From contig CAZJEP010000005.1 of assembly GCA_964545125.1 (NCBI GenBank), positions 1,447 to 65,446 of the forward strand: DNA of 64,000 nucleotides. Direction: 5' to 3'. This DNA comes from an uncultured Gammaproteobacteria bacterium (GTDB lineage: Bacteria; Patescibacteriota; Patescibacteriia; Patescibacteriales; Patescibacteriaceae). A model generated the notes under the pieces. The model was not told where the DNA came from. It searched no databases and saw nothing but the letters and a program-made list of their open reading frames with translations. Shown here one piece after another: positions 1-64,000 of the stretch (positions are counted from its first letter, which is position 1; each line of letters opens with the position of its first letter). Position numbers and translations under genes: made by a program.

Positions 1-258
1 GCGTCCGGCCACAATATCCTGACAGGCCAAACAATGATCGCAAGGCTCAGCTTCTCCGACTGGTCTTTCCAAACAATTCAATGATTTAGCCAAAACTCTG
101 GCTAGAGTGGTTTTGCCCACAGCTCGCGGACCGCAAAACAAATAAGCGTGCGCCAATTGGCCACTTTTTAATTCATGTTCTAAAGTCAATTTGATGTGAT
201 TTTGTCCGACGACTTGAGCAAATTTTTGCGGACGATATTTGCGATATAAGGTAGCCAT
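1..258 (-). CDS. dnaX: DNA polymerase III subunit gamma/tau, N-terminal fragment running off the window
   Basis: Reverse-complement translation from the ATG at 258-256 reads MATLYRKYRPQKFAQVVGQNHIKLTLEHELKSGQLAHAYLFCGPRAVGKTTLARVLAKSLNC...CDHCLAC. This shows the clamp-loader Walker A and a Cys zinc module. It is absent from the ORF track because it is truncated. Confidence 0.85.
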   Translation of the reverse strand, partial: MATLYRKYRPQKFAQVVGQNHIKLTLEHELKSGQLAHAYLFCGPRAVGKTTLARVLAKSLNCLERPVGEAEPCDHCLACQDIVAGR

Positions 259-466
259 ACATAATAGTTATAAAGTCAAAAGTTAAAAGTTTATAAAGTT
301 AATAGCCAATAAAAATAATCTATATTTAAAACTTTTATCTCTTGTATTGTAAGCGACTTAAACAAAGAAAGCAAGTTAAAAATAAAAGCCCATAAAGCCA
401 ACTATTTGTAAAGATATTAAACAAAAAAACCTTACAAACTTTGTAAACTTTATGAACTTTATAAAC

Positions 467-1249
467 TCAATGTCTAACAACGTTTTCCACGGCGGCCCAA
501 CGAGATATCCCGACCTTAGGAATCAGAATAACCACCTCATCGCCGATTTCCCCCTTGTAGTAGGTAATACTGGCCGGTAAAACCCGCCAGCGACGATCTT
601 CGGCCATCACATAATATTCGCCGTTATCCCCTTCATCTAAAGTGCCTACCAGACGGCGACGCTCTATCGGATTAATTTGTTTATAGATAAAAGTTCCGGA
701 ATCGGTAATAATCAACTTTAAAGAATCCCCTTCCACCAAACGAGACTTGGAGGCATAATTAACCGGCACCACATAAGTCTTGCCGTCAGGACCCACCATT
801 TTTTCTCCGTCAAACAGACCCTCAATAACATTACCTTTTGGCTCGCTGTAATCTCGGGCAGAAGCGACCGCCGCTCCCTCCCCAGCTCCAACTTCCATCG
901 ACAAAAGTTCTTTTTTAACCTCCTCCGTTTGGCCGGCTTTAATTCTAACTTCGTCCTCGTCTACCATGGATAAAAGTTCTACCAGCTGCCCGGCGCTGTC
1001 ACGCAAACTCTGAGCAATTTTTTTTATCATTACCACTTTATTTTTAGACAGAGTTAGGCTATCACCAGAAGCCACAGAAGCCTCTTTGGTTGAAGTCTCG
1101 GAGGTGTTGGGGGTTGGTTGATCCAATTTTTCTAAATCCTCAAGCTGGCCCAAAGCAACGACGTCGGTTCTGGGATCATGGGCGACCAAAGCATCAAGGC
1201 GCGCCTGTTCTTTTAAATCTTCTCCTAAATTTTTTTTTTCGTCGGTCAT
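467..1249 (-). CDS. hypothetical protein with an acidic N-terminal half and a beta-rich C-terminal domain
   Basis: 260-aa ORF with coding-like composition. I recognise no family motif. Confidence 0.5.
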   Translation of the reverse strand: MTDEKKNLGEDLKEQARLDALVAHDPRTDVVALGQLEDLEKLDQPTPNTSETSTKEASVASGDSLTLSKNKVVMIKKIAQSLRDSAGQLVELLSMVDEDEVRIKAGQTEEVKKELLSMEVGAGEGAAVASARDYSEPKGNVIEGLFDGEKMVGPDGKTYVVPVNYASKSRLVEGDSLKLIITDSGTFIYKQINPIERRRLVGTLDEGDNGEYYVMAEDRRWRVLPASITYYKGEIGDEVVILIPKVGISRWAAVENVVRH

Positions 1250-1322
1250 AATTTTGTTTTTATTTATAAAGTTTTAATGTTTCGATTATAACACCAAACT
1301 TTTCTCTAAACAAGTTCTGTGC

Positions 1323-1328
1323 TATAAT
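1323..1328 (+). promoter_or_regulatory. candidate extended -10 box (TGcTATAAT) 9 nt upstream of the corA-like ATG, implying a near-leaderless mRNA
   Basis: tgctataat at 1320-1328 and ATG at 1338. There is no SD-like purine tract in between. Confidence 0.4.
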
Positions 1329-1337
1329 GATAATACT

Positions 1338-2297
1338 ATGTCGTATAGGAGGGTCAGTAAAAAAATAGAAGTCTTAACTATTGACAACCCCACCACTAAA
1401 AACAAAATTGAGTGGTATAATGTTGTCAATGCCGGGAAAAACGAATTGGAATACATTCGGCGTCGTTATGGTTTTAACATGGAGCATATTCAAGCGGCTA
1501 CCGCTACCAGTTTTTCCCAACGCCCCATGGTCATGGAAGGAAGCAAATATGTTTTTTTAATTTTACATTTTCCTGTCTTTAACAACAAAAAAATCAAAGC
1601 GGCTGAAGTGGATTTTTTTATTGGCCATGGCTTTATTATTACTCTTCACAACAACAATCTCCCCACTTTGACCAACTTTTTCAATTTATGTAAGAAAGAT
1701 TCCGCCTCGCTGGATGCTTATTACAAAGATTCCTCAGCTATTCTTTTGGCGGAAATTTTAGACCGCCTCATCAAGGCCTGTTATCCTATTTTAGACCGCA
1801 ATCTTTTGGAAATCGAAGAAGTGGAAAGCATTATTTTCTCCAATGAACAAAAAAGAGCCGTCGCTATTATTTTAAAATTACGGCACAACATCATCAATAT
1901 CAGAAGAATTTTTCAAAACCATAAAAATATTTTACAAAAATTAATGGGTTTGAGAAGTTCCATTGTTCCCAGCGTAGAAATAAAAAAACATTACACTGAT
2001 TTAGTAGAGCACTCTAAACGTATTTGGGAGTCTCTCGACAACCAGAAAGAAATGATTGAGGCTCTTAACAACACCAACTCTTCGCTTCTTAACGACCGTA
2101 TGACCGACATTATGAAAACCTTGACTATTATTTCGGTCATCGTCTTTCCTCTAACTCTTCTGGCCACCATCTTCAGCATGAAAACAAACAACATGCCCCT
2201 GGTTGATAACCCTTATGGTTTTTGGATAATTCTGGGCTTAATGTTTGTTTTAAGTTTAGGAATGCTGGCTTGGTTTAAGGGCAAAAAATGGTTATAA
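1338..2297 (+). CDS. CorA-family divalent cation transporter with a non-canonical pore motif
   Basis: Length, two C-terminal TM helices and the ending FKGKKWL match CorA. The position of the canonical YGMNF..MP signature reads FSMKTNNMP. Confidence 0.75.
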   Translation: MSYRRVSKKIEVLTIDNPTTKNKIEWYNVVNAGKNELEYIRRRYGFNMEHIQAATATSFSQRPMVMEGSKYVFLILHFPVFNNKKIKAAEVDFFIGHGFIITLHNNNLPTLTNFFNLCKKDSASLDAYYKDSSAILLAEILDRLIKACYPILDRNLLEIEEVESIIFSNEQKRAVAIILKLRHNIINIRRIFQNHKNILQKLMGLRSSIVPSVEIKKHYTDLVEHSKRIWESLDNQKEMIEALNNTNSSLLNDRMTDIMKTLTIISVIVFPLTLLATIFSMKTNNMPLVDNPYGFWIILGLMFVLSLGMLAWFKGKKWL

Positions 2298-2321
2298 ACC
2301 GCAATAAAAAATTATTAAAAT

Positions 2322-2353
2322 AATCCGCCTTTCGGGCGGATTTTATATTTTTT
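2322..2353. terminator. bidirectional intrinsic terminator between convergent corA-like and dus genes
   Basis: aatccgcc-tttcg-ggcggatt stem-loop followed by a T-run. Confidence 0.7.
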
Positions 2354-2364
2354 CAAAAACCCTT

Positions 2365-3330
2365 TTAAAATTTAACTGTACTTAAAATCTTTTTTAAATC
2401 ATCCAGATTATTAATTTTTACCATGGCTTGTCTGAATTTTTTAATGCCAGGAAGGCCGGCGCTGTACCAACACAAATGTTTTCTAAATTCTTGAAAATTG
2501 CCGTTATTTTTTTGCACCAACTTAGCATGCTGTAAAATAATTTTTTTAATCTTGAGATTTGATATTTTTTTATTTTTTAGTTCGGCAAAAATCCAAGGGC
2601 GACCCAAAACGCCTCGCCCGATACCCAAGCCGTCGGCCTGACTAGCTATTAATAACCTTTGACCCGAAACCGCATCAACGACTCCTCCGTTGGCAATAAT
2701 TACCCCTTTAAAATATTGTCTAGCCTGCTTAATTATTTTGCCGTCTACGGGTCCGCTAAAACCTTGCCCCAAAGTTCGACCATGAATCATCAAGGCGGCA
2801 ACCGGTAGATCGGCTATCTTTTTTAAAAAGTCTAAAATACTAATCTCTCCGACTCGCGCGCGCGTTTTAATGGACACCGGCAAATTAGTATTACGCAAAA
2901 CCGCCTCTATAATTTGGTGGGATTTGTCCAGATCCTTAAATAAAGCGCAACCTGCCCCCTGTTTTAAAACTTTGGCCACCGGACAACCGAAATTAATATC
3001 TAGCCCCTGCGGTAAGCGATAATTTTTGACGCCCAATTTTCTGACCGCTTTAAGATCAGTCAATAATTTAACGGCTTTGGCAAAATGCTCAGGATTACTA
3101 CCAAAAAGCTGAACAACATAAGGCGCTTCCGACTTAACGCTAGCGAGCATCCGCAAAGTCTTTTTGGGAGAATAAACCAAAGCCGTGACACTGGCCATTT
3201 CACTAACCACCACGTCAGCGCCAAAATTTTTACATATTTGTCTAAACGGCGAATCAGTAATACCCGCCATCGGAGCCAAAACTAAGATTGGCTGACCAGT
3301 TGCTTTTAATTTTTCCCAAAAATTATTCAT
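2365..3330 (-). CDS. dus: tRNA-dihydrouridine synthase
   Basis: LAPMAGITDSPFRQICKNFGADVVVSEM and a TIM-barrel Dus-like layout with a conserved Cys (FGCP). Confidence 0.85.
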   Translation of the reverse strand: MNNFWEKLKATGQPILVLAPMAGITDSPFRQICKNFGADVVVSEMASVTALVYSPKKTLRMLASVKSEAPYVVQLFGSNPEHFAKAVKLLTDLKAVRKLGVKNYRLPQGLDINFGCPVAKVLKQGAGCALFKDLDKSHQIIEAVLRNTNLPVSIKTRARVGEISILDFLKKIADLPVAALMIHGRTLGQGFSGPVDGKIIKQARQYFKGVIIANGGVVDAVSGQRLLIASQADGLGIGRGVLGRPWIFAELKNKKISNLKIKKIILQHAKLVQKNNGNFQEFRKHLCWYSAGLPGIKKFRQAMVKINNLDDLKKILSTVKF

Positions 3331-3336
3331 GTCGAT

Positions 3337-3363
3337 AAAAACCTAGGTTAACCTAGGTTTTTT
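3337..3363 (-). terminator. perfect palindrome hairpin downstream of cysS
   Basis: aaaaacctaggttaacctaggttttt. A T-run follows on the minus strand. Confidence 0.6.
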
Positions 3364-3376
3364 AATTTTTAAATCA

Positions 3377-4780
3377 TTACTTTTTACTAACTCTTAGACC
3401 ATCCTGGCCATCTTCAACACTGTAACCGAGCTTTTCAATTTTCTGGCGAAGGCGGTCTGACTCGTCCCAATTCTTGGCCTCACGGGCTTTCGTTCGCTCA
3501 ACTAGCAAATCCTGAATCTCTTGAGGCAAGACTTGCATAGTTAAAGATTCTTTAAAATTTAACCCCAAGATTTGATCAAAATCCAAAACCGTGGCTAATT
3601 TTTCCTCGCTATTCAAAGCCGCTTTCAAAACCTCTTGCACCACAGCCAAGGCTTGAGGCATATTCAAATCATCATTCACCGCCTCCAAAAATTTCTCTTT
3701 GAACTCTTTCTTTATGTTATCTATTCGAAATTCAAAATTCGAAATTCGAAATTCTTTCACTTGGTTATATAAGTGTTCCAAACCTCTTTGCGCATTTTCC
3801 AAAATATCCTGGCTGTATTCCATGGGCTTACGATAATGAGTCTGTAAACAGGCAAAACGGAAAACCAAAGGATTGATGTTTTTGACTATCACTTTATCCA
3901 GAGTCAAAAAATTATCAGCGCTTTTGGCCATTTTCTTTCCGCCAGCAATATTCAAAAACTCTCCGTGTATCCAATAATTAAAAAACTTCTGACCTGTCGC
4001 CCCTTCACTTTGCGCTATTTCGTTGGTGTGGTGAACATTAATGTGATCAATGCCTCCGCAATGAATATCCAACTTATCTTGCAAATATTTCAAACTCATG
4101 GCTGAACACTCTAAGTGCCAACCAGGAAAACCTACGCCCCAAGGACTCTCCCACTCCATTTGTCTAGATGCCTGTCCTGAGCTGGCCGAAGGAGAAAACT
4201 TCCACAAAGCAAAATCAGTCGGGTTCTTTTTCTCCTCGTTGACGGCCACGCGTGCCCCTTCTTTTAATTCTTCTAACTTAAGGTGACTCAACTTATTGTA
4301 ATCAGGAAACTTGGAGACATCGAAATAAACACCATCGCTGGTTTGGTAAGTAAAGCCCTTGGCCTCCAACTGTTTGATCAAAGCAATTTGCTCAGCCAGA
4401 TGGTCGGTCGCTTTACACCAAACATTTGGCTCAATAATATTCAAAGCTTTAAGGTCTTTTTTGAAAGCCTCGGTATAAAATTCAGCGATTTCCCAAGCGC
4501 TTTTGCCTTCGCGCTTAGCGCCAACTTCCAATTTATCTTCGCCTTCATCACCGTCATCAGTCAAATGACCGACATCAGTAATATTCATGATATGTTTAAC
4601 CGCGTAGCCGTTATAAAGCAAGGTTCTTTTCAAAATATCCTCAAAAACATAAGTGCGCAAATTGCCCAAATGGGCATAGTTATAAACGGTCGGCCCACAG
4701 GTATACAAACCCACTGTCTGACCGATAGGCTTGAACTCCTCCTTAGCTCTGGACAAGGTATTGTATAAAAAAATAGACAT
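3377..4780 (-). CDS. cysS: cysteine--tRNA ligase
   Basis: CGPTVYNYAHLGNLRTY (HIGH region), GFPGWHLECSAM and KMAKS (KMSKS). Confidence 0.95.
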   Translation of the reverse strand: MSIFLYNTLSRAKEEFKPIGQTVGLYTCGPTVYNYAHLGNLRTYVFEDILKRTLLYNGYAVKHIMNITDVGHLTDDGDEGEDKLEVGAKREGKSAWEIAEFYTEAFKKDLKALNIIEPNVWCKATDHLAEQIALIKQLEAKGFTYQTSDGVYFDVSKFPDYNKLSHLKLEELKEGARVAVNEEKKNPTDFALWKFSPSASSGQASRQMEWESPWGVGFPGWHLECSAMSLKYLQDKLDIHCGGIDHINVHHTNEIAQSEGATGQKFFNYWIHGEFLNIAGGKKMAKSADNFLTLDKVIVKNINPLVFRFACLQTHYRKPMEYSQDILENAQRGLEHLYNQVKEFRISNFEFRIDNIKKEFKEKFLEAVNDDLNMPQALAVVQEVLKAALNSEEKLATVLDFDQILGLNFKESLTMQVLPQEIQDLLVERTKAREAKNWDESDRLRQKIEKLGYSVEDGQDGLRVSKK

Positions 4781-4854
4781 ACTGGCTTAATTTAAAATTT
4801 TAAATTTTAAGTTTTAAATTATCTTTATCCTATCAAAATGACCCCTTTTTGGCA

Positions 4855-4878
4855 AGAAAAAAAGCCCCAAAAGGGCTT
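4855..4878 (-). terminator. intrinsic terminator abutting the tRNA-Thr 3' end
   Basis: Minus strand reads AAGCCC-TTTTG-GGGCTT followed by TTTTTTC. Confidence 0.6.
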
Positions 4879-4953
4879 GGAGCCATCCGTCGGATTCGAA
4901 CCGACGACCTACGGTTTACAAAACCGTTGCTCTACCAACTGAGCTAGGATGGC
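4878..4953 (-). tRNA. tRNA-Thr(UGU), CCA encoded
   Basis: Hand-folded cloverleaf of 76 nt. Acceptor GCCATCC/GGATGGC, anticodon loop TTTGTAA, T-loop TTCGAAT. Confidence 0.9.
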
Positions 4954-5021
4954 TAGATTAGTTTAAAGTTTAAAGTTAAAAGTTTAAAAAGCCACAAACT
5001 TCTCATCCAGTCCAAAATTAT

Positions 5022-5051
5022 ACAAAAATCAAATAAGCAGAAAGCTTATTT
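5022..5051 (-). terminator. hairpin plus T-run downstream of tRNA-Lys
   Basis: Minus strand reads AAATAAGC-TTTCT-GCTTATTT then GATTTTTGT. Confidence 0.5.
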
Positions 5052-5059
5052 TATTTTTG

Positions 5060-5132
5060 TGCGTCGTACTGGATTCGAACCAGTGACCATCAGCTTAAAA
5101 GGCTGCTGCTCTACCAACTGAGCTAACGACGC
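5060..5132 (-). tRNA. tRNA-Lys(UUU), no encoded CCA
   Basis: Hand-folded, 73 nt. Acceptor GCGTCGT/ACGACGC, anticodon loop CTTTTAA. Confidence 0.9.
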
Positions 5133-5268
5133 AAAATATTTTTTGCCCCTTCTCTTTATTTTATTTTCTACTTTAAACAACAAAAAATAGCTTCTACAAG
5201 CTAAGCTGTATGATAATATAACAAACTATTAATAAAAAATCAACAAGTAAAAATCCCCTTTTTATTAG

Positions 5269-6204
5269 CTAAATTGCTAAGGCTTCAAAGATAACTTCCA
5301 CCAACATCCAGGCCAAGAAAATAATAATAATACCAATAATCGCCCACACCAAAATATTTCTTCCCTTTTTAACCTTGGCATCATTGCCGGCCGCTGTCAT
5401 CCAAGTAAAACCTCCAAAAATAATCATAATCAAGAAGATGGAACCAATAATAGCTAAAATAGCTTTGATCACCCGGCCAATCACCTCAGATACATTAACT
5501 GTCTGCAAAGGATTGGTCATGTTGCCATAATCAAAAACTACTTGAGTGGAAACTATGGGCGGTTGATTGCCCCCGCCTGTGCTCCCTGGTTGCTGGGGTT
5601 GTTGTTGAACAACATTTTTGCCGCAACAACATTTGGCGGTGCTAGCATTGGGTTTCTCGCTGTCACGACACCACGTAGGGTCAACGGCCACCACTAAGCC
5701 AACATCAGAACAATTGGCCGCAGTCTGCCAGACACAATGATTTTGGTCGGCGGCGCAAATTTTGGCTTTAACTTTATCATCATTGGTGGTAGCAAAAGCT
5801 GTAGTGGCCGGCAAGAGCCCTTGTCTAAATTCGCATTTGATGGTTCCAGAAAGATTAGAACCTTGTTTGGCGGCACACCGACTGCTTGTAGTGAAGGTTC
5901 CAAAATATTTAGTAGTCCCTGTATTAAAACTAAACAAACCTTTATCAAACTCGCCACAAATACAACAACCAGTAGCCTCGCCTATTTGGCCACAACAACA
6001 ATCCGTATCACCCGTCTTTTTTAGTTGTGGCAAACAAAAACTTTCATCGCTTTTTTTCCAATTAACATCACCGCCACAAGCAGACTGTTCGCCATATTTA
6101 TCAGTGGTGGGCGCCGGAAACCATTGGCAATTTGCCAAAACTACAGCTGGCAGAACCAAAGTAAAAAACGACAACCAAAAAATTTTTGAAAATTTATTAA
6201 GCAT
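5269..6204 (-). CDS. secreted Cys-rich ectodomain fused to a C-terminal VirB2/TrbC-like T4SS pilin two-TM hairpin
   Basis: Signal peptide MLNKFSKIFWLSFFTLVLPAVVLA, about 200 aa with many Cys, then a Q/P/G linker. The C-terminus VIGRVIKAILAIIGSIFLIMIIFGGFTWMTAAGNDAKVKKGRNILVWAIIGIIIIFLAWMLV parallels the neighbouring short pilin. Start trimmed from the track's GTG at 6225 to the ATG at 6204. Confidence 0.6.
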   Translation of the reverse strand: MLNKFSKIFWLSFFTLVLPAVVLANCQWFPAPTTDKYGEQSACGGDVNWKKSDESFCLPQLKKTGDTDCCCGQIGEATGCCICGEFDKGLFSFNTGTTKYFGTFTTSSRCAAKQGSNLSGTIKCEFRQGLLPATTAFATTNDDKVKAKICAADQNHCVWQTAANCSDVGLVVAVDPTWCRDSEKPNASTAKCCCGKNVVQQQPQQPGSTGGGNQPPIVSTQVVFDYGNMTNPLQTVNVSEVIGRVIKAILAIIGSIFLIMIIFGGFTWMTAAGNDAKVKKGRNILVWAIIGIIIIFLAWMLVEVIFEALAI

Positions 6205-6217
6205 ATTTTTATGGGGT

Positions 6218-6613
6218 TTATACACCCAAAGCTTGGAACATAAAAGCTACCAGCATCCAAGATAAGAAAATAATAATCAAAGCAACCGTGGCCCACAGCA
6301 AAACGTTTTTGCCCTGCGCCACTCTACTTTCGTTGCCGGCGGCCGTCATCCAGACAAAGCCACCATAGACAAAAATTAACAGCGCGATGGCTCCGATGAT
6401 AACCAACAAAGCATTAATAACCTTGCCGATAACTTTTGGCAAATCGATAATCGTCCAGCCTTGCGGACCAAGAGGATTGGGCAGGGTCTGGGGGCCAGAC
6501 GCAACCACCGTAGAAACTTGAGGCGGACTATTGGTCGCGCTAACAGTTTTAACTAAAAAAATAGCGCCAAAAAATAAGGCTAAAACAACAAAAATCAACC
6601 ATGATTTTTTCAT
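6218..6613 (-). CDS. VirB2/TrbC-like type IV secretion pilin (short canonical form)
   Basis: 131 aa with a signal peptide, a short mature N-terminus, then VIGKVINALLVIIGAIALLIFVYGGFVWMTAAGNESRVAQGKNVLLWATVALIIIFLSWMLV. This is two TM helices around a short charged loop, the pilin architecture annotated in CPR genomes (from memory). Confidence 0.65.
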   Translation of the reverse strand: MKKSWLIFVVLALFFGAIFLVKTVSATNSPPQVSTVVASGPQTLPNPLGPQGWTIIDLPKVIGKVINALLVIIGAIALLIFVYGGFVWMTAAGNESRVAQGKNVLLWATVALIIIFLSWMLVAFMFQALGV

Positions 6614-6687
6614 AAAATTGCTTTTCTTTTATTGTATCAAAAAAGGGATATTCAATCAATTGATTAAATATCCCCATAAGTTTAGTC

Positions 6688-7437
6688 TTAGCTTTTTGTT
6701 GCTACTTTGTCGATTTTCTTCGGACCAAGCAACTTATCTAAGAATTTGTTCCACTTGTCTAAAAATTTGTCCCAAGCGCTGATGTCGTTCGGCTGGTTTT
6801 TATTGTTGGTTTTTGCAGGATCCTTTTTAGTGAAAAAAATTTCAACTATTCCCCAAAGAACAAGAACAAAACCTAGCAACCCCAAAATCATCAAGATAAC
6901 GCGGAAAACTATCAGAAAAAAATTGCCAATAATTTGACCGAAGCCAGCGATTGGTTTGACCAAGGCTTTAATCGGGTCTATGCCGTTACTGGTTTTCTGC
7001 AAAAGAAAAATTTTGGTTTTTCCGGAAAGCCCTCTGGTAGTAAAAGTAAAAGGTGCTTTCACTTCTCCGACATCGACTATTTCGTTGTTCTCGACAATGA
7101 TTTCCTGTGGCACTGAAAAATTATTCATATACCCAAAACTGTTGGAACCGACGATTTTAATTTTGGCGTCGCTAGGAATAGTTTGGGTGTAGGTTTGGTT
7201 GGGATCAAGAAGGGCGGCTTCCATTATGGTGTAACCTTCTGTTTTCAAATTGCTGATGACATCTTCAACGGTCAAACTTTTCCGAATAGGTTTGGTGTTT
7301 GCTTGATTTTTTTGGGGCATCAACGCCAAAGCCATAATAATAAGTCCGGCGCCAATAATGATTAAAGTTAAAGAATGGGCATCAACCTTAAAATCAAATT
7401 TGGCTAATCTTGTTCTAATAGCTGTGATTATTTTCAC
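6688..7437 (-). CDS. hypothetical bitopic or double-anchored membrane protein
   Basis: N-terminal and C-terminal hydrophobic segments. No family motif recognised. Confidence 0.5.
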   Translation of the reverse strand: MKIITAIRTRLAKFDFKVDAHSLTLIIIGAGLIIMALALMPQKNQANTKPIRKSLTVEDVISNLKTEGYTIMEAALLDPNQTYTQTIPSDAKIKIVGSNSFGYMNNFSVPQEIIVENNEIVDVGEVKAPFTFTTRGLSGKTKIFLLQKTSNGIDPIKALVKPIAGFGQIIGNFFLIVFRVILMILGLLGFVLVLWGIVEIFFTKKDPAKTNNKNQPNDISAWDKFLDKWNKFLDKLLGPKKIDKVATKS

Positions 7438-7555
7438 TGTAGACTCCTGTAATTTATAATTAATATGTAATTTTCAAGGTTCGATTATTTTTATATTATA
7501 TCATATATAAAGAAATTTGTCAATACTTAACCGGGCTAATTCTAAACAATAACTA

Positions 7556-7585
7556 CAAAAAATGGCTTATTCTAGCCATTTTTAT
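7556..7585 (-). terminator. hairpin downstream of recG
   Basis: aaaaatggct-tattct-agccattttt. Confidence 0.55.
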
Positions 7586-7621
7586 TAAGGACGCAAAAAA
7601 TTAATATCTCGTAAATCGTTC

Positions 7622-9778
7622 TTATTCCAAATGAACATTGTTGTCATTCTCCCCTATTTTAGCTTTAAGTAATTTAAAGTCAGCCAAATCCGGGCTGATG
7701 TCCAGTATTTTTAAACTGGCGGCGCGAGCTTGATTCATGAGAGAAAAATCAAACAAACTGGCCAGCTTTAATTCAGGAAAACCTTTTTGTACCGTGCCAT
7801 AGACTTCGCCTGGTCCGCGAAACTTTAAGTCGGCCTTGGCCAAATCAAAACCATTATCAAATTTAAGCATGGCTTCCAGTCTTTCTTTGGCCTTGTCACT
7901 TGTTTCTTGGGCTAAAAGCAAACAAAAAGATTGTTTGGCGCTACGCCCTACTCGCCCGCGATACTGGTGAAGCGAGGCCAAACCAAAGCGATCAGCCGAC
8001 TCAATCATCATCACCGTGGCATTGGGCACATCAACTCCGACCTCCACAACAGCCGTGGCTACTAAAATATTTATTTTGTTATTTACAAAATCGCTCATCA
8101 CTTGTTCTTTGTCTTTGGTTTTTAGCTTGCCGTGAACCAAACCCAAACTCAAATCACTAAACACCTCGTTCTTTAATTTGTCATATTCAGCCTTGGCCGA
8201 TTTGGCGTCAGATAAATCCCCTTCTTCGATTAAAGGACAAACCACAAAAGCTTGGTGACCTTTAGCGACTTCCTGGCGAATTAAATCGTAAGCTTGCTCT
8301 CGTTCGGTTTCTTTAAAAATTTTGGTCATTACCGGCAGACGCCCCTCCGGCATCGTTTTGATTATGGACAAAGACAAGTCATCATACAAAGCTAAGGCCA
8401 AGGAACGCGGAATCGGAGTAGCTGTCATAGACAAAAGATGCGGAGCAAAATCAGCGCCTCCAGTCTTGTTAATTAAAGCCTGTCGTTGGTTAACCCCGAA
8501 ACGATGTTGCTCGTCAACCACTAGCAAAGCCAATTTTTTTCCACCCGAGGAAAATTCATCTTCGACAGAAAAGTTGACTGTTTCTTGAAGCAAAGAGTGA
8601 GTCCCGATGATTATATCGGCCTTAGCGACAATATCATTGGCGGTGATTTTTTTGACCTTAGTCGTCTTTGTTAAGTTGTTTTCATGATTTTTGCTTTGTG
8701 TTTCCTGGCTTGCCGATGGGCGGGTTAAATTTTGAATAAGCTTTTTTTCGGTTCGGGTTAACAACCCAAGAGAAATATCGCTCTTGGCCAATAATTTGGT
8801 TAAAGTATTAAAATGTTGTTTGGCTAAAATTTCTGTGGGCACCAACATGACCGACTGAAAACCATTGCCAACCACATTAAGCATAGCCAGGAGTGCTACT
8901 ATGGTTTTGCCACTGCCAACATCACCTTCCAAGAGTCGAGTCATGGGCAGAGGTTTACCCAAGTCCCGAATAATTTGCCAAGCTGATTTTTTTTGATCAA
9001 CGGTTAAAGCAAAGGGCAAATCAGCCACGAAGTCACGAGTTAATTTTTCTTGGAAGGTAATGGCCGGAGCGGTTAACCGTTTGAGTTGTCGCCGAATAGA
9101 TTGTGATCTCAGTTGCAAAAAAAACAATTCATCAAAAGCCAAACGTTTTTTGGCGTCGTCAATCTCGGCCCTATTTTTTGGAAAATGAATTTGACAAATA
9201 GCTGACGATAAATCAATCAAACCATAATCTTTTTTTATTGAAGGTGGCAAATAATCTGGTAAAGTTTTAGCTAAACCAATAACTTGACCAACCAAAAACC
9301 TTAATTGCTTTTGAGTGAGATTGGCGGTTAAATTATAATTAGGTACCAAGCCTTGGGTATGAATAACCGACGAACTAATTTTTTCATAAACCGGAGACAG
9401 CATTAAGGGCGAACCATATTCTTCCTCCACTTTGCCCGACATGGACACTTTATCCCCTACTTTTAAATTACGGACCAAAAACGGCTGGTTAAACCAAATC
9501 GCTCGCACTGTGCCACTATCATCCATAATTAAAGCCTCGGTGATGGCCAAACGACGACGCCAACTGCGCTTATTACTAATCATAGCAATTTCGCCAACAA
9601 TATTAACTCTGCTCATTGGTGCTAAATCGCCAATGGGAACAGTTTGACTAAAATCGTCATAACGAAACGGCCAATAAAACAACAAATCTTCCACTGTCAA
9701 AATACCCAAAGATTTAAGTTTGTTGACGGTGGCTAGGCCGACACGATTAATTTGAGTTATTGGCGTTTGGAGCTCCAT
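7622..9778 (-). CDS. recG: ATP-dependent DNA helicase RecG
   Basis: Wedge/OB N-terminus, GDVGSGKT (motif I), DEQHRFG (motif II) and QLRGRVGR-like YRGRVGRS. Confidence 0.9.
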   Translation of the reverse strand: MELQTPITQINRVGLATVNKLKSLGILTVEDLLFYWPFRYDDFSQTVPIGDLAPMSRVNIVGEIAMISNKRSWRRRLAITEALIMDDSGTVRAIWFNQPFLVRNLKVGDKVSMSGKVEEEYGSPLMLSPVYEKISSSVIHTQGLVPNYNLTANLTQKQLRFLVGQVIGLAKTLPDYLPPSIKKDYGLIDLSSAICQIHFPKNRAEIDDAKKRLAFDELFFLQLRSQSIRRQLKRLTAPAITFQEKLTRDFVADLPFALTVDQKKSAWQIIRDLGKPLPMTRLLEGDVGSGKTIVALLAMLNVVGNGFQSVMLVPTEILAKQHFNTLTKLLAKSDISLGLLTRTEKKLIQNLTRPSASQETQSKNHENNLTKTTKVKKITANDIVAKADIIIGTHSLLQETVNFSVEDEFSSGGKKLALLVVDEQHRFGVNQRQALINKTGGADFAPHLLSMTATPIPRSLALALYDDLSLSIIKTMPEGRLPVMTKIFKETEREQAYDLIRQEVAKGHQAFVVCPLIEEGDLSDAKSAKAEYDKLKNEVFSDLSLGLVHGKLKTKDKEQVMSDFVNNKINILVATAVVEVGVDVPNATVMMIESADRFGLASLHQYRGRVGRSAKQSFCLLLAQETSDKAKERLEAMLKFDNGFDLAKADLKFRGPGEVYGTVQKGFPELKLASLFDFSLMNQARAASLKILDISPDLADFKLLKAKIGENDNNVHLE

Positions 9779-9868
9779 GCTTATAATTTAGCTTATCCAA
9801 GAAACTTTGACAAACAAAAAGAGAGCTCTTGTCAAAAAAACAATCGCTCTCTTTTTTAAGACAAACTA

Positions 9869-10312
9869 TTATTTGTTTGTTTGGTGATGATCGCAAATAC
9901 CATCATTATTAGCATCAACAAAACCCGGTTTTTGACTTTGACCTCGGTGTCCGCCGCTCCTCATACCGCAACTGTCACTTTGACAACCCGCCTTGCCTCC
10001 ACCTAAACCTAGTTCTTGTCTAATTGCCCTAGCTTCGGCAACTTTGCCTGCTTGCTCCAATTTCCAGGCTTCAACAAATTTACTGAAATTTTGCTGATTA
10101 ATCATCTGAGAAACTCGACCGCGACCGGCCATCAACTCTTGCCAACCCGCATAATCACCTTTATTCATAACCTCAATCATTTTAGCTTGACGTTCAGAAT
10201 TGTAATTTGGCCCCTTTTTAGTGTTGTCGCCTTGATAGGCCCAAGCCGTGCCCACCAAACTTAAACCAACAACTAAACTAGCCAAACCCCCATAAAGAAA
10301 TTTTTTGTTCAT
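9869..10312 (-). CDS. secreted hypothetical protein with a Gly/Cys/His-rich C-terminus
   Basis: Signal peptide ending AWA, and a C-terminal GFVDANNDGICDHH motif. Confidence 0.5.
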   Translation of the reverse strand: MNKKFLYGGLASLVVGLSLVGTAWAYQGDNTKKGPNYNSERQAKMIEVMNKGDYAGWQELMAGRGRVSQMINQQNFSKFVEAWKLEQAGKVAEARAIRQELGLGGGKAGCQSDSCGMRSGGHRGQSQKPGFVDANNDGICDHHQTNK

Positions 10313-10403
10313 GGTTTTATTGTTAATTATTACTTAGCAAAATACTTGTCATTAACTAATACGCCTCAGTTGTTAATTATCTTTCACTTGCTTTATAGCA
10401 ACC

Positions 10404-10748
10404 CTATTTAATATGCAACAAGCACTCACAAGGTTTTTGTTTTAAAATAACTTTTTGTTCCTTGATGGTATTAATAAAAACCCGCTGACTACCAGAACCC
10501 GTGGCTAATTTTTTATCAAGCGGGGTGTAATGTTGGTATCCGCGACGAGCAAACTCTTTTACCAAATCTTCGTGGCGCAAATAAAGCGCTCTATTTTTAC
10601 CTAACCAACGCAAAGTTTCTGGGTGACGGGAATATCCACCTTTCCCCTGATGTTTAGTTAGAATATTCCAGAGTCCATGAAGTTCACGATGCTCAGCCAA
10701 CAAATGCTTCCGGCACAAATGTCTTGGATGTATATCCCAAACCCGCAT
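10404..10748 (-). CDS. pyrimidine dimer DNA glycosylase family protein (T4 endonuclease V-like)
   Basis: MRVWDIHPRHLCRKHLLAEHRELHGLW resembles the L..QHL.AEYREL N-terminal motif of the family. Confidence 0.6.
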   Translation of the reverse strand: MRVWDIHPRHLCRKHLLAEHRELHGLWNILTKHQGKGGYSRHPETLRWLGKNRALYLRHEDLVKEFARRGYQHYTPLDKKLATGSGSQRVFINTIKEQKVILKQKPCECLLHIK

Positions 10749-10752
10749 AAAC

Positions 10753-11148
10753 CTATCTGTTCAAATAAGTAATAGTCAACTGCAAGATAGTTGCAAACAT
10801 TACCCAAAGCAAATACGGAACCTGGATATAAGTAATCCAACGAGCGTGAGGATAAACAGCTACCATAGCCCAGATGAGCGTACCAAGGACAAGTAAAATA
10901 TCTATGGCCGCCAAAAAATTATTTTTAAGTCCGAATTGCAAAGGCGTAAAAGCGAAGTTAAAAATTAAATTTAGAACAAAGGGCAAGGCAACTATTAAGG
11001 CAGCTTCCTTTTTATAAGCCAACCAAAAGACCCGACTAAAGGAAACTGCGATCAAAACATAAAGAAAGCTCCAGACCGGCCCAAAAAGCCAGCTGGGTGG
11101 CGACCACGAAGGTTTGATTAATTGTGAATACCAATTGTAAGCTTGCAT
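10753..11148 (-). CDS. tspO: TspO/MBR tryptophan-rich sensory protein, short form
   Basis: LIKPSWSPPSWLFGPVWSFLYVLIA plus further TM helices. Confidence 0.75.
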   Translation of the reverse strand: MQAYNWYSQLIKPSWSPPSWLFGPVWSFLYVLIAVSFSRVFWLAYKKEAALIVALPFVLNLIFNFAFTPLQFGLKNNFLAAIDILLVLGTLIWAMVAVYPHARWITYIQVPYLLWVMFATILQLTITYLNR

Positions 11149-11152
11149 GTTT

Positions 11153-11386
11153 TTATATTAAATGCTTACTTATAAAAGCTCTGCCAGATCCTGACTTTAA
11201 ATATTTTTCAAACAAAAAAGCTTTATACTTATCATTAATTGCAAAATAAAAATCCAGTTGGACGGGCAGGCCTTTTGTCGTTGCCGGAACATATCCTTTT
11301 TGATGCCTGGCAAGTCTTTCTTTAAGGTTGTCAGTGCAACCAACATAAAAGCCATCTTTACATTTTAAGCTATACACATAATACAT
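11153..11386 (-). CDS. GIY-YIG nuclease domain protein
   Basis: MYYVYSLKCKDGFYVGCTDNLKERLARHQKG. Start trimmed from a GTG in the track to the ATG at 11386. Confidence 0.75.
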   Translation of the reverse strand: MYYVYSLKCKDGFYVGCTDNLKERLARHQKGYVPATTKGLPVQLDFYFAINDKYKAFLFEKYLKSGSGRAFISKHLI

Positions 11387-11404
11387 AGCTTTAAAGGCGG
11401 ACTG

Positions 11405-11490
11405 CGTCACGCCGAAGCTAAGGCGAAGCCCACCTGCGCCCTAAAGGGCTTCGGCGTGGCGAAGGCGGAGAGGGTGGGACTTAGTTGGAA
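11405..11490. repeat. GC-rich structured element with an 11-bp inverted repeat
   Basis: cacgccgaagc (11408-11418) pairs with gcttcggcgtg (11448-11458). Alternative internal pairings exist (gaagccc/gggcttc). The GC content is far above the surrounding DNA. Confidence 0.5.
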
Positions 11491-11500
11491 CGGTTTTATC

Positions 11501-11773
11501 TTAAAAAAGTTTGGAGTGAGAACCGATTCTTAATAATATAATAATCACCTCTGCTTTTTTTATTTCATAAACCAGCAAGACATCAGACTTTAAGTGGCAT
11601 TCAAAAAAATTATTAAAATCTCCAATTAGACGATGGTTGTTATATTTTGCATGTAAAGCCTTTCCCGAAGCTAAAATATTCAAAACTTTTTCCAACTCAA
11701 TTATCACCTCGTTGTCATGTCGGTAATATTTTAAATCTTTTTTGAACCGCTTTGAATATTTTAAAATATACAT
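11501..11773 (-). CDS. yafQ: type II toxin, YafQ/RelE family mRNA interferase
   Basis: C-terminus ECHLKSDVLLVYEIKKAEVIIILLRIGSHSKLF matches the YafQ family ending (..GSHS.LF). It lies 3 nt downstream of the antitoxin gene. Confidence 0.8.
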   Translation of the reverse strand: MYILKYSKRFKKDLKYYRHDNEVIIELEKVLNILASGKALHAKYNNHRLIGDFNNFFECHLKSDVLLVYEIKKAEVIIILLRIGSHSKLF

Positions 11774-11776
11774 AAA

Positions 11777-12061
11777 TTAAACCCTTAGAGCATCTTTTAT
11801 CAGAGAGGCTCCATCACGAAAAGACTTCTTACTCCCCATCCCTTCCAAAGAGGCTTCGCGCAAAATAGTGGCATTGGCCAAAGTCATACCATTTTCATCT
11901 CTTAGCTCGCAAGGAAAATTTTTAGCATTGATAGCTTGGCGAAAAAATAATTTAACTGCTGAACTCATATCTAAACCCAAACTATCAAACACCTTCTTGG
12001 CCTCATTCTTGGTTTTGGCGTCAATGCGAATTTGAATTTGTTCGTTATTTTTTGTATTCAT
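11777..12061 (-). CDS. dinJ: type II antitoxin, DinJ/RelB family
   Basis: IQIRIDAKTKNEAKKVFDSLGLDMSSAVKLFFRQAI ribbon-helix-helix signature. Confidence 0.8.
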   Translation of the reverse strand: MNTKNNEQIQIRIDAKTKNEAKKVFDSLGLDMSSAVKLFFRQAINAKNFPCELRDENGMTLANATILREASLEGMGSKKSFRDGASLIKDALRV

Positions 12062-12134
12062 ATTTTCTTAGTTATTTTAATATAAACACATTGTATGGCA
12101 ATTTAAATAAATTGTCAATACATACTTTTTTGTG

Positions 12135-12221
12135 CGGAGAGGGAGGGATTCGAACCCTCGAACAGCTTTCACTGTTAACACCTTAGCAGGGTGCCCCATT
12201 CGACCACTCTGGCACCTCTCC
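12135..12221 (-). tRNA. tRNA-Ser(GCU), long variable arm
   Basis: Hand-folded, 87 nt. Acceptor GGAGAGG/CCTCTCC, anticodon loop CTGCTAA. Confidence 0.9.
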
Positions 12222-12334
12222 TTTTTGTATGGCGGATAATAAAAATCAAAAGGCTTCTTTTAAAAATTAAACCTTTATGATATAATAAAATATATAAGAA
12301 AATAGAACAATTGTCAATCCAATTGTTGCTTTAT

Positions 12335-12853
12335 ATGGCAAAAAGAGAAAGCCAAGAAATTAAATACGACGAAATAATTAGTTGGACCATTCCCGAATAC
12401 GAGAAACATGATCGTAGTTTTCGTTGGTACGTGATAACGGGAATAATTATGGCTATTTTGGCTGGGTTTTCCCTGTTTACTCCAAACTGGCTTTTTGACA
12501 CGCCAAACTATTTATTTTTGATAATCATTCTTTTATCTGGCGTAACCATGATTTTGTTGAACGCCATGGCAGGAAATATTGAATTTGTGATAACAACCGA
12601 AGGTTTTATTATTGGTGATCGTTTTTATGATTTTGACAATTTTAAAAATTTTTGCGTTTTATACAAACCTAGAGAGAATCTAAAAGTTCTGTATTTGGAA
12701 TTTAGGGGTATCTTTAGGCCTCGTTTAACTGTTCCCTTGCAAGACGTCAACCCCCTTGAGGTTCGTGACATTTTGTTGGATTATTTAACGGAAGACCTAG
12801 AGAGAACCGACGAATCCAATATGGATTTTTTGTCTCGCATTTTTAAGATTTAA
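12335..12853 (+). CDS. hypothetical membrane protein
   Basis: ORF with two central TM helices. Start trimmed from a TTG in the track to the ATG at 12335. Confidence 0.5.
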   Translation: MAKRESQEIKYDEIISWTIPEYEKHDRSFRWYVITGIIMAILAGFSLFTPNWLFDTPNYLFLIIILLSGVTMILLNAMAGNIEFVITTEGFIIGDRFYDFDNFKNFCVLYKPRENLKVLYLEFRGIFRPRLTVPLQDVNPLEVRDILLDYLTEDLERTDESNMDFLSRIFKI

Positions 12854-12914
12854 AATTTGGGCTCAGCCATGATTTTTTGCGCCTTGACTTTAATAGAAAA
12901 ATATTTTATAGTAG

Positions 12915-12937
12915 AAAAATCCCGCAAGGGATTTTTT
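12915..12937 (+). terminator. intrinsic terminator
   Basis: aaaaatccc-gcaa-gggattttt plus a T-run. Confidence 0.6.
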
Positions 12938-12941
12938 AAAA

Positions 12942-12993
12942 GCGCTCGTCGTTTCAGCCAAAGGCTGACCAGCCTCTGGCTAGCAACGGATAG
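12942..12993 (+). pseudogene. tRNA-Arg 5' fragment (first 21-22 nt) interrupted in the D-loop by a 30-nt double-hairpin element
   Basis: gcgctcgtcgtt + [30 nt] + caacgga, compared with gcactcgtcgttcaacgga at 13041-13059. No anticodon or T arm follows. Confidence 0.4.
12954..12984. repeat. GC-rich double-hairpin mini-element, copy 1
   Basis: tcagcc-aaa-ggctga then ccagcc-tct-ggctag. It shares 24 of 31 positions with 37206-37236 inside leuS. Confidence 0.7.
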
Positions 12994-13040
12994 TTTGGAA
13001 ATTTATTGGTGATTATTAAATTGATAATTTAAACAAATAC

Positions 13041-13112
13041 GCACTCGTCGTTCAACGGACAGGACATCAGCTTGCGGAGCTGGTAATATAGGTTCGATTC
13101 CTATCGAGTGCA
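13041..13112 (+). tRNA. tRNA-Arg(GCG)
   Basis: Hand-folded, 72 nt. Acceptor GCACTCG/CGAGTGC, D stem GTTC/GGAC, anticodon stem TCAGC/GCTGG, loop TTGCGGA, T arm ATAGG-TTCGATT-CCTAT. Confidence 0.8.
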
Positions 13113-13155
13113 CAAATAAAAAAAACAGCTCAGGCTAATTTTTTAATCGAAAACA

Positions 13156-13242
13156 GGAGAGATGGCAGAGTGGTCTAATGCGACAGTCTTGAAAACTGTT
13201 GTTGGTGAGAGCCAACCCTGGGTTCGAATCCCAGTCTCTCCG
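13156..13242 (+). tRNA. tRNA-Ser(UGA), long variable arm
   Basis: Hand-folded, 87 nt. Acceptor GGAGAGA/TCTCTCC, anticodon loop CTTGAAA. Confidence 0.9.
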
Positions 13243-13255
13243 CATATAAAAATAT

Positions 13256-13702
13256 ATGAAAAAAATTACGCTTCATAAACAGTGGCTGATTAAAGCGCCT
13301 GTCGAAGACGTCTTTGAGATAATAACAGATTTCGAGAAATTTCCGGAGCATTTCCCAAAGGTTGCCAAAGCAATCCGGGTAAAAAAACGCCAAGGAAATT
13401 ATCTGGAAATAGAGGCTATTGTCGGGTCGTTCGGTAAAAATTTTCCGGTGCAAATGAAAACACAAATCCTCCCAGGAAAAGGATTTATTTCGGACAACGA
13501 AAGCCCTAACTTTGGAACCTCTGGACACGAAGAGTTGTTGCTTTCCAAATCAAGTCAGGGAACCCTGATCGATTATACTTATCAGGTTTCAATTCATAAG
13601 GCTTGGCTAGGTGTAGTGGCCACACCGCTTATCCGCTGGTATTCCATGAAATACTGGGAAAAGGCGGTTATAAACAAATTAAGAAAGATGCTCGAAAAGT
13701 AG
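13256..13702 (+). CDS. SRPBCC (START/cyclase-dehydrase-like) family protein
   Basis: LIKAPVEDVFEIITDFEKFPEHFPKV N-terminal signature, size about 148 aa. Confidence 0.7.
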   Translation: MKKITLHKQWLIKAPVEDVFEIITDFEKFPEHFPKVAKAIRVKKRQGNYLEIEAIVGSFGKNFPVQMKTQILPGKGFISDNESPNFGTSGHEELLLSKSSQGTLIDYTYQVSIHKAWLGVVATPLIRWYSMKYWEKAVINKLRKMLEK

Positions 13703-13752
13703 CAACACAACATTAAATTTTAAAAAATTAACCAAACCAAGATAAAGCTAAT

Positions 13753-13778
13753 AAAAATCGCCCCAAAAGCGATTTTTT
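13753..13778 (+). terminator. intrinsic terminator, followed by a TATAAT box at 13781-13786
   Basis: aaaaatcgc-cccaaaa-gcgattttt plus a T-run. Confidence 0.6.
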
Positions 13779-13880
13779 GATATAATGATATTAAATTACG
13801 AATACTCCTTATGGGAAACAAAGCGGCTCCAAAAAAAACAACCAAAAAATATATCTACAAATAATAACCTCCCTAAATAT

Positions 13881-14045
13881 ATGAACAAATATATTAAGAT
13901 AATATTTTCTATTCTGGCGGTATTATTCGGATTATTTTTAATCATATTCGGCGGATATGATGACAGCCCCGGAGCTCAAGGACTTGGCCTTATATTAATA
14001 ATTGCTACCGTCATTATTATGATAAGAAATAAGAATAAAAAATAA
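13881..14045 (+). CDS. small two-TM membrane protein
   Basis: MNKYIKIIFSILAVLFGLFLIIFGG...LGLILIIATVIIMI. The track's start at 13785 overlaps the -10 box, so I trimmed it. Confidence 0.4.
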   Translation: MNKYIKIIFSILAVLFGLFLIIFGGYDDSPGAQGLGLILIIATVIIMIRNKNKK

Positions 14046-14051
14046 TCCACT

Positions 14052-14627
14052 ATGAATTTTAAAATCTTATTCAAAAACAAAGCAATAATAATTGCCATTA
14101 TAAGTTTTACCTTGGGGGCATTAATCTATAATTATTCCATGGTTTTTTTCCAAGAAGACAATCCTTGGCCACAAATAAAAGGGATAATCCAGTTAAATTT
14201 TGGTAATAAAGATCTTGTAAAACTTGACGATGGAGGAAATAAGTATATTACAAAAAGTGACAATCCGGAGATAATTAAGTCTTTCATGAAAAACAGAAAT
14301 TACGATTTTACGGAACAGATGGGATCGAATTATCTTTTTAAATCAGATGTCGGAGCAAGCGCCGTTGCTACTCATAGATATTACAGTCGATATTATTCTT
14401 TATGGAGTATTGCTGAAAATTTAATTACCAAAGACACTTCATTGGCTGACGAATTAAAAAAATGTCTGCCTAAAAGCGACATAGCAAGTCATCAAAGATG
14501 CAGCGAGTTGCTGGCCATGATTAAAAATTTTGCTGATTGTGTTAATGCCGGTTTTTCTGTTATAAAATCCGATCCTCCACAATGTGTTACGCTAGATGGC
14601 CGAAACTTTACGGATAAAACCAATTAG
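14052..14627 (+). CDS. hypothetical membrane-anchored protein
   Basis: N-terminal TM helix. No family motif recognised. Confidence 0.45.
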   Translation: MNFKILFKNKAIIIAIISFTLGALIYNYSMVFFQEDNPWPQIKGIIQLNFGNKDLVKLDDGGNKYITKSDNPEIIKSFMKNRNYDFTEQMGSNYLFKSDVGASAVATHRYYSRYYSLWSIAENLITKDTSLADELKKCLPKSDIASHQRCSELLAMIKNFADCVNAGFSVIKSDPPQCVTLDGRNFTDKTN

Positions 14628-14655
14628 GCTAATTAAAGTATTTTTTAGTCTCTCT

Positions 14656-15399
14656 TTATCCATGAGCAATAGTTAGGGCGTAGATTTTACTGGCGCCGGC
14701 CACTTTAAGGGCTCGGGCGCATTCGTTCAAGGTGGCGCCGGTGGTAGCCACATCATCAATTAATAAGACGGCTTGACCTGTTAGACTCTCCCCTTGCCAA
14801 ACAAAAGCTTTGAGTAAATTATAACGTCTGGCTTGAGCCGACAATTCGGCTTGTGGCTTAGTGTGTTTAACCCTAACCAAACTTTTTGGTTCAAAATGCC
14901 AATCGAGCTTATTGGCAATAATTTTAGCCAGCAACTCGGCTTGATTAAAACCGCGCCAACGATAACGACGACGGCTCAAAGGAACAGCTACCACCACTAA
15001 TTTTTTCTGTCTAGCCCAATAATTTAATAATTTTAAAATTCTCTGGTTGTCGGTGGCGCGCAAAAAATCCACTAATAAGCCGGCCAAAATCTCGCCAGCT
15101 TCTCGCGAAAAATTATATTTGCACAATTTAATTAGCTGTTTAATAGCTTCGTCGCGATAACTAAAGGCGGAAAAAAAATTATCAATAAATAAATTATGGC
15201 CAGGACAAACCTGACCATTTTTATCGGCTCCGCAAATCAAACAAGTTTGCGCTGGTAGCCAATTTAAGCGACTTCGACATTTATCACACAACCATCCCCC
15301 CTCTCTCGAGCAAACCACACACTCACGGGGAAAGAGGAAATCAATTAAAAACAAAACAAGCCGATTGGCTTGTTTTAAAATTTTCTTAATAATAACCAT
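14656..15399 (-). CDS. comFC: ComF family protein (ComFC-type phosphoribosyltransferase with an N-terminal Cys zinc finger)
   Basis: CVVC...CDKC and CLIC Cys pairs, plus a C-terminal PRTase motif VLLIDDVATTGATL. The track starts at a TTG at 15444, and I prefer the ATG at 15399. Confidence 0.8.
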   Translation of the reverse strand: MVIIKKILKQANRLVLFLIDFLFPRECVVCSREGGWLCDKCRSRLNWLPAQTCLICGADKNGQVCPGHNLFIDNFFSAFSYRDEAIKQLIKLCKYNFSREAGEILAGLLVDFLRATDNQRILKLLNYWARQKKLVVVAVPLSRRRYRWRGFNQAELLAKIIANKLDWHFEPKSLVRVKHTKPQAELSAQARRYNLLKAFVWQGESLTGQAVLLIDDVATTGATLNECARALKVAGASKIYALTIAHG

Positions 15400-15421
15400 A
15401 ACCAAAAAATAACAGAGGTGC

Positions 15422-16030
15422 CTACTGCCAAACGATACTATCAACTTGCCAACGTTTACCGGCTTTTACCATCTCCACCTTAATTTCCGGATTGCTAATT
15501 TTAGGCGCCGCATCCCCCGTTTGATCAGTGCGTCTAGCGCCAACCATAACTGTAGCCGTGCCGGATGCCTTATCTAAAGATAAAATTTTAACCGAAACTA
15601 CTTGGGTGCGAACACTGTGAGGAATTTTATAATCAGTTTGACTGCCAAGAATCTTGTCAATTTGGTTGTCAACCCAAGTCTGCATTTTGGCGGTAATAAA
15701 TAATTTCAAATCAGAAAATTGCTCCGCGCCTTCCTGGTTGGAATAAGTGCCGAAGCGTTGTACAAAAATTTTAGCCACTTGGCCGGCGTCTTGTTGAACT
15801 ATTTCGTCGGTAGTAGAGGGTTGAATCTGGTTAGGCGTGTTGGTAGAGGTTTCTTTTGTCTGGGGAGTGTTGGTAATTAAGGTCGCTGTCGGAATTTTAA
15901 CCACCGGCTCTACATTTTGGGAATCATTACTTTTATTAAAATTATAAAATATTAAATAATAAACCAATAAACCAACGGCTAAAGCGCAAACAACGATCAA
16001 AGATAATAAGGCTAAGTTTCTTTTATTCAT
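15422..16030 (-). CDS. bitopic membrane protein, possibly a VirB8/PrgL-like T4SS component
   Basis: One N-terminal TM helix, a Thr/Gln-rich linker, then an alpha+beta-looking domain of about 130 aa. It lies immediately downstream of the VirB4 gene. The function is inferred from topology and context only. Confidence 0.35.
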   Translation of the reverse strand: MNKRNLALLSLIVVCALAVGLLVYYLIFYNFNKSNDSQNVEPVVKIPTATLITNTPQTKETSTNTPNQIQPSTTDEIVQQDAGQVAKIFVQRFGTYSNQEGAEQFSDLKLFITAKMQTWVDNQIDKILGSQTDYKIPHSVRTQVVSVKILSLDKASGTATVMVGARRTDQTGDAAPKISNPEIKVEMVKAGKRWQVDSIVWQ

Positions 16031-16229
16031 ATGTTTAATATAAATGCGAATCCACGAATTAAATCGCGAATACCTCGAAATAAATTTACTTTGTTAAACA
16101 TCATTCCCGTCTTTTGATGGAAAATTTAACGTGGTGAATACGCCCCTGACCCATCTCTTGAGGGGAATTTGCATATTCGTAACCTTTTGTAGTATTCGAA
16201 TGCTCTTTCATAGTTTCGGATTAAGGCTA

Positions 16230-18161
16230 TTATGCAAAGTTTAGTTGTTTTTTATCTTGACGTTCATTGATGGTGGCCATTTCGGCGGCAAATTCTTTTT
16301 TGGCTTCTTCAATTTCCAAAAGTTGGCGCGGATCGGAAGTGATTAGTTGGTCTTCGGTATAAGAAGCCACTACTTTAATAGCGGCATGTTTATTGCCGGC
16401 AAAAAAGATACCTTCACCCAAGCCACACTCCAACAATAAATATTTTTCTCCTTCGGTCAGCAAAAAAGTTTTTTCCACCAAATCAATAGCGGCCTTAGAT
16501 TGTTTTAAAAGCATTTGCAAGGCAGAGTTATTAACAATGGCTTGACCATAAGGGGAACGCAAAAAGTCGTTGACGTCTTGAGTAATATTAGTTACCCCCA
16601 AATAATATTTACGGCAACGCTTAACCAAAGCAAAAATAAATTTAGCGCTGTCTTCGTGTTGCATCAACCACCAAGCTTCGTCAATCACCAAAATTCTCTT
16701 TTTAATCTTACTACGAACCACGTTCCAAATATAATTAACTACCATATAGATGGCCATCGGTCGTAACTCGTCCTCTAAATCGCGTACCGAGAAAGCCACT
16801 AACTGATTATCCATCTCTACGTTGGTCGGACTGTTAAACAAACCAGCAAAAGTTCCCTGCGTATATTTTCTTAAACGCATAGACAAACTAGCTCCGCCCT
16901 CCATACCTTCTAAAATTTCTTGCAAATCACTCATAATCGGCGGTTCCACTTTGCTTAAATCGCAGTCCGGTGTAATGTCTTTTTTGGCGTAAGTTTCTAG
17001 TAGCGCCCTGTCCATAACCGAATCTTCGTCATAAGTCATGGCACCAATCATAATTTTAATCAAACCCTTAACTGTAATAACGGCGCTGCGAATAATATCT
17101 TCAGTCTTGGTTTGCTCACCTACGGCCCGCGGTAAATCAAAGGGGTTGATTTTGCTTTTAGAGGCTAAAGAAATGTTGATGTAGGTGCCACCGACCGCTT
17201 CAGATAAATGCTTATATTCGTATTCGGGATCGATAATAATTACCTCACAACCAATCATCAAACTACGCAACACTTCTAATTTGACGGCATAACTTTTGCC
17301 GGCGCCGGAGGTGGCAAAAACCACCGAATTAGCATTTTGCAAACTAAACCGATCAAACAAAATCAAACTGTTGTTGTGACGATTAATACCATACAAGATG
17401 CCCTCATCAGAAGTCAGCTCACTAGACACAAAAGGGAAAGACGAAGCTATCGGTGAAGAATTCATATTAAAGGCTACAACCAATTCATCGCGATTTAAGG
17501 GTAAGGTAGAATTAAAACCTTGTTCGGCCTGATAATAAACCCGCTTGGAATAAATCAAACGAGAACCAAAAATATCTTCTACGGTATCAGTTAATTTATC
17601 TAACTCCTCCAAGGCGTCGGCATACAAAGTAACATACAAACAAAATTGAAAAAACTTTTCCGTGCCCTGAGTCAAAGCATCGCGCAAATATTCAATGTCG
17701 CGCAGGGCAGTTTCTCTGATGGGGTCGCGCGCCGCTCCTTTTTCGGCGTCCGAGGCGATTTGCGCCTCAAGATTTCCTGCTTTATTTTTCAATTGCTTTA
17801 AGACTAAAGAAGTTTTAACCGGATAAAAATACATGGCAATATCAAAAGTGGAGTTAAGGTTGATAATCGGAGAAAACCACCCTACGCTGATATAACGAGG
17901 ATAAGTTATAACAAAAACTGTGCGCAAAAACTTTGGCCCAAGTTTAATATGATTAGGAGTAACTTCAAAACTGCTAGGCGCAATTAAATCTTTAATAGAA
18001 ATAATGCCCCGTCGATAAGTCTTTTCTTCCAAAACCAATCGTTCGGTGAGCTGCGCCTCTTTTTCCAATTTTTCCAGGTCGGGTTTTTCTAAAACAAAAC
18101 TCGGCCGTTTAACTTCCGGCTGGTCGGATAATTTTTGATTTTCTTTGTTCAAATCAACCAT
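16230..18161 (-). CDS. virB4: VirB4/TrbE-family type IV secretion ATPase
   Basis: Walker A FATSGAGKSY, Walker B RILVIDEAWWLM, and an N-terminal domain with the ..YPRYISVGWF.. pattern typical of VirB4/TraE proteins. Confidence 0.85.
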   Translation of the reverse strand: MVDLNKENQKLSDQPEVKRPSFVLEKPDLEKLEKEAQLTERLVLEEKTYRRGIISIKDLIAPSSFEVTPNHIKLGPKFLRTVFVITYPRYISVGWFSPIINLNSTFDIAMYFYPVKTSLVLKQLKNKAGNLEAQIASDAEKGAARDPIRETALRDIEYLRDALTQGTEKFFQFCLYVTLYADALEELDKLTDTVEDIFGSRLIYSKRVYYQAEQGFNSTLPLNRDELVVAFNMNSSPIASSFPFVSSELTSDEGILYGINRHNNSLILFDRFSLQNANSVVFATSGAGKSYAVKLEVLRSLMIGCEVIIIDPEYEYKHLSEAVGGTYINISLASKSKINPFDLPRAVGEQTKTEDIIRSAVITVKGLIKIMIGAMTYDEDSVMDRALLETYAKKDITPDCDLSKVEPPIMSDLQEILEGMEGGASLSMRLRKYTQGTFAGLFNSPTNVEMDNQLVAFSVRDLEDELRPMAIYMVVNYIWNVVRSKIKKRILVIDEAWWLMQHEDSAKFIFALVKRCRKYYLGVTNITQDVNDFLRSPYGQAIVNNSALQMLLKQSKAAIDLVEKTFLLTEGEKYLLLECGLGEGIFFAGNKHAAIKVVASYTEDQLITSDPRQLLEIEEAKKEFAAEMATINERQDKKQLNFA

Positions 18162-18200
18162 AATAAAATTAATAATGTAATAACGAAAATTAGCTTTTAC

Positions 18201-18872
18201 TTATTGAGAAACCCGCATGGTATTAACATCTTTTAGGGGTTGGTTGGGAGAAGCTTCAGGGTTATAGATGTTATATAACATTTCTATCAAGGCCTGGGTG
18301 TCCAGCTCCACGACATTTAAACCAATAGAAGCTAAACCGCCCACCACGCTATCTACCCGACGATCCAATTCTTTTTTTAAACGATCAAATTTATCTTGTT
18401 TCATTTTAAGAATTGAAGAGGGACTAAAAATCTCCCCCACCCTAGCTATGAAACTTTTTTTGTCATCAGACATCGGGTTATAAGAAATGATTACATAAAA
18501 CCTTTTATTCATAATCTTGCCCAAGGACACCAATTCGGCCACATAGTCGATATATTCGGCGGTTTGCGCTTTGAGTAATTCGTTAGTCTGAGCTTTCTCT
18601 TTGTCTCGCAGATCATTAAGATAATTTTCAATATTTAATTCTCGAGAATGAATGACCAATTGTAAAGGAAAGCTCAAATTATTCAAAAAACTAACATAAG
18701 CAGCAATAATAGCGTTTTGTTCGTCTTCGTTTTTTAGGGCAAAGTTAATACTAGAAACCATCACAATGGAACGCAAAGTTCCATCATCCATAATAATAGT
18801 ATTATCTCTGATCTCGCTTAAGTTGAGATATTTTTGCGTAGAAGGGATAGAGCTTCTTTTTGAAGGGATCAT
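18201..18872 (-). CDS. T4SS-associated orphan protein without ATPase motifs
   Basis: 223 aa, upstream of virB4. The segment LNLSEIRDNTIIMDDGTLRSIVMVSSINFALKNEDEQNAIIAAYVSFLNNLSFPLQLVI resembles, from memory, the extreme N-terminus of Gram-positive VirB4-like proteins. Confidence 0.35.
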   Translation of the reverse strand: MIPSKRSSIPSTQKYLNLSEIRDNTIIMDDGTLRSIVMVSSINFALKNEDEQNAIIAAYVSFLNNLSFPLQLVIHSRELNIENYLNDLRDKEKAQTNELLKAQTAEYIDYVAELVSLGKIMNKRFYVIISYNPMSDDKKSFIARVGEIFSPSSILKMKQDKFDRLKKELDRRVDSVVGGLASIGLNVVELDTQALIEMLYNIYNPEASPNQPLKDVNTMRVSQ

Positions 18873-18935
18873 AAATAATAAAATAAAATCAAAAGTTAAA
18901 AGTCAAACGGCAAAATTTCAAGTTAAAAATAAAAA

Positions 18936-19326
18936 TTATTTCAATTTATTTTTGAGTTTTATAACTCCAGCTCCTATCATTTTTGCTAATTCTTCCGCTT
19001 CTGTTAATAACTCATTTGTTTTGCGCTCATTCGTTAGCTTAGCATCTCTCAACAAACCCAACCAGTATTTTGTTTCGTTAGCGCTTTTTAATGATATTTC
19101 AAAAAATTTTTTATACTCCAAGCGACTACTGGAAGCTCTTGCTTCAACTATATTAGCGCCAATAGAAGTCGCTGATCTTATTAGAAATCGCTGATCTTAT
19201 TAATTGATCAGAAATAACTTTGGCGCTATTTTTCTTTGGCAAATCATCGAGCAAAGAAATAATTTTTAAACTAAAATAATAGCACCTATACTTAAGTTCA
19301 TTTTTGTCTCTTTTCTCTTCTGGCAC
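18936..19326 (-). pseudogene. four-helix-bundle protein (23S rRNA intervening-sequence protein family) disrupted by a frameshift
   Basis: The downstream part (track ORF 18936-19121) reads EYKKFFEISLKSANETKYWLGLLRD. Removing one 19-bp repeat unit restores ...ISDQLIRSATSIGANIVEARASSSRLEYKKFF..., an ORF of about 111 aa from the GTG at 19326. Confidence 0.75.
19163..19200. repeat. 19-bp tandem duplication (2 units, 1 mismatch) causing the frameshift
   Basis: tagaagtcgctgatcttat (19163-19181) and tagaaatcgctgatcttat (19182-19200). Confidence 0.9.
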
Positions 19327-19383
19327 ACTTTTAATCTTTTATTTTAATTTTTGCCCCTTGAACTTTGAATTTTGATTTAATTG

Positions 19384-19854
19384 TTAGCCCAGCAAATCAT
19401 TAATATTTTTTTCTCGGGTAATACTAATATTGGCGTTTGAATCATCTTCTCCAGAATAATAACCCTTGGTGTCGGCCACTAAGGCTAAGCGGCTTAAGCG
19501 CGAAGAAGAAACTTCTGGTCGAACTAATTCATCCTCCTTGTAGACCGGAACCAAATCCGTAATTTCCGCATCATCAAGCTTGTTCCAAACCCGTAAATTT
19601 TTTCGTTTGAAAGTCTGCAATAGGTTTAATAAAAAATAATGAAAAGGTGCGCCGTTAATTTTAATAAAAGCAAAAGTAAAACCAACCATTACGATAATTA
19701 TAGAAGAAAATAGAAACAAAGAAAAGTCAAAAATTCTATAAGCCAAGAAAACCAAACCAAAATCAACCAGCATGATAATAAATTGGCGCACCGACAAGGG
19801 GCCAATTATTTTGTCTTCCACATCAATAAATTGCGGGACGGTGAATTGCTGCAC
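19384..19854 (-). CDS. PrgI/VirB3-like small two-TM T4SS protein
   Basis: The N-terminus VPQFIDVEDKIIGPLSVRQFIIMLV followed by two TM helices is the PrgI-family pattern. GTG start. Confidence 0.55.
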   Translation of the reverse strand: MQQFTVPQFIDVEDKIIGPLSVRQFIIMLVDFGLVFLAYRIFDFSLFLFSSIIIVMVGFTFAFIKINGAPFHYFLLNLLQTFKRKNLRVWNKLDDAEITDLVPVYKEDELVRPEVSSSRLSRLALVADTKGYYSGEDDSNANISITREKNINDLLG

Positions 19855-19860
19855 AAAATT

Positions 19861-19895
19861 AGGTCTTAGGTCTTAGGTATTAGGTATTAGGGTTT
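19861..19895. repeat. 7-bp tandem repeat (AGGTCTT x2, AGGTATT x2, AGGGTTT)
   Basis: aggtcttaggtcttaggtattaggtattagggttt begins 7 nt upstream of the PrgI-like start codon. Confidence 0.85.
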
Positions 19896-19934
19896 AAAAT
19901 TATTATCTATTCCCCACAACCTTTAACCGACAAC

Positions 19935-21227
19935 CTAATGTATTAATTTATTTATCTCCCGATTAAAGCCCAAAATAGCTTCAAATTCTTCTTTAGTTAA
20001 ATAATCCGGGTTGTCTTTTAGTTTTTTGGCCAAAATATTATCCACACTCTTGCCGGCGTTAATCGCCTCTTGGTAAGCTTCAATATACATACGATTAGTC
20101 GGACTAGCTTTCCAACCTTGGACACCGGCAAATTTTTTGCCATAGTCTTCCTGACCCAGAACTTCTATCTTTTTTTTGATAACTTCCGTGGCTCTGACCG
20201 GATCACTGCTTAAATTACGAAAATTCCTAATGGTCATATACTTTAACTCGTCTACCGGAGTGTAAATCTTGGGATTGGTTTTTATGTCCTCCATTTTTAT
20301 TTTACCGTTTTCGGTGCGCGGTCGATTATCTTTAATAATTTCTCCCTCGACTACGCTCGGGACAGGGCCCTCGATAACTGCTGGTTCAGACTCTTTTTTT
20401 AAATATTCCTCTGTCTCGTTTTTCTGGTTTCCCTTGCCCTGAGCCTGCCGAACGGGTTCGACTGCGTTTCCCTCGACTTCGCTCTGGACAGGCAGGGTAA
20501 GCGGGACAGGCCCCTCGACTACGCTCGGGACAGGCGGTTCTAGGGAGACTGGCGCTGGTTTTTCTTGGTTCTGCCTGGCTTTAATGGCGGCGACCAAATC
20601 ATATTCTACATCGCGAGCAATAGGTGTTTTAACAGCTTCGCCAGACATCCAAGAATTGGGTTGTTTGACGGGCGAAACAATAGGTTCATCTTTGGCTAAA
20701 TTTAAAATGCTTTGCGCCGAATTGATATCAAAACCCAGTCCGCCTAACCCCACTTCTTTTATTAACGATTCTTTGGTGTTGATTTTGTCCCTAATACCCC
20801 GCAAATAGGTGTTCAAAATTTTTCTAAACCTTTCTTCCAGTTCTCGCGAGGCAAAATTAATATTGGCTTTAGCAATAACTTCGGAAATTTTTTTGTCTAG
20901 ATCGGTTAAATGTTTGGCTGACTCATCCAAAACGGTTTGCGACAAATAATCGGTGACAATTTCATTAGCTTGGATGGAAAAAACGCGAAAATTGAGCTCA
21001 TTAGCCAAACTTTGAGCCTGATTAATCGACAAAGAAAATTCTTGACTAATCGTAGTCGCCAAATTATGGCTGGAAATTTCCCCCACCAAAACCCTAATAA
21101 CCAAAGCGCCCAAAACAACCTGATATTTTTTTTCCAACTCCTTAATAGACGCTAACAGTAACGGAGAAGAAAATCTCTGCTTGGTGGCTAGTGGTAATTG
21201 ATTGTATTTTTCTAAATAGCTAAGCAT
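19935..21227 (-). CDS. hypothetical protein with an internal PVPSVVEG repeat region
   Basis: 430-aa ORF. No family recognised. Confidence 0.55.
   Translation of the reverse strand: MLSYLEKYNQLPLATKQRFSSPLLLASIKELEKKYQVVLGALVIRVLVGEISSHNLATTISQEFSLSINQAQSLANELNFRVFSIQANEIVTDYLSQTVLDESAKHLTDLDKKISEVIAKANINFASRELEERFRKILNTYLRGIRDKINTKESLIKEVGLGGLGFDINSAQSILNLAKDEPIVSPVKQPNSWMSGEAVKTPIARDVEYDLVAAIKARQNQEKPAPVSLEPPVPSVVEGPVPLTLPVQSEVEGNAVEPVRQAQGKGNQKNETEEYLKKESEPAVIEGPVPSVVEGEIIKDNRPRTENGKIKMEDIKTNPKIYTPVDELKYMTIRNFRNLSSDPVRATEVIKKKIEVLGQEDYGKKFAGVQGWKASPTNRMYIEAYQEAINAGKSVDNILAKKLKDNPDYLTKEEFEAILGFNREINKLIH
20344..20534. repeat. three copies of a GC-rich 23-mer inside the CDS
   Basis: ccctcgactacgctcgggacagg at 20344-20366 and 20512-20534, and the variant ccctcgacttcgctctggacagg at 20470-20492. 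Confidence 0.85.
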
Positions 21228-21263
21228 AAATTTAAATTACCATTGTGCTTTGGGTCTTATAAT

Positions 21264-22424
21264 TTATCTTTTCAGTTTATCCAGCTCTTCCTCTAGCGCC
21301 AATCTTTCCAAACTGCCCTCGGGATAGCGAGCCAACAGAGTCTGGGTTTCGGTAATCTGTTGCGCTTTCAGCTTGGCTTGCGCTTCTTCCTGATGATTAA
21401 CAGCGGTCGTTTTGGGAAAAATCTTCGGCTTAGTGACTGGAATAACCGGAGCGAATCTGGTTGAATTAGTTTCCTGAGCGCCAACATTTCGACCAAGCGG
21501 TTCTTCAGGAATAGCCACCGGAAAAATCATCCAATGCCTGGGATCGGAACTGGGCAAATTTTCCGGAAAAAATTTCAAGTTGCAATAAACCTGCAAAAGA
21601 TTGCTGAGCAGTTTCTTCTCGTCAAAATCCAAAAATTTGGCGTTGGGAGAATTGGTAACAAAATCAGACAAAGCCACCGCGTCAAACATACCACTACCCT
21701 TTTGCGTTATAAAATAAGACAACCAATTAGCCACCGTGGGGTCGACTTGTCGGCCATCCAAAACCAGGCGCTGACTGGTCAAAGTTTCCTGATTGTTAAG
21801 CAACAAATTAGCTAACTCACCCTGAATCTCCTCGCGAACGTTAAAAATTAAATGAAAAATAAAATCATTGATTTCCGACAAAACTTCGTTATCATTTGAG
21901 CTCAACATTTCCACCAAATTGTTAGCAAAAAATTCTTTAATTTTTTTCTCTCGCTCTTCCCAGTCAACATCTTCATCGTCTTCCGGTTCATCGACAAACT
22001 CCGGCGGTTCAGCCAACTGCTGGGCTACCCATTCGGCTTCCAGAGGAATGGCTCGCTGTTGGATTTCAGCATAACTTTGATATTTAGCCGAATCCCCTCC
22101 CCAAGAACTGATCAGACCGGAAATATCAACGCCCAACCAATCCGCCACCACCAACAAACGGGTGCCGGCAATATCGCAAGCCAGTTGGCGGGCCACCAAA
22201 TCGCTAAAACCAAAAAAGTTTTTGATGGTTTCCACCAAATTAGTCGCCGGAATTTCCTTTAAAAACAGCTGGGCGATTAAATCATAATAAATTCGCAACT
22301 GAGGCAGATTAAACTTATATTTATTGGCAATCAAAACATTGAGCTCGTCAGCTTTAAAAGAATCCAAATAGGCGTAAACTTCCGGGGGCAAATTTTTAGC
22401 CTTGGCTTTAAGGTTATCGTTCAT
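21264..22424 (-). CDS. hypothetical acidic protein
   Basis: 386-aa ORF whose start lies 3 nt from the stop of the upstream gene. Confidence 0.55.
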   Translation of the reverse strand: MNDNLKAKAKNLPPEVYAYLDSFKADELNVLIANKYKFNLPQLRIYYDLIAQLFLKEIPATNLVETIKNFFGFSDLVARQLACDIAGTRLLVVADWLGVDISGLISSWGGDSAKYQSYAEIQQRAIPLEAEWVAQQLAEPPEFVDEPEDDEDVDWEEREKKIKEFFANNLVEMLSSNDNEVLSEINDFIFHLIFNVREEIQGELANLLLNNQETLTSQRLVLDGRQVDPTVANWLSYFITQKGSGMFDAVALSDFVTNSPNAKFLDFDEKKLLSNLLQVYCNLKFFPENLPSSDPRHWMIFPVAIPEEPLGRNVGAQETNSTRFAPVIPVTKPKIFPKTTAVNHQEEAQAKLKAQQITETQTLLARYPEGSLERLALEEELDKLKR

Positions 22425-22427
22425 ATT

Positions 22428-25226
22428 TTAAATTATCTTTTCCAATTTAAGATAGGTTTCTATGGCGTCTTTATTAAGCGGTCCGGCGCCCTGCTCTTTT
22501 TGCGCCAAATTTCTCAAACCATTTAAAGTTTCTTTGCTTAAATCATTGGCTTGACCAAGTTTGCCAGAACCGGAAACTCCGGCCTCCCTCAAAACGTTTT
22601 TGATCATTTCGTTGTCTCTAGCTTTTGACAAATCGGCATCAAGGTCATTGTAAATATTTATTATTTTGGGTGATTCCGGATCAAAATTTTTGGTCTTTTC
22701 TACGGCAATCATTCTGGCTAAGTCAGGATTATTGCCACTTCTTTCCAGAGTTTTCAACCGGTCGGCGCTGGTGCTCTCAGCGATAACTTTAAGAGCTTCC
22801 GGACTAAGCTTATCGGAATTGATATTTCCTAGTTGCTTGGCCGAGGCCTTGGTGGCGTATTTCTCCAGATCGGCCACGTCAAGTTTTCCGTCAAGACCAG
22901 TAAAAGCTTTGGTGGCATCACCATTTAAATCCAAATTCAGACTGTCGGCCCGCAAATAAGTTAAATTTCCTTGGGCCTTCTTAATTTCGTCGGTATAATG
23001 ATCAATAACCTGCTGATTAGCCTCATCAGGATGATCTTGTTGAGCAACTTTAGCCAAATCAAGCTGATTTTTGGCATTAAGTAATTTTTCTTCTTCTCGA
23101 TGTGCCAACTCTCCCAAAGCCTCTGATAACTGTCCAGCTTGTTTAGGGTCACCATCTTTGTCTTTTTTGCTAAGAGCACTACTCCAACGTTCTTTTTTCA
23201 AAGCCTCTCTAAAGGCTTCGGTAAAATTAGCCAAATTCCTTCTATCCGCCTCAACCCCGACCTGCCCTCGAAGATTAGTTTGGGAATTAAGGTCAAAAGT
23301 GGAAAGATTTTGCTTGTCAAAATCTATCTTGTTTTTTTCAATCAGCTTCTTGAGGGCGGCTTTTTGATCAGCATTGGTCAAGTCAAACAGCAGTTCGGCT
23401 TGTTTTTCTTGGGTGGCACTTCGTAAGGCTTTGAGTTGGGCAGGGTTATTGGCAAAAAGTTCTTGCGCCTTATTAAAGGATTCTTTAGCGGTGGTTGACT
23501 CTAAATTTTTAAATTCACCTTTAGCGGCCAAAGCGGCATAGATACCTTTTAATTTACTTTTATCAGTGGTGCCACCAAGCAAGGAATGAAGCTCTTCGCT
23601 GCTCATATTCTTGTAAGGCGACATTAATTCTTCATATTCCTTGTTGGCCCGTTCTGTTTGAGCCACATCCTTGGCTGTGCCGAATTTACTGGCGTGCATA
23701 GCTTGGGCAAATTTATAACCAAAGCTACCAGGTACATAAGCTTTCAATTTAGACACAGCGCCAGTGTCACTAACCATGGTTCCGTCGTTCCTATTTTTAT
23801 CATATTTATACATAACATCGCCTTCTTTGTGGGCTCCGGTAACGGTCGCGGCCAAGCGTTGTTGAGTGACTGCTCGATTAAATTTGTTTTTGGTTAGTTT
23901 ATTAAAATTATCTTTCAAACCCTGTTTGGTCATTAAATTATTATACACAGCGCCGGCGCCCCTAGTGACAAACCCGGGTCTATCTCCGTATTCTCTGCCA
24001 AAAGCTTTAACTAAATTTCGCGAAGCTCTGTAGTCAACGGCCTTAGCCAAACCCAAACCGCCTCGTCCAACAGCTTTGGTGCCTTTCCAAGCGGCTCGAC
24101 CCGTGGCTTTGGTGGCTCCGACGGCCCCCCGCTTGGCTAAACCAAGACTCTTTCTCTTGGCCCAACCTGCTCCGCTTTGTAAGCGAGCCATGGCCGTGCC
24201 AGCCGTAGCGCCAGCCACCCCGCCAAAAGACTTGGCCACTATCAAACCGCCAAGCAACAAACCAATAGAAACAGCGAAACGCATTAAATGTTCGGTGGTG
24301 CCGACATCAGTGAGACCGACACGTGGACCGCCACTGGGAGTATTAAAACCGACGCCGTTAAGCAAACTGGAAGCGCTATTAAATTGACCCAAAGTAGCCA
24401 AAGACAACCAGATAAAAAAAGCTAAAATCGGACCGACAATTAAATTATTGGAAAACTGTTTCCACCAATTAGTGGTAACACCTCTAGTTAGGGGCGCCAC
24501 CGACCCCAAATAAGACAAGGGCGAAAGAATGATAAGAATCCACAGCATAACAACCCGATAAACCAAGGTTATCAACAAGGCAAACATCACCACCAGCATC
24601 ACAATAACATAAAGAAGGGCCACAATATAAGAAGCTACAACCCCCCAAAAATCATAACTACCCTGTTGCTGTCGGAGATTTTCCCAATCGGTGGCACTCA
24701 TAGAAAACAATTTATCCATACCCAGCAAAAAAACGAAATTATTGCCACCAACACCCTTAAAACCATTAACAAAAGTCAACATAATCACCTGAACAAAATC
24801 AATCAACACCCCGCAAATCATTTTGGAAAAATTAATAAGAATAGCAAAAATAATCACCCGCTTCAAAAGCTGTTTAATGCTATAATCTCGAATATGAAGA
24901 ATGGTGGCAAAAGCGATAATCAGCAAAATCAAAATAAAAAACATGTTGGACAAATCTCTGACAATTCCCCAACCCAAGACCACCGCCGGCATAGTAATAA
25001 AGCCGTTGTATTGAGCTACTTCGACCAAAACATTGATAACAATCAAAATTAATTGCCCAAGAGCCAAAATCAAAGCTACAATAATACTACCGATAACACT
25101 CAAAACGGCGTCAGTTATGTCGGAGGCTAGCGCAAAATGAGCCGGCACAACAAAAATTACCAACAGCATCAAAGCTAGGGCCAGGAATTTTTTGGGTTTA
25201 AAAAATTTAGCTACGCGTCTTAACAT
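22428..25226 (-). CDS. polytopic VirB6/TrbL-like membrane protein with a long Gly/Ala/Lys-rich and helical C-terminal extension
   Basis: At least 8 hydrophobic helices in the first 380 aa or so. These are followed by GGVAGATAGTAMARLQSGAGWAKRKSLGLAKRGAVGATKATGRAAWKGTKAVGRGG and then about 520 aa of K/E/A/L-rich sequence. Start trimmed to the ATG at 25226 (MLRRVAKFF). Confidence 0.5.
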   Translation of the reverse strand: MLRRVAKFFKPKKFLALALMLLVIFVVPAHFALASDITDAVLSVIGSIIVALILALGQLILIVINVLVEVAQYNGFITMPAVVLGWGIVRDLSNMFFILILLIIAFATILHIRDYSIKQLLKRVIIFAILINFSKMICGVLIDFVQVIMLTFVNGFKGVGGNNFVFLLGMDKLFSMSATDWENLRQQQGSYDFWGVVASYIVALLYVIVMLVVMFALLITLVYRVVMLWILIILSPLSYLGSVAPLTRGVTTNWWKQFSNNLIVGPILAFFIWLSLATLGQFNSASSLLNGVGFNTPSGGPRVGLTDVGTTEHLMRFAVSIGLLLGGLIVAKSFGGVAGATAGTAMARLQSGAGWAKRKSLGLAKRGAVGATKATGRAAWKGTKAVGRGGLGLAKAVDYRASRNLVKAFGREYGDRPGFVTRGAGAVYNNLMTKQGLKDNFNKLTKNKFNRAVTQQRLAATVTGAHKEGDVMYKYDKNRNDGTMVSDTGAVSKLKAYVPGSFGYKFAQAMHASKFGTAKDVAQTERANKEYEELMSPYKNMSSEELHSLLGGTTDKSKLKGIYAALAAKGEFKNLESTTAKESFNKAQELFANNPAQLKALRSATQEKQAELLFDLTNADQKAALKKLIEKNKIDFDKQNLSTFDLNSQTNLRGQVGVEADRRNLANFTEAFREALKKERWSSALSKKDKDGDPKQAGQLSEALGELAHREEEKLLNAKNQLDLAKVAQQDHPDEANQQVIDHYTDEIKKAQGNLTYLRADSLNLDLNGDATKAFTGLDGKLDVADLEKYATKASAKQLGNINSDKLSPEALKVIAESTSADRLKTLERSGNNPDLARMIAVEKTKNFDPESPKIINIYNDLDADLSKARDNEMIKNVLREAGVSGSGKLGQANDLSKETLNGLRNLAQKEQGAGPLNKDAIETYLKLEKII

Positions 25227-25228
25227 AT

Positions 25229-25876
25229 TTAAGGAAACAAAAGGGCCAAGATGTAACCAAGAAAACTTAGGGGGTCGACAATGGCCCAAACCAGCAAAAC
25301 AACCAAAACAGCAACCGCCAAGATAATAAACAGGGCCAGCAAATCCAATAAAATTAGTAACATAGCCTCAAAAATACCAATATTATCACCAAAAGTTTTT
25401 AGAGTTTTCTTGGCTTCTTTGTTGCCGGAAATAGCCACATTCAAACCGGGAAGATTTCTGGACCACTCATGACCCAACTTAGAAAAAAATTCACTGCCAG
25501 CCACCAAACGCATAAAAACATGAAGGTTGATATAAAGCAAAGTTAAACCCCAACTAGGAATTAAGTTCAACCAAGACTGTGCTAACAAACGGTCGGTGCC
25601 AAACCTAACAGGGGTTCCCAGAGCATTAACAGCGACCATCTCAGTTGTAGCCAGACTAACAGACATATTTTGTCGGGCCTGATGTCTAAGCGAACCCATG
25701 GCAGACTGTTTATCGTTACCTCGGTCTTTGGTAATGATTTTGTTTGTTTGTGCAGGCCTCTTGTTGCCAACAATCTTAATATTATTTTCAGATACATTTA
25801 AACTACGGCTAGCTCGCGCTTCCTGTCGTTGTCTCCTTAAATCATTGGCCAATTCCTGATCTGAATTTCCGACCAT
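25229..25876 (-). CDS. hypothetical membrane protein, first gene after the terminator
   Basis: Basic N-terminus and C-terminal TM helices. The track's start at 25978 lies inside the terminator hairpin, so I trimmed it to the ATG at 25876. Confidence 0.5.
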   Translation of the reverse strand: MVGNSDQELANDLRRQRQEARASRSLNVSENNIKIVGNKRPAQTNKIITKDRGNDKQSAMGSLRHQARQNMSVSLATTEMVAVNALGTPVRFGTDRLLAQSWLNLIPSWGLTLLYINLHVFMRLVAGSEFFSKLGHEWSRNLPGLNVAISGNKEAKKTLKTFGDNIGIFEAMLLILLDLLALFIILAVAVLVVLLVWAIVDPLSFLGYILALLFP

Positions 25877-25964
25877 AAAAAACTCTTTCTTTAATTTAAT
25901 TATATCACTATTTACCGGACCAAGCAAAGAGGAGAAAACGCGCAACGGCCAATATATAACCCGC

Positions 25965-26007
25965 AATAAAAAGGTCAAGCCCCGGCAATTAAGCTTGCCG
26001 GGGCTTG
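25965..26007 (-). terminator. strong intrinsic terminator downstream of the giant gene
   Basis: 13-bp stem caagccccggcaa / ttgccggggcttg with a 6-nt loop, followed on the minus strand by TTTTTATT. Confidence 0.75.
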
Positions 26008-26035
26008 CGAATAATTTAGGGAAATTTGAACCTGC

Positions 26036-29000
26036 TTATTGAAGATTTTTCCAGACAACCAAGGGATGATCCAAGAAGGGGTGGTTTTCTGGGCCAGCGT
26101 TAGGATTGCTATTTGGAGTAAAGGTGTTGGTGGCTCCCCAATTATCGGTCAAAATAATCTTGGGAATAATTTCACAACAATCAATGGCGGGGTTGTTGGC
26201 AATCTCTGATGGCAAACCCTGACAATTATTATGACTGCAATTACCACCGCCGTTTTTTATTTCGTCATAGCTCAAGAAATAATAAACCTGATGGCTATTG
26301 GTAATATCCGGACGCTCAAACATATTAACATTTCTGACCAAGGTAACATCATGATTGTTTTTCTGGTAACCCCAATTAATAACATATTTTTTCAAGGGCA
26401 ACTGATCCTTGTCTATCTTGCTGGCAAAATTGATAACCACCCAACCGGAATCGTTAAGGACATATTTGTCTCCTGACAGCAAGCTGTCGTTAAGTTTAAC
26501 CCGAGGCACAGTCGGACTGACCAAACAATAGTCATTATTGGAGCCATTATATTCCGGTCTGGTGTTATTGTCGCAATTTTTCAAAGCAAAATCAACTTGA
26601 CCGTTACCAATACCACAGCCACTGGCAGAATTTCGGTCATAAGACTGACCATTCCACTTATAGCAAGGGCTTTCATTGTCAACTTTAGTGAACAAACGCT
26701 TAACCGCCTCCACGGCTCGTTTTTTACTCGCCGTCTTATCTGAACTGGTATCTCTAATATCAGAGGCTAGGCGATAAAAATTGGTGTGGTTGAAACATTC
26801 AAACAAACAACCAACTGAAGCACTATCTCCGCAAACACGAGCATCAAGACAATAATCGGTGGCCCAACCAGTAAATTTACTGGTGGCATTATCTTTTGAT
26901 AGTTCACATTTCGTTTGATTATGACGATTACCCCTAGGATAAGATGGGTCATAGCAAACATAAGCATTAAGTGGTGGCATCAAATCATTGGTGGCCCAAA
27001 CTCTATAACCATTCTGATTGGTGGTTGTAATATATTCATATTTGTTGTTTCCCTGAAAGTCACGCCCACCAGGACCACGAGGAGTGCTACATTTTCGATC
27101 TTTGGCTGACCAGGTGCCACATTTATTATTCTCACAAGTAGCGCCATCTTCCCAAATCACAGCCAACCCCACAAAACAATCATCATAAACGCCCAAGTCT
27201 CTGGAGACATCTCGGTCTGTTTTACTGCAATCATTACAGTCGCTAACTTCTATCGGCAGTGGCTCCTGCTTTTGGCTATCCAAATTACCCGGACAATAAG
27301 CTCGACGCTCGCTACCTGTAACATTTTTATCTAGACCGGCTTGGCTAATGCCATAATAAGGTACAAAAGGCATTATTTTGCCTCTAATATTGCCAGCGCT
27401 CAATCTGTCGAACAAGGGCGGTTTAAGCGAAGAATAGGCGCCATAATAGCCACTGCCAGCCTGTTGGTTCAAAACAAGATCCGTGGCCTTGCCTCCGGCA
27501 TTAACCCCAAAATCAGCGTAAAAATAGGAAGAGGTTGGCGTTAGGTTATTGCTATCTTTGAAATTAGTTAATAAATTCGCCGGGATGCTGTAAACACTAT
27601 CCTGGGCAATACGGGAATACCAATAACTTTCTTTGTCCACTTTAATAAAAGTCTGACACTGAAATTCTGGCTGAGTCTTATTGGAACTGTTACAACCATC
27701 ATAAGCGTCCACACAATAATACAAGTCTTTGGGAATATTCAAAGCCACGCCCTCTTCGTATTCTTCGCTTTCCACTTTGTCAATCGGATACCACAAGAGA
27801 CAAGTACCCGAATTTTTCGGATCATATTCCAAACAATAGCCGGTCCAACCTTTCTTGCGCAAACCGCTGTCATCAAAATAATCGCAGGACATAGCATTGC
27901 CCTCTGGGTATAAACGACAGTCGCTATGCAAATATTGTTTGATTTTGTTAGCACTACCGTCATCTTTGATATTGAGACCGGGTTCCAATCTGACATCGTC
28001 AAAATAAACCAAGCCAGCGGTAGGCTTAATCCCAATGGTAATTCTGGTGTCGCGCTCCAGACCCGAAGGCAAGTTTCTTTGATAAGCGTTAGAAATGGAG
28101 AATTTTCCGGTTAAACGAACCCAACGACCAGCCACACTAGTGGAAGCCAGAACGGCCGCCGGGATAGAGGCGCCATCGGCATCGGTGGCATTGCACAAAT
28201 TAGCAGTAGTATCGTTAATGGATTCAAAAGGACACTCGTAATCAGGATCATAACCTCTTTGCCTTAAATTTCTACCCACGGTCAGCTCCACCTTGGCGCC
28301 ATAACGCAAGAAAACATAAGCGGAGACAATATATTGGCGATTGCCCGCATTGGTAACTTCTTTGACCACAAACTCGTTGGTTTTGCCCACAGCCCGACCA
28401 TCAGGAATAATCTTATAACTGCCAAAACCTAGTTCTTTTTCTATAACCTTGGCATCGCTGACGATAGGGGCCCTGGTAGTAGCGGTGCGGAAATCCACAA
28501 AATCGGTTTGCCAAGCATTTTCAAAACTGCCATCAAATTTAACTTTAGCATCACCTTCTTGTTTCATGGTAGCCAAATTATACAAATCGGCATTCCAATA
28601 ATTACCCTCGTAACCAACCTTGGAGTAACCGGTCAAGTTGGAAATATCCAGGGCGGCTGAGCCGGAAATATAAGTTTGGTTGGTGGCCGGATCCTTGGAA
28701 ACAAAATGAATACATTCTCCGGATTCGTTCATTTGGTCGCACAAACCGCGTTCGTAGCAAATCTTGTCCCCGGCTTTGGCCGGATTTTCCGTGTAGCTCT
28801 TACAACCCAGCCAAGCGGAACATTGTCGATCAGGATCAACCTTCAACAAAGCGTTGGCATTATTTTCATTGTCATTGCTGGCGTTTTGCGGGGCCTGTTC
28901 CGAACCGTCGCGGTTTACTCCGCTGGCATTAACATCCCAAACTAAAGGACTGTATTTACCGCCGTTAAAGGCGCGTTCATTAAACAACACCTGACCCTTA

Positions 29001-32000
29001 TCCGGATTAACCGTATTGGGCTTGTCTTGGTTAAGACTGGTCTTGAGACGATAATTAACTAAAGCCTCCCTGATTTGCGCTCCAGCGGGCGGAGTAATAG
29101 TACAATCAGCGGGCTGATTATCCAGCAAAACACTGTTGTCAGCAAAAAAGGCCCCATCAATATAAAATTCTTCACTTTGTTTAACCGTCTTGACCTGATC
29201 GGTGGCCGTAATGATATTATCCTCACCCAAACGATGTAAACGAACTCGTCGCTGATTGCCAGGCGCATTGGGCTGATTGAGATTGACTGCCTTGGTGCAA
29301 GAAATAGTTATTTCGTTGGTAATGTTTTTTAAAACATACAAGGTGTCAAGTTTTAATTTAACTTTGCCGCTGACGACACCGGTCAGAAGATCATAATTAA
29401 CTTTGGATTCCGGATCAATATATTCCGTGCAACTGTTTTGATTGTCCGGACACAAGCCGGCATTGCCAAGCGTCTTACCGGTAGCGTCTTTCACAGCCAT
29501 ACCCACCGGCTGGACCTTGGCTTCACGCACTCCCAAACCGATAGTCTTGTCATAATCTAGCGGATCGCACCGTTCGTCATTGTCAATTAGCTGGCATTTG
29601 GTGCCGACCGAACAATCGGACTGGTTGTCGCAAGAAAATTTGCTGGCGCAATACTGATCGGCGCCGATGGTGACGCAATACTTGCCGTTACCGCAGACTT
29701 TACCGGTCTGAGCGTCAACCGGACAACCCTTGTCGGCGCTAACGCAATGACTGGTTTTTATTTTGTACCAAGCCGGCTCGCTGGCGCTAGACGGTTGTCG
29801 ATATTCGCAAGTGCGCAAACCAGGATCTTTAAAATAAGCTTCGCCTCCGCCTTCTAAACCCCAAGCCTCGCAACCGACCTGATCCTTGGAACACATGGTA
29901 TCTTTGTAATTATTGGGGTCGTTCAACAAATAAACATCCTTATAAGCCTCAGCCAAATCGTCGTATTGTCCTAAACGCGAACAGCCTTTGTCGGCCACCC
30001 GACATTCTTTGGTCTTTTCATAAACCACATAAGCAAAATTATCGGCTGGCACAACAATATTATTAAATCTTTCTTCGCCGTAAAAACTGGAATTATGAGT
30101 ATCAATCATTAATTCGCAACCAACCGCGCTATCTTGGCACAATTTATCAAAACCCTTGAGATTATGAGTTTTATCGGAGCGATCTTTGTACTGTTCACAA
30201 CCCAACATATACAGAGGAGCTGGATTACCAAATAAATCTTGGTTGCAAGAATCTGGGGTCGTCCAAGAATTTCTAATCAAATAATAAGTGTCGGACATTT
30301 CTAAAATCTTAATGTTGTCCAAACGCAAGTCAGCCCCCTGTCCGCCCAAAGTGAATTTTATTTTAGACGAAACGACGTCTTGTTCACCGGGGATGGTTAA
30401 ATCAAATTTATAATTTTTCCAATCGGCTGTGATATCAATATTATCGGCAAAAGCCTGATTAAAACCCGAGTCGCTTTCTATGGCAATCCTGGAAATATTG
30501 ACGTTGTCCGACTTCTTCTTGGCCGTAAAGCTTAAAACATATCTCTTGCCAATTTTTAAATTACTGGTAATGCTTCTTTCAATTTGAGATCCACCCGGTT
30601 TTAAAGAATGCCCGCCCACGGTTAAAGAATCCGAGACCATTTCCACTGGCGGTTTCGGGCCCCAACCGCTTAAGCTGCCCTCAAAAGTATCATAAAATAA
30701 AATTTTAATTTGATTGCCAAAATCACCCTCGTATTCACTACAACCAACCTCGCTAGCGCTACAAGTTTGACTCTTGGTGGGATCGGCCAAATAAACGCAA
30801 GCTTGGTGATCGTCCATCCAGACTCCGCCGTTAAGACAAACAATACAATTTAGTTTGTCGGCGTCCCAATGTCCCAGCTTAGCCTCGCAAGTGGCCTGGT
30901 CAGTAATAGAAACATCAATATTATTATTAACCAAACGATAAGGGTGGCACTCCTTGGAATAAGTGATAGTGGAGGCCATTAAGTGATAAGAAACATTGCC
31001 ATCACGGCCATAGAATTGACGACAATCGGAATTATACAACGGGTGGTCATAGGGTAAAGAATAAAGGGTTTCGTTACAGGCGTCGCCATCGTTGTTGTCG
31101 GCGGTATTGGTGTCGTCGATAGTGGCCGGCTGGCTAATGCCACTAGTTTTGTCCGGATTGGCCAACAACTGATAAACCACCAACTGATAACCAGACTCGT
31201 CCGAACCCTCCCAAGTATAAAACTCAGCATAAACATCATCCGGTTGGCCACAACGGCGGAACTTGGCAAAATACTGATTTTCTTCTCCGCCCGAGGGAAC
31301 TTTGTCCAAATTAACAAACAAAGAACAACCCACGGCATTGGCCTGACAAGTTTTGGCTGTCTTGGGAATAAAATATTCATCACGCGCCGAATAAAAATTA
31401 TTAGCTTTTTGAATAAAAGTGTCATAACCGACGCACTCGTTGGGGCAATAGTCTTTAGGCTTGACCTGGGCCGCCGTTTGATCTTTGGTGTTAACTTCGG
31501 TGTACAACTCGCAACCCACTTCATCGGCTTGGCACTTGCGAGCAAACTCGGAACACTTAGCCGGAGCATCTACTTTAAAGTTGAAATCTTTGTTTTTGTC
31601 TTGATAGCAAGCATCTTCCAAATAATTCGGCAAAAGTTTTTCGTACAGCAGGTTATCTAAACGGTAAGCGGAATATTGACCGCCACTACCCATTTCAAAC
31701 TTCATGTTGTCCACAAAAAATTCGGTGTCTGGACTAATGCCGGAAATTTTCCAGAAATCCATTTTGGCGGCATTGTCGTTGAGTAAGGTCAAAACCATAT
31801 TCTGCCATTCACCAGTGGCTGAAGAATAAATAACCTGGGCGTTGGCCGGATCGGCGCTGTTGCCCATGGTCATCTCCACACTGCCACTAACCACATAAAC
31901 GAAAGCCGACAGCGTATAGATACGATCAAAGTCAAAGGCAAATCCTCCGGGCAACAAACTTTTGTCGTCTGGACCGTAATAAACTCCACGTCTGCCCGCC

Positions 32001-34573
32001 GGCACTTTCAAACTCAAGCCTCCCTGATAAATTTGGTTGCCGGGAGTATTATTGACCAAATCTCCGGAAGCAGACCAACGAGCATCATCAGATGCTTCTA
32101 GTCCCCCATCGGCCAATAAATTAACACCGTTATCATCTTTGACTCTGATAAATTCATGACAACCTTCTTGTTTGTAAGCGCAAGCTCCGGTTTTGCGATT
32201 CAAATAAATATTTTGATTATTGAACCAATTAACCGTGTTGTCGGCCCCATTGTAAGTTCCATTATAAGAATATTCCTTGCAACCAATAGCTGATTGCTGA
32301 CAGCCGTAATCCAAAGTATTGGTTAGATAAGAAACTTTCTGTCCTTTGGGATTTTTGAAAGATTGACAAGTGCTAAACAAAGGATCGCAAGCCTCGTCTT
32401 GCCTGTTTTTATTAAAAATCCAAGAACGTTTTTCCTCGGCGCAATAGCCTCTAAACAAACAAGCGCCGTTGCGACCCTCTTTCAAACAGCCTTGTTCGTC
32501 GGCGCAATAATTATCGTTGCGGTTGACTAAAAGTTTTTGTTCATTGTAAGTGCAAGTAGCCTGGCAAGAAAAATTTCTCAATTCCTTTTCTTTGCCAGGA
32601 ATCATCAATTTGTCTCTGGCCCCCAATTCAGCCTCGGTGCAACAATCATCGTTGGTTTCGCAGGCGTCCAGTTTGCCGTCAACAATCATCCTGGTAGATC
32701 CGTTATCAGCCGAACAATACTTCAAGCCAGTTGTCATCAAGTCGGGATCTTTGACTAATTGCGGACCATAACCTTGGCGCGCGCAATAATATTCCGGCAC
32801 TTTCAAGACCCAGTTGGGATCAACCAAACCGCGACACCAAGGAGCGTCATAACCCCTAAAATTGTCATTAGTATTATAACAAGCCAATAAATCATTAAGA
32901 GTTATTCCCTCCGGCTTATCGGCAAAATCATTGGTTAAATATTTTTTCTGAATGGCTTGAGCGGCCACTTCCCATCCCACCGGTAAAATGCGATATTTTC
33001 TTAAAATAATCAGGGAACGATAAGGATAACCTTGGTTATAAGGAATTTTGTCTTCACCGTTTTTATCAAAACCAAAGGGCCAATTACCAGGCAGTTGGCC
33101 GGATCTGACCGCTTCGGCTACCGTCATTTTGTTTTCAATGGCCGTAGAAAATTCGTTGCCAATAACGCAGTCGGTGGGGCCGGGTCGATCCGGATTGGTA
33201 CAAGCGGTTAATTGTGCCAAGATATCTATTTTGCCACCAGCCGAAAATGTCGGTTCGGTTAATTTGCTGAGTCGGTTTTCAATGGCTTGCCGGCCGACCT
33301 GCTGACCAGTCCAATAACTCAAACTGCCACCTTGACTGCCCAAGTTGCTCATCAAGTTGGTCCAAGAACTGATAGCCCACTGATTTAAGAAAATATTGGC
33401 GGCATCCACCAAAATATCCCCGGTAATTTTGCCCAAATTATCCCACACCGCCTGATCGGCCAATTTCTTTCTCTCCTCGGCGCCATTGGGCGCTCCTTTA
33501 AGCAAACCGGCAAAATTAACATCATCTTTATAGCCATTCTTGGACGGCAAAGAAATTTGGTCGTTAATAACTTGCTTATTGCGATATTCAATTAAATTGC
33601 TGTTCAACAGAAAAGCGGCCCCCAAATCACTGCCGGTCGGATGAAAATTATCCGCCACATTTTCCAAAAAATCTTCACTGGCTAAACTTTTTTGACGCTC
33701 CCATTCGTTAACCCAGTTTTTTTTCATTTGGCTAAAACTACAATGAGTCTGCGAACCGTAATACTGGCTTAGACCCAAACCCAAACTAATCATCAAGGAA
33801 ACATTTAGGCTGGGGTTACAAATATTAAGTCTGGCTAAAGGACTATTAGCACCATTAAACATAGGCGCTCGACGAGCCTGCTCTACCGCGCCACCAGCAT
33901 TTTGCGAACAAGCATTATAAGTGGCCAAACAAGCGTTTAAACAAGCTGTGCTGGGTGGTCCTGATTGACTACAATTACTATCGCACCTTCCTTTGGCATC
34001 ACTACACAAACTCAAACCAGCGCTGACATCACCGCTACTATTCAAACAAACATTATAAGCGTCTTCACAGGCCTTGGTTTGCTCTGGAGTATAGGGGCCA
34101 GTGCCCAGCCGAGCATAACATTCCATTTTTTGCTTATCACAAATAACCTTGCTCTCCTTTTTAATATCTTCGGCAGCGATGTCGGAAATAATCGAATTGG
34201 CAAAACTTTCGATAAAATCACCGGCCGCTTGATCGGCAATATCCTCCCAATGATCTCCCCATTTTTTTTCAATGTATAGTTTTTCTTGTCCTTTGGCGCC
34301 GATGGCCAAATATTTAGCCGCGTCTACGGCCAAATCATTGATATATTTACGCAAAAGGTTTTGAAATAAAATAGTGGCCACCTTATTGCGAACATATTCC
34401 CAGGCAGTCTTAATCCAGTTGGCAGTGGCCGGAATATCCGCTACCACCGTCGTGGTATCCGCCACCCCCAAAATTGCCTCGGCTTGAGGCGCCAACAACA
34501 AATTAGACAATAAAATTAAACTAAAAAAAATTAAAGCAATTTTGAGTTTATGTTGCTTGGTGGTTTTAAACAT
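26036..34573 (-). CDS. giant (2845 aa) secreted cysteine-rich surface protein with three CBM/jelly-roll-like modules
   Basis: Uninterrupted 8.5 kb ORF with a signal peptide ...LLLAPQAEA. It has at least 9 copies of a C-x(4,5)-GC-x-x-aromatic motif, for example CQADEVGCELYTE and CSASEVGCSEYEG. Three modules end FFVDNMKFE, LRLDNIKILE and VYFDDVRLE. Confidence 0.85.
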   Translation of the reverse strand: MFKTTKQHKLKIALIFFSLILLSNLLLAPQAEAILGVADTTTVVADIPATANWIKTAWEYVRNKVATILFQNLLRKYINDLAVDAAKYLAIGAKGQEKLYIEKKWGDHWEDIADQAAGDFIESFANSIISDIAAEDIKKESKVICDKQKMECYARLGTGPYTPEQTKACEDAYNVCLNSSGDVSAGLSLCSDAKGRCDSNCSQSGPPSTACLNACLATYNACSQNAGGAVEQARRAPMFNGANSPLARLNICNPSLNVSLMISLGLGLSQYYGSQTHCSFSQMKKNWVNEWERQKSLASEDFLENVADNFHPTGSDLGAAFLLNSNLIEYRNKQVINDQISLPSKNGYKDDVNFAGLLKGAPNGAEERKKLADQAVWDNLGKITGDILVDAANIFLNQWAISSWTNLMSNLGSQGGSLSYWTGQQVGRQAIENRLSKLTEPTFSAGGKIDILAQLTACTNPDRPGPTDCVIGNEFSTAIENKMTVAEAVRSGQLPGNWPFGFDKNGEDKIPYNQGYPYRSLIILRKYRILPVGWEVAAQAIQKKYLTNDFADKPEGITLNDLLACYNTNDNFRGYDAPWCRGLVDPNWVLKVPEYYCARQGYGPQLVKDPDLMTTGLKYCSADNGSTRMIVDGKLDACETNDDCCTEAELGARDKLMIPGKEKELRNFSCQATCTYNEQKLLVNRNDNYCADEQGCLKEGRNGACLFRGYCAEEKRSWIFNKNRQDEACDPLFSTCQSFKNPKGQKVSYLTNTLDYGCQQSAIGCKEYSYNGTYNGADNTVNWFNNQNIYLNRKTGACAYKQEGCHEFIRVKDDNGVNLLADGGLEASDDARWSASGDLVNNTPGNQIYQGGLSLKVPAGRRGVYYGPDDKSLLPGGFAFDFDRIYTLSAFVYVVSGSVEMTMGNSADPANAQVIYSSATGEWQNMVLTLLNDNAAKMDFWKISGISPDTEFFVDNMKFEMGSGGQYSAYRLDNLLYEKLLPNYLEDACYQDKNKDFNFKVDAPAKCSEFARKCQADEVGCELYTEVNTKDQTAAQVKPKDYCPNECVGYDTFIQKANNFYSARDEYFIPKTAKTCQANAVGCSLFVNLDKVPSGGEENQYFAKFRRCGQPDDVYAEFYTWEGSDESGYQLVVYQLLANPDKTSGISQPATIDDTNTADNNDGDACNETLYSLPYDHPLYNSDCRQFYGRDGNVSYHLMASTITYSKECHPYRLVNNNIDVSITDQATCEAKLGHWDADKLNCIVCLNGGVWMDDHQACVYLADPTKSQTCSASEVGCSEYEGDFGNQIKILFYDTFEGSLSGWGPKPPVEMVSDSLTVGGHSLKPGGSQIERSITSNLKIGKRYVLSFTAKKKSDNVNISRIAIESDSGFNQAFADNIDITADWKNYKFDLTIPGEQDVVSSKIKFTLGGQGADLRLDNIKILEMSDTYYLIRNSWTTPDSCNQDLFGNPAPLYMLGCEQYKDRSDKTHNLKGFDKLCQDSAVGCELMIDTHNSSFYGEERFNNIVVPADNFAYVVYEKTKECRVADKGCSRLGQYDDLAEAYKDVYLLNDPNNYKDTMCSKDQVGCEAWGLEGGGEAYFKDPGLRTCEYRQPSSASEPAWYKIKTSHCVSADKGCPVDAQTGKVCGNGKYCVTIGADQYCASKFSCDNQSDCSVGTKCQLIDNDERCDPLDYDKTIGLGVREAKVQPVGMAVKDATGKTLGNAGLCPDNQNSCTEYIDPESKVNYDLLTGVVSGKVKLKLDTLYVLKNITNEITISCTKAVNLNQPNAPGNQRRVRLHRLGEDNIITATDQVKTVKQSEEFYIDGAFFADNSVLLDNQPADCTITPPAGAQIREALVNYRLKTSLNQDKPNTVNPDKGQVLFNERAFNGGKYSPLVWDVNASGVNRDGSEQAPQNASNDNENNANALLKVDPDRQCSAWLGCKSYTENPAKAGDKICYERGLCDQMNESGECIHFVSKDPATNQTYISGSAALDISNLTGYSKVGYEGNYWNADLYNLATMKQEGDAKVKFDGSFENAWQTDFVDFRTATTRAPIVSDAKVIEKELGFGSYKIIPDGRAVGKTNEFVVKEVTNAGNRQYIVSAYVFLRYGAKVELTVGRNLRQRGYDPDYECPFESINDTTANLCNATDADGASIPAAVLASTSVAGRWVRLTGKFSISNAYQRNLPSGLERDTRITIGIKPTAGLVYFDDVRLEPGLNIKDDGSANKIKQYLHSDCRLYPEGNAMSCDYFDDSGLRKKGWTGYCLEYDPKNSGTCLLWYPIDKVESEEYEEGVALNIPKDLYYCVDAYDGCNSSNKTQPEFQCQTFIKVDKESYWYSRIAQDSVYSIPANLLTNFKDSNNLTPTSSYFYADFGVNAGGKATDLVLNQQAGSGYYGAYSSLKPPLFDRLSAGNIRGKIMPFVPYYGISQAGLDKNVTGSERRAYCPGNLDSQKQEPLPIEVSDCNDCSKTDRDVSRDLGVYDDCFVGLAVIWEDGATCENNKCGTWSAKDRKCSTPRGPGGRDFQGNNKYEYITTTNQNGYRVWATNDLMPPLNAYVCYDPSYPRGNRHNQTKCELSKDNATSKFTGWATDYCLDARVCGDSASVGCLFECFNHTNFYRLASDIRDTSSDKTASKKRAVEAVKRLFTKVDNESPCYKWNGQSYDRNSASGCGIGNGQVDFALKNCDNNTRPEYNGSNNDYCLVSPTVPRVKLNDSLLSGDKYVLNDSGWVVINFASKIDKDQLPLKKYVINWGYQKNNHDVTLVRNVNMFERPDITNSHQVYYFLSYDEIKNGGGNCSHNNCQGLPSEIANNPAIDCCEIIPKIILTDNWGATNTFTPNSNPNAGPENHPFLDHPLVVWKNLQ

Positions 34574-34574
34574 A

Positions 34575-35312
34575 TTATTTATTAATCATAGAATGATACA
34601 TTTCTAATAATTGTTCGTCACTTATTTTACCTAAAGCATCTTTGTCTTCCTGTTTAGTAGCGGCCGAAATTAACTGGGAGCGCAAATATTGGGGATCGGG
34701 ATTGTCGCCAAAAGCCTGTTGTAAAGAACCGGCGCTGGCCGAATCAAGGGGCTGGATGGTAACAGGGGTGGTAACAGCTGAACCGTTAGTAGTGGCGCCA
34801 GAGCTATTAAATAAATCAACCGTCGTAGTAACGCCTGAACTAAGCTGTTCACTGCCGATAATCAAACCATCGGCGCTGCATTGTTTGCCTTCAGGACAAT
34901 TAGGGTTAGTGCTATTTTTAATTTCTTGCTGATCCGAAATACCGTCGCCGTCAGTATCCACCAAAAAAGGCGAAGTAAGATAAACGGTTAATTCTTGAAC
35001 ATCGGTCAAACCATCACCGTCCGTATCTTTGTTGTCGGAAGTAGCTAGTGGCGCTTGGTTGGCATTGTCGGCAGCCACTTTATTTTCAAAACTGGTCTTA
35101 CTCATACCTCCGTAAAAAGGGTAAGTAATATTTTTATTCAGCTCTCTGAACCAAAAAATTATGACAAGCAAGGTAAAACAAGACAAAACAGCCACACCAA
35201 TTTTTTGTTCTTTGGTTAGCCGTAAAGAGTGATTGAGATCCACCTGTTTGGGAGAACCTGCCTGTCCGGCGGGCAGGGATTGTAAATCACCAAAATTTGG
35301 CACTTGCGCCAT
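34575..35312 (-). CDS. membrane-anchored protein with thrombospondin type-3-like Ca-binding repeats
   Basis: One TM helix, then DNKDTDGDGLTDVQE and VDTDGDGISDQQE repeats. Its stop lies 1 nt from the giant gene's ATG. Confidence 0.6.
   Translation of the reverse strand: MAQVPNFGDLQSLPAGQAGSPKQVDLNHSLRLTKEQKIGVAVLSCFTLLVIIFWFRELNKNITYPFYGGMSKTSFENKVAADNANQAPLATSDNKDTDGDGLTDVQELTVYLTSPFLVDTDGDGISDQQEIKNSTNPNCPEGKQCSADGLIIGSEQLSSGVTTTVDLFNSSGATTNGSAVTTPVTIQPLDSASAGSLQQAFGDNPDPQYLRSQLISAATKQEDKDALGKISDEQLLEMYHSMINK
35257..35277. repeat. CCTGCC-N9-GGCAGG hairpin element, in frame in the CDS (encodes LPAGQAG)
   Basis: cctgcctgtccggcgggcagg. Confidence 0.8.
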
Positions 35313-35347
35313 ATGAAAAAATTACTCGTTGTTTAAGAGTAATTTTA

Positions 35348-36226
35348 TTATACCATAAATTGTTTAGCCAAGCCAAGCAGTTTTACCCAATCGGCCAAGG
35401 ACAAGTCTTCGGCGCGAGTGAGCGGATTCAATTCGGCCCTGACAAGCAAGTCTTGAGTCTCGGTAGCGGTTATTTTTAAACCATTGGCCAAATTATTTTT
35501 GAGCATTTTTCGTTTGGAGCTAAAACCAATTCTAGCTAAACGAAAAAATTTTTTTTCATCAACTTGAAACTTATGATTTAAAACTTGCAATTTGATAATG
35601 GCGCTATCCACAGCCGGCACCGGCCAAAAATCGTTTCTGCTAACCGGAGCGATAATTTTAGCTTCGACAAAAAATTGTACCGATAAAGCCAACAAGCTCA
35701 TCTCTCCGGGACCAGCCACGAGGCGCTGGGCCACTTCTTTTTGCAACATCAAAGTTAGCGAGGTCGGCTTAAAATTCCCGGACAAAAATTTGCGTAAAAA
35801 AATCGAAGTAATGTTATAAGGCAAGTTGGCCACGATCTTATATGAACCTTTAATTCCTGCCTCGCCGGCCTGCCTACCGGCAAGACAGGTAGGCAGGTTG
35901 AATTTTGAATTTTGAAAATCCAAAATGTTAGCTTGGACGACTTGAACATTTTTAATCCCCTGACTTTGCAACCTGGTCGGCAAAATGGTGGCTAACTTTT
36001 GATCCAGCTCCACAGCCAAAACCGACTTAACTCGCTCGGCTAATAAAAAAGTTAAGAAACCAAGTCCTGGCCCGACCTCCAACACCGTGTCGTTTTTGTT
36101 TAAGTCAGCTGTTTTAACAATCTGTTCGTAAACCGTTTCGTTGATTAAAAAATTCTGCCCGCGCGATCGCGTGGGCTTGATGTGATAAAGACTACATAAT
36201 TCCCTGGTTTCCTGTAACAAATCCAT
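35348..36226 (-). CDS. rsmA: 16S rRNA (adenine1518/1519-N6)-dimethyltransferase
   Basis: RSRGQNFLINETV, VLEVGPGLGFLT and IVANLPYNITS. Start trimmed to the ATG at 36226. Confidence 0.9.
   Translation of the reverse strand: MDLLQETRELCSLYHIKPTRSRGQNFLINETVYEQIVKTADLNKNDTVLEVGPGLGFLTFLLAERVKSVLAVELDQKLATILPTRLQSQGIKNVQVVQANILDFQNSKFNLPTCLAGRQAGEAGIKGSYKIVANLPYNITSIFLRKFLSGNFKPTSLTLMLQKEVAQRLVAGPGEMSLLALSVQFFVEAKIIAPVSRNDFWPVPAVDSAIIKLQVLNHKFQVDEKKFFRLARIGFSSKRKMLKNNLANGLKITATETQDLLVRAELNPLTRAEDLSLADWVKLLGLAKQFMV
35851..35897. repeat. compound CCTGCC/GGCAGG hairpin element in frame inside rsmA (encodes LPTCLAGRQAGEAG)
   Basis: cctgcctcgccggcctgcctaccggcaagacaggtaggcagg. The 9-bp arms are cctgcctac (35869-35877) and gtaggcagg (35889-35897). 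Confidence 0.8.
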
Positions 36227-36298
36227 GAGATTAAAATATAATCCACAAACAACAAACAACAAAAACTAAAGGTAACTTGTTATTTGTTATTTGTTATT

Positions 36299-38932
36299 TT
36301 ATTCAACTACTATATTCACCAGCTTCCCTTTAACAAAAATGACTTTGGTGGGAGTTTTCCCGTCCAGCCATTTGATAATTTTTTCAGCTTTCAAGGCCAA
36401 TTCTTTAGCTTCCGCTTCGCCAATATCAGCGCTAACTTTAATGGTTGCCCGCAATTTACCGTTAATTTGAACTACTAAATTGATTGACTCATCTTTGGCC
36501 CGTTTAGGGTCAAATTTGGGCCAAGGCTGCTTGAAAATAGAGTCTTGGCCGGTTTGTCCTTGCCAAAGCTCTTCGGCCAAATGCGGGGCAAAGGGGGCTA
36601 AAATGATTAAAAATTTTTTCCAGTCTTCCGCTTCAATAACCTCGCTCTCAGTCATTTTATTAACTAAAATCATCAAGGAACTGATGGCCGTGTTGAATTT
36701 AAAAGCTTCGATATCCTCCCCCACCTTGCGAATAGTTTTATGTAGTAATCTTTTAAAATCCGTGCTCTCCTTATTCTGGCTCTGGCTATTTTTGATTTGT
36801 AATTTTGAATTAATTTTATAGATTCTGTCCAAAAATTTCCGAGCGCCGGACAAACTGTCAGGGTTCCAAGCAATAGACTCGCCAAAAGGACCCATAAACA
36901 TTTCATAAACTCGCAAAGTATCCGCGCCACGAGCAGTTACAATGTCGTCCGGATTAATAACGTTATTCCAACGCTTACTCATCTTGCGATTATCTTCGGC
37001 TAAAATCAAACCGACATGACGCAACTTGGCAAAGGGTTCGTCCACACTCACCGCCCCAAGATCGAACAAAAATTTGTGCCAAAAACGCGCGTAAATCAAA
37101 TGGCGAGTGGCATGCTCCGCTCCGCCCACATAACAATCCACCGGCAACCACTGAGCAAAAGCTTCCTTATAATCTGTCATCGCGAGCGAGGTCGATTGAA
37201 AATTGTCAGCCAAAGGTTGATCAGCCTTGGGCTGAGAAATTCCTGACATAATATAAGCCAAATAATACCAGCTTGAACCGGCCCATTGTGGCATGGTGTT
37301 AGTTTCGCGTCGCGCTGGACCGCCACAGCGCGGACAGACGGTCTCCACCCAGTCGGTAATATTGGCCAAGGGCGACTCCCCAGTGCCTGACGGTTCGTAA
37401 CTGTCTATCTCAGGCAACTTAACCGGCAAATTGTTATCAACAAACCAACCTGGATTTAACTCTTCTCCCCTATTGCTAACTTTCAACTTTTTACTTTTAA
37501 CTTGTGACTGGCAATTTTCGCAGAAAATTAGCGGAATGGGTTCTCCCCAGTATCTTTGACGCGAAAACACCCAATCTTTTAATTTATACTGGACTTTTTT
37601 AGTGCCGATTTTTTTATCTTCCAGCCAGGCGATAATTTTGTCCTTAGCCTCCAGAGTGGTCAAGCCATTTAAAAAATCAGAGTTGATAACCAAGCCCTCT
37701 CCGCAATACACTTGATTAATTTCTAATTTCGAATTTTGAATTTCCTTATCATTGCTAACAACTACCTGTTTAACCGGCAATTTATATTTAGTCGCAAATT
37801 CATAATCTCTACTGTCGTGTCCTGGTACCGCCATAATCGCGCCCGTGCCATAGCCGGCCAAAACATAATCGGCCACATAAATCGGAATTTCTTCCCCGTT
37901 GGCGGGATTAATCGCTTTAATCCCCTTAAGCTCGACGCCCGTCTTGTCCTTATTTAAATCAGTCCGCTCCAAATCAGACTTATTTTTAGTTTTATTGATG
38001 TAATCCTCAACTTCTTTATAATTCTTAATTCTTAATTCTTCATTCTTAATTATTTCATGTTCCGGCGCTAAAACTAAGTAAGTCGCCCCAAAAATTGTAT
38101 CCGGACGCGTGGTAAACACTTCTATTTCGGTTAGCTTCTTTACCTCGACAGGAATGACAGAATTTTTTGCGATTTGGGATTTGGGATTTTTTTGCCTGCC
38201 TGCCGGCGAGGCAGGGAGATTGGCCTTTATGATCTGGAATTTAATACTGGCTCCTTCGGATCTGCCAATCCAATTTCTCTGCATTTCTTTGATTGGCTCT
38301 TCCCAATCATTTAATTTGTCTAAATCATCGAGCAATCTGTCGGCATAGTCGGTAATTTTAATCACCCACTGGCGTAAAGGTTTTTTTTCTACTGGCGTAT
38401 GGCAACGCTCGCAACGACCATCTTCCACGTCTTCGTTGGCTAAGCCGGTCAAGCAAGTCGGACACCAATTGATTGGTTCATATGACTCATAAACCAAACC
38501 GCGTTCAAACATTTTGCTAAAAACCCACTGAGTCCATTTATAGTATTCGGGATCAGTCGTGTTTATTTCTCGCGACCAATCATAACTCAACCCCAAAAGA
38601 TTTAACTGGCGTTTATAATTAATAATGTTTTTGTCGGTAGCCAGGCGTGGATGGACATGGTTAGCCAGAGCATAGTTTTCGGCTGGCAAGCCAAAAGCGT
38701 CCCAACCCATCGGATGCAAAACATTAAACCCCTGCAACTTTTTATAACGAGCTACCACATCAGTGGCGATATAACCTCGCGGATGTCCGACGTGTAGCCC
38801 GGTACCCGAAGGATAAGGAAACATGTCCAAAATATAATATTTGGGCTTTTTGCCGTTGTTTTCGGTTTTATACAAAGCGTCTTTGGCCCATTTCTCCTGC
38901 CACTTGGTTTCGATTTCTTGATGGTTATACAT
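36299..38932 (-). CDS. leuS: leucine--tRNA ligase
   Basis: PYPSGTGLHVGHPRGY (HIGH), KMSKR, the TTRPDT editing-domain motif and the VQINGKLR C-terminus. Confidence 0.95.
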   Translation of the reverse strand: MYNHQEIETKWQEKWAKDALYKTENNGKKPKYYILDMFPYPSGTGLHVGHPRGYIATDVVARYKKLQGFNVLHPMGWDAFGLPAENYALANHVHPRLATDKNIINYKRQLNLLGLSYDWSREINTTDPEYYKWTQWVFSKMFERGLVYESYEPINWCPTCLTGLANEDVEDGRCERCHTPVEKKPLRQWVIKITDYADRLLDDLDKLNDWEEPIKEMQRNWIGRSEGASIKFQIIKANLPASPAGRQKNPKSQIAKNSVIPVEVKKLTEIEVFTTRPDTIFGATYLVLAPEHEIIKNEELRIKNYKEVEDYINKTKNKSDLERTDLNKDKTGVELKGIKAINPANGEEIPIYVADYVLAGYGTGAIMAVPGHDSRDYEFATKYKLPVKQVVVSNDKEIQNSKLEINQVYCGEGLVINSDFLNGLTTLEAKDKIIAWLEDKKIGTKKVQYKLKDWVFSRQRYWGEPIPLIFCENCQSQVKSKKLKVSNRGEELNPGWFVDNNLPVKLPEIDSYEPSGTGESPLANITDWVETVCPRCGGPARRETNTMPQWAGSSWYYLAYIMSGISQPKADQPLADNFQSTSLAMTDYKEAFAQWLPVDCYVGGAEHATRHLIYARFWHKFLFDLGAVSVDEPFAKLRHVGLILAEDNRKMSKRWNNVINPDDIVTARGADTLRVYEMFMGPFGESIAWNPDSLSGARKFLDRIYKINSKLQIKNSQSQNKESTDFKRLLHKTIRKVGEDIEAFKFNTAISSLMILVNKMTESEVIEAEDWKKFLIILAPFAPHLAEELWQGQTGQDSIFKQPWPKFDPKRAKDESINLVVQINGKLRATIKVSADIGEAEAKELALKAEKIIKWLDGKTPTKVIFVKGKLVNIVVE
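37206..37236. repeat. GC-rich double-hairpin mini-element, copy 2, in frame in leuS (encodes SQPKADQPLA)
   Basis: tcagcc-aaa-ggttga then tcagcc-ttg-ggctga. Related to 12954-12984. Confidence 0.7.
38195..38215. repeat. CCTGCC-N9-GGCAGG hairpin element in frame in leuS (encodes PASPAGRQ)
   Basis: cctgcctgccggcgaggcagg, preceded by the tandem gatttgggatttggg. Confidence 0.8.
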
Positions 38933-38940
38933 ATTAATAG

Positions 38941-39714
38941 TTAAATATCAATTTCCAGCCCGACCGGACAATGATCAGAACCTTTAACTTTGTCTAAGAT
39001 AAAGGCTTTTTTAAGATATTTTTTAAGTTTAGCCGATACTAGAAAATAGTCAATTCTCCAGCCAACATTGTTAGCTCGGGCATTAGCTCGATAGCTCCAC
39101 CAGGAATATTGGACTTTTTTAGGATAAAATTCGCGCCAAGTGTCCACCAAGCCAGAAGCCATAAATTTATCAGCCCAAATCCGCTCCTGATAAGAAAATC
39201 CCGGACTGTTAAGATTGGCTTGTGGCCGAGCCAAATCGATTTCTTGGTGCGCCACATTAAAATCGCCACCGATAATGACCGGCTTAACTTTTTCCAATTT
39301 TTTAATCTGATTCAAAATGGCCGAGTTAAATCTTTCTTTAAAATGCAAGCGCGCCAATTCCGGCTGGGCATTGGGAAAATAAGCGTTGAGCAAAAAAAAT
39401 TTATCCAACTCCAGAATTTGCACTCGTCCTTCGTCATCAAATTCAGCCAGACCTAATCCGCTCTTAACCGACAAAATAGGCAAGCCATTTTTAACCAAAA
39501 GAGCTGTGCCACTATAGCCTTTGCGCTTGGCCGGAAACCAATACTCGTCAAAACCCTGAAAATCAAATTTTGTTTCTTCGCGCTTGGCGTCATCTAATTT
39601 AATTTCTTGCAAACCAAGAATGTCCGGCTTGGCCAAACGAAGCCAATCTTCAAAGCCGTTGCGAACCACCGCTCTAATGCCATTAACATTCCAAGAAATA
39701 AGTCTCAAGTTCAT
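38941..39714 (-). CDS. xth: exodeoxyribonuclease III
   Basis: MNLRLISWNVNGIRA and the C-terminal GSDHCPV. Start trimmed to the ATG at 39714. Confidence 0.9.
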   Translation of the reverse strand: MNLRLISWNVNGIRAVVRNGFEDWLRLAKPDILGLQEIKLDDAKREETKFDFQGFDEYWFPAKRKGYSGTALLVKNGLPILSVKSGLGLAEFDDEGRVQILELDKFFLLNAYFPNAQPELARLHFKERFNSAILNQIKKLEKVKPVIIGGDFNVAHQEIDLARPQANLNSPGFSYQERIWADKFMASGLVDTWREFYPKKVQYSWWSYRANARANNVGWRIDYFLVSAKLKKYLKKAFILDKVKGSDHCPVGLEIDI

Positions 39715-39876
39715 AAAGTTAAAAATCGTGAAGTTAAAAGTTGCCAAGCCGAAAACCCAACAACTTTCAATTTAAAAATATTTCAAGCATCTTAAATTTG
39801 GATTGCCAGATAAATAATGATATACTGTTAGATGAATAATACACAATTATTATACTTTAATTATTACGCTTAAGCA

Positions 39877-40602
39877 ATGAATAATTATAACCAACCGACC
39901 CCTACTCTTAACCCCGCACAAAAGAAAAAAACCTGGATATTGATTGCGGTTATTTTGGGTCTCTTTGTTGTTCTGTCTTTATCTATGACCAAATTTGTCG
40001 GCAACAAAGTTGGTCAATTTTACAATTCGGAACAAGCCCGCACCTCCGCCGAAGCCACCGACAATCTGTATAACTCCGAGAAGCAACTTCGTTATGAGGG
40101 CTTGGATAATGTTTGGAATGTTTTTGGTAGCGCTAAACCAAAAATAACTATTGTCGAATTTGGAGATTTTACTTGTCATTACTGCAAAAACAATTATCCC
40201 GTCATCAGGGCCGTGACTATGCGCCACCAAGATACGGTGCAGTTAATTTTTCGCGATCGCACGCCCGACCAGCGCTCTCTCGGTTTGTCGCTAGTAGCGC
40301 AATGCGCCGGTGAACAAGGAAAATTTTGGGTCATGCACGATAAACTGTATCAAAACCAAAGCGATACTTTGGGCAACGACTTTGCGCAACTGCTGACTTT
40401 AGGGCAAAGCATTAATTTGGACGAAACCACTTTTCGTGATTGTTTAATCAAACAAAAATATTTAAGCAAAATCAAAAAAAACATGCAAAGCAGTTTGGAT
40501 TTGGGCATCAAGGGCACCCCGACTTTTTTCATTAACGGCAAAGAATACGTGGGAGAATTATCCGAAAGTCAACTAGAAGAAATAATTAAAGAATTAGAAT
40601 AA
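39877..40602 (+). CDS. membrane-anchored DsbA-family thiol:disulfide oxidoreductase
   Basis: N-terminal TM helix and a thioredoxin fold with FGDFTCHYCK (CxxC). Confidence 0.75.
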   Translation: MNNYNQPTPTLNPAQKKKTWILIAVILGLFVVLSLSMTKFVGNKVGQFYNSEQARTSAEATDNLYNSEKQLRYEGLDNVWNVFGSAKPKITIVEFGDFTCHYCKNNYPVIRAVTMRHQDTVQLIFRDRTPDQRSLGLSLVAQCAGEQGKFWVMHDKLYQNQSDTLGNDFAQLLTLGQSINLDETTFRDCLIKQKYLSKIKKNMQSSLDLGIKGTPTFFINGKEYVGELSESQLEEIIKELE

Positions 40603-40604
40603 TT

Positions 40605-41144
40605 ATGATTGAGATAAGAATCCATGGTTTAGGTGGACAAGGTGTCGTGACAATGTCAGAAATCTTGGCCTTGGCTTGTTACGAATCCGGCCGAGAAGTC
40701 CAAGTTTTTCCCTGGTTTGGTCCGGAACGCACTGGCGCGCCGGTTACCGGCTTTATTCGCCTAGACGACAAACCAATTCGCCTGCGCTCGCAAATTTACC
40801 AACCGGATATTATTATCGTTACCGATACCAGGCTTTTAAGCAAAATAAAAGTAGCCGAAGGAGCTAAACCAACAACTCGTTTGCTGATAGCCACACCTCA
40901 ATCCTGCTCCGAAACAGTCAAAACCATCAAATTAAAAAACGACCAAATAATTTGTTATAATGTCGAGTCGGTTACTACTGATAAACGTCTGGCCAACAGC
41001 GCTATTTTGGGTTTTGCGGCTAAAACTCTGAATTTAGCCAGTTTGGCTAATTGCCTAAAAGCCGTTAAAATAAAATTAAAATACAAAGACGTCCAAATCA
41101 TAAAGGCCAATCTTGAGGCTGTTACCAAGGGTTATGCCAGTTAA
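40605..41144 (+). CDS. porG: pyruvate/2-oxoacid:ferredoxin oxidoreductase gamma subunit
   Basis: IRIHGLGGQGVVTMSEILA...FPWFGPERTGAPV. Confidence 0.8.
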   Translation: MIEIRIHGLGGQGVVTMSEILALACYESGREVQVFPWFGPERTGAPVTGFIRLDDKPIRLRSQIYQPDIIIVTDTRLLSKIKVAEGAKPTTRLLIATPQSCSETVKTIKLKNDQIICYNVESVTTDKRLANSAILGFAAKTLNLASLANCLKAVKIKLKYKDVQIIKANLEAVTKGYAS

Positions 41145-42300
41145 TAAATACGCTAAACAATTATTAAATACTTCCGAGGCAATCGCTTTGACAATCAGCC
41201 GTATCGGTGTGGGCGTAGTCAGTGCCTATCCAATTACTCCTCAAACCAAAATCGTAGAAGGCTTAGCTAAAGCTCAAAACGCTAGAACCAATAAATATGA
41301 ATTTATCCGCGCGGAAAGCGAGTATGCCGCTGCCTCTATTGCTTTGGGCGCCAGCGCCGGTGGAGCCCGGGCTTATACCGCCACCAGCTCGCAAGGATTA
41401 TTGTTCATGCTCGAGGTACTTTATAACATCGGAGGGCTTGGTTTGCCGGTAGTCATGACATGCGCTAATCGGGCCATCAGCGCTCCTTTAAATATTTGGA
41501 ATGATCACCAAGATGCTTTTGCTATGCGTGATGCCGGTTGGCTGATGTTTTTTGCGGAAAGCGCCGAAGAAGCCAGTGCTCAACACATTTTAGCCTATAA
41601 GTTGGCGGAAAAATTACATTTGCCGGTCGCTGTTAATGTGGATGGTTTTATTTTGACTCATACTAGCGAACCAACTTTTGTTCCGACTCGCGAACAAATT
41701 AAAAAATTTTTGCCGGCCTTCAAACCTCAAACCAACAATGTTTTAGACGTTAAGCATCCGGTTAGTATCGGCCAGTTGGTTCTACCCCAAGATTATCAAG
41801 CCTTCCGCCAAAAATTAAACGAAACGCTGAATAACAGCGCCAAAGTTATCAACCAAGAGCAGGCGCTTTATCAAAAAATGTTCTGCCACCAAGCCAGTCA
41901 TGATTTAAATAACGGCCTTATTGAATATTATGGTCCGAGGTCAGCTAAAATTATTGTGGTGGCCATGGGTTCGGTAGCCGGCACCATCAAAACCGCTCTA
42001 GATGAATACAACCAACGCAAATTAAATCTAAAAAAAGCCGCCCTACTAAGAATAAAAACTTTCCGCCCTTGGCCAACCAAAGCTGTCCAAAAACTAACCC
42101 AGGGAAAAAAAATTATTGTTGTAAACAAAGGCCTAAGTCCTGGTTCTTTGCCTCCCCTATCCCTGGAGGTAGCGGCTAGCGTTTCGGGTAAAATGGACAT
42201 ACTTCATGCGGTGGCTGGTTTAGGAGGAAGAGACATTACAGTTGAGCATATTTTACGTTTAATAAAAAACAAAAATAAACAAAAGTTCTTGTTTGTTTAG
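41134..42300 (+). CDS. porA: pyruvate/2-oxoacid:ferredoxin oxidoreductase alpha subunit
   Basis: GVVSAYPITPQT motif, about 390 aa. Start trimmed to the ATG at 41134, overlapping porG by 11 nt. Confidence 0.8.
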   Translation: MPVNKYAKQLLNTSEAIALTISRIGVGVVSAYPITPQTKIVEGLAKAQNARTNKYEFIRAESEYAAASIALGASAGGARAYTATSSQGLLFMLEVLYNIGGLGLPVVMTCANRAISAPLNIWNDHQDAFAMRDAGWLMFFAESAEEASAQHILAYKLAEKLHLPVAVNVDGFILTHTSEPTFVPTREQIKKFLPAFKPQTNNVLDVKHPVSIGQLVLPQDYQAFRQKLNETLNNSAKVINQEQALYQKMFCHQASHDLNNGLIEYYGPRSAKIIVVAMGSVAGTIKTALDEYNQRKLNLKKAALLRIKTFRPWPTKAVQKLTQGKKIIVVNKGLSPGSLPPLSLEVAASVSGKMDILHAVAGLGGRDITVEHILRLIKNKNKQKFLFV

Positions 42301-42428
42301 TAATTTAAAAGACAAAAATCAAAGGGCAAAATTATGAAGTCCCGATATTCATCGAAACAATAATTGATTAATTTTAATTTTTGAATTGTAATTTTTCATT
42401 TTGATATTTACATTTTGATTTTACTATT

Positions 42429-43262
42429 ATGTCTAAAATCTTCCTAATTCCCACCGGCATTTTTCTATCGTCTTTGGTCGTGTTTAATGTCGCTCAAGCT
42501 GCCAATGACCTTTATTTCACCCCGCAGATTTCCATTCCGGGTAGCGACTTCCAATCGCAACAACAAATTTTGATAAAAAACGACACCAGTTTAATTTGCG
42601 ACTATATTATTGCTGTTTACAAATACGCCATTGCTATCGTGGGCGTCTTGGCAGTGGTCTCAATAGCTATCGGTGGAACGATCTGGATTCTGTCGTCCGG
42701 TAGCAGCAGTATGGTCGGCACCGCCAAAGACTGGATTTTCTCCGGACTCATCGGTTTAATTTTGGCTTTAGGTTCTTTTATGTTGTTGGCTACCATTAAC
42801 AAAGATCTGGTTACCTGCCAAATCTCAAGCGTTCAAGACATAGCCAAAATCAACCAAACCCCTCAACCAACAACCACTGGAAACAACCCTAACAACACCC
42901 CCAACAACAACAATCCCATTAAAGACACTAGCAAAGATTTTGCTAAATACTTTGGCTGTTGCACCTTGTCAAGCGGTTCTTCGCAAACGCTTACCGAAAA
43001 AACGTGTACCGAAAATGGCGGAAGTTGGCAAGCTGATAGTTTCGTTGAAAATAACAAGTGCGTCAAAGGAGCAAATTGTTGCGTGGGAGACGACATGAAT
43101 CATTGGTCTCTTTTCGGCAAGCCGACTTTTAATATTATGATACCCACCAACGCCACCAGCGACAAAGACTGCAAACAACCAGCCAGTTTTTCAGCAAAAA
43201 TTAATTACTGGGACTTGGTAAAAAGTCCTTGCTCGTCCATTGTCGCTAGCGTAACCCCCTAA
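42429..43262 (+). CDS. VirB2-like pilin hairpin with a Cys-rich C-terminal extension
   Basis: Signal peptide, then YKYAIAIVGVLAVVSIAIGGTIWILSSGSSSMVGTAKDWIFSGLIGLILALGSFMLLATIN (two TM helices). An N/P/T-rich linker and a domain of about 110 aa with 9 Cys follow. Confidence 0.55.
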   Translation: MSKIFLIPTGIFLSSLVVFNVAQAANDLYFTPQISIPGSDFQSQQQILIKNDTSLICDYIIAVYKYAIAIVGVLAVVSIAIGGTIWILSSGSSSMVGTAKDWIFSGLIGLILALGSFMLLATINKDLVTCQISSVQDIAKINQTPQPTTTGNNPNNTPNNNNPIKDTSKDFAKYFGCCTLSSGSSQTLTEKTCTENGGSWQADSFVENNKCVKGANCCVGDDMNHWSLFGKPTFNIMIPTNATSDKDCKQPASFSAKINYWDLVKSPCSSIVASVTP

Positions 43263-43284
43263 CCTTAAAAACTGTTATTGACCC

Positions 43285-44028
43285 ATGCTGACAAAAATAA
43301 AAAAAATATTATACAAAAAAGTTAAGCCCGTTGTCGGTTACTCGATTTTGGGAGTTATGTTATTTTTAACCGCTTTGCTTGGTTATGATGCCTACAATTC
43401 CGACTTGCTTTTTTTTAATCCCAACCCCGTCACCGAACCAACGGTTTATCCTCTAAGTCCCAAAGAATATAAACAGGCCTTGCTGGAACAAAAACCGATT
43501 GAAACCTTAAGCATGGGAACGCATAACGGCAAACCTAATTTCAAAGACAACATCAAAAAATACGACGGTCTTTTTAAAGAGGCGGCCAAAAAATACAAAG
43601 TTGATTGCACCTTAATAAAAGCTACTATGTTGGCTGAATCACGAGGTAACGCCAAAATCAGAAGCGGAGTCGGCGCGGTTGGCTTAATGCAATTAATGCC
43701 GGCCACGGCGCGCGCTATGGGCTATGGTGGCAATCTTACCGATCCGCGCGTCAACATCATGGCCGGAACCAAATATATGGCGCACTTAAAAGAACGCGGT
43801 TGTCACGAAAAACCGGCCAACGAAGTTTGCGACGTTAAAAAAGACGTTAAATATCGTCTAGCCGCCTATAACGGTGGGCCAAAATGCAATCAACCGGGCA
43901 ACGGCAAGTGTTCCCGACAAACCGCCTGGGAGTGTATTTATTACGATGCCTACGGCCAAACCAGACACTATGTCAATAGAGTTAAGGCTAATTACGAAGA
44001 ACTAAAAAATAAGGGTTGGGGATGCTGA
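43285..44028 (+). CDS. lytic transglycosylase (SLT domain, VirB1-like)
   Basis: LIKATMLAESRGNAKIRSGVGAVGLMQLMPATARAMGY, with an N-terminal TM anchor. Confidence 0.8.
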   Translation: MLTKIKKILYKKVKPVVGYSILGVMLFLTALLGYDAYNSDLLFFNPNPVTEPTVYPLSPKEYKQALLEQKPIETLSMGTHNGKPNFKDNIKKYDGLFKEAAKKYKVDCTLIKATMLAESRGNAKIRSGVGAVGLMQLMPATARAMGYGGNLTDPRVNIMAGTKYMAHLKERGCHEKPANEVCDVKKDVKYRLAAYNGGPKCNQPGNGKCSRQTAWECIYYDAYGQTRHYVNRVKANYEELKNKGWGC

Positions 44029-44138
44029 AAAAGTTCTAAATTTTAAGTTTAAAATTTCAAGTGAAACAACTTTACCCAAAAAACTTAAAACTTAAGCCTT
44101 GAAACTTGAAACTTAAGACACACCTTATCCATAACTAA

Positions 44139-44747
44139 ATGAAAAAAATATTGCTGGCTATCTTAATAATTTCCGTGGCTATTTTGTTGCTTTTCTGGCC
44201 TCTCTCTGGTTGGCAAGGGCCTAAAATAAAATTATTTGCGAAATTATTAACCAAATCCATTGAAAACGTGCGTGAAGATTATGCCAAAAAATCTTGCACC
44301 GAATTTAACAAACAAGAATTGAAACAAGGATATTTTGATGCTCTTGTTACCGGCTATTGCAAACCCAGTCCGGAAAATTTCACCAATCGCGCCGATTTTC
44401 TGTGCGCCGTCGGACTTAATTGTTCCTGCCCCAACGGACGAGATGAAACGGCCGGCTGCGCCCTAGAAGGATCCTTGACTTGGTCTCCCTGTAAAGAATT
44501 TGATAATAAAACTATTCCCTATTGCCATCAGACGGCCACTGGCGCCGAGCCAAAACCTGGCGATGTGGCCGCGGACTGGAATTGTTTTGCTAAAAATTCT
44601 ACCATTAACATTAATAATCAAAATTACCATGTAACCGACAAGGGTTCAGCTATTACCGGGAGGCGCGCCGATATTTGGTTTGCTAATTGTCAAGACGCCT
44701 TTAAAGTAATGGGGATATATAAGGTGGCTATACCAAATAAATTTTAA
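44139..44747 (+). CDS. 3D-domain (MltA/RlpA-like double-psi beta-barrel) cell-wall protein
   Basis: VTGYC...TATGAEPKPGDVAADWN...YHVTDKGSAITGRRADIWF. Confidence 0.6.
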   Translation: MKKILLAILIISVAILLLFWPLSGWQGPKIKLFAKLLTKSIENVREDYAKKSCTEFNKQELKQGYFDALVTGYCKPSPENFTNRADFLCAVGLNCSCPNGRDETAGCALEGSLTWSPCKEFDNKTIPYCHQTATGAEPKPGDVAADWNCFAKNSTININNQNYHVTDKGSAITGRRADIWFANCQDAFKVMGIYKVAIPNKF

Positions 44748-44758
44748 ATTAAAATACC

Positions 44759-46414
44759 ATGTTACTAAATAACATTAAAAAAATATATTTACCGACCTTA
44801 ATCTTTTTACTCTTGACCCCTAGCTTAGTTTTGGCAGCCGACAACGATATTATCTGCCCCGAAGCTCAGGCCACAGAGGTTCTGGTTTATTTTCATGGCC
44901 TCACCCACAACGACCACTCCATTTATGTCAACAGCTTAAACACCTTTAAGTCAGAATTAGCAAAAATAAAAAATCAACGACCAGGCGTGGCCGGCATCCA
45001 TGTCAACAACGAAGCCAACGGAGGCAACTGGAAAGGGGTCAAGGTTAACGTCAGCGCTCTGGTTGACCAAGTCAAGAATAAATGTGGCGTTCAGGCTGGC
45101 GCTAATTTTTACACCACTATCGCCGGCCATAGCGCCGGTGGCTATGCCGTTATTAACAACGCCAATTCAGCCAGCAAAATTATTATTTTAGACGGTATGT
45201 ATTGGCCGGCCGATCCCCTGTTTGACAAGTGTTCCAAGATTAGCGTCATCGGAGGATCCGTGGCCGGTAATGGCGGGACCAAAGACCAAACAACTAGATT
45301 AATAAATAAATGCTATGGAACCAGTGGCTTTAATTCCATAGCCAACAGCGACGGTAAAATCAGCCATGACGGCACTCGCGCCTATTTATCCTCTTTCTAC
45401 CTAAATTCTTCCGGAGTTGTCAGTGTGTCCTCGCCTAATACTAGTCAAAATCAAAATAAAACAAATTCAACATTTAATGTTTCTTTGCCGATGATTAAAA
45501 ACCCCTTCGACAGTTTGCAGGTAATGATTCCGGGCATGCCCAGATTTTCGGACGCTGTTATTAGCGGTTCTGGCAACAATATGAAAATTACCATCAACTG
45601 GATAGGCGAATACATCATGGGAATTTATAATTACGCTATCGGCGTTATCGGTATTTTTTCGGTGGTGGCCATTGCCATTGGCGGCACCATGTGGATTTTG
45701 TCTTTTGGCAATCCGGGTCAAATCATTATCGCCAAGGAATGGATTCTTGGCGCCATTTTGGGCTTGGTATTGGCCCTGGGGTCATATATCCTGCTCAACA
45801 CTATCAATGACGATCTAATTCAAATGAAACCAATAGAATTGGCTTATATTCAAAGAATTGAAGATCCGGGCGATAATGGTTCTGGCGGCGATTACTACCA
45901 TGTCGGTCCTAACCAGGTCGGTCAACCTTACAGCGGTCAAGATCCGAATAATCCTTGTCCGGCCAGCACTCTCCCTGATTTAACGCAATATTATGCTTAC
46001 AAAGCTAACCCTCCTCTTATTTATAGTCAGGATCCTAATAAACGAAGACAGGCGGGATATTGTGATTGCTCCTCGTTCTCTCAACACCTGGCTATTTGTT
46101 CCAGAGCCAATGCTATTGCCGGCGAAGGTCGCACCATAAATTTATTTAAAGATGTCAGTAACAATCGCGAAGAAATCATGGACTGCGACAATCCTCCTAA
46201 AATGTCTCCAGGAGACATTTTTGGCTACTACAGCGATAGCAAAGAAAGAGGCCACGTCTTAACTTACATTGGCAATGGCCAATACATCGAATGTGGCGGT
46301 GAATTCAAAGGCAACACACAAACCCGGGGAGCTATTAAAATTGGCCCCTTTAGAGAAAGATGTTTATCATACAAAAAAAACAATAACATTAAACTCTTCT
46401 TTATTAGTCGATAA
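44759..46414 (+). CDS. tri-partite protein: alpha/beta-hydrolase-like domain, pilin-type two-TM hairpin, and NlpC/P60-like cysteine peptidase
   Basis: N-terminal part has VLVYFHGL and TIAGHSAGGYA (GxSxG). The middle has YNYAIGVIGIFSVVAIAIGGTMWILSFGNPGQIIIAKEWILGAILGLVLALGSYILLNTIN. The C-terminal part has GYCDCSSFSQHL and GHVLTYIGNGQYIECGG. Confidence 0.6.
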   Translation: MLLNNIKKIYLPTLIFLLLTPSLVLAADNDIICPEAQATEVLVYFHGLTHNDHSIYVNSLNTFKSELAKIKNQRPGVAGIHVNNEANGGNWKGVKVNVSALVDQVKNKCGVQAGANFYTTIAGHSAGGYAVINNANSASKIIILDGMYWPADPLFDKCSKISVIGGSVAGNGGTKDQTTRLINKCYGTSGFNSIANSDGKISHDGTRAYLSSFYLNSSGVVSVSSPNTSQNQNKTNSTFNVSLPMIKNPFDSLQVMIPGMPRFSDAVISGSGNNMKITINWIGEYIMGIYNYAIGVIGIFSVVAIAIGGTMWILSFGNPGQIIIAKEWILGAILGLVLALGSYILLNTINDDLIQMKPIELAYIQRIEDPGDNGSGGDYYHVGPNQVGQPYSGQDPNNPCPASTLPDLTQYYAYKANPPLIYSQDPNKRRQAGYCDCSSFSQHLAICSRANAIAGEGRTINLFKDVSNNREEIMDCDNPPKMSPGDIFGYYSDSKERGHVLTYIGNGQYIECGGEFKGNTQTRGAIKIGPFRERCLSYKKNNNIKLFFISR

Positions 46415-46424
46415 AAAGCTAGAT

Positions 46425-47294
46425 ATGACAAAAAATCTTAATTTATTAAGCAATGAACATAGCGCTTGCGCGGGTTGCGGGCAAATTATCGCCTCGCGCG
46501 TGGTGGTTAATACTTTAGGACCAAACACCGTGGTTATTAATGCGACGGGCTGTCTGGAAGTTACCACCTCGCAATATCCTAGTTCGGCCTGGAAACTTCC
46601 CTGGATTCATTCTTTGTTTGCCAATCCAGCTCCTTTGGCCTCCGGGGTTTTGGCGGCTTTGCGACAGCAAAAAAAATCAGCCAAAATCTTAGTTCAGGCC
46701 GGCGATGGCTCCACTTTTGATATCGGCTTTGGCGCGGTTAGCGGCATGTGGGATCGAGGCGATGATATTATTTATGTTTGTTATGACAATGAGATTTACG
46801 CCAACACCGGCATGCAGGCTTCGGCCGCCACACCCTATGGCAGTCGCACTTCCACTACTCCTTATGGCAAACTCTTAGACGGACACAAAAAAAATATGGT
46901 AGAAATCGCCTTATCACACGGTTTGAAATATGTGGCGCAAACTACCGCTGGTTTTATTGACGACTTGAAAGATAAGGTCATTAAAGCCAGCCTTACCAAA
47001 GGTCCGAGTTATATTCAAATCCTCTCCCCTTGTATCCCTGGCTGGTCGGTGGCCATCGCCGAATCGATTAAAGTGGCCCAATTAGCCGCGTTGACCGGTC
47101 TTTACCCTGGTTTGGAATACGTCAACGGCGAATTAACCAAAGTTATTAAGGTCACCAAACCACAAATTAAAGTTTGGGAATACTTGCAATATCAATCACG
47201 CTTTCGCCATTTAGCTAAAACCAAAGAAGGACAAGCTATTTTAGCAGAACTACAAGCCCTGGCTGATAGTAATATCAAAAAATATGGATTATAG
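46425..47294 (+). CDS. porB: pyruvate/2-oxoacid:ferredoxin oxidoreductase beta (TPP-binding) subunit
   Basis: CAGCGQIIASR, TGCLEV and GDGSTFDIGFGAVSG. Start trimmed to the ATG at 46425, 10 nt after the preceding stop. Confidence 0.8.
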   Translation: MTKNLNLLSNEHSACAGCGQIIASRVVVNTLGPNTVVINATGCLEVTTSQYPSSAWKLPWIHSLFANPAPLASGVLAALRQQKKSAKILVQAGDGSTFDIGFGAVSGMWDRGDDIIYVCYDNEIYANTGMQASAATPYGSRTSTTPYGKLLDGHKKNMVEIALSHGLKYVAQTTAGFIDDLKDKVIKASLTKGPSYIQILSPCIPGWSVAIAESIKVAQLAALTGLYPGLEYVNGELTKVIKVTKPQIKVWEYLQYQSRFRHLAKTKEGQAILAELQALADSNIKKYGL

Positions 47295-47347
47295 GTAATA
47301 GGTAGTAAGTTTTTGGTTATAGAAATTAAAAATTACGTCTTAAAAAT

Positions 47348-47378
47348 AAAAAACTTTGGAACATTATCCAAAGTTTTT
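47348..47378. terminator. bidirectional terminator between convergent genes
   Basis: aaaaactttgga-acatta-tccaaagttttt. Confidence 0.7.
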
Positions 47379-47404
47379 TAACGATCTATTACCTAATACC
47401 TCGC

Positions 47405-48907
47405 TTATAATTTGATACACTTATTGGCCACACAATCTGGTTGGTTAGAATCAAGGCAATCTCCGCACAACAGGGTTCCGCCACAACCGTCAGCCAAGCG
47501 CCCACATTCAGCTTGACTAGACTGACAATCGGCTGGATTGCAAACCTTGATCGTACCCTTGGTTGAACCGACATTGCCATAAATATCACTAACAGTAATT
47601 TCTAAATCAAAAAATTCGTAGGCTCTACCCGGAGACAAATCAATGCTCTTGGCCACCAAAGCTTTTTGATTGTCAAAATTTTTAATATCTTCCAATTTTA
47701 AACCAGGTTTACTGTTGTCAGACCAGCGCCAGCCACGCCTATACCAATCGTTCCAATCAGCGGTAATTCTTAGGCTACTCCAATCAATCGGGTAGTCGCT
47801 ATTAACCGCCAAATAATCCCTAAACGAACCTTCCCTGGCGTTAAGCGTCCCTAAAATAATATTAATCGTACTAGGATTAGGTAGTTTAATAGGATTGCCC
47901 AAACAATTAAGATCTTCGGGTATACCGGCATATTTGGTTTCAAAATTGGCGCAAAACAAATAAACATTTGTTTTGGGGTCCCAAGAATAAGCAAAAGCCA
48001 AAGAACCTTCAGGGAAATAATCCGGGTAAATAAAACTGGAAGCATATTTTTTATCGACTTCGTTCCAGCAAGTAACGCTGTCAAAGCTGGCTGGACAGTT
48101 TTGCAACCTATTGACCGGATCCTGAGGCAGCTTATAACCTAAAGTCTTACCCAGGGTTTCATTCCAGCTCGGCCAAACGGAAATGGATTTATTGGGCAAA
48201 TAAGAACCGGAAGGCAATCCAGGATACTTTTTGTTTTTTCCATTATAAACTTCAAAAGCTATTTTAGCTTCTCTCATATCAGCCATTCTCTTAACATCAC
48301 GCACCAACTTAGCCTTGACACTATCGCAGTATTGACCATAAGAACATTCGTCCGACAAAAGACATTTCTTAACACAAAAAAAGTTACCACTACCGTCGTC
48401 TTCGCAAGAATTGTCTATAAACTTTCCAGTACAACCCTTGGCCATGTCACAAGATTCGGTGCTTTTTGGCTGGCAAATTCCCGGACCGGTTTTATCCACC
48501 AAATCGGCGTTAAACTTCCAATACTGCAATAATTGTCCAAAAATGTCCCTGGTTTCGTCAGTGGCTTGTTGATTAAAGGAAATAATATAAATATTGGTAT
48601 ACAGCATATCAGGCGACCAGTTGGGAGTTTGAGCTGGCACCACATTAGCGGCATTAACATATACCGTGCGACCGTCGCGCACCGCTTCATAGCCGTTGAC
48701 AATCAACGACTGAGGGGCGCCCTTAATATCCACATTGTCGTAATACCAGGCCAAAGGAGATTCGTGATCAGGATTGGGCATCACCCGGACGGCAATCGCG
48801 TCAGGCGAAGAATCCGTCGCCGCATTAATCGACCAAAACGATAAAAATAAACCTAAACAAAAAAATAGGGTTAATAAATTTAATTTGTTGCTAATACTAG
48901 AAAGCAT
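47405..48907 (-). CDS. secreted hypothetical protein with Cys-rich central and C-terminal segments
   Basis: Signal peptide, and a C-terminal CNPADCQSSQAECGRLADGCGGTLLCGDCLDSNQPDCVANKC. Confidence 0.5.
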   Translation of the reverse strand: MLSSISNKLNLLTLFFCLGLFLSFWSINAATDSSPDAIAVRVMPNPDHESPLAWYYDNVDIKGAPQSLIVNGYEAVRDGRTVYVNAANVVPAQTPNWSPDMLYTNIYIISFNQQATDETRDIFGQLLQYWKFNADLVDKTGPGICQPKSTESCDMAKGCTGKFIDNSCEDDGSGNFFCVKKCLLSDECSYGQYCDSVKAKLVRDVKRMADMREAKIAFEVYNGKNKKYPGLPSGSYLPNKSISVWPSWNETLGKTLGYKLPQDPVNRLQNCPASFDSVTCWNEVDKKYASSFIYPDYFPEGSLAFAYSWDPKTNVYLFCANFETKYAGIPEDLNCLGNPIKLPNPSTINIILGTLNAREGSFRDYLAVNSDYPIDWSSLRITADWNDWYRRGWRWSDNSKPGLKLEDIKNFDNQKALVAKSIDLSPGRAYEFFDLEITVSDIYGNVGSTKGTIKVCNPADCQSSQAECGRLADGCGGTLLCGDCLDSNQPDCVANKCIKL

Positions 48908-48929
48908 ACCACTTTATAAACTTTATAAA

Positions 48930-49799
48930 CTAATTTTGGCATTCTCCGCACCATACTGTCCCCCGTCCTACCAGCTTGCTCTTATGAAGAATCTGCCCGC
49001 ATTTAAAACATTTCTTTCCGCCTCGTCCGTAGACTTTTAATTTTTTTAAAAAATTACCCGAACCTCCCCGGGCATCGCGATAATCGCTAAAAGAAGTTCC
49101 GCGATGAGTTATAGATAATTTTAGCACTTTAGTTATCGCTTTGGCCAAGGCCGACCATTCCGCTTCCTTAAGACTAGCCACTGTTCGCTGTGGCAAAATC
49201 TTAGCTAACCACAAAGACTCATCCGCATAAATATTGCCAATGCCCGCCACCTTGCTTTGATCCAACAAGGCCGCTTTTATTTTAGCCTTACTCCGACCAG
49301 CTAAAGCCGTTTGCAGTTTTTGACCATTAAAATTTTTAGCCAAAGGTTCCGGGCCCAAACGATCTGAAATTGCGGCCAAGGCCCTGGCTGACAGCAACTT
49401 AATATAACCGAATTTACGAACATCATTAAAAAATAACTCACTGCCATCGGCTAATCTAAAAATAACTCTAGTAAACTTATTGGGCAACTCCTCTCCTACT
49501 CCCACTATCGGATGACCACCCACCACTAATTTGTTTTTCTTATTGCTTGCCGTTTGGCTGGCGGAGCGCCAAATCAATTGTCCGGTCATTTTCAAATGTA
49601 TCACTAAATGCTGTTCGGGTATTAAATCAATAATGATTTGTTTGCCCCGTCGCCACACGCGCTTAATTTTTTTACCCCTGACCGAAGCTGACGTCAACTT
49701 AATTTTTTTATTTAAAACTTTAACCTCCTTGATGATTTTATTCGGCAGATATTTGTTCAAATCACGAACAATCGTTTCTACCTCTGGCAATTCCGGCAT
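48930..49799 (-). CDS. mutM: formamidopyrimidine-DNA glycosylase
   Basis: MPELPEVETI N-terminus and a C-terminal CxxC...CxxC zinc finger. Confidence 0.9.
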   Translation of the reverse strand: MPELPEVETIVRDLNKYLPNKIIKEVKVLNKKIKLTSASVRGKKIKRVWRRGKQIIIDLIPEQHLVIHLKMTGQLIWRSASQTASNKKNKLVVGGHPIVGVGEELPNKFTRVIFRLADGSELFFNDVRKFGYIKLLSARALAAISDRLGPEPLAKNFNGQKLQTALAGRSKAKIKAALLDQSKVAGIGNIYADESLWLAKILPQRTVASLKEAEWSALAKAITKVLKLSITHRGTSFSDYRDARGGSGNFLKKLKVYGRGGKKCFKCGQILHKSKLVGRGTVWCGECQN

Positions 49800-49804
49800 A
49801 ATTA

Positions 49805-50830
49805 TTATTTTTTCTTACTAGACAATTTGCTGTACAGTTTAGCTAATTTTGGCAAATCGTGTTTAGTCAACAGGCCATTTTGCGCGCCCTGTTGACTTAA
49901 AACTGAGGCGGCATTGTGAGCTGCTAAAAATAAGGCCTGCTTAATATTTTTGTATAAAATCAACCCGGTAACAAAACTAGCAGCAAAAGCGTCGCCCAAA
50001 CCAGTGGTATCCTCTTTTTTCTTGGGCTTGACAACTGCTTGAAAATAAACTTCTTGGCCGTCATAAGCATAAGCGCCATGTTCACCGTCGGTAACAACAA
50101 TAATTTCCGGTCCCCACTCATGAATGGCTTTGAGCAAATTTTCCACACTGGAAAAAAAATCATAGGATTTGCTAGCCAAACGATTGTGACTCATAACCAA
50201 CTGAATCGCCTCGTCTTTATTCATGGTTAAAACTTTGGTTTTTTTGAAATATTTGGCCAAAACTCGATGACCGGCCAGGAGCTGTAATTCTCCCGGATTC
50301 CAAAAAACTTTGGTGCCGTCAACAATGGAAAATATTTTATCCAAAGACGAACGCCAATTACCGGACAAACTGGTGATAAACAGCCAGGGCGCGCGTTTCA
50401 AGGATTTTTGATCTTTAGCGCTGATGGCCATAAAAGAATTAGCCGCTCGATGAGAAAAGGCTACGTGATCCTTGCTGGCGCCGATGACAATAAAAGAAAA
50501 GCCGGAAATTTCGTTAGGGATTCGCTTCATCAAACGAACATCAACTCGGCGTTTTTTTAAATTGGCCACAATTTTTTTGCCTCGTTCATCATTGCCGTAA
50601 GTAATCATACCAGCGGTTTTTAAACCTAGCGAAGCAAAACAAACCGCCGTATTGGCAGCCCCTCCTCCGAAAGTCATGGCTACTTTCTTAATATCAATTT
50701 TGGTGCCATAATCAAAAGCCAAGAGCTGATTACCGGCCGGATTTAATTTGTTTTCTAAAAGTTGATAATCATCAACATAGAAATTAATATCCTCAGTGGC
50801 TCCACCTATGGTAATAACGTCATATTTCAT
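49805..50830 (-). CDS. PfkB-family carbohydrate kinase
   Basis: GGGAANTA and DTTGLGDAFAASFVTG motifs. Confidence 0.75.
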   Translation of the reverse strand: MKYDVITIGGATEDINFYVDDYQLLENKLNPAGNQLLAFDYGTKIDIKKVAMTFGGGAANTAVCFASLGLKTAGMITYGNDERGKKIVANLKKRRVDVRLMKRIPNEISGFSFIVIGASKDHVAFSHRAANSFMAISAKDQKSLKRAPWLFITSLSGNWRSSLDKIFSIVDGTKVFWNPGELQLLAGHRVLAKYFKKTKVLTMNKDEAIQLVMSHNRLASKSYDFFSSVENLLKAIHEWGPEIIVVTDGEHGAYAYDGQEVYFQAVVKPKKKEDTTGLGDAFAASFVTGLILYKNIKQALFLAAHNAASVLSQQGAQNGLLTKHDLPKLAKLYSKLSSKKK

Positions 50831-50904
50831 AAAAACCGTTTTCTTTTATGGCTTTATTATATCACAAGATTTATGAATAACAAAAATCCGGGGAAAGTCT
50901 TAGC

Positions 50905-50950
50905 TAGTAACCTGCCCGTCTGTCCGCGGTCGCGGGACGCGACCAGGGGT
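50905..50950. repeat. intergenic GC-rich element related to the CCTGCC hairpin family
   Basis: cctgcccgtctgtccgcgg resembles cctgcctgtccggcgg at 35257. It contains the hairpin ggtcgcg-gga-cgcgacc (50928-50944). Confidence 0.5.
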
Positions 50951-51047
50951 AATGGGTAATAGAAAATGTCTAGTTTATGATTTTATAAAAAATGAGCCAT
51001 CTGTATTATTACAAAAATGGCCCAATGAATAACCTGGTCCCTGTTAC

Positions 51048-51971
51048 CTAGTCCACTAAATCTTTAGGATTAACCTGAAAAACTCCAACTAAATTTTTGC
51101 TCAACAAATAAAGATTGGGGCTGACCGCGTTTTTGACAAAAAAATTACCGCCGGGTTTTTTGTTGACCATTTCCTCGTTGCCGATAATTAAAATATTCCT
51201 AATCCCCTCACCGGTCGCTTCTACGGTCCAAATTTTTTTATCTAGACCGGTATCCTTGGCTTTTTGTTCCGGTATGGAGGTGGCCGACAAGTCTCCCAGC
51301 AAGGAAACTATTCTGGCTACCTTGTCTTGATTTAATTTAAGTTTAGGATTGCCGGTTAGTTGCCAGTCGGAATTTTCTTTTTTTAGAGTTAGGATGTTTT
51401 TGCCTTGGGTTATTTTAATCTGCTTAATTTTATCGCTACCGCTATTAAAAATATTAAAATCCCGCCACTCGGCATAATCAAAAACGCTCAATAAATCACC
51501 GGCGACTTCAAAGCTAGCCTCGGTATCAGACCTGGAAACATAAGTATGACCAGACTGACTCAAACCGATATAAAAATCTAATAGTTGGTTGTCTTTGCTC
51601 AATAATTGCACCTTGAGGCCACTGCCATCAGTTTTAAGTTCGGCTTTACTGTCGCGATTGTTGCTAACCAGCGACATCTTGGAAATGGTTGCCCTTTGCC
51701 AAGCTTGATTAAAATTATCAACCAGAGCTTCGTTTACATACCACTGGCCATCGGTGACGACACGCCAGCGTTCCCCGTCTCGGCTTAAAGTTGTCGTCTG
51801 GCCGTTTTTTTTAATAACTATTTTGTCCACTTCCGCTAAATTGACTTTAGCCAACCAATTAACCTGCTGATCAGTAATATTCTTTTTGGGCAACCAAAAA
51901 TACTGGTAGCCGGCGCCCACACCAACTAAGACCACAAGAATTATCAACAGTATTAAATTTTTTTTGTTCAT
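51048..51971 (-). CDS. DUF4340-like protein, last gene of the GldFG-type ABC operon
   Basis: N-terminal TM helix, repeated beta-rich modules and operon context. The family call is from memory. Confidence 0.45.
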   Translation of the reverse strand: MNKKNLILLIILVVLVGVGAGYQYFWLPKKNITDQQVNWLAKVNLAEVDKIVIKKNGQTTTLSRDGERWRVVTDGQWYVNEALVDNFNQAWQRATISKMSLVSNNRDSKAELKTDGSGLKVQLLSKDNQLLDFYIGLSQSGHTYVSRSDTEASFEVAGDLLSVFDYAEWRDFNIFNSGSDKIKQIKITQGKNILTLKKENSDWQLTGNPKLKLNQDKVARIVSLLGDLSATSIPEQKAKDTGLDKKIWTVEATGEGIRNILIIGNEEMVNKKPGGNFFVKNAVSPNLYLLSKNLVGVFQVNPKDLVD

Positions 51972-52001
51972 AGGGAGATAATTTCAAATTTAAAATTTAA
52001 A

Positions 52002-53513
52002 CTATATTTCTATCGTTTTGGTTTTCTTTCTCAACCAATAACGCGTCAAACCGAAGACCAAAACAACCACGGTTACTCCAAAAACATTAAGATAACGCAA
52101 CCAATCTTTGCGCGCCTGCGATGTTTCGCTGAGCGTCCGGCTAGCTAAACGCTTGGAACGAATGCTAGCCAAATCGCCATCTAAACCGGCGCCGTCAAAA
52201 ATATTTTGCAAAAAAACCAAATTAACCCCACTACCATTAAGATAGTTGTCTTGCATAAAATCACCATCGCCGACCACAAAAATTCTTCCTTGAGCGGTTG
52301 TTTTATCTCCATAAGCGCTCTTGATTTTACCGCTGATGGAGACGGCTAAATTATATCGCTGACTGCTCTTGGGCAAATCAAATTGTCGGTTGGGTTGCAA
52401 GTTCCAATCTTTGTTTTCTGTTATCGCCTGCTGGCTAGATTTAGCTAAATAGCTAATCTTGGCGCTGGCATCAATTTTGGTTTGATCCACGTCCAAGCTT
52501 GAAGCCCAGGGTAGAACCACCCCTTCCAACCCCGCCACCAAAGGATTATTTTGATCAAAATTATTATTAGTAATGCGAGGCCAATAAGGATAAGGCAAGG
52601 CAAAACTGATGATACCCTGACTAAAAGACACCACCCCGGCCGAAGCATCTAAAACCAAATCCTGGTTAACCTTGATACCATACTTAGCCAAAAAATCCAA
52701 AACATTAATTTTATTGGCGGTGGCCCGCATATTTTGGTCGGCATTAACTCCGTCTACCAAAAAAATAACCGAATTGCCGTTCATTAAAAATTCATCTATT
52801 TTTTTCAACTCGCCCTCGGCAAAATTTTCTTTAGGCGCCGCAATGACCAAGGTTTTAATGTCGTCCGCTATTTTGTTATTAAGATTAATAGAACGCACAT
52901 CGTAAGTTTTGGCCAACTCTTGGCCGGCCTGCAACATTTGTCCGCTTAATTCAACGCTACCGTGACCAGACACAAAACCAATCGCCGGTAAAGGGCTGGT
53001 TAATTTTTTAAGACGAGAACTTAAATCATACTCAAAATTAGCGGTATCCTGAACCACCGGCATAACTTCACTCTTGCCGTGATAGCTAATAACCAACCCC
53101 ATGTAACCCGCCACTACTTCTAATTTATCTTGACCGTAATTGTTAAATTGTAATTTGGGAATGCCGACCGCCTCCGCTTCCTGTCCGTCGCCCGGATCAA
53201 GATATTCCACTTTAAAATTAGAAGAATAACCATGATAATCGGACAAAATATCCATCAATTCTTGACGCACCGGAATAAATTGACTAGGTAAATCTTTAGA
53301 AAAATAAACTTTGACATTAACCACGTCCGGCAAATTTTTAACTATTTTTTTGGTGGCCGGAGAAATTGAATATAAACCGCCGGCGGTTAAATCTTGGCGT
53401 AAGAAAAAATGATAAGACAACCAATTAACCGCAATCAAAATGCCAACCACCAAACAAACAGCGATAAGCAGATCGCGCAGATTGGTAAATTGTTTGTTTA
53501 AGTTTATTTTCAT
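52002..53513 (-). CDS. GldG-like ABC-transport auxiliary protein
   Basis: N- and C-terminal TM anchors and a large extracytoplasmic domain, downstream of an ABC-2 permease. Confidence 0.55.
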   Translation of the reverse strand: MKINLNKQFTNLRDLLIAVCLVVGILIAVNWLSYHFFLRQDLTAGGLYSISPATKKIVKNLPDVVNVKVYFSKDLPSQFIPVRQELMDILSDYHGYSSNFKVEYLDPGDGQEAEAVGIPKLQFNNYGQDKLEVVAGYMGLVISYHGKSEVMPVVQDTANFEYDLSSRLKKLTSPLPAIGFVSGHGSVELSGQMLQAGQELAKTYDVRSINLNNKIADDIKTLVIAAPKENFAEGELKKIDEFLMNGNSVIFLVDGVNADQNMRATANKINVLDFLAKYGIKVNQDLVLDASAGVVSFSQGIISFALPYPYWPRITNNNFDQNNPLVAGLEGVVLPWASSLDVDQTKIDASAKISYLAKSSQQAITENKDWNLQPNRQFDLPKSSQRYNLAVSISGKIKSAYGDKTTAQGRIFVVGDGDFMQDNYLNGSGVNLVFLQNIFDGAGLDGDLASIRSKRLASRTLSETSQARKDWLRYLNVFGVTVVVLVFGLTRYWLRKKTKTIEI

Positions 53514-53535
53514 AATAAGTCAGCAAGAATAAATT

Positions 53536-54273
53536 TTATCGCCATTTGCGAGCTTCCAAAGATTTGGCATTAAGCCACAAAAACAAACCAATTAAACTGC
53601 CATAATAAATAAAGTCACGACTATCCATAACGCCACGAGCCATACTGGAAAAACGCTGGCCCAATCCAATAAACTGAATCGGCCCGACCAAAAACTTGGG
53701 CAAGCTGACTACTACAAAATTTTCTCCAATAATAAACCAAACAAAACAAACAACCAAGGCCATAATAAAAGCGATGATTTGATTGCGTGTCAAACTGGAA
53801 ACAAACACCCCGATAGCCAAATAAGCTCCGCCCAAAAGGACCGCTCCCAGATAACTGCCGATAACCGGCCCCCAATCCAAAGAACCCAAATTAGCCACGG
53901 TCAAAGGCAAGCTGAAAGTCAAGACTAAAGTAATCATTAAAAATACAAGGGCGCTAAAAAATTTAGCTAAGACCGCTTGCCAATTAGTAATCGGTAAGGT
54001 TAACAAAAATTCTTCCGTGCCCATTTTTTTTTCTTCCGCCCACAGACGCATCGTCAAGGCCGGCGCCAAAAACATAAACAACCATGGCAAAAGATTAAAA
54101 TAAGAACGGAGACTGGCTTGATCCAGCAAAAAGAAAGCTTTAAAAAACAACCAGTTGCCCACAATTAAAAAAGCGCCAATAAAAATATAAGCGATGGGAG
54201 AATTAAAATAAGACAGTAATTCTTTTCTGAAAATAGTGTAAATACTGCGGATGTAGTGGGGATCTCGTTTCAT
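53536..54273 (-). CDS. ABC-2 type transporter permease (GldF-like)
   Basis: Six hydrophobic helices, directly after the ATPase gene. Confidence 0.7.
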   Translation of the reverse strand: MKRDPHYIRSIYTIFRKELLSYFNSPIAYIFIGAFLIVGNWLFFKAFFLLDQASLRSYFNLLPWLFMFLAPALTMRLWAEEKKMGTEEFLLTLPITNWQAVLAKFFSALVFLMITLVLTFSLPLTVANLGSLDWGPVIGSYLGAVLLGGAYLAIGVFVSSLTRNQIIAFIMALVVCFVWFIIGENFVVVSLPKFLVGPIQFIGLGQRFSSMARGVMDSRDFIYYGSLIGLFLWLNAKSLEARKWR

Positions 54274-54274
54274 A

Positions 54275-55207
54275 TTATTGCTTGGTCAATTCTCTAAAAA
54301 TATCTTCCAAATTAACTTCCCTGGTTTTAAATTCCAAAATCGGCCAACCGTGTTTCATTAATACCAAACTAACCGCCTCGCGAATATCTCTGCCGGCCTC
54401 AACTTGTAAATTGTAAACGTTTAAATTATCAGTGGCTTCCGCTTGACTGTCCAAGCCCTTGACGCCATCGAGGTTTTTTAAAATTTCGGTAACTTGAGCT
54501 CGTGGTCCCTTAATATGCAAATGAATATCTTGACCGCCAGTCATTTTGGCCATTAATTCTTGAGGCTGGCCCTCAGCCACGATTTTTCCTTTGTTAATAA
54601 TAATCACTCGGTCGCAGGTAGCTTCCGCCTCGGCTAAAATATGAGTGGAAAACAAAACGGTTTTTTCTTGGCCGATAGTTTTGATGAGTTCTCTGATTTC
54701 TACAATTTGATTAGGATCCAAACCAGTAGTCGGTTCGTCTAAAATTAAAATGTCGGGGTCGTGCATAATCGCTTGCGCCAAACCAACACGCTGGCGAAAG
54801 CCTTTGGAAAGTTCGTCAATATTTTTACCGATAACTTTTTGCAAACCGCATTTTTCCGCCACTTCTCTAAGGCGCGGTAAAATTTTATCTGCTTCCAAAT
54901 CACGCATCTCGGCCACAAATTTCAAATATTCATAAACTCTCATGTCATCATACAGAGGAACGGTCTCCGGCAAGTAACCAATCTGACGGCGAGTTTGTAA
55001 AGAATTTTTTACCGTATCCAAACCATCCACCAGAACTTGGCCTTGGTTGGGATCATAAAATCCGGTGATAACTTTCATGGTGGTGGTTTTGCCGGCGCCA
55101 TTAGGGCCCAAAAAACCCAAAACTTCGCCCTTAGCCACTTTGAAACTAAGACCGTCAACGGCGCGCGTGGCGCCAAAAGTTTTCACCAAATTGGTAATTT
55201 CTATCAT
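54275..55207 (-). CDS. ABC transporter ATP-binding protein
   Basis: GPNGAGKTT (Walker A), LSKGFRQRVGLA (signature) and ILILDEPTTGLD (Walker B). Start trimmed to the ATG at 55207. Confidence 0.9.
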   Translation of the reverse strand: MIEITNLVKTFGATRAVDGLSFKVAKGEVLGFLGPNGAGKTTTMKVITGFYDPNQGQVLVDGLDTVKNSLQTRRQIGYLPETVPLYDDMRVYEYLKFVAEMRDLEADKILPRLREVAEKCGLQKVIGKNIDELSKGFRQRVGLAQAIMHDPDILILDEPTTGLDPNQIVEIRELIKTIGQEKTVLFSTHILAEAEATCDRVIIINKGKIVAEGQPQELMAKMTGGQDIHLHIKGPRAQVTEILKNLDGVKGLDSQAEATDNLNVYNLQVEAGRDIREAVSLVLMKHGWPILEFKTREVNLEDIFRELTKQ

Positions 55208-55360
55208 AAAATTTAATGTCGGCCTTGGATACAACAAGAAACACCCCGAAAAGTGTCCCCTAGACTCTCTTTAAATAAAGAAGTTTTTTATTAATCGCTC
55301 TTTAATAATAACAAAAAAGGCTTAAAATCGTCAAGGAAACATTTTAGAGAGACTCCGAGG

Positions 55361-56482
55361 TTACTGGGTAAATTCATCCAAAACCACTATTTTGTTAAAA
55401 ATATCCTGACCTCGCTTAATGCGCAAACCGATTCTGTTGCCGGGCTGGAAACGCTGAACCGCCGACAACAAAGTATTACTGTCGTTAATTTTAATTTTAT
55501 TTATTTCCAAAATAATATCCCCTTCCTGGAGACCGGCTTTATCGGCCGGAGAACCCGGAACGATGGCTGGCTGGCCCATATCATCTTTAGCGATTAAAGC
55601 TCCAACATTGCTGGTGGCTTGTTTAGCTTCGGCCACATAGGCATCCAACATTACATAACGCACACCTAAACGAGCCCGAATAATTCGTCCAGTTTTGCGC
55701 ACACTCTCAATCACGCTACGAGCGTCATCAATTGGAATAGCAAAACCCAAACCGGTACCACCTTTATCCACGGCTACACTCACACCGACAACTTTGCCCT
55801 CCAAGTTAATCAAGGGACCACCAGAATTACCCTCGTTGATTTCCGCGTCGGTTTGCAGGACATTATCCAAAAGTTCCACTCCGCCATTTGGATTGGTAGC
55901 CGTCAAACTTCGTCCGATACCGCTGACAATTCCCTTGGTCACACTGTTTTCATAACGTCCTAAAGAATTTCCAATAGCCAACACGGTCAAACCAATCGGC
56001 TGATTACCGCTTCCGGCCATTTCTAAATAAGGCAGGTTTTTATCGTCAATTTTCAAAACGGCTAAATCGTGAATCGGGTCGTTGCCGATCAGCTTGGCAT
56101 CATAAGATTTTTTATTGTTGAGCACGACTTTATATCTGACTGTTTCCGGCTTACCGGCAGTGGAAATATGTTTGTTGGTTAAAATCAAACCGTCGGCAGA
56201 AATCAAAAAACCGCTACCGTTGCCCTTAGTCATTTCTTTTTGTTCAACATCGGTCGTGGTCGTAGAACCGAGATTAACATTGACTACGTTTTCTTTGTCA
56301 TAAACTACAATACTCACGACGGCCGGCAAGGCCCTTTTAATGGCGCGCACCGTGGCTTCCTGTTCGTCTAGTTTTAAGTTATCGGCCGTCACTGCCCTGG
56401 GCGAAAATTTATAACCCAAAGCTAAGCCAAAAAATAGACAAATCGCGCTGAGCAAAACTACACCGGTAAATTTCTTTTTCAT
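55361..56482 (-). CDS. htrA: HtrA/DegP-family serine protease with a PDZ domain
   Basis: HDLAVLKI, GNSGGPLINLEGKVVGV and a C-terminal PDZ-like segment. Confidence 0.9.
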   Translation of the reverse strand: MKKKFTGVVLLSAICLFFGLALGYKFSPRAVTADNLKLDEQEATVRAIKRALPAVVSIVVYDKENVVNVNLGSTTTTDVEQKEMTKGNGSGFLISADGLILTNKHISTAGKPETVRYKVVLNNKKSYDAKLIGNDPIHDLAVLKIDDKNLPYLEMAGSGNQPIGLTVLAIGNSLGRYENSVTKGIVSGIGRSLTATNPNGGVELLDNVLQTDAEINEGNSGGPLINLEGKVVGVSVAVDKGGTGLGFAIPIDDARSVIESVRKTGRIIRARLGVRYVMLDAYVAEAKQATSNVGALIAKDDMGQPAIVPGSPADKAGLQEGDIILEINKIKINDSNTLLSAVQRFQPGNRIGLRIKRGQDIFNKIVVLDEFTQ

Positions 56483-56615
56483 ATACTTTTCTTTTTTAAT
56501 AAAATCAATGAAATTTTACCACAAAAAACAAAGTTTTTCAAGCCTAAAAACGGAAAATATTTCATTTCTTTTTAGTTTTTACGCCCATTTTAACTTTTTT
56601 CTTTCATCTTTCTTA

Positions 56616-56647
56616 TAACAAAACCGCCCCAACAAAGGTTGAGACGG
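56616..56647 (-). terminator. intrinsic terminator downstream of the cupin gene
   Basis: Minus strand reads CCGTCTCAAC-CTTT-GTTGGGGCGG followed by TTTTGTTAT. Confidence 0.55.
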
Positions 56648-56662
56648 CCAAGTTATAAAAAA

Positions 56663-57061
56663 TTATTCTGTGGTAGTACCGTTGAATTCGGCTTCGTTGG
56701 CCATCGCCTCTTCTTTAGTGGCGCGCACAATACCGTCCTGATGGTGAGCCGGAGAATAAATGGTATATAGTTTCAAGGCTTCGGTTTCGGACAGGTTAAT
56801 AATATTATGCTCGGCGCCAGCCGGCACAACAATGACCGAACCGTCTTTGATGTCATATTCGTTACCATCAATAATAGCCTTACCCACGCCCGATTCAAAG
56901 CGAAAAAATTGGTCATTATCCGGATGAACCTCCGAACCAATATCCTCTTTCGGTTTTAAGCTCATCAGCACCAACTGGCTATGCTTGCCAGTATACAACA
57001 CTTTACGAAAATTTTCATTGGCCAAAGTGTCTTGTTCAATGTTGGCATTAAATCCTTTCAT
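56663..57061 (-). CDS. cupin domain protein
   Basis: GSEVHPDNDQFFRFESG and VIVVPAGAEHNIIN. Confidence 0.7.
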   Translation of the reverse strand: MKGFNANIEQDTLANENFRKVLYTGKHSQLVLMSLKPKEDIGSEVHPDNDQFFRFESGVGKAIIDGNEYDIKDGSVIVVPAGAEHNIINLSETEALKLYTIYSPAHHQDGIVRATKEEAMANEAEFNGTTTE

Positions 57062-57070
57062 ATATTCTCG

Positions 57071-57125
57071 CCCAGTGAAATACAGCCTTGCTGTAATCCC
57101 GCAGGAGCGGGATTATTTCACGGGG
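57071..57125. repeat. nested GC-rich hairpin element in the divergent intergenic region
   Basis: Inner hairpin taatcccgc-agga-gcgggatta. Outer arms cccagtgaaat / atttcacgggg. Confidence 0.5.
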
Positions 57126-57255
57126 TAAATTAATAATAATATTTCAGTATAACAAAGAATTGATTTTTATACAAAGAATAAAGAACATTAAACCTATTAC
57201 CTATTCCACTCTTTACAAATTATAAAATCTGTGCTTTAATTATACTTTATTAAAC

Positions 57256-57276
57256 CCCTGAAATTTCGTTTCAGGG
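57256..57276 (+). promoter_or_regulatory. hairpin in the putative 5' leader of the DEAD-box helicase gene
   Basis: ccctgaaa-tttcg-tttcaggg. Confidence 0.3.
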
Positions 57277-57370
57277 CAGAACTCGAACTTAGCCTTTGTC
57301 ATTAATTTGCAACTGCTTTAGATCTCGGGTTGCAAACAAGGAACTACCCCAAGAGGCCTTCCTCAAAATT

Positions 57371-58645
57371 ATGACAAATGTCACTCAAGCAGTGGTAGGC
57401 TTTGATCATCTCGGTGTGGAGCCAAAAATGTTGGCTATGCTGGACAAGAAGCAATTCGTTGTCCCCACCCCCATCCAAGTTAAATCCCTGCCTCTCACCT
57501 GCCAAGGCAAGGATATTGTGGGTATTGCCCAAACCGGTACTGGCAAAACCTTGGCTTTTGGTATCCCCTTAATTCAAAGACTGGCTCAAACTACCGGTCA
57601 GGCTTTAATCATCTTGCCGACCCGCGAACTAGCCATTCAAGTTCAAGCCGACCTAAAAGATCTGGCTCGGGGCTATGGTTTGCGCACCGCCCTTTTAATC
57701 GGCGGTGAACCCATGGGCAAACAAATTTTTGCTTTACGCAATAACGCTAAAATTATTATCGCTACCCCGGGACGCTTAATCAATCACCAGGAAAGACGCA
57801 CCGTCAATTTAAACACCATTAAAATTTTGGTTTTAGACGAAGCCGACATGATGTTTGATATGGGCTTTGAACCGCAAATCAGAAAAATTTTAAAAACTTT
57901 GCCGGAGCAAAAACAAACCATGTTGTTCTCCGCCACCATGCCACCGGAAGTGGTGACCATTATCACCAAATATATGACCATGCCGGTGCGCATTGAAGTG
58001 GCTCCGGCTGGCACGCCGGCTGCCAATGTTAACCAAGAAATTGTCGTCTTGAAAGCCGAAGACAAACGCAGTCAACTAGAAAAAACTTTAAAAGACTACC
58101 CTGGCTCAGTGTTGATTTTCGCCCGCACCAAACACGGCGTCAGGGATTTATGCAAATATCTCAAAGCTCTCGGCCACAATAGCGCCGAGATTCATTCCAA
58201 TCGTTCCCTGGCGCAACGTCGTGAATCTTTGGACGGTTTCAAAGCCGGAAAATTCAGAATTCTGGTGGCCACCGATATTGCCGCCCGCGGTTTAGACGTC
58301 AAGGGCATTGAGTTAGTTTTGAATTATGACTTGCCGGAAAATATTGAAGACTATGTTCATCGCATCGGTCGTACCGGTCGCGCCGGTCTAAGTGGCAAAG
58401 CTATTTCCTTTATTACCGCTTCACAAACCAAAAGCATCGGCAAAATTGAAAAACTGACCAACAAAAGTATTCCCTTGACCAAACTGGTAGATTTTGAAAT
58501 TACGCCGGTTAGATCAGGGGCTTCCCGTTTTAGTCGTCAGCGTTCACGTGGCGGTCGCCCCAATCGGTTTGGCCATTCCCGACGCTCAGGATCCCCTTTT
58601 GCTAGTCACCAAGCCAGTCACAGCCGATCCAGATATTCCAGATAA
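57371..58645 (+). CDS. DEAD-box ATP-dependent RNA helicase with an Arg/Ser-rich C-terminal tail
   Basis: AQTGTGKT, VLDEADMM, SAT and HRIGRTGRAG. Start trimmed from a TTG in the track to the ATG at 57371. Confidence 0.9.
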   Translation: MTNVTQAVVGFDHLGVEPKMLAMLDKKQFVVPTPIQVKSLPLTCQGKDIVGIAQTGTGKTLAFGIPLIQRLAQTTGQALIILPTRELAIQVQADLKDLARGYGLRTALLIGGEPMGKQIFALRNNAKIIIATPGRLINHQERRTVNLNTIKILVLDEADMMFDMGFEPQIRKILKTLPEQKQTMLFSATMPPEVVTIITKYMTMPVRIEVAPAGTPAANVNQEIVVLKAEDKRSQLEKTLKDYPGSVLIFARTKHGVRDLCKYLKALGHNSAEIHSNRSLAQRRESLDGFKAGKFRILVATDIAARGLDVKGIELVLNYDLPENIEDYVHRIGRTGRAGLSGKAISFITASQTKSIGKIEKLTNKSIPLTKLVDFEITPVRSGASRFSRQRSRGGRPNRFGHSRRSGSPFASHQASHSRSRYSR

Positions 58646-58670
58646 ATTTTTTGTTAAAAAAATAATAATT

Positions 58671-58699
58671 TTGACTTTATGGTCATTTTGTTGTAACAT
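58671..58699 (+). promoter_or_regulatory. candidate sigma70-type promoter for tRNA-Gln
   Basis: TTGACT, a 17-nt spacer, then TAACAT. Confidence 0.4.
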
Positions 58700-58786
58700 T
58701 TTTTTGTATATTAGCAACGAACAACGGTTGCTGATATCTTTATTTTCCCGCCTTCGTTCTGAGTACAGAACTTCGGCGCGGTACGA

Positions 58787-58857
58787 TCGGGGATCGTCTA
58801 AGGGTAGGACAGCGGCCTTTGAAGCCGTGAATCGGGGTTCGAATCCCTGTCCCCGAG
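58787..58857 (+). tRNA. tRNA-Gln(UUG)
   Basis: Hand-folded, 71 nt. Acceptor TCGGGGA/TCCCCGA (U1-A72), anticodon loop CTTTGAA, T arm CGGGG-TTCGAAT-CCCTG. Confidence 0.85.
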
Positions 58858-58875
58858 CCGCGTAAAATAAAACGA

Positions 58876-58917
58876 AAACCCCGTGGTAGCTTCGCTACTT
58901 TACGGGGTTTTTGTTTT
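58876..58917 (+). terminator. intrinsic terminator after tRNA-Gln
   Basis: aaaccccgt...acggggttt extended hairpin followed by TTGTTTT. Confidence 0.75.
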
Positions 58918-59035
58918 CACACGCGGCGCAGCCAAGTGTAGGTTTTACGTGGCCCCGCGGGACGAGCAAACGAGATAAACTTCGAGGTCTTTTAAATCTG
59001 TGTTATACTTTATAAATAATATCTAGCAACAAGGT

Positions 59036-59962
59036 ATGGTTTTAAATTTTTTTCTCTTAATAATTTCTTTAGTTTTGGTTGTCAAAAGCGCTGATTTGGC
59101 TATTCGTTATTCAACCAAGTTGGCGGAAAGTTTAAATTTGTCAAAATATATCGTCGGCTTTTTAATCGTCGCTGTTATTTCTGTTCTGCCAGAAACCTTC
59201 ATTGCCATAACTTCCGCTGTTGAAAATAATCCATCTTTAGGTTTAGGCGTTTTGTTTGGCTCTAATATTGCCGATCTAACCCTTGTCTTTGCTCTAGTGG
59301 TCTTGATTGCTGGTCATGACTTAAAAATTAAAAGCAAAATAATAAAAAACAGAGGTTTATATATCACCGCTTTATCGGCGCCAATTATTTTCGGACTGAA
59401 CGGCTATTATTCAAGGGTCGAGGGTCTGGCCTTAATTAATATCGGTTGTTTGTTTTATTATCTCGTTTTAAGAAAAAATACTTACAAAATAAAAATTGAG
59501 AAGGAAAAATTCGAAATAAAAAATTTATTATTTTTACTTGCCAGCATGGCCGGACTGCTGCTTGGCGCTAATTTGACAGTCAATTACGGAACAAAACTAG
59601 CCTTATCTTTGCATGCCAGCTCAGTAATTATTGGGATGTTCTTTATCGGTCTGGGGGCAATTATTCCTGAACTATTTTTTTCCATTAAAGCTGCCAAAGG
59701 CCACCAAGACAACTTAGCCATGGGAGACATCCTGGGAACAGTTATTGCTGACAGTACCATTGTTGTCGGCGCCATGGCCTTGATTAAGCCATTTAGTTTT
59801 AATCCTCGAATTATTTATATTTCCGGTTTGGGCATGATTTTAGCCTCATTTTTGCTTTTTCACTTTATGAAATCAGACAAGGCTCTAACCAAAAAAGAAG
59901 TTTTTCGGTTGTTGCTTTTTTATGCAATATTTATTCTAGCTGAAATGCTTATTAACTTTTAA
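59036..59962 (+). CDS. Ca2+/cation antiporter (CaCA, YrbG-like) family membrane protein
   Basis: Two internal alpha-repeat regions (VLPETF...GSNIADLTLV and IIPELF...GDILGTVIADSTIVVG) and about 10 TM helices. Confidence 0.7.
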   Translation: MVLNFFLLIISLVLVVKSADLAIRYSTKLAESLNLSKYIVGFLIVAVISVLPETFIAITSAVENNPSLGLGVLFGSNIADLTLVFALVVLIAGHDLKIKSKIIKNRGLYITALSAPIIFGLNGYYSRVEGLALINIGCLFYYLVLRKNTYKIKIEKEKFEIKNLLFLLASMAGLLLGANLTVNYGTKLALSLHASSVIIGMFFIGLGAIIPELFFSIKAAKGHQDNLAMGDILGTVIADSTIVVGAMALIKPFSFNPRIIYISGLGMILASFLLFHFMKSDKALTKKEVFRLLLFYAIFILAEMLINF

Positions 59963-60848
59963 ATTTACAGCCAGGATAACGGCCAAGATGAGACAAAACG
60001 TCTTTTGAATATTCGGAATAATTGACAAAATAATCAATCTGAGAATAAAGGTATTCCAAGGGATCACCACAATCAAGGTAATGGCCGTCAGAAATTATTT
60101 TAGCCAACAAGCCGATGTCTTCTTTCATTTTCTTAAGAATATCAGTCAGCCATAATTCGCCATTTTTGCCAAACTTGGTTTTATCTAAGGCCTTAAAAAC
60201 TTCCGGTGGCAAAACATAGGCCCCGTGAGTGGCAAAAACTGACGGCTCTTTGCCTAGGGCCGGTTTTTCTATTATTCTAACAATTTCCTTGATTTCTTTT
60301 TCACCGCGCAAGTCCTTTAATTCAGCCATACCGTATCTGTGTCTTTTGCTGGCGTCCTTAATTTCTACGGCCGAAATTACCGGTTGTTGATATTTTTCAA
60401 AAGCCTCTAAACATTGCTGAATTCTTGGTTTTTTCTTAGAAAAAATTACTTCATCCGACCAAACAAAAACAAACGGTTCATGTTCCACCAAGTGCCTAGC
60501 TGCAGCCAAAGCGCCACCATTGCCATAGGGGGGTTTAGTATAAACAAAACTAAACTCGGCCAAATTGGTAATTTTTTTTAAATTAGCCACCTGGGGTTTT
60601 TTCCCTATCTTCAAATAATAATCCTCTAGAACTTCATTAGCCGAAAAAAAGCTTTCAATAGATTGTTTGTGATGAGAAACCACAAAAATAATATTTTCAA
60701 TACCCGAAGCAACCGCCTCTTCAACTACGTGCAAAATAATCGGCTTGTTGCCAAGCGGAAACATTTCCTTGGGTACGCTTTTTGAGCTAGGCAGAAAACG
60801 CGTGCCCCAACCCCCGGCCGGAATAAGAGCTGTTTTTATTTTATTCAT
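59952..60848 (-). CDS. galU: UTP--glucose-1-phosphate uridylyltransferase
   Basis: ALIPAGGWGTRFLPSSKSVPKEMFPL. Confidence 0.9.
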   Translation of the reverse strand: MNKIKTALIPAGGWGTRFLPSSKSVPKEMFPLGNKPIILHVVEEAVASGIENIIFVVSHHKQSIESFFSANEVLEDYYLKIGKKPQVANLKKITNLAEFSFVYTKPPYGNGGALAAARHLVEHEPFVFVWSDEVIFSKKKPRIQQCLEAFEKYQQPVISAVEIKDASKRHRYGMAELKDLRGEKEIKEIVRIIEKPALGKEPSVFATHGAYVLPPEVFKALDKTKFGKNGELWLTDILKKMKEDIGLLAKIISDGHYLDCGDPLEYLYSQIDYFVNYSEYSKDVLSHLGRYPGCKFKS

Positions 60849-60852
60849 AAAA

Positions 60853-61041
60853 TTAAATTAAACCCTTCATGGTTTCAACTATTTTAGCGTGCCTGACCTC
60901 GTCAGCGGCAATTTTTTTTAAAATATTTTGGTCGGCTGGATTGTCAATAAACTTTAACAACCCCATAACCTCTTTTTTCATGCCTATTTCAACTTGGTAA
61001 AGCTGATTAAAATAAGCTAAGTAATCTTTTTTATTAAACAT
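60853..61041 (-). CDS. small helical protein, possibly half of a ferritin-like domain
   Basis: 62 aa, with AADEVRHAKIVE containing an ExxH motif. Confidence 0.35.
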   Translation of the reverse strand: MFNKKDYLAYFNQLYQVEIGMKKEVMGLLKFIDNPADQNILKKIAADEVRHAKIVETMKGLI

Positions 61042-61300
61042 ATTTTTTAAATGACTTTAAATAATTTTTCTCCAGTTTTTTTAACATTTTAATATGATAC
61101 TTTGATTCGCTTTCCAAAATTTTTAAATAACGGATAATTTTCTTTTGTTTTTCGTTGGGCAAACCTGACCAAAATAAAGTTTGTTCTATGTGACTAACAT
61201 ACAACGGCATGGCCAATTCTTCTTTAATTATGGCCTCCTTAATTTTTTGTAAAACCGCAGTGGGATCTAAAGGCTGTTTGTTTTTTTTCATATTAAGCAA
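61034..61300 (-). CDS. small helical protein
   Basis: 88 aa. It overlaps both neighbouring genes by 8 nt, which suggests translational coupling. Confidence 0.35.
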   Translation of the reverse strand: MLNMKKNKQPLDPTAVLQKIKEAIIKEELAMPLYVSHIEQTLFWSGLPNEKQKKIIRYLKILESESKYHIKMLKKLEKNYLKSFKKYV

Positions 61301-62831
61301 ACTTTAAAATGTCATTTTTGATAATCTTTGGTTTTTTGTTCAAAATAAAAATATTCATAAGCAACAACGAATGATACAGACACCAAAACATATTAATACC
61401 AACGGCATAGTAATTTTCCGAAAGACGGAAAAAACCATTAATAACGGCCAGCAGATTAATGGTCAACATTAATGTCCAGGGCCATAGCTGAGCAAAAGAT
61501 AGTTGGCCGGTTTTGCCTTTATCGGTTACTTGGAAAGTAACCCTTTTACCAAATAGGGCTCCGAGGGTTGAACTCATTAGAATTGGGTAGCTCAAAGAAC
61601 CCATAATAACGCCATAAAAAACATCTCTAAGCCGGTAATTTCTTTTTTTCATTGTGGCATAAAAAGTGGTTAATGTCATTATATAATAAGGAACAAAGGT
61701 TCCCAAATACAGATAAGGGCTAGCAAAATAGGACGGAACATTAAACAATAAATATAAAGTCGGGCAAATCATTAAAATAAAAAAGGACCAACCGGCAAAG
61801 TAATAGGTGGCCGATAAAAAATATTCCCAAGTCTGATTAGCTGTTAATTTTAATTCCTTTTTAAAAAATGAGATGAAAATTTGTCGCAATACGCCGACCG
61901 ACCCAGCCGACCAACGAAATTGTTGTTTTAAATAAGCCGGCAAGGTTTCGGGAGCCATGCCAAAAACTCGCACATGATTATAATAGATAGAACGATAACC
62001 AAGCGAATGTATTTTTACCGACGTGGCAAAATCTTCCGTAACTGAATTACCGTCAAAACCGCCAACCTCTTTCAAGGCCTTGGTTCTCATCAAAAAATTG
62101 GTACCACAACAAAACATGGCCTGAGCCGCGCTTTTTGATTCACAAACGCTTTCATAAAAAATAGACTGCTGAAGCGACGCTCCCCGAGCAATCGGACTAA
62201 CGTTCATGTTTGAATACAATTGAGGCGATTGAACAAAAGCAATTTTTTCCGAATACTCGGCCAAGCTGACAAGCTCTAACAAAAATTCCGGCAAAGAATT
62301 TTGGTCAGCGTCAAAAACCGAAAGATATTTACTAGATATTCTTGGCAAATAACTGTTAATAATTTCCGCCTTGCTTTTAGGTTTTACTAACGGTTTAAAA
62401 TATTCTATATCGTATTTTTTAACTAATTTTTTATTAGCTACTAAATATTCATCATCTGACCCATCTAAGAAGACTATTTTTTTGTTATAATAATTTAAAG
62501 ACACCAGCGAGATAAAAGTTAGCTCCAAGATGTCTAGTGGTTCATTTCTGGCGGCCACCAAAATAGTAACGGCCGGTAAATTGTTTTTCGATAATTTCAC
62601 CCGTCGGTGATAATTAATGCCGGCTTTTTCCAACCGAATAGCTCCGGTTATAAAGCCCAGTGAGTGCAAAATAGAATGGCTTTCGGCAAAAAGCAACAAA
62701 ACAGCAAAAATTAAATTAAAAGTGTTATAACCATTGGAAAAAAAGATAAACAACCTAACAACAAAATAGGCAACTAAAAACAGGCAAGAAATCCAAGCTA
62801 CCAATAAAAAATTTTTTTGATTTTTTTTCAT
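61293..62831 (-). CDS. processive family-2 glycosyltransferase (cellulose/chitin-synthase-like)
   Basis: VTILVAARNE, FDADQ, TEDFATS and QQFRWSAGS (QxxRW), flanked by TM helices. Confidence 0.85.
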   Translation of the reverse strand: MKKNQKNFLLVAWISCLFLVAYFVVRLFIFFSNGYNTFNLIFAVLLLFAESHSILHSLGFITGAIRLEKAGINYHRRVKLSKNNLPAVTILVAARNEPLDILELTFISLVSLNYYNKKIVFLDGSDDEYLVANKKLVKKYDIEYFKPLVKPKSKAEIINSYLPRISSKYLSVFDADQNSLPEFLLELVSLAEYSEKIAFVQSPQLYSNMNVSPIARGASLQQSIFYESVCESKSAAQAMFCCGTNFLMRTKALKEVGGFDGNSVTEDFATSVKIHSLGYRSIYYNHVRVFGMAPETLPAYLKQQFRWSAGSVGVLRQIFISFFKKELKLTANQTWEYFLSATYYFAGWSFFILMICPTLYLLFNVPSYFASPYLYLGTFVPYYIMTLTTFYATMKKRNYRLRDVFYGVIMGSLSYPILMSSTLGALFGKRVTFQVTDKGKTGQLSFAQLWPWTLMLTINLLAVINGFFRLSENYYAVGINMFWCLYHSLLLMNIFILNKKPKIIKNDILKFA

Positions 62832-63026
62832 GTCTTAATTTGATGATGTTTGTTTATTATAACATATTTAAAATCAAAATAACTACCGCCGAAACTTGGT
62901 GGCAAATAATTAAGTTGTTTTTTTGTCAGCTTGCACCGAACATGTTTTCATTATATCATACAGAGACAGAGTCCTTCCGGCGCTTAATCTTAGAAATTAA
63001 GACTAATAAAAATCTTAAACAAAATT

Positions 63027-63110
63027 ATGCTTATCATTATAATAGCCCTAGTCATTGTCGCCCTGTTTGGCTTTTTTTGGTTCATCTCAGAAAAAACCGA
63101 CAAAAAATAA
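63027..63110 (+). CDS. possible 27-aa hydrophobic micropeptide
   Basis: MLIIIIALVIVALFGFFWFISEKTDKK, ending 7 nt before the MFS gene start. Weak support. Confidence 0.2.
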   Translation: MLIIIIALVIVALFGFFWFISEKTDKK

Positions 63111-63117
63111 AAAACTT

Positions 63118-64000
63118 ATGAAAAAAATGTTTTCCAGTGTTCATCCTGATGTCGTTAAATTGGGCGTTGTTAGTTTTTTTACCGACCTTAGTTCCGAAGC
63201 CATCTTTTCCGTCTTTTCCGTCTTTTTTACCGTCATTGTTGGCGCCTCGGCTTCTCTCTTGGGCTTAATAGAAGGCTTGGCAGACTTTGCCGCCTCTTCT
63301 TTGGATTATTTTGCTGGTTGGCTGTCCGACAAATCAGGTCAAAGAAAACCCTTGGCTTTAACCGGTTACGGTTTTTCCACTTTGGCTAAATTAATGCTCC
63401 TGGTCGGCAGTTCGGTGGCCACCCTCGCCTCTTTTAGAATTATTGAACGTCTGGGCAAAAGTTTTCGTGGCGCCCCTCGAGATGCCTGGCTAGCTGACGT
63501 GGCCAAAGCAAACAACCGCGGTTATGCTTTTGGTCTGCACAAAGCCATGGACAAAGCCGGAGCCGTCATTGGTCCGCTACTCGCCTATGTTTTGCTTCTT
63601 AGATTCGGCCAAGGCCTCGGCACCTTTCAGCTTATTTTTGTTCTAGCTATTGTCGGCGCGGTTATCTCGGTCATAATTTTATCCTTAATGAAAGATCGTC
63701 CGGGAACACCGCACACCAGAGAAAATATTTTTAAAGCTTGGGGTGTTTTGAGCGCCAGCTTCAAAACTTATCTAATTCCGGCCGGCATTTTTTCTTTGGC
63801 TTACTTTAGTTTTGGTTTTCTTTTGTTGCGAGCCTACTCTCTCGGTTTTGCTATCAAAGATGTGGTTTTGTTGTATGCCTTGTTCAATATCTCTTTTGTG
63901 GTCGTATCTATTCCTGTGGGCAAGCTGGGCGATTTGATTGGGCGAAAGTATATCGTGATCTTAGGCTATTTGCTTTATATTATCATGTCCTTGGGTTTTG
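63118..64000 (+). CDS. MFS transporter, N-terminal part running off the window
   Basis: Open frame to the window end with multiple TM helices and the GWLSDKSGQRKP loop motif between TM2 and TM3. Confidence 0.75.
   Translation, partial: MKKMFSSVHPDVVKLGVVSFFTDLSSEAIFSVFSVFFTVIVGASASLLGLIEGLADFAASSLDYFAGWLSDKSGQRKPLALTGYGFSTLAKLMLLVGSSVATLASFRIIERLGKSFRGAPRDAWLADVAKANNRGYAFGLHKAMDKAGAVIGPLLAYVLLLRFGQGLGTFQLIFVLAIVGAVISVIILSLMKDRPGTPHTRENIFKAWGVLSASFKTYLIPAGIFSLAYFSFGFLLLRAYSLGFAIKDVVLLYALFNISFVVVSIPVGKLGDLIGRKYIVILGYLLYIIMSLGF

Follow-up and report, generated by a model that had tools for sequence, protein, structure and literature searches.

Described members of the PF18895 family are short VirB2-like pilins (~110-240 aa) without enzymatic parts, among them those encoded in the pilin arrays of Southlakia epibionticum and of Nanosynbacter (Wang et al. 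2023, PMC10633639; Quinonero-Coronel et al. 2025, PMC12102498). The one Patescibacterium that is open to genetic work cannot lead its epibiotic life without its T4SS and VirB2-like pilins (PMC10633639, PMC12102498, PMC12857230). Most CPR genomes with VirB2-like pilins have no recognisable VirB1 (PMC12102498), and a CPR T4SS pilus is undemonstrated, reviews going only as far as a 'potential to elaborate conjugative pili' (PMC12857230).

VirB1-like two-domain hydrolases of monoderm T4SSs include, as cited in PMC12102498, TraG (pIP501), PrgK (pCF10), CwlT (ICEBs1) and Tn916 Orf14-type enzymes. These are extracytoplasmic, tethered by an N-terminal TM segment or a lipobox, and combine two lytic activities, one of them a CHAP or NlpC/P60 cysteine peptidase. 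Modular type IV pilins, such as PilB and PilC of Streptococcus sanguinis, are built from a small pilin module, a short linker and a grafted functional module in many architectures, the modules covered in the accessible part of that source being mostly binding domains (Raynaud et al. 2021, PMC8179133). NlpC/P60 DL-endopeptidases (CwlO, LytF, Spr/MepS, RipA/B) are recognised by their Cys-His-polar spacing and by DCSxF and GHVxxYxG motifs. Polymorphic toxin/effector systems pair a conserved N-terminal trafficking module with a variable C-terminal toxin domain.

Within a 64,000-nucleotide stretch of DNA, referred to here as the window, one gene encodes a 551-aa product in which a signal peptide, an alpha/beta-hydrolase, a pilin hairpin and an NlpC/P60 domain follow one another. 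Its parts are as follows.

44759..46414, + strand: three-domain gene, 551 aa, ATG start, from the ORF list
44759..44839, + strand: Sec-type signal peptide, residues 1-27 (hydropathy; KK n-region, hydrophobic core, VLA↓A cleavage-like site)
44843..45412, + strand: lid-less carboxylesterase-like alpha/beta-hydrolase domain, residues 29-218 (AF2, Foldseek, conserved triad)
45413..45484, + strand: low-complexity, disordered Ser/Asn/Thr linker, residues 219-242 (pLDDT <50 at residues 218-242)
45485..45598, + strand: pre-hairpin motif LPxIxNPFDxLQVxIPGMxRFS and short beta-hairpin, residues 243-280 (family alignment)
45599..45823, + strand: PF18895 pilin-type helical hairpin, residues 281-355 (Pfam, hhalign, AF2)
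45824..45940, + strand: acidic linker with D-P-G-D motif, residues 356-394 (pLDDT low near residues 366-368)
45941..46411, + strand: NlpC/P60 (C40) peptidoglycan endopeptidase domain, residues 395-551 (profile, fold, motifs)

With the PF18895 pilins the 551-aa protein shares the signal peptide, an IPG-type motif, two helices, a GN(P/A)S...K loop, an LNTINPDLV exit and, judged from homologues labelled Patescibacteria or Parcubacteria, the phylum. It differs from them in that its hairpin is internal, between two hydrolases, its Pfam score is sub-threshold and its gene lies outside a T4SS cluster or pilin array. Like the VirB1-like hydrolases it is predicted to be membrane-tethered and extracytoplasmic with two lytic activities, its C-domain profile matches the Tn916-like Orf16 hydrolase 9ubf, and there is an SLT enzyme in its cassette. 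However, its anchor is a mid-protein pilin-type hairpin, its partner domain is an alpha/beta-hydrolase esterase rather than a glycosidase, and its gene is outside any T4SS operon. The design resembles that of the modular type IV pilins, but those belong to an unrelated filament and have a class III signal peptide and a single N-terminal helix, whereas the 551-aa protein has a VirB2-type hairpin with cargo at both ends and is only a putative filament subunit.

The preliminary description had proposed a three-part protein, and profile and structure tests back all three domain assignments. The motifs that it quoted (VLVYFHGL, GHSAG, CDCSSF, GHVLTYIGNG) are all located in the product, and on alignment the catalytic residues are present and invariant in both enzyme domains. 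HMM searches with the single sequence left T4SS_pilin and NLPC_P60 below threshold and gave no alpha/beta-hydrolase match, whereas searches at the profile and structure level were positive; a single-sequence search of the whole protein against the PDB returned matches at noise level only. The AF2 model of the complete protein has a mean pLDDT of 83.2. An assembly or frameshift artefact as the source of the fusion was ruled out, as the three-part order is seen in ~10 independent representatives.

The N-domain is an alpha/beta-hydrolase. Modelled alone, it gave a pLDDT of 90.5 and a pTM of 0.90, with a nucleophile elbow formed by strand 118-124, G-H-S125-A-G and a helix starting at residue 127. 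Foldseek against the PDB returned 76 matches at E<=0.001. The best 50 listed have the alpha/beta-hydrolase fold throughout, and the best matches are esterases (probability 1.0, TMq 0.5-0.63). The predicted triad consists of S125 (45131-45133), the nucleophile of GHSAG (residues 123-127), D145 (45191-45193) and H203 (45365-45367), and the oxyanion HG motif, H46-G47, lies inside VLVYFHGL. All five residues are invariant across 11 N-domain homologues, and the alpha/beta-hydrolase-like character noted for this part is supported. The substrate is not narrowed by Foldseek, as the matches are generic carboxylesterases with an identity of <=16%.

Pfam alpha/beta-hydrolase families gave no match to the 551-aa sequence at E<0.1, and some relatives show sub-threshold matches to Abhydrolase_6, Hydrolase_4 and PAE. 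An exhaustive phmmer search found the domain in only 12 representatives at E<1e-10, and a word-indexed homologue search with the N-domain alone as query returned none. As judged from these searches, the N-domain is effectively an unmodelled alpha/beta-hydrolase family with ~12 representatives, defined by this analysis. In profile searches of the PDB the best match, LytB/IspH (E 0.001), was rejected as spurious because the nucleophile motif was not sensibly aligned; the others were sub-threshold lipases aligned on AGHSxGG.

The C-domain is an NlpC/P60 endopeptidase. Its profile matched the CwlO DL-endopeptidase (1.5e-8), 7cfl (2.6e-6), RipB (1.2e-5) and Spr/MepS (7.4e-5) in the PDB, as well as Lys2972 and Orf16, and its DCS and GHV motifs align with the catalytic motifs of CwlO. 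Foldseek likewise found endolysin Lys2972 (8tw1; E 6.9e-4, 20% identity). The predicted catalytic residues are C437 (46067-46069) within CDCSSF, where a helix begins in the AF2 model, H499 (46253-46255) within GHVLTYIGNG, and E511 (46289-46291). D436, C437, S438, G498, H499 and V500 are invariant, and position 511, 12 residues after the His, is acidic in 10/10 sequences. The NlpC/P60-like core thus holds, with catalytic Cys and His in position. With Pfam NLPC_P60 (PF00877) the 551-aa sequence scored 14.5 bits, short of the 23-bit threshold, and 10 of 30 family members matched at E<0.01 (best 3.1e-5). Compared with the known DL-endopeptidases, the domain has the same spacing and motifs but is very divergent and Cys-rich, with probable disulfides, and its third residue is Glu/Asp.

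The hairpin consists of a helix (281-314), a loop (GNPGQIIIAK, with K326), a second helix (319-349 in the AF2 model) and an exit motif, LLNTINDDLI. It is preceded by a motif in which P249, P258 and G259 are near-invariant over 30 sequences; short PF18895 pilins also have an IPG-type motif. The likeness to the neighbouring pilin-like gene, which had been noticed by eye, is well above chance, with residues 282-367 being 48% identical to residues 56-141 of the 277-aa paralogue (BLASTP, E = 5e-25). Pfam T4SS_pilin (PF18895) matched residues 281-345 over profile positions 4-67 of 71 with 20.2 bits (E 6.3e-4). This is below the gathering threshold of 26.6 bits. At the profile level the hairpin does score as a member of the pilin family. 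An alignment of the hairpin matched the window's own 131-aa pilin (6221-6613) with 96% probability in hhalign (E 2.9e-9). The hairpin profile drew 674 database proteins at E<1e-5, the best scorers being short and PF18895-bearing, some of them named 'pilin' by NCBI. PF18895 was matched by 26/30 family members (best E 1.5e-8). The signal peptide, two hydrophobic helices, short basic loop and NTINPDLV-type exit motif of PF18895 are all present, the exit motif being common to the hairpin and to pilins of 111-129 aa.

The hairpin had been called a VirB2-like pilin module. Homology to bona fide PF18895 pilins stands, and direct similarity to classical VirB2/TraA was undetectable: in hhalign the hairpin profile reached 19% probability against VirB2 and 0.6% against TraA, with hand-entered target sequences that may contain errors. 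As these values are not significant, we claim VirB2 homology only as PF18895 membership. Searched against the PDB, the profile found no pilin chain and only TM helices of sensory rhodopsin transducers at E>3, which we dismissed as composition matches. Compared over the same genomes, TM1 (56-74% identical) and TM2 (55-79%) are better conserved than the one TM segment that anchors the neighbouring SLT protein (21-54%). Judged by identity, the hairpin is under more constraint than a plain membrane anchor.

The 551-aa protein has exactly three hydrophobic segments in a hydropathy scan: the signal peptide (~8-27), TM1 (~286-312) and TM2 (~328-348), with a TM1-TM2 loop of 13-15 residues that includes K326. 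The VLA↓A cleavage-like site was judged by eye from the sequence, and all family members begin with a comparable hydrophobic leader. Lipoprotein anchoring was ruled out, there being no lipobox ahead of C33. As two TM helices separate the enzymes, both enzyme domains lie on one side of the membrane, which, given the signal peptide, is the outside. The topology that would have told against the preliminary description, with enzymes on opposite sides and a cytoplasmic peptidase, is thus not the one predicted, and neither the catalytic residues nor the pilin homology of the hairpin told against it.

What surrounds the gene? The relevant neighbours in the window are listed below.

5269..6613, - strand: two bona fide PF18895 pilin genes, 318 aa (N-terminal Cys-rich extension) and 131 aa (T4SS_pilin Pfam)
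16230..18161, - strand: VirB4-like T4SS ATPase (P-loop_TraG 95.4 bits, AAA_10, weak CagE_TrbE_VirB)
39877..40602, + strand: DsbA-like thiol-disulfide oxidoreductase upstream of the cassette (orthologues 33-75% identical)
40605..42300, + strand: 2-oxoacid:ferredoxin oxidoreductase (POR) gamma and alpha subunits, upstream flank (Pfam POR, POR_N, PFOR_II)
42429..43262, + strand: paralogous pilin-like gene, 277 aa, with signal peptide, hairpin and Cys-rich C-terminal domain (Pfam, BLASTP)
43285..44028, + strand: membrane-anchored SLT lytic transglycosylase, 247 aa (Pfam SLT 75.8 bits)
44139..44747, + strand: membrane-anchored 3D-domain (MltA/YuiC-like) protein, 202 aa (Pfam 3D 22.8 bits, cut-off 23.8; weak NCBIfam SpsC)
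46425..47294, + strand: POR beta subunit, downstream flank (Pfam TPP_enzyme_C)

The gene starts 11 nt past the upstream stop codon and sits in a housekeeping por operon, operon structure being inferred from gaps of 10-130 nt and co-orientation only. The virB4 gene is ~25 kb away, with unrelated genes between, and virB4 was found in the flanks of 0/8 related loci. As the cassette is beside virB4 neither here nor at these eight loci, its link to a T4SS comes from domain homology alone. The two bona fide pilins score 44.7 and 44.2 bits with T4SS_pilin (44.2 for the 131-aa one; cut-off 26.6), and the paralogue scores 18.6 bits, below the same 26.6-bit cut-off. The paralogue's hairpin is 44-67% identical to its orthologues, and its Cys-rich C-terminal part has no match at any related locus. 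The free SLT protein is 48% identical (E 3e-55) to the hairpin-fused SLT domain of a relative (P0012), which favours a functional link between the hairpin proteins and the SLT and 3D enzymes. As SLT is on a plain TM segment here and on a hairpin in relatives, the two modes of anchoring look interchangeable.

Related contigs keep the gene order DsbA, PORγ, PORα, pilin-like gene, SLT, 3D, hairpin-X and PORβ. The same order is found at seven loci (L003-L009), where X is NlpC/P60, C39_2, M15_4, SLT, or esterase plus C39_2; DsbA orthologues with Thioredoxin_4/DSBA occur in L002-L009, and the position of the 3D gene is kept in L003-L007. Mobile-element or phage cargo was ruled out, since housekeeping genes surround the locus in the same arrangement from contig to contig. 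The core-genome synteny of the cassette is equally compatible with a housekeeping autolysin.

At the orthologous locus the hairpins are 55-64% identical while X differs, and the flanking genes are 50-86% identical to those of related loci, where the C-domain has no match. DNA homology with the closest relative (L004) stops exactly at the module borders, with breakpoints at 44764/45596 and 45856/46439. The fusion is no isolated case. It is a member of a recurrent, uncharacterised Patescibacteria family in which signal peptide, NPFDxLQVxIPG motif and pilin hairpin are kept and the C-terminal wall hydrolase varies. NlpC/P60, SLT, M15/VanY and C39-like enzymes are seen on hairpins that are 50-70% identical, and in ~12 cluster representatives there is an N-terminal esterase as well, which pairs with three different C-domains across the family and is also found in a stand-alone form. 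We found no description of hydrolase fusions to a T4SS-type pilin hairpin in the searchable literature. The conserved hairpin and changing enzymes suggest, from sequence comparison, an undescribed design of carrier plus exchangeable lytic tool, and they widen the idea of modular pilins from type IV pili to those of T4SS type. Head swapping points to a possible host-range determinant, and hydrolase-bearing hairpins swapped at a fixed locus are testable candidates for wall breaching (own or host) by ultrasmall cells.

We consider the 551-aa protein to be probably an envelope hydrolase with two enzymes, anchored at the surface by a pilin-type carrier and partnered by the SLT and 3D lytic enzymes encoded next to it. 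Once the protein is exported by Sec and its signal peptide removed, the PF18895 hairpin would be seated in the cytoplasmic membrane with its ends facing outward and its short K-containing loop facing the cytoplasm. The esterase and NlpC/P60 domains would then lie side by side at the cell surface on flexible linkers. Hairpin and NPFDxLQVxIPG would serve as the carrier, with a C-terminal NlpC/P60, SLT, M15/VanY or C39-like enzyme and an optional N-terminal esterase. The likely cassette partners are the paralogue with its variable Cys-rich head, the SLT transglycosylase and the 3D-domain lytic enzyme, and the DsbA encoded upstream probably oxidises the many cysteines of these proteins. The job would be local cleavage of peptidoglycan stem peptides and removal of a substituent or lipid attached to the envelope through an ester, at a site where pilin-type machinery crosses a wall. 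This would provide a VirB1-like lytic function of the kind mostly missing from CPR T4SS loci. The wall attacked would most probably belong to the host, where the two cells are in contact. The analysis shows the identities of the domains, their catalytic residues, the logic of the topology, the modularity of the family and the swapping of modules at the orthologous locus, whereas the substrates, the owner of the wall and a physical connection with a T4SS or pilus are inferred.

The same cassette could instead serve its own cell. The hairpin would then be a pilin-derived two-pass anchor, and the SLT, 3D and 551-aa proteins would remodel the cell's own peptidoglycan in growth or division, without a T4SS or host connection. 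We consider this unlikely. Synteny with the core genes LeuRS, DsbA, POR, Fpg and PfkB over at least eight contigs fits such a role, as do the absence of mobile-element, T4SS and immunity-like genes nearby and the plain TM anchor of an SLT enzyme that relatives carry on a hairpin. However, a housekeeping enzyme would not usually be exchanged among close relatives, at the orthologous position, for enzymes that cut different bonds (endopeptidase, transglycosylase, M15 carboxypeptidase and C39-like). In addition, conservation of the hairpin and of the motif before it is well over the level of a plain anchor, and the head of the paralogue is hypervariable too. If the hairpin were a mere anchor, the finding would shrink to an unusual but ordinary autolysin family.

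Could the hairpin leave the membrane? It would then join the VirB2-like pilus of a CPR T4SS, with its enzymes drilling the host wall, probably in a minor role or at the tip or base, next to the short pilins and the paralogue of 277 aa. The true PF18895 homology, including the IPG and NTINPDLV motifs, and hairpin helices better conserved than a plain TM anchor are consistent with this. Both hairpin termini are extracytoplasmic, and in F-type pili this is the surface-exposed side. The enzyme heads and the paralogue head vary among close relatives, as host-facing parts would, and VirB4 and canonical pilins are encoded in the genome. Southlakia cannot do without its CPR pilin arrays (PMC10633639), and modular type IV pilins with functional modules grafted at the pilus tip provide a precedent (PMC8179133). 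In contrast, domains of ~190 and 157 aa at the hairpin ends would clash in a tight VirB2-type lattice if the subunit were neither rare nor terminal, T4SS genes adjoin none of the loci examined, sequence similarity to solved VirB2/TraA pilins is undetectable, and a CPR T4SS pilus is so far unobserved (PMC12857230). We regard this reading as quite unlikely. A broader proposal, which we hold to be doubtful, is that Patescibacteria made the VirB2-type pilin a modular carrier, that hairpins with exchangeable lytic heads at the tip or base of the essential CPR T4SS pilus form a host-specific drill through the host wall, and that head swapping at a fixed chromosomal locus tracks host wall chemistry. 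If true, this pilin would be the first of the T4SS type to bear an enzyme, and as a fusion of VirB2 with VirB1 it would explain the absence of VirB1 from most CPR T4SS loci.

It is very improbable that the hairpin is a secretion or trafficking handle from which the enzyme is cut at D-P-G-D to act as a soluble polymorphic toxin in the host envelope: the conserved N-terminal module with a variable C-terminal enzyme and the near-invariant G371-D372 (DPGD) past the hairpin in NlpC/P60-type members would suit this, but an adjacent immunity gene is absent, the SLT, M15 and C39 members have linkers that are merely acidic and lack DPGD, a protease or autoprocessing domain was not identified, and the N-terminal esterase would stay tethered. 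Polymorphic toxin loci do have in common with this one the conserved N-terminal module, non-homologous C-terminal enzymes exchanged at one locus and a DNA break at the domain border; they differ in their cognate immunity genes, in carrying nucleases or deaminases rather than wall hydrolases, and in lying in islands rather than in a syntenic core.

Directly downstream of the 551-aa gene there is no immunity-like gene, the gap to PORβ being 10-30 nt both in the window and at L003-L007. The likely true start of PORβ is the ATG at 46425, 10 nt past the stop of the 551-aa gene, and its orthologues span 288-301 aa. A promoter and terminator scan was not enriched over shuffles (22 vs 18±4 and 13 vs 9.6±3.2, respectively). 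In a relative with a different gene context (P0015), SLT and 3D genes flank the hairpin gene there too.

The 551-aa protein is encoded by a genuine open reading frame (44759–46414, + strand), which has 551 codons and an ATG start 11 nt past the stop of the upstream gene. The preliminary description had proposed a pilin-type hairpin between an esterase-like domain and an NlpC/P60 peptidase, and all of the motifs that it named were found: VLVYFHGL (H46-G47), GHSAG (S125), CDCSSF (C437) and GHVLTYIGNG (H499). The likeness it saw between the hairpin and the neighbouring 277-aa pilin-like protein (42429–43262) is well above chance (48% identity over 86 residues, E = 5e-25, BLASTP). A Kyte-Doolittle scan showed only three hydrophobic segments, the signal peptide (~8–27) and two helices (~286–312 and ~328–348) joined by a short loop that contains K326. 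As two membrane passes lie between the enzyme domains, both enzymes should be on the same side, which the N-terminal signal peptide indicates is outside. Placement of the two enzymes on opposite sides of the membrane, the main objection foreseen earlier, does not apply to this two-pass topology unless one helix fails to span the membrane.

The gene is the last of four same-strand genes that form a wall/pilin cassette, flanked by genes for a 2-oxoacid:ferredoxin oxidoreductase (POR).

Genes of the cassette and its flanks
40605–42300, PORγ and PORα genes, upstream flank of the cassette
42429–43262, same strand, pilin-like protein with a Cys-rich head, first gene of the cassette
43285–44028, same strand, membrane-anchored SLT lytic transglycosylase (SLT, 75.8 bits)
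44139–44747, same strand, membrane-anchored 3D-domain protein, third gene
44759–46414, + strand, 551-aa protein, last gene
46425 (probable start), PORβ gene, downstream flank of the cassette

The cassette splits the POR operon (40605–47294) with gaps of just 10–130 nt, and a DsbA gene lies upstream. This arrangement beside DsbA is kept in seven or more related contigs from metagenomes (L003, L004, L005, L006, L007, L008 and L009), in the distant ones of which PORβ is placed between the two pilin-like genes. The longest PORβ reading frame in the window begins at a TTG (46269), which would make it share 146 nt with the 551-aa gene. Since PORβ orthologues have 288–301 residues and an ATG is present at 46425, the real start probably lies 10 nt past the 551-aa stop, with no true overlap. 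The window belongs to the chromosome of a Patescibacteria-type genome, and its homologues came from sources labelled Patescibacteria or Parcubacteria. No immunity-like reading frame was found 3′ of the hairpin-enzyme gene in the window or the related loci examined. Just downstream of the cassette, a secreted, Cys-rich 500-aa protein (47405–48907, − strand) with no Pfam match is 43–63% identical in L002–L007.

Comparison of these loci altered our interpretation of the 551-aa protein. The gene order common to the window and the homologue contigs is LeuRS, Exo/endo-phosphatase, DsbA, PORγ, PORα, pilin-like, SLT, 3D, hairpin-X, PORβ, orf500, Fpg, PfkB, where X is the enzyme domain carried by the hairpin gene. 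Across loci the flanking proteins are 50–86% identical and the hairpin 55–64%.

Enzyme domain (X) carried by the hairpin gene at each locus
Window and L003, NlpC/P60
L004 and L005, C39_2
L006, M15_4
L007, SLT
L008, esterase + C39_2

In the more distant L009, a pair of pilin-like genes is still embedded in DsbA–POR. The C-terminal domain of the 551-aa protein has no match in L004–L007. Against L004, the closest relative, DNA homology is confined to three stretches (43918–44764; 45596–45856, the hairpin only; and 46439–47299), so that its breaks exactly bound the esterase module (44765–45595) and the NlpC/P60 module (45857–46438). Judged by these alignments, modules have been inserted and replaced at a locus that is orthologous among these contigs, and the protein is not a singular fusion. 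Close homologues of ~330 aa likewise share a signal peptide, an NPFDxLQVxIPGMxRF motif and a hairpin (50–70% identical), and carry non-homologous C-terminal domains (NlpC/P60, SLT, VanY/M15 or C39-like). The free SLT enzyme of the cassette shares 48% identity (E 3e-55) with the hairpin-borne SLT domain of the homologue P0012, and a hairpin-NlpC/P60 gene in another context is also flanked by SLT and 3D genes, which suggests that these enzymes are functionally linked. The 277-aa paralogue has a C-terminal head with 10 Cys residues, and its orthologues are 310–477 aa long. This head, with no match in any orthologous locus, appears to be a further hypervariable head carried on a hairpin of the same type, and is possibly a binding or adhesin module.

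The assignment of the hairpin (residues 243–355) to a pilin family held at one level of analysis. The single sequence scored 20.2 bits against PF18895 (T4SS_pilin), below the cut-off of 26.6, whereas membership is clear from profile comparison. The family-hairpin alignment matched the window's canonical 131-aa pilin (6218–6613; 44.2 bits to PF18895) with 96% probability (hhalign), and 26 of 30 relatives of the 551-aa protein matched PF18895. Of the 674 database proteins that the hairpin profile found at E<1e-5, those with the best scores are short and PF18895-bearing, with several named 'pilin [Patescibacteria group bacterium]'. Family hairpins and pilins of 111–129 aa have in common an IPG motif before helix 1 and LNTINPDLV after helix 2. 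No direct similarity to the classical pilins VirB2 and TraA could be detected, either by profile against the PDB or by hhalign against VirB2/TraA sequences; the label 'VirB2-like' comes from the structural annotation of PF18895 in the literature (PMC10633639, PMC12102498). The hairpin helices are 55–79% identical across related genomes, compared to 21–54% for a plain single-pass SLT anchor in the same genomes (an internal control), which argues for constraint above mere hydrophobicity. Specific packing of the helices, or the binding of a partner, would fit such constraint.

The N-terminal domain (29–218) matched no Pfam or NCBIfam model, and a word-indexed homologue search returned no relatives. 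When 1.84 billion cluster representatives were searched exhaustively, 12 relatives came up at E<1e-10. Invariant in their alignment are H46-G47, S125 (AGHSxGG), D145 (IxLDxxY) and H203, which follow the Ser-Asp-His order and HG oxyanion motif of alpha/beta hydrolases. The AlphaFold2 model (pLDDT 90.5, pTM 0.90) has the serine between strand and helix. The Foldseek matches listed from the PDB were all esterases, thioesterases or lipases of the alpha/beta-hydrolase fold (probability 1.0, TMq 0.5–0.63, identity ≤16%), with no one subfamily prominent. The domain is thus predicted to be a divergent, lid-less carboxylesterase-like hydrolase. It also occurs in ~10 other three-part proteins, with NlpC/P60 (P0026), M15/VanY-like or C39-like domains, and stand-alone in two proteins.

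As a single sequence, the C-terminal domain (395–551) was sub-threshold for Pfam NLPC_P60 (14.5 bits), but a profile from 10 homologous domains matched solved NlpC/P60 enzymes, with CwlO best (1.5e-8), followed by 7cfl, RipB, Spr/MepS, the endolysin Lys2972 and the Tn916-like Orf16 hydrolase. The catalytic residues are present, with DCSSF and GHV aligning with the catalytic Cys and His of the solved enzymes. D436-C437-S438 and G498-H499-V500 are invariant, and all sequences have an acidic residue 12 positions past the His (here E511). A D-P-G-D motif right after the hairpin (residues 368–373, ~45860–45877 in the window; also in P0003–P0006 and P0026) is near-invariant in NlpC/P60-bearing members and missing from SLT, M15 and C39 members; it may serve as a processing site, a metal site or a hinge.

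The best supported reading, which we hold with moderate confidence, is that the 551-aa protein would be an envelope hydrolase with two enzymes on a pilin-type carrier module, embedded in the membrane and exposed at the surface. It would be part of a set of lytic tools (SLT, 3D, endopeptidase and esterase), and close relatives exchange the heads of this set. Its substrates, target wall and any T4SS contact are ones that we infer. The swapping of bond specificities and the hypervariable head of the paralogue favour a role directed at the host over housekeeping. An autolysin for housekeeping, with an anchor of derived origin, is unlikely. The analogy of modular type IV pilins (PMC8179133) makes true incorporation of the hairpin into a pilus, proposed in the preliminary description, plausible, but it would be sterically demanding with cargo at both hairpin ends, and we consider it doubtful. 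A cleaved, released effector is very improbable. VirB1 is reported to be scarce in CPR T4SS loci (PMC12102498), and this scarcity could be explained if VirB1-type activities are instead carried on a VirB2-type hairpin, as in this fusion.

Already known are the PF18895 pilins of CPR T4SSs and their pilin arrays, the NlpC/P60 and SLT enzymes of monoderm T4SSs, and modular type IV pilins. No description of PF18895 hairpin-hydrolase fusions or of locus-level swapping was found in the searchable full-text literature, the coverage of which is incomplete; databases already contain members of the family, under the name 'NlpC/P60 family protein' or as 'hypothetical'. The finding, so far purely computational, offers a definite starting point that can be tested for understanding the T4SS and pilins of Patescibacteria, which are essential but unexplained.

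T4SS-related genes elsewhere in the window
5269–6613, − strand, two PF18895 pilins above threshold
16230–18161, − strand, VirB4-like ATPase, 643 aa

The two canonical pilin genes overlap by 8 nt, and the 318-aa product has a long Cys-rich N-terminal extension and a C-terminal hairpin; either end of this pilin type can therefore bear cargo in the same genome. No virB4 was found in the flanks of any related locus examined. The VirB4-like ATPase is preceded by a separate 223-aa reading frame (16230–18872 for the pair, − strand) with a weak TraC_F_IV N-terminal match, and the pair may represent a VirB4 that is split or encoded by two genes, or else result from a frameshift. Large reading frames nearby (19935–25978), without Pfam matches, could encode divergent T4SS membrane components. 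A giant 2845-aa reading frame (26036–34573, − strand), in which CBM_4_9 (carbohydrate-binding) is the lone recognisable domain, precedes a protein (34575–35312, − strand) that contains bacterial TSP3 repeats, which are calcium-binding; both proteins probably act at the surface of the epibiont or in its adhesion.
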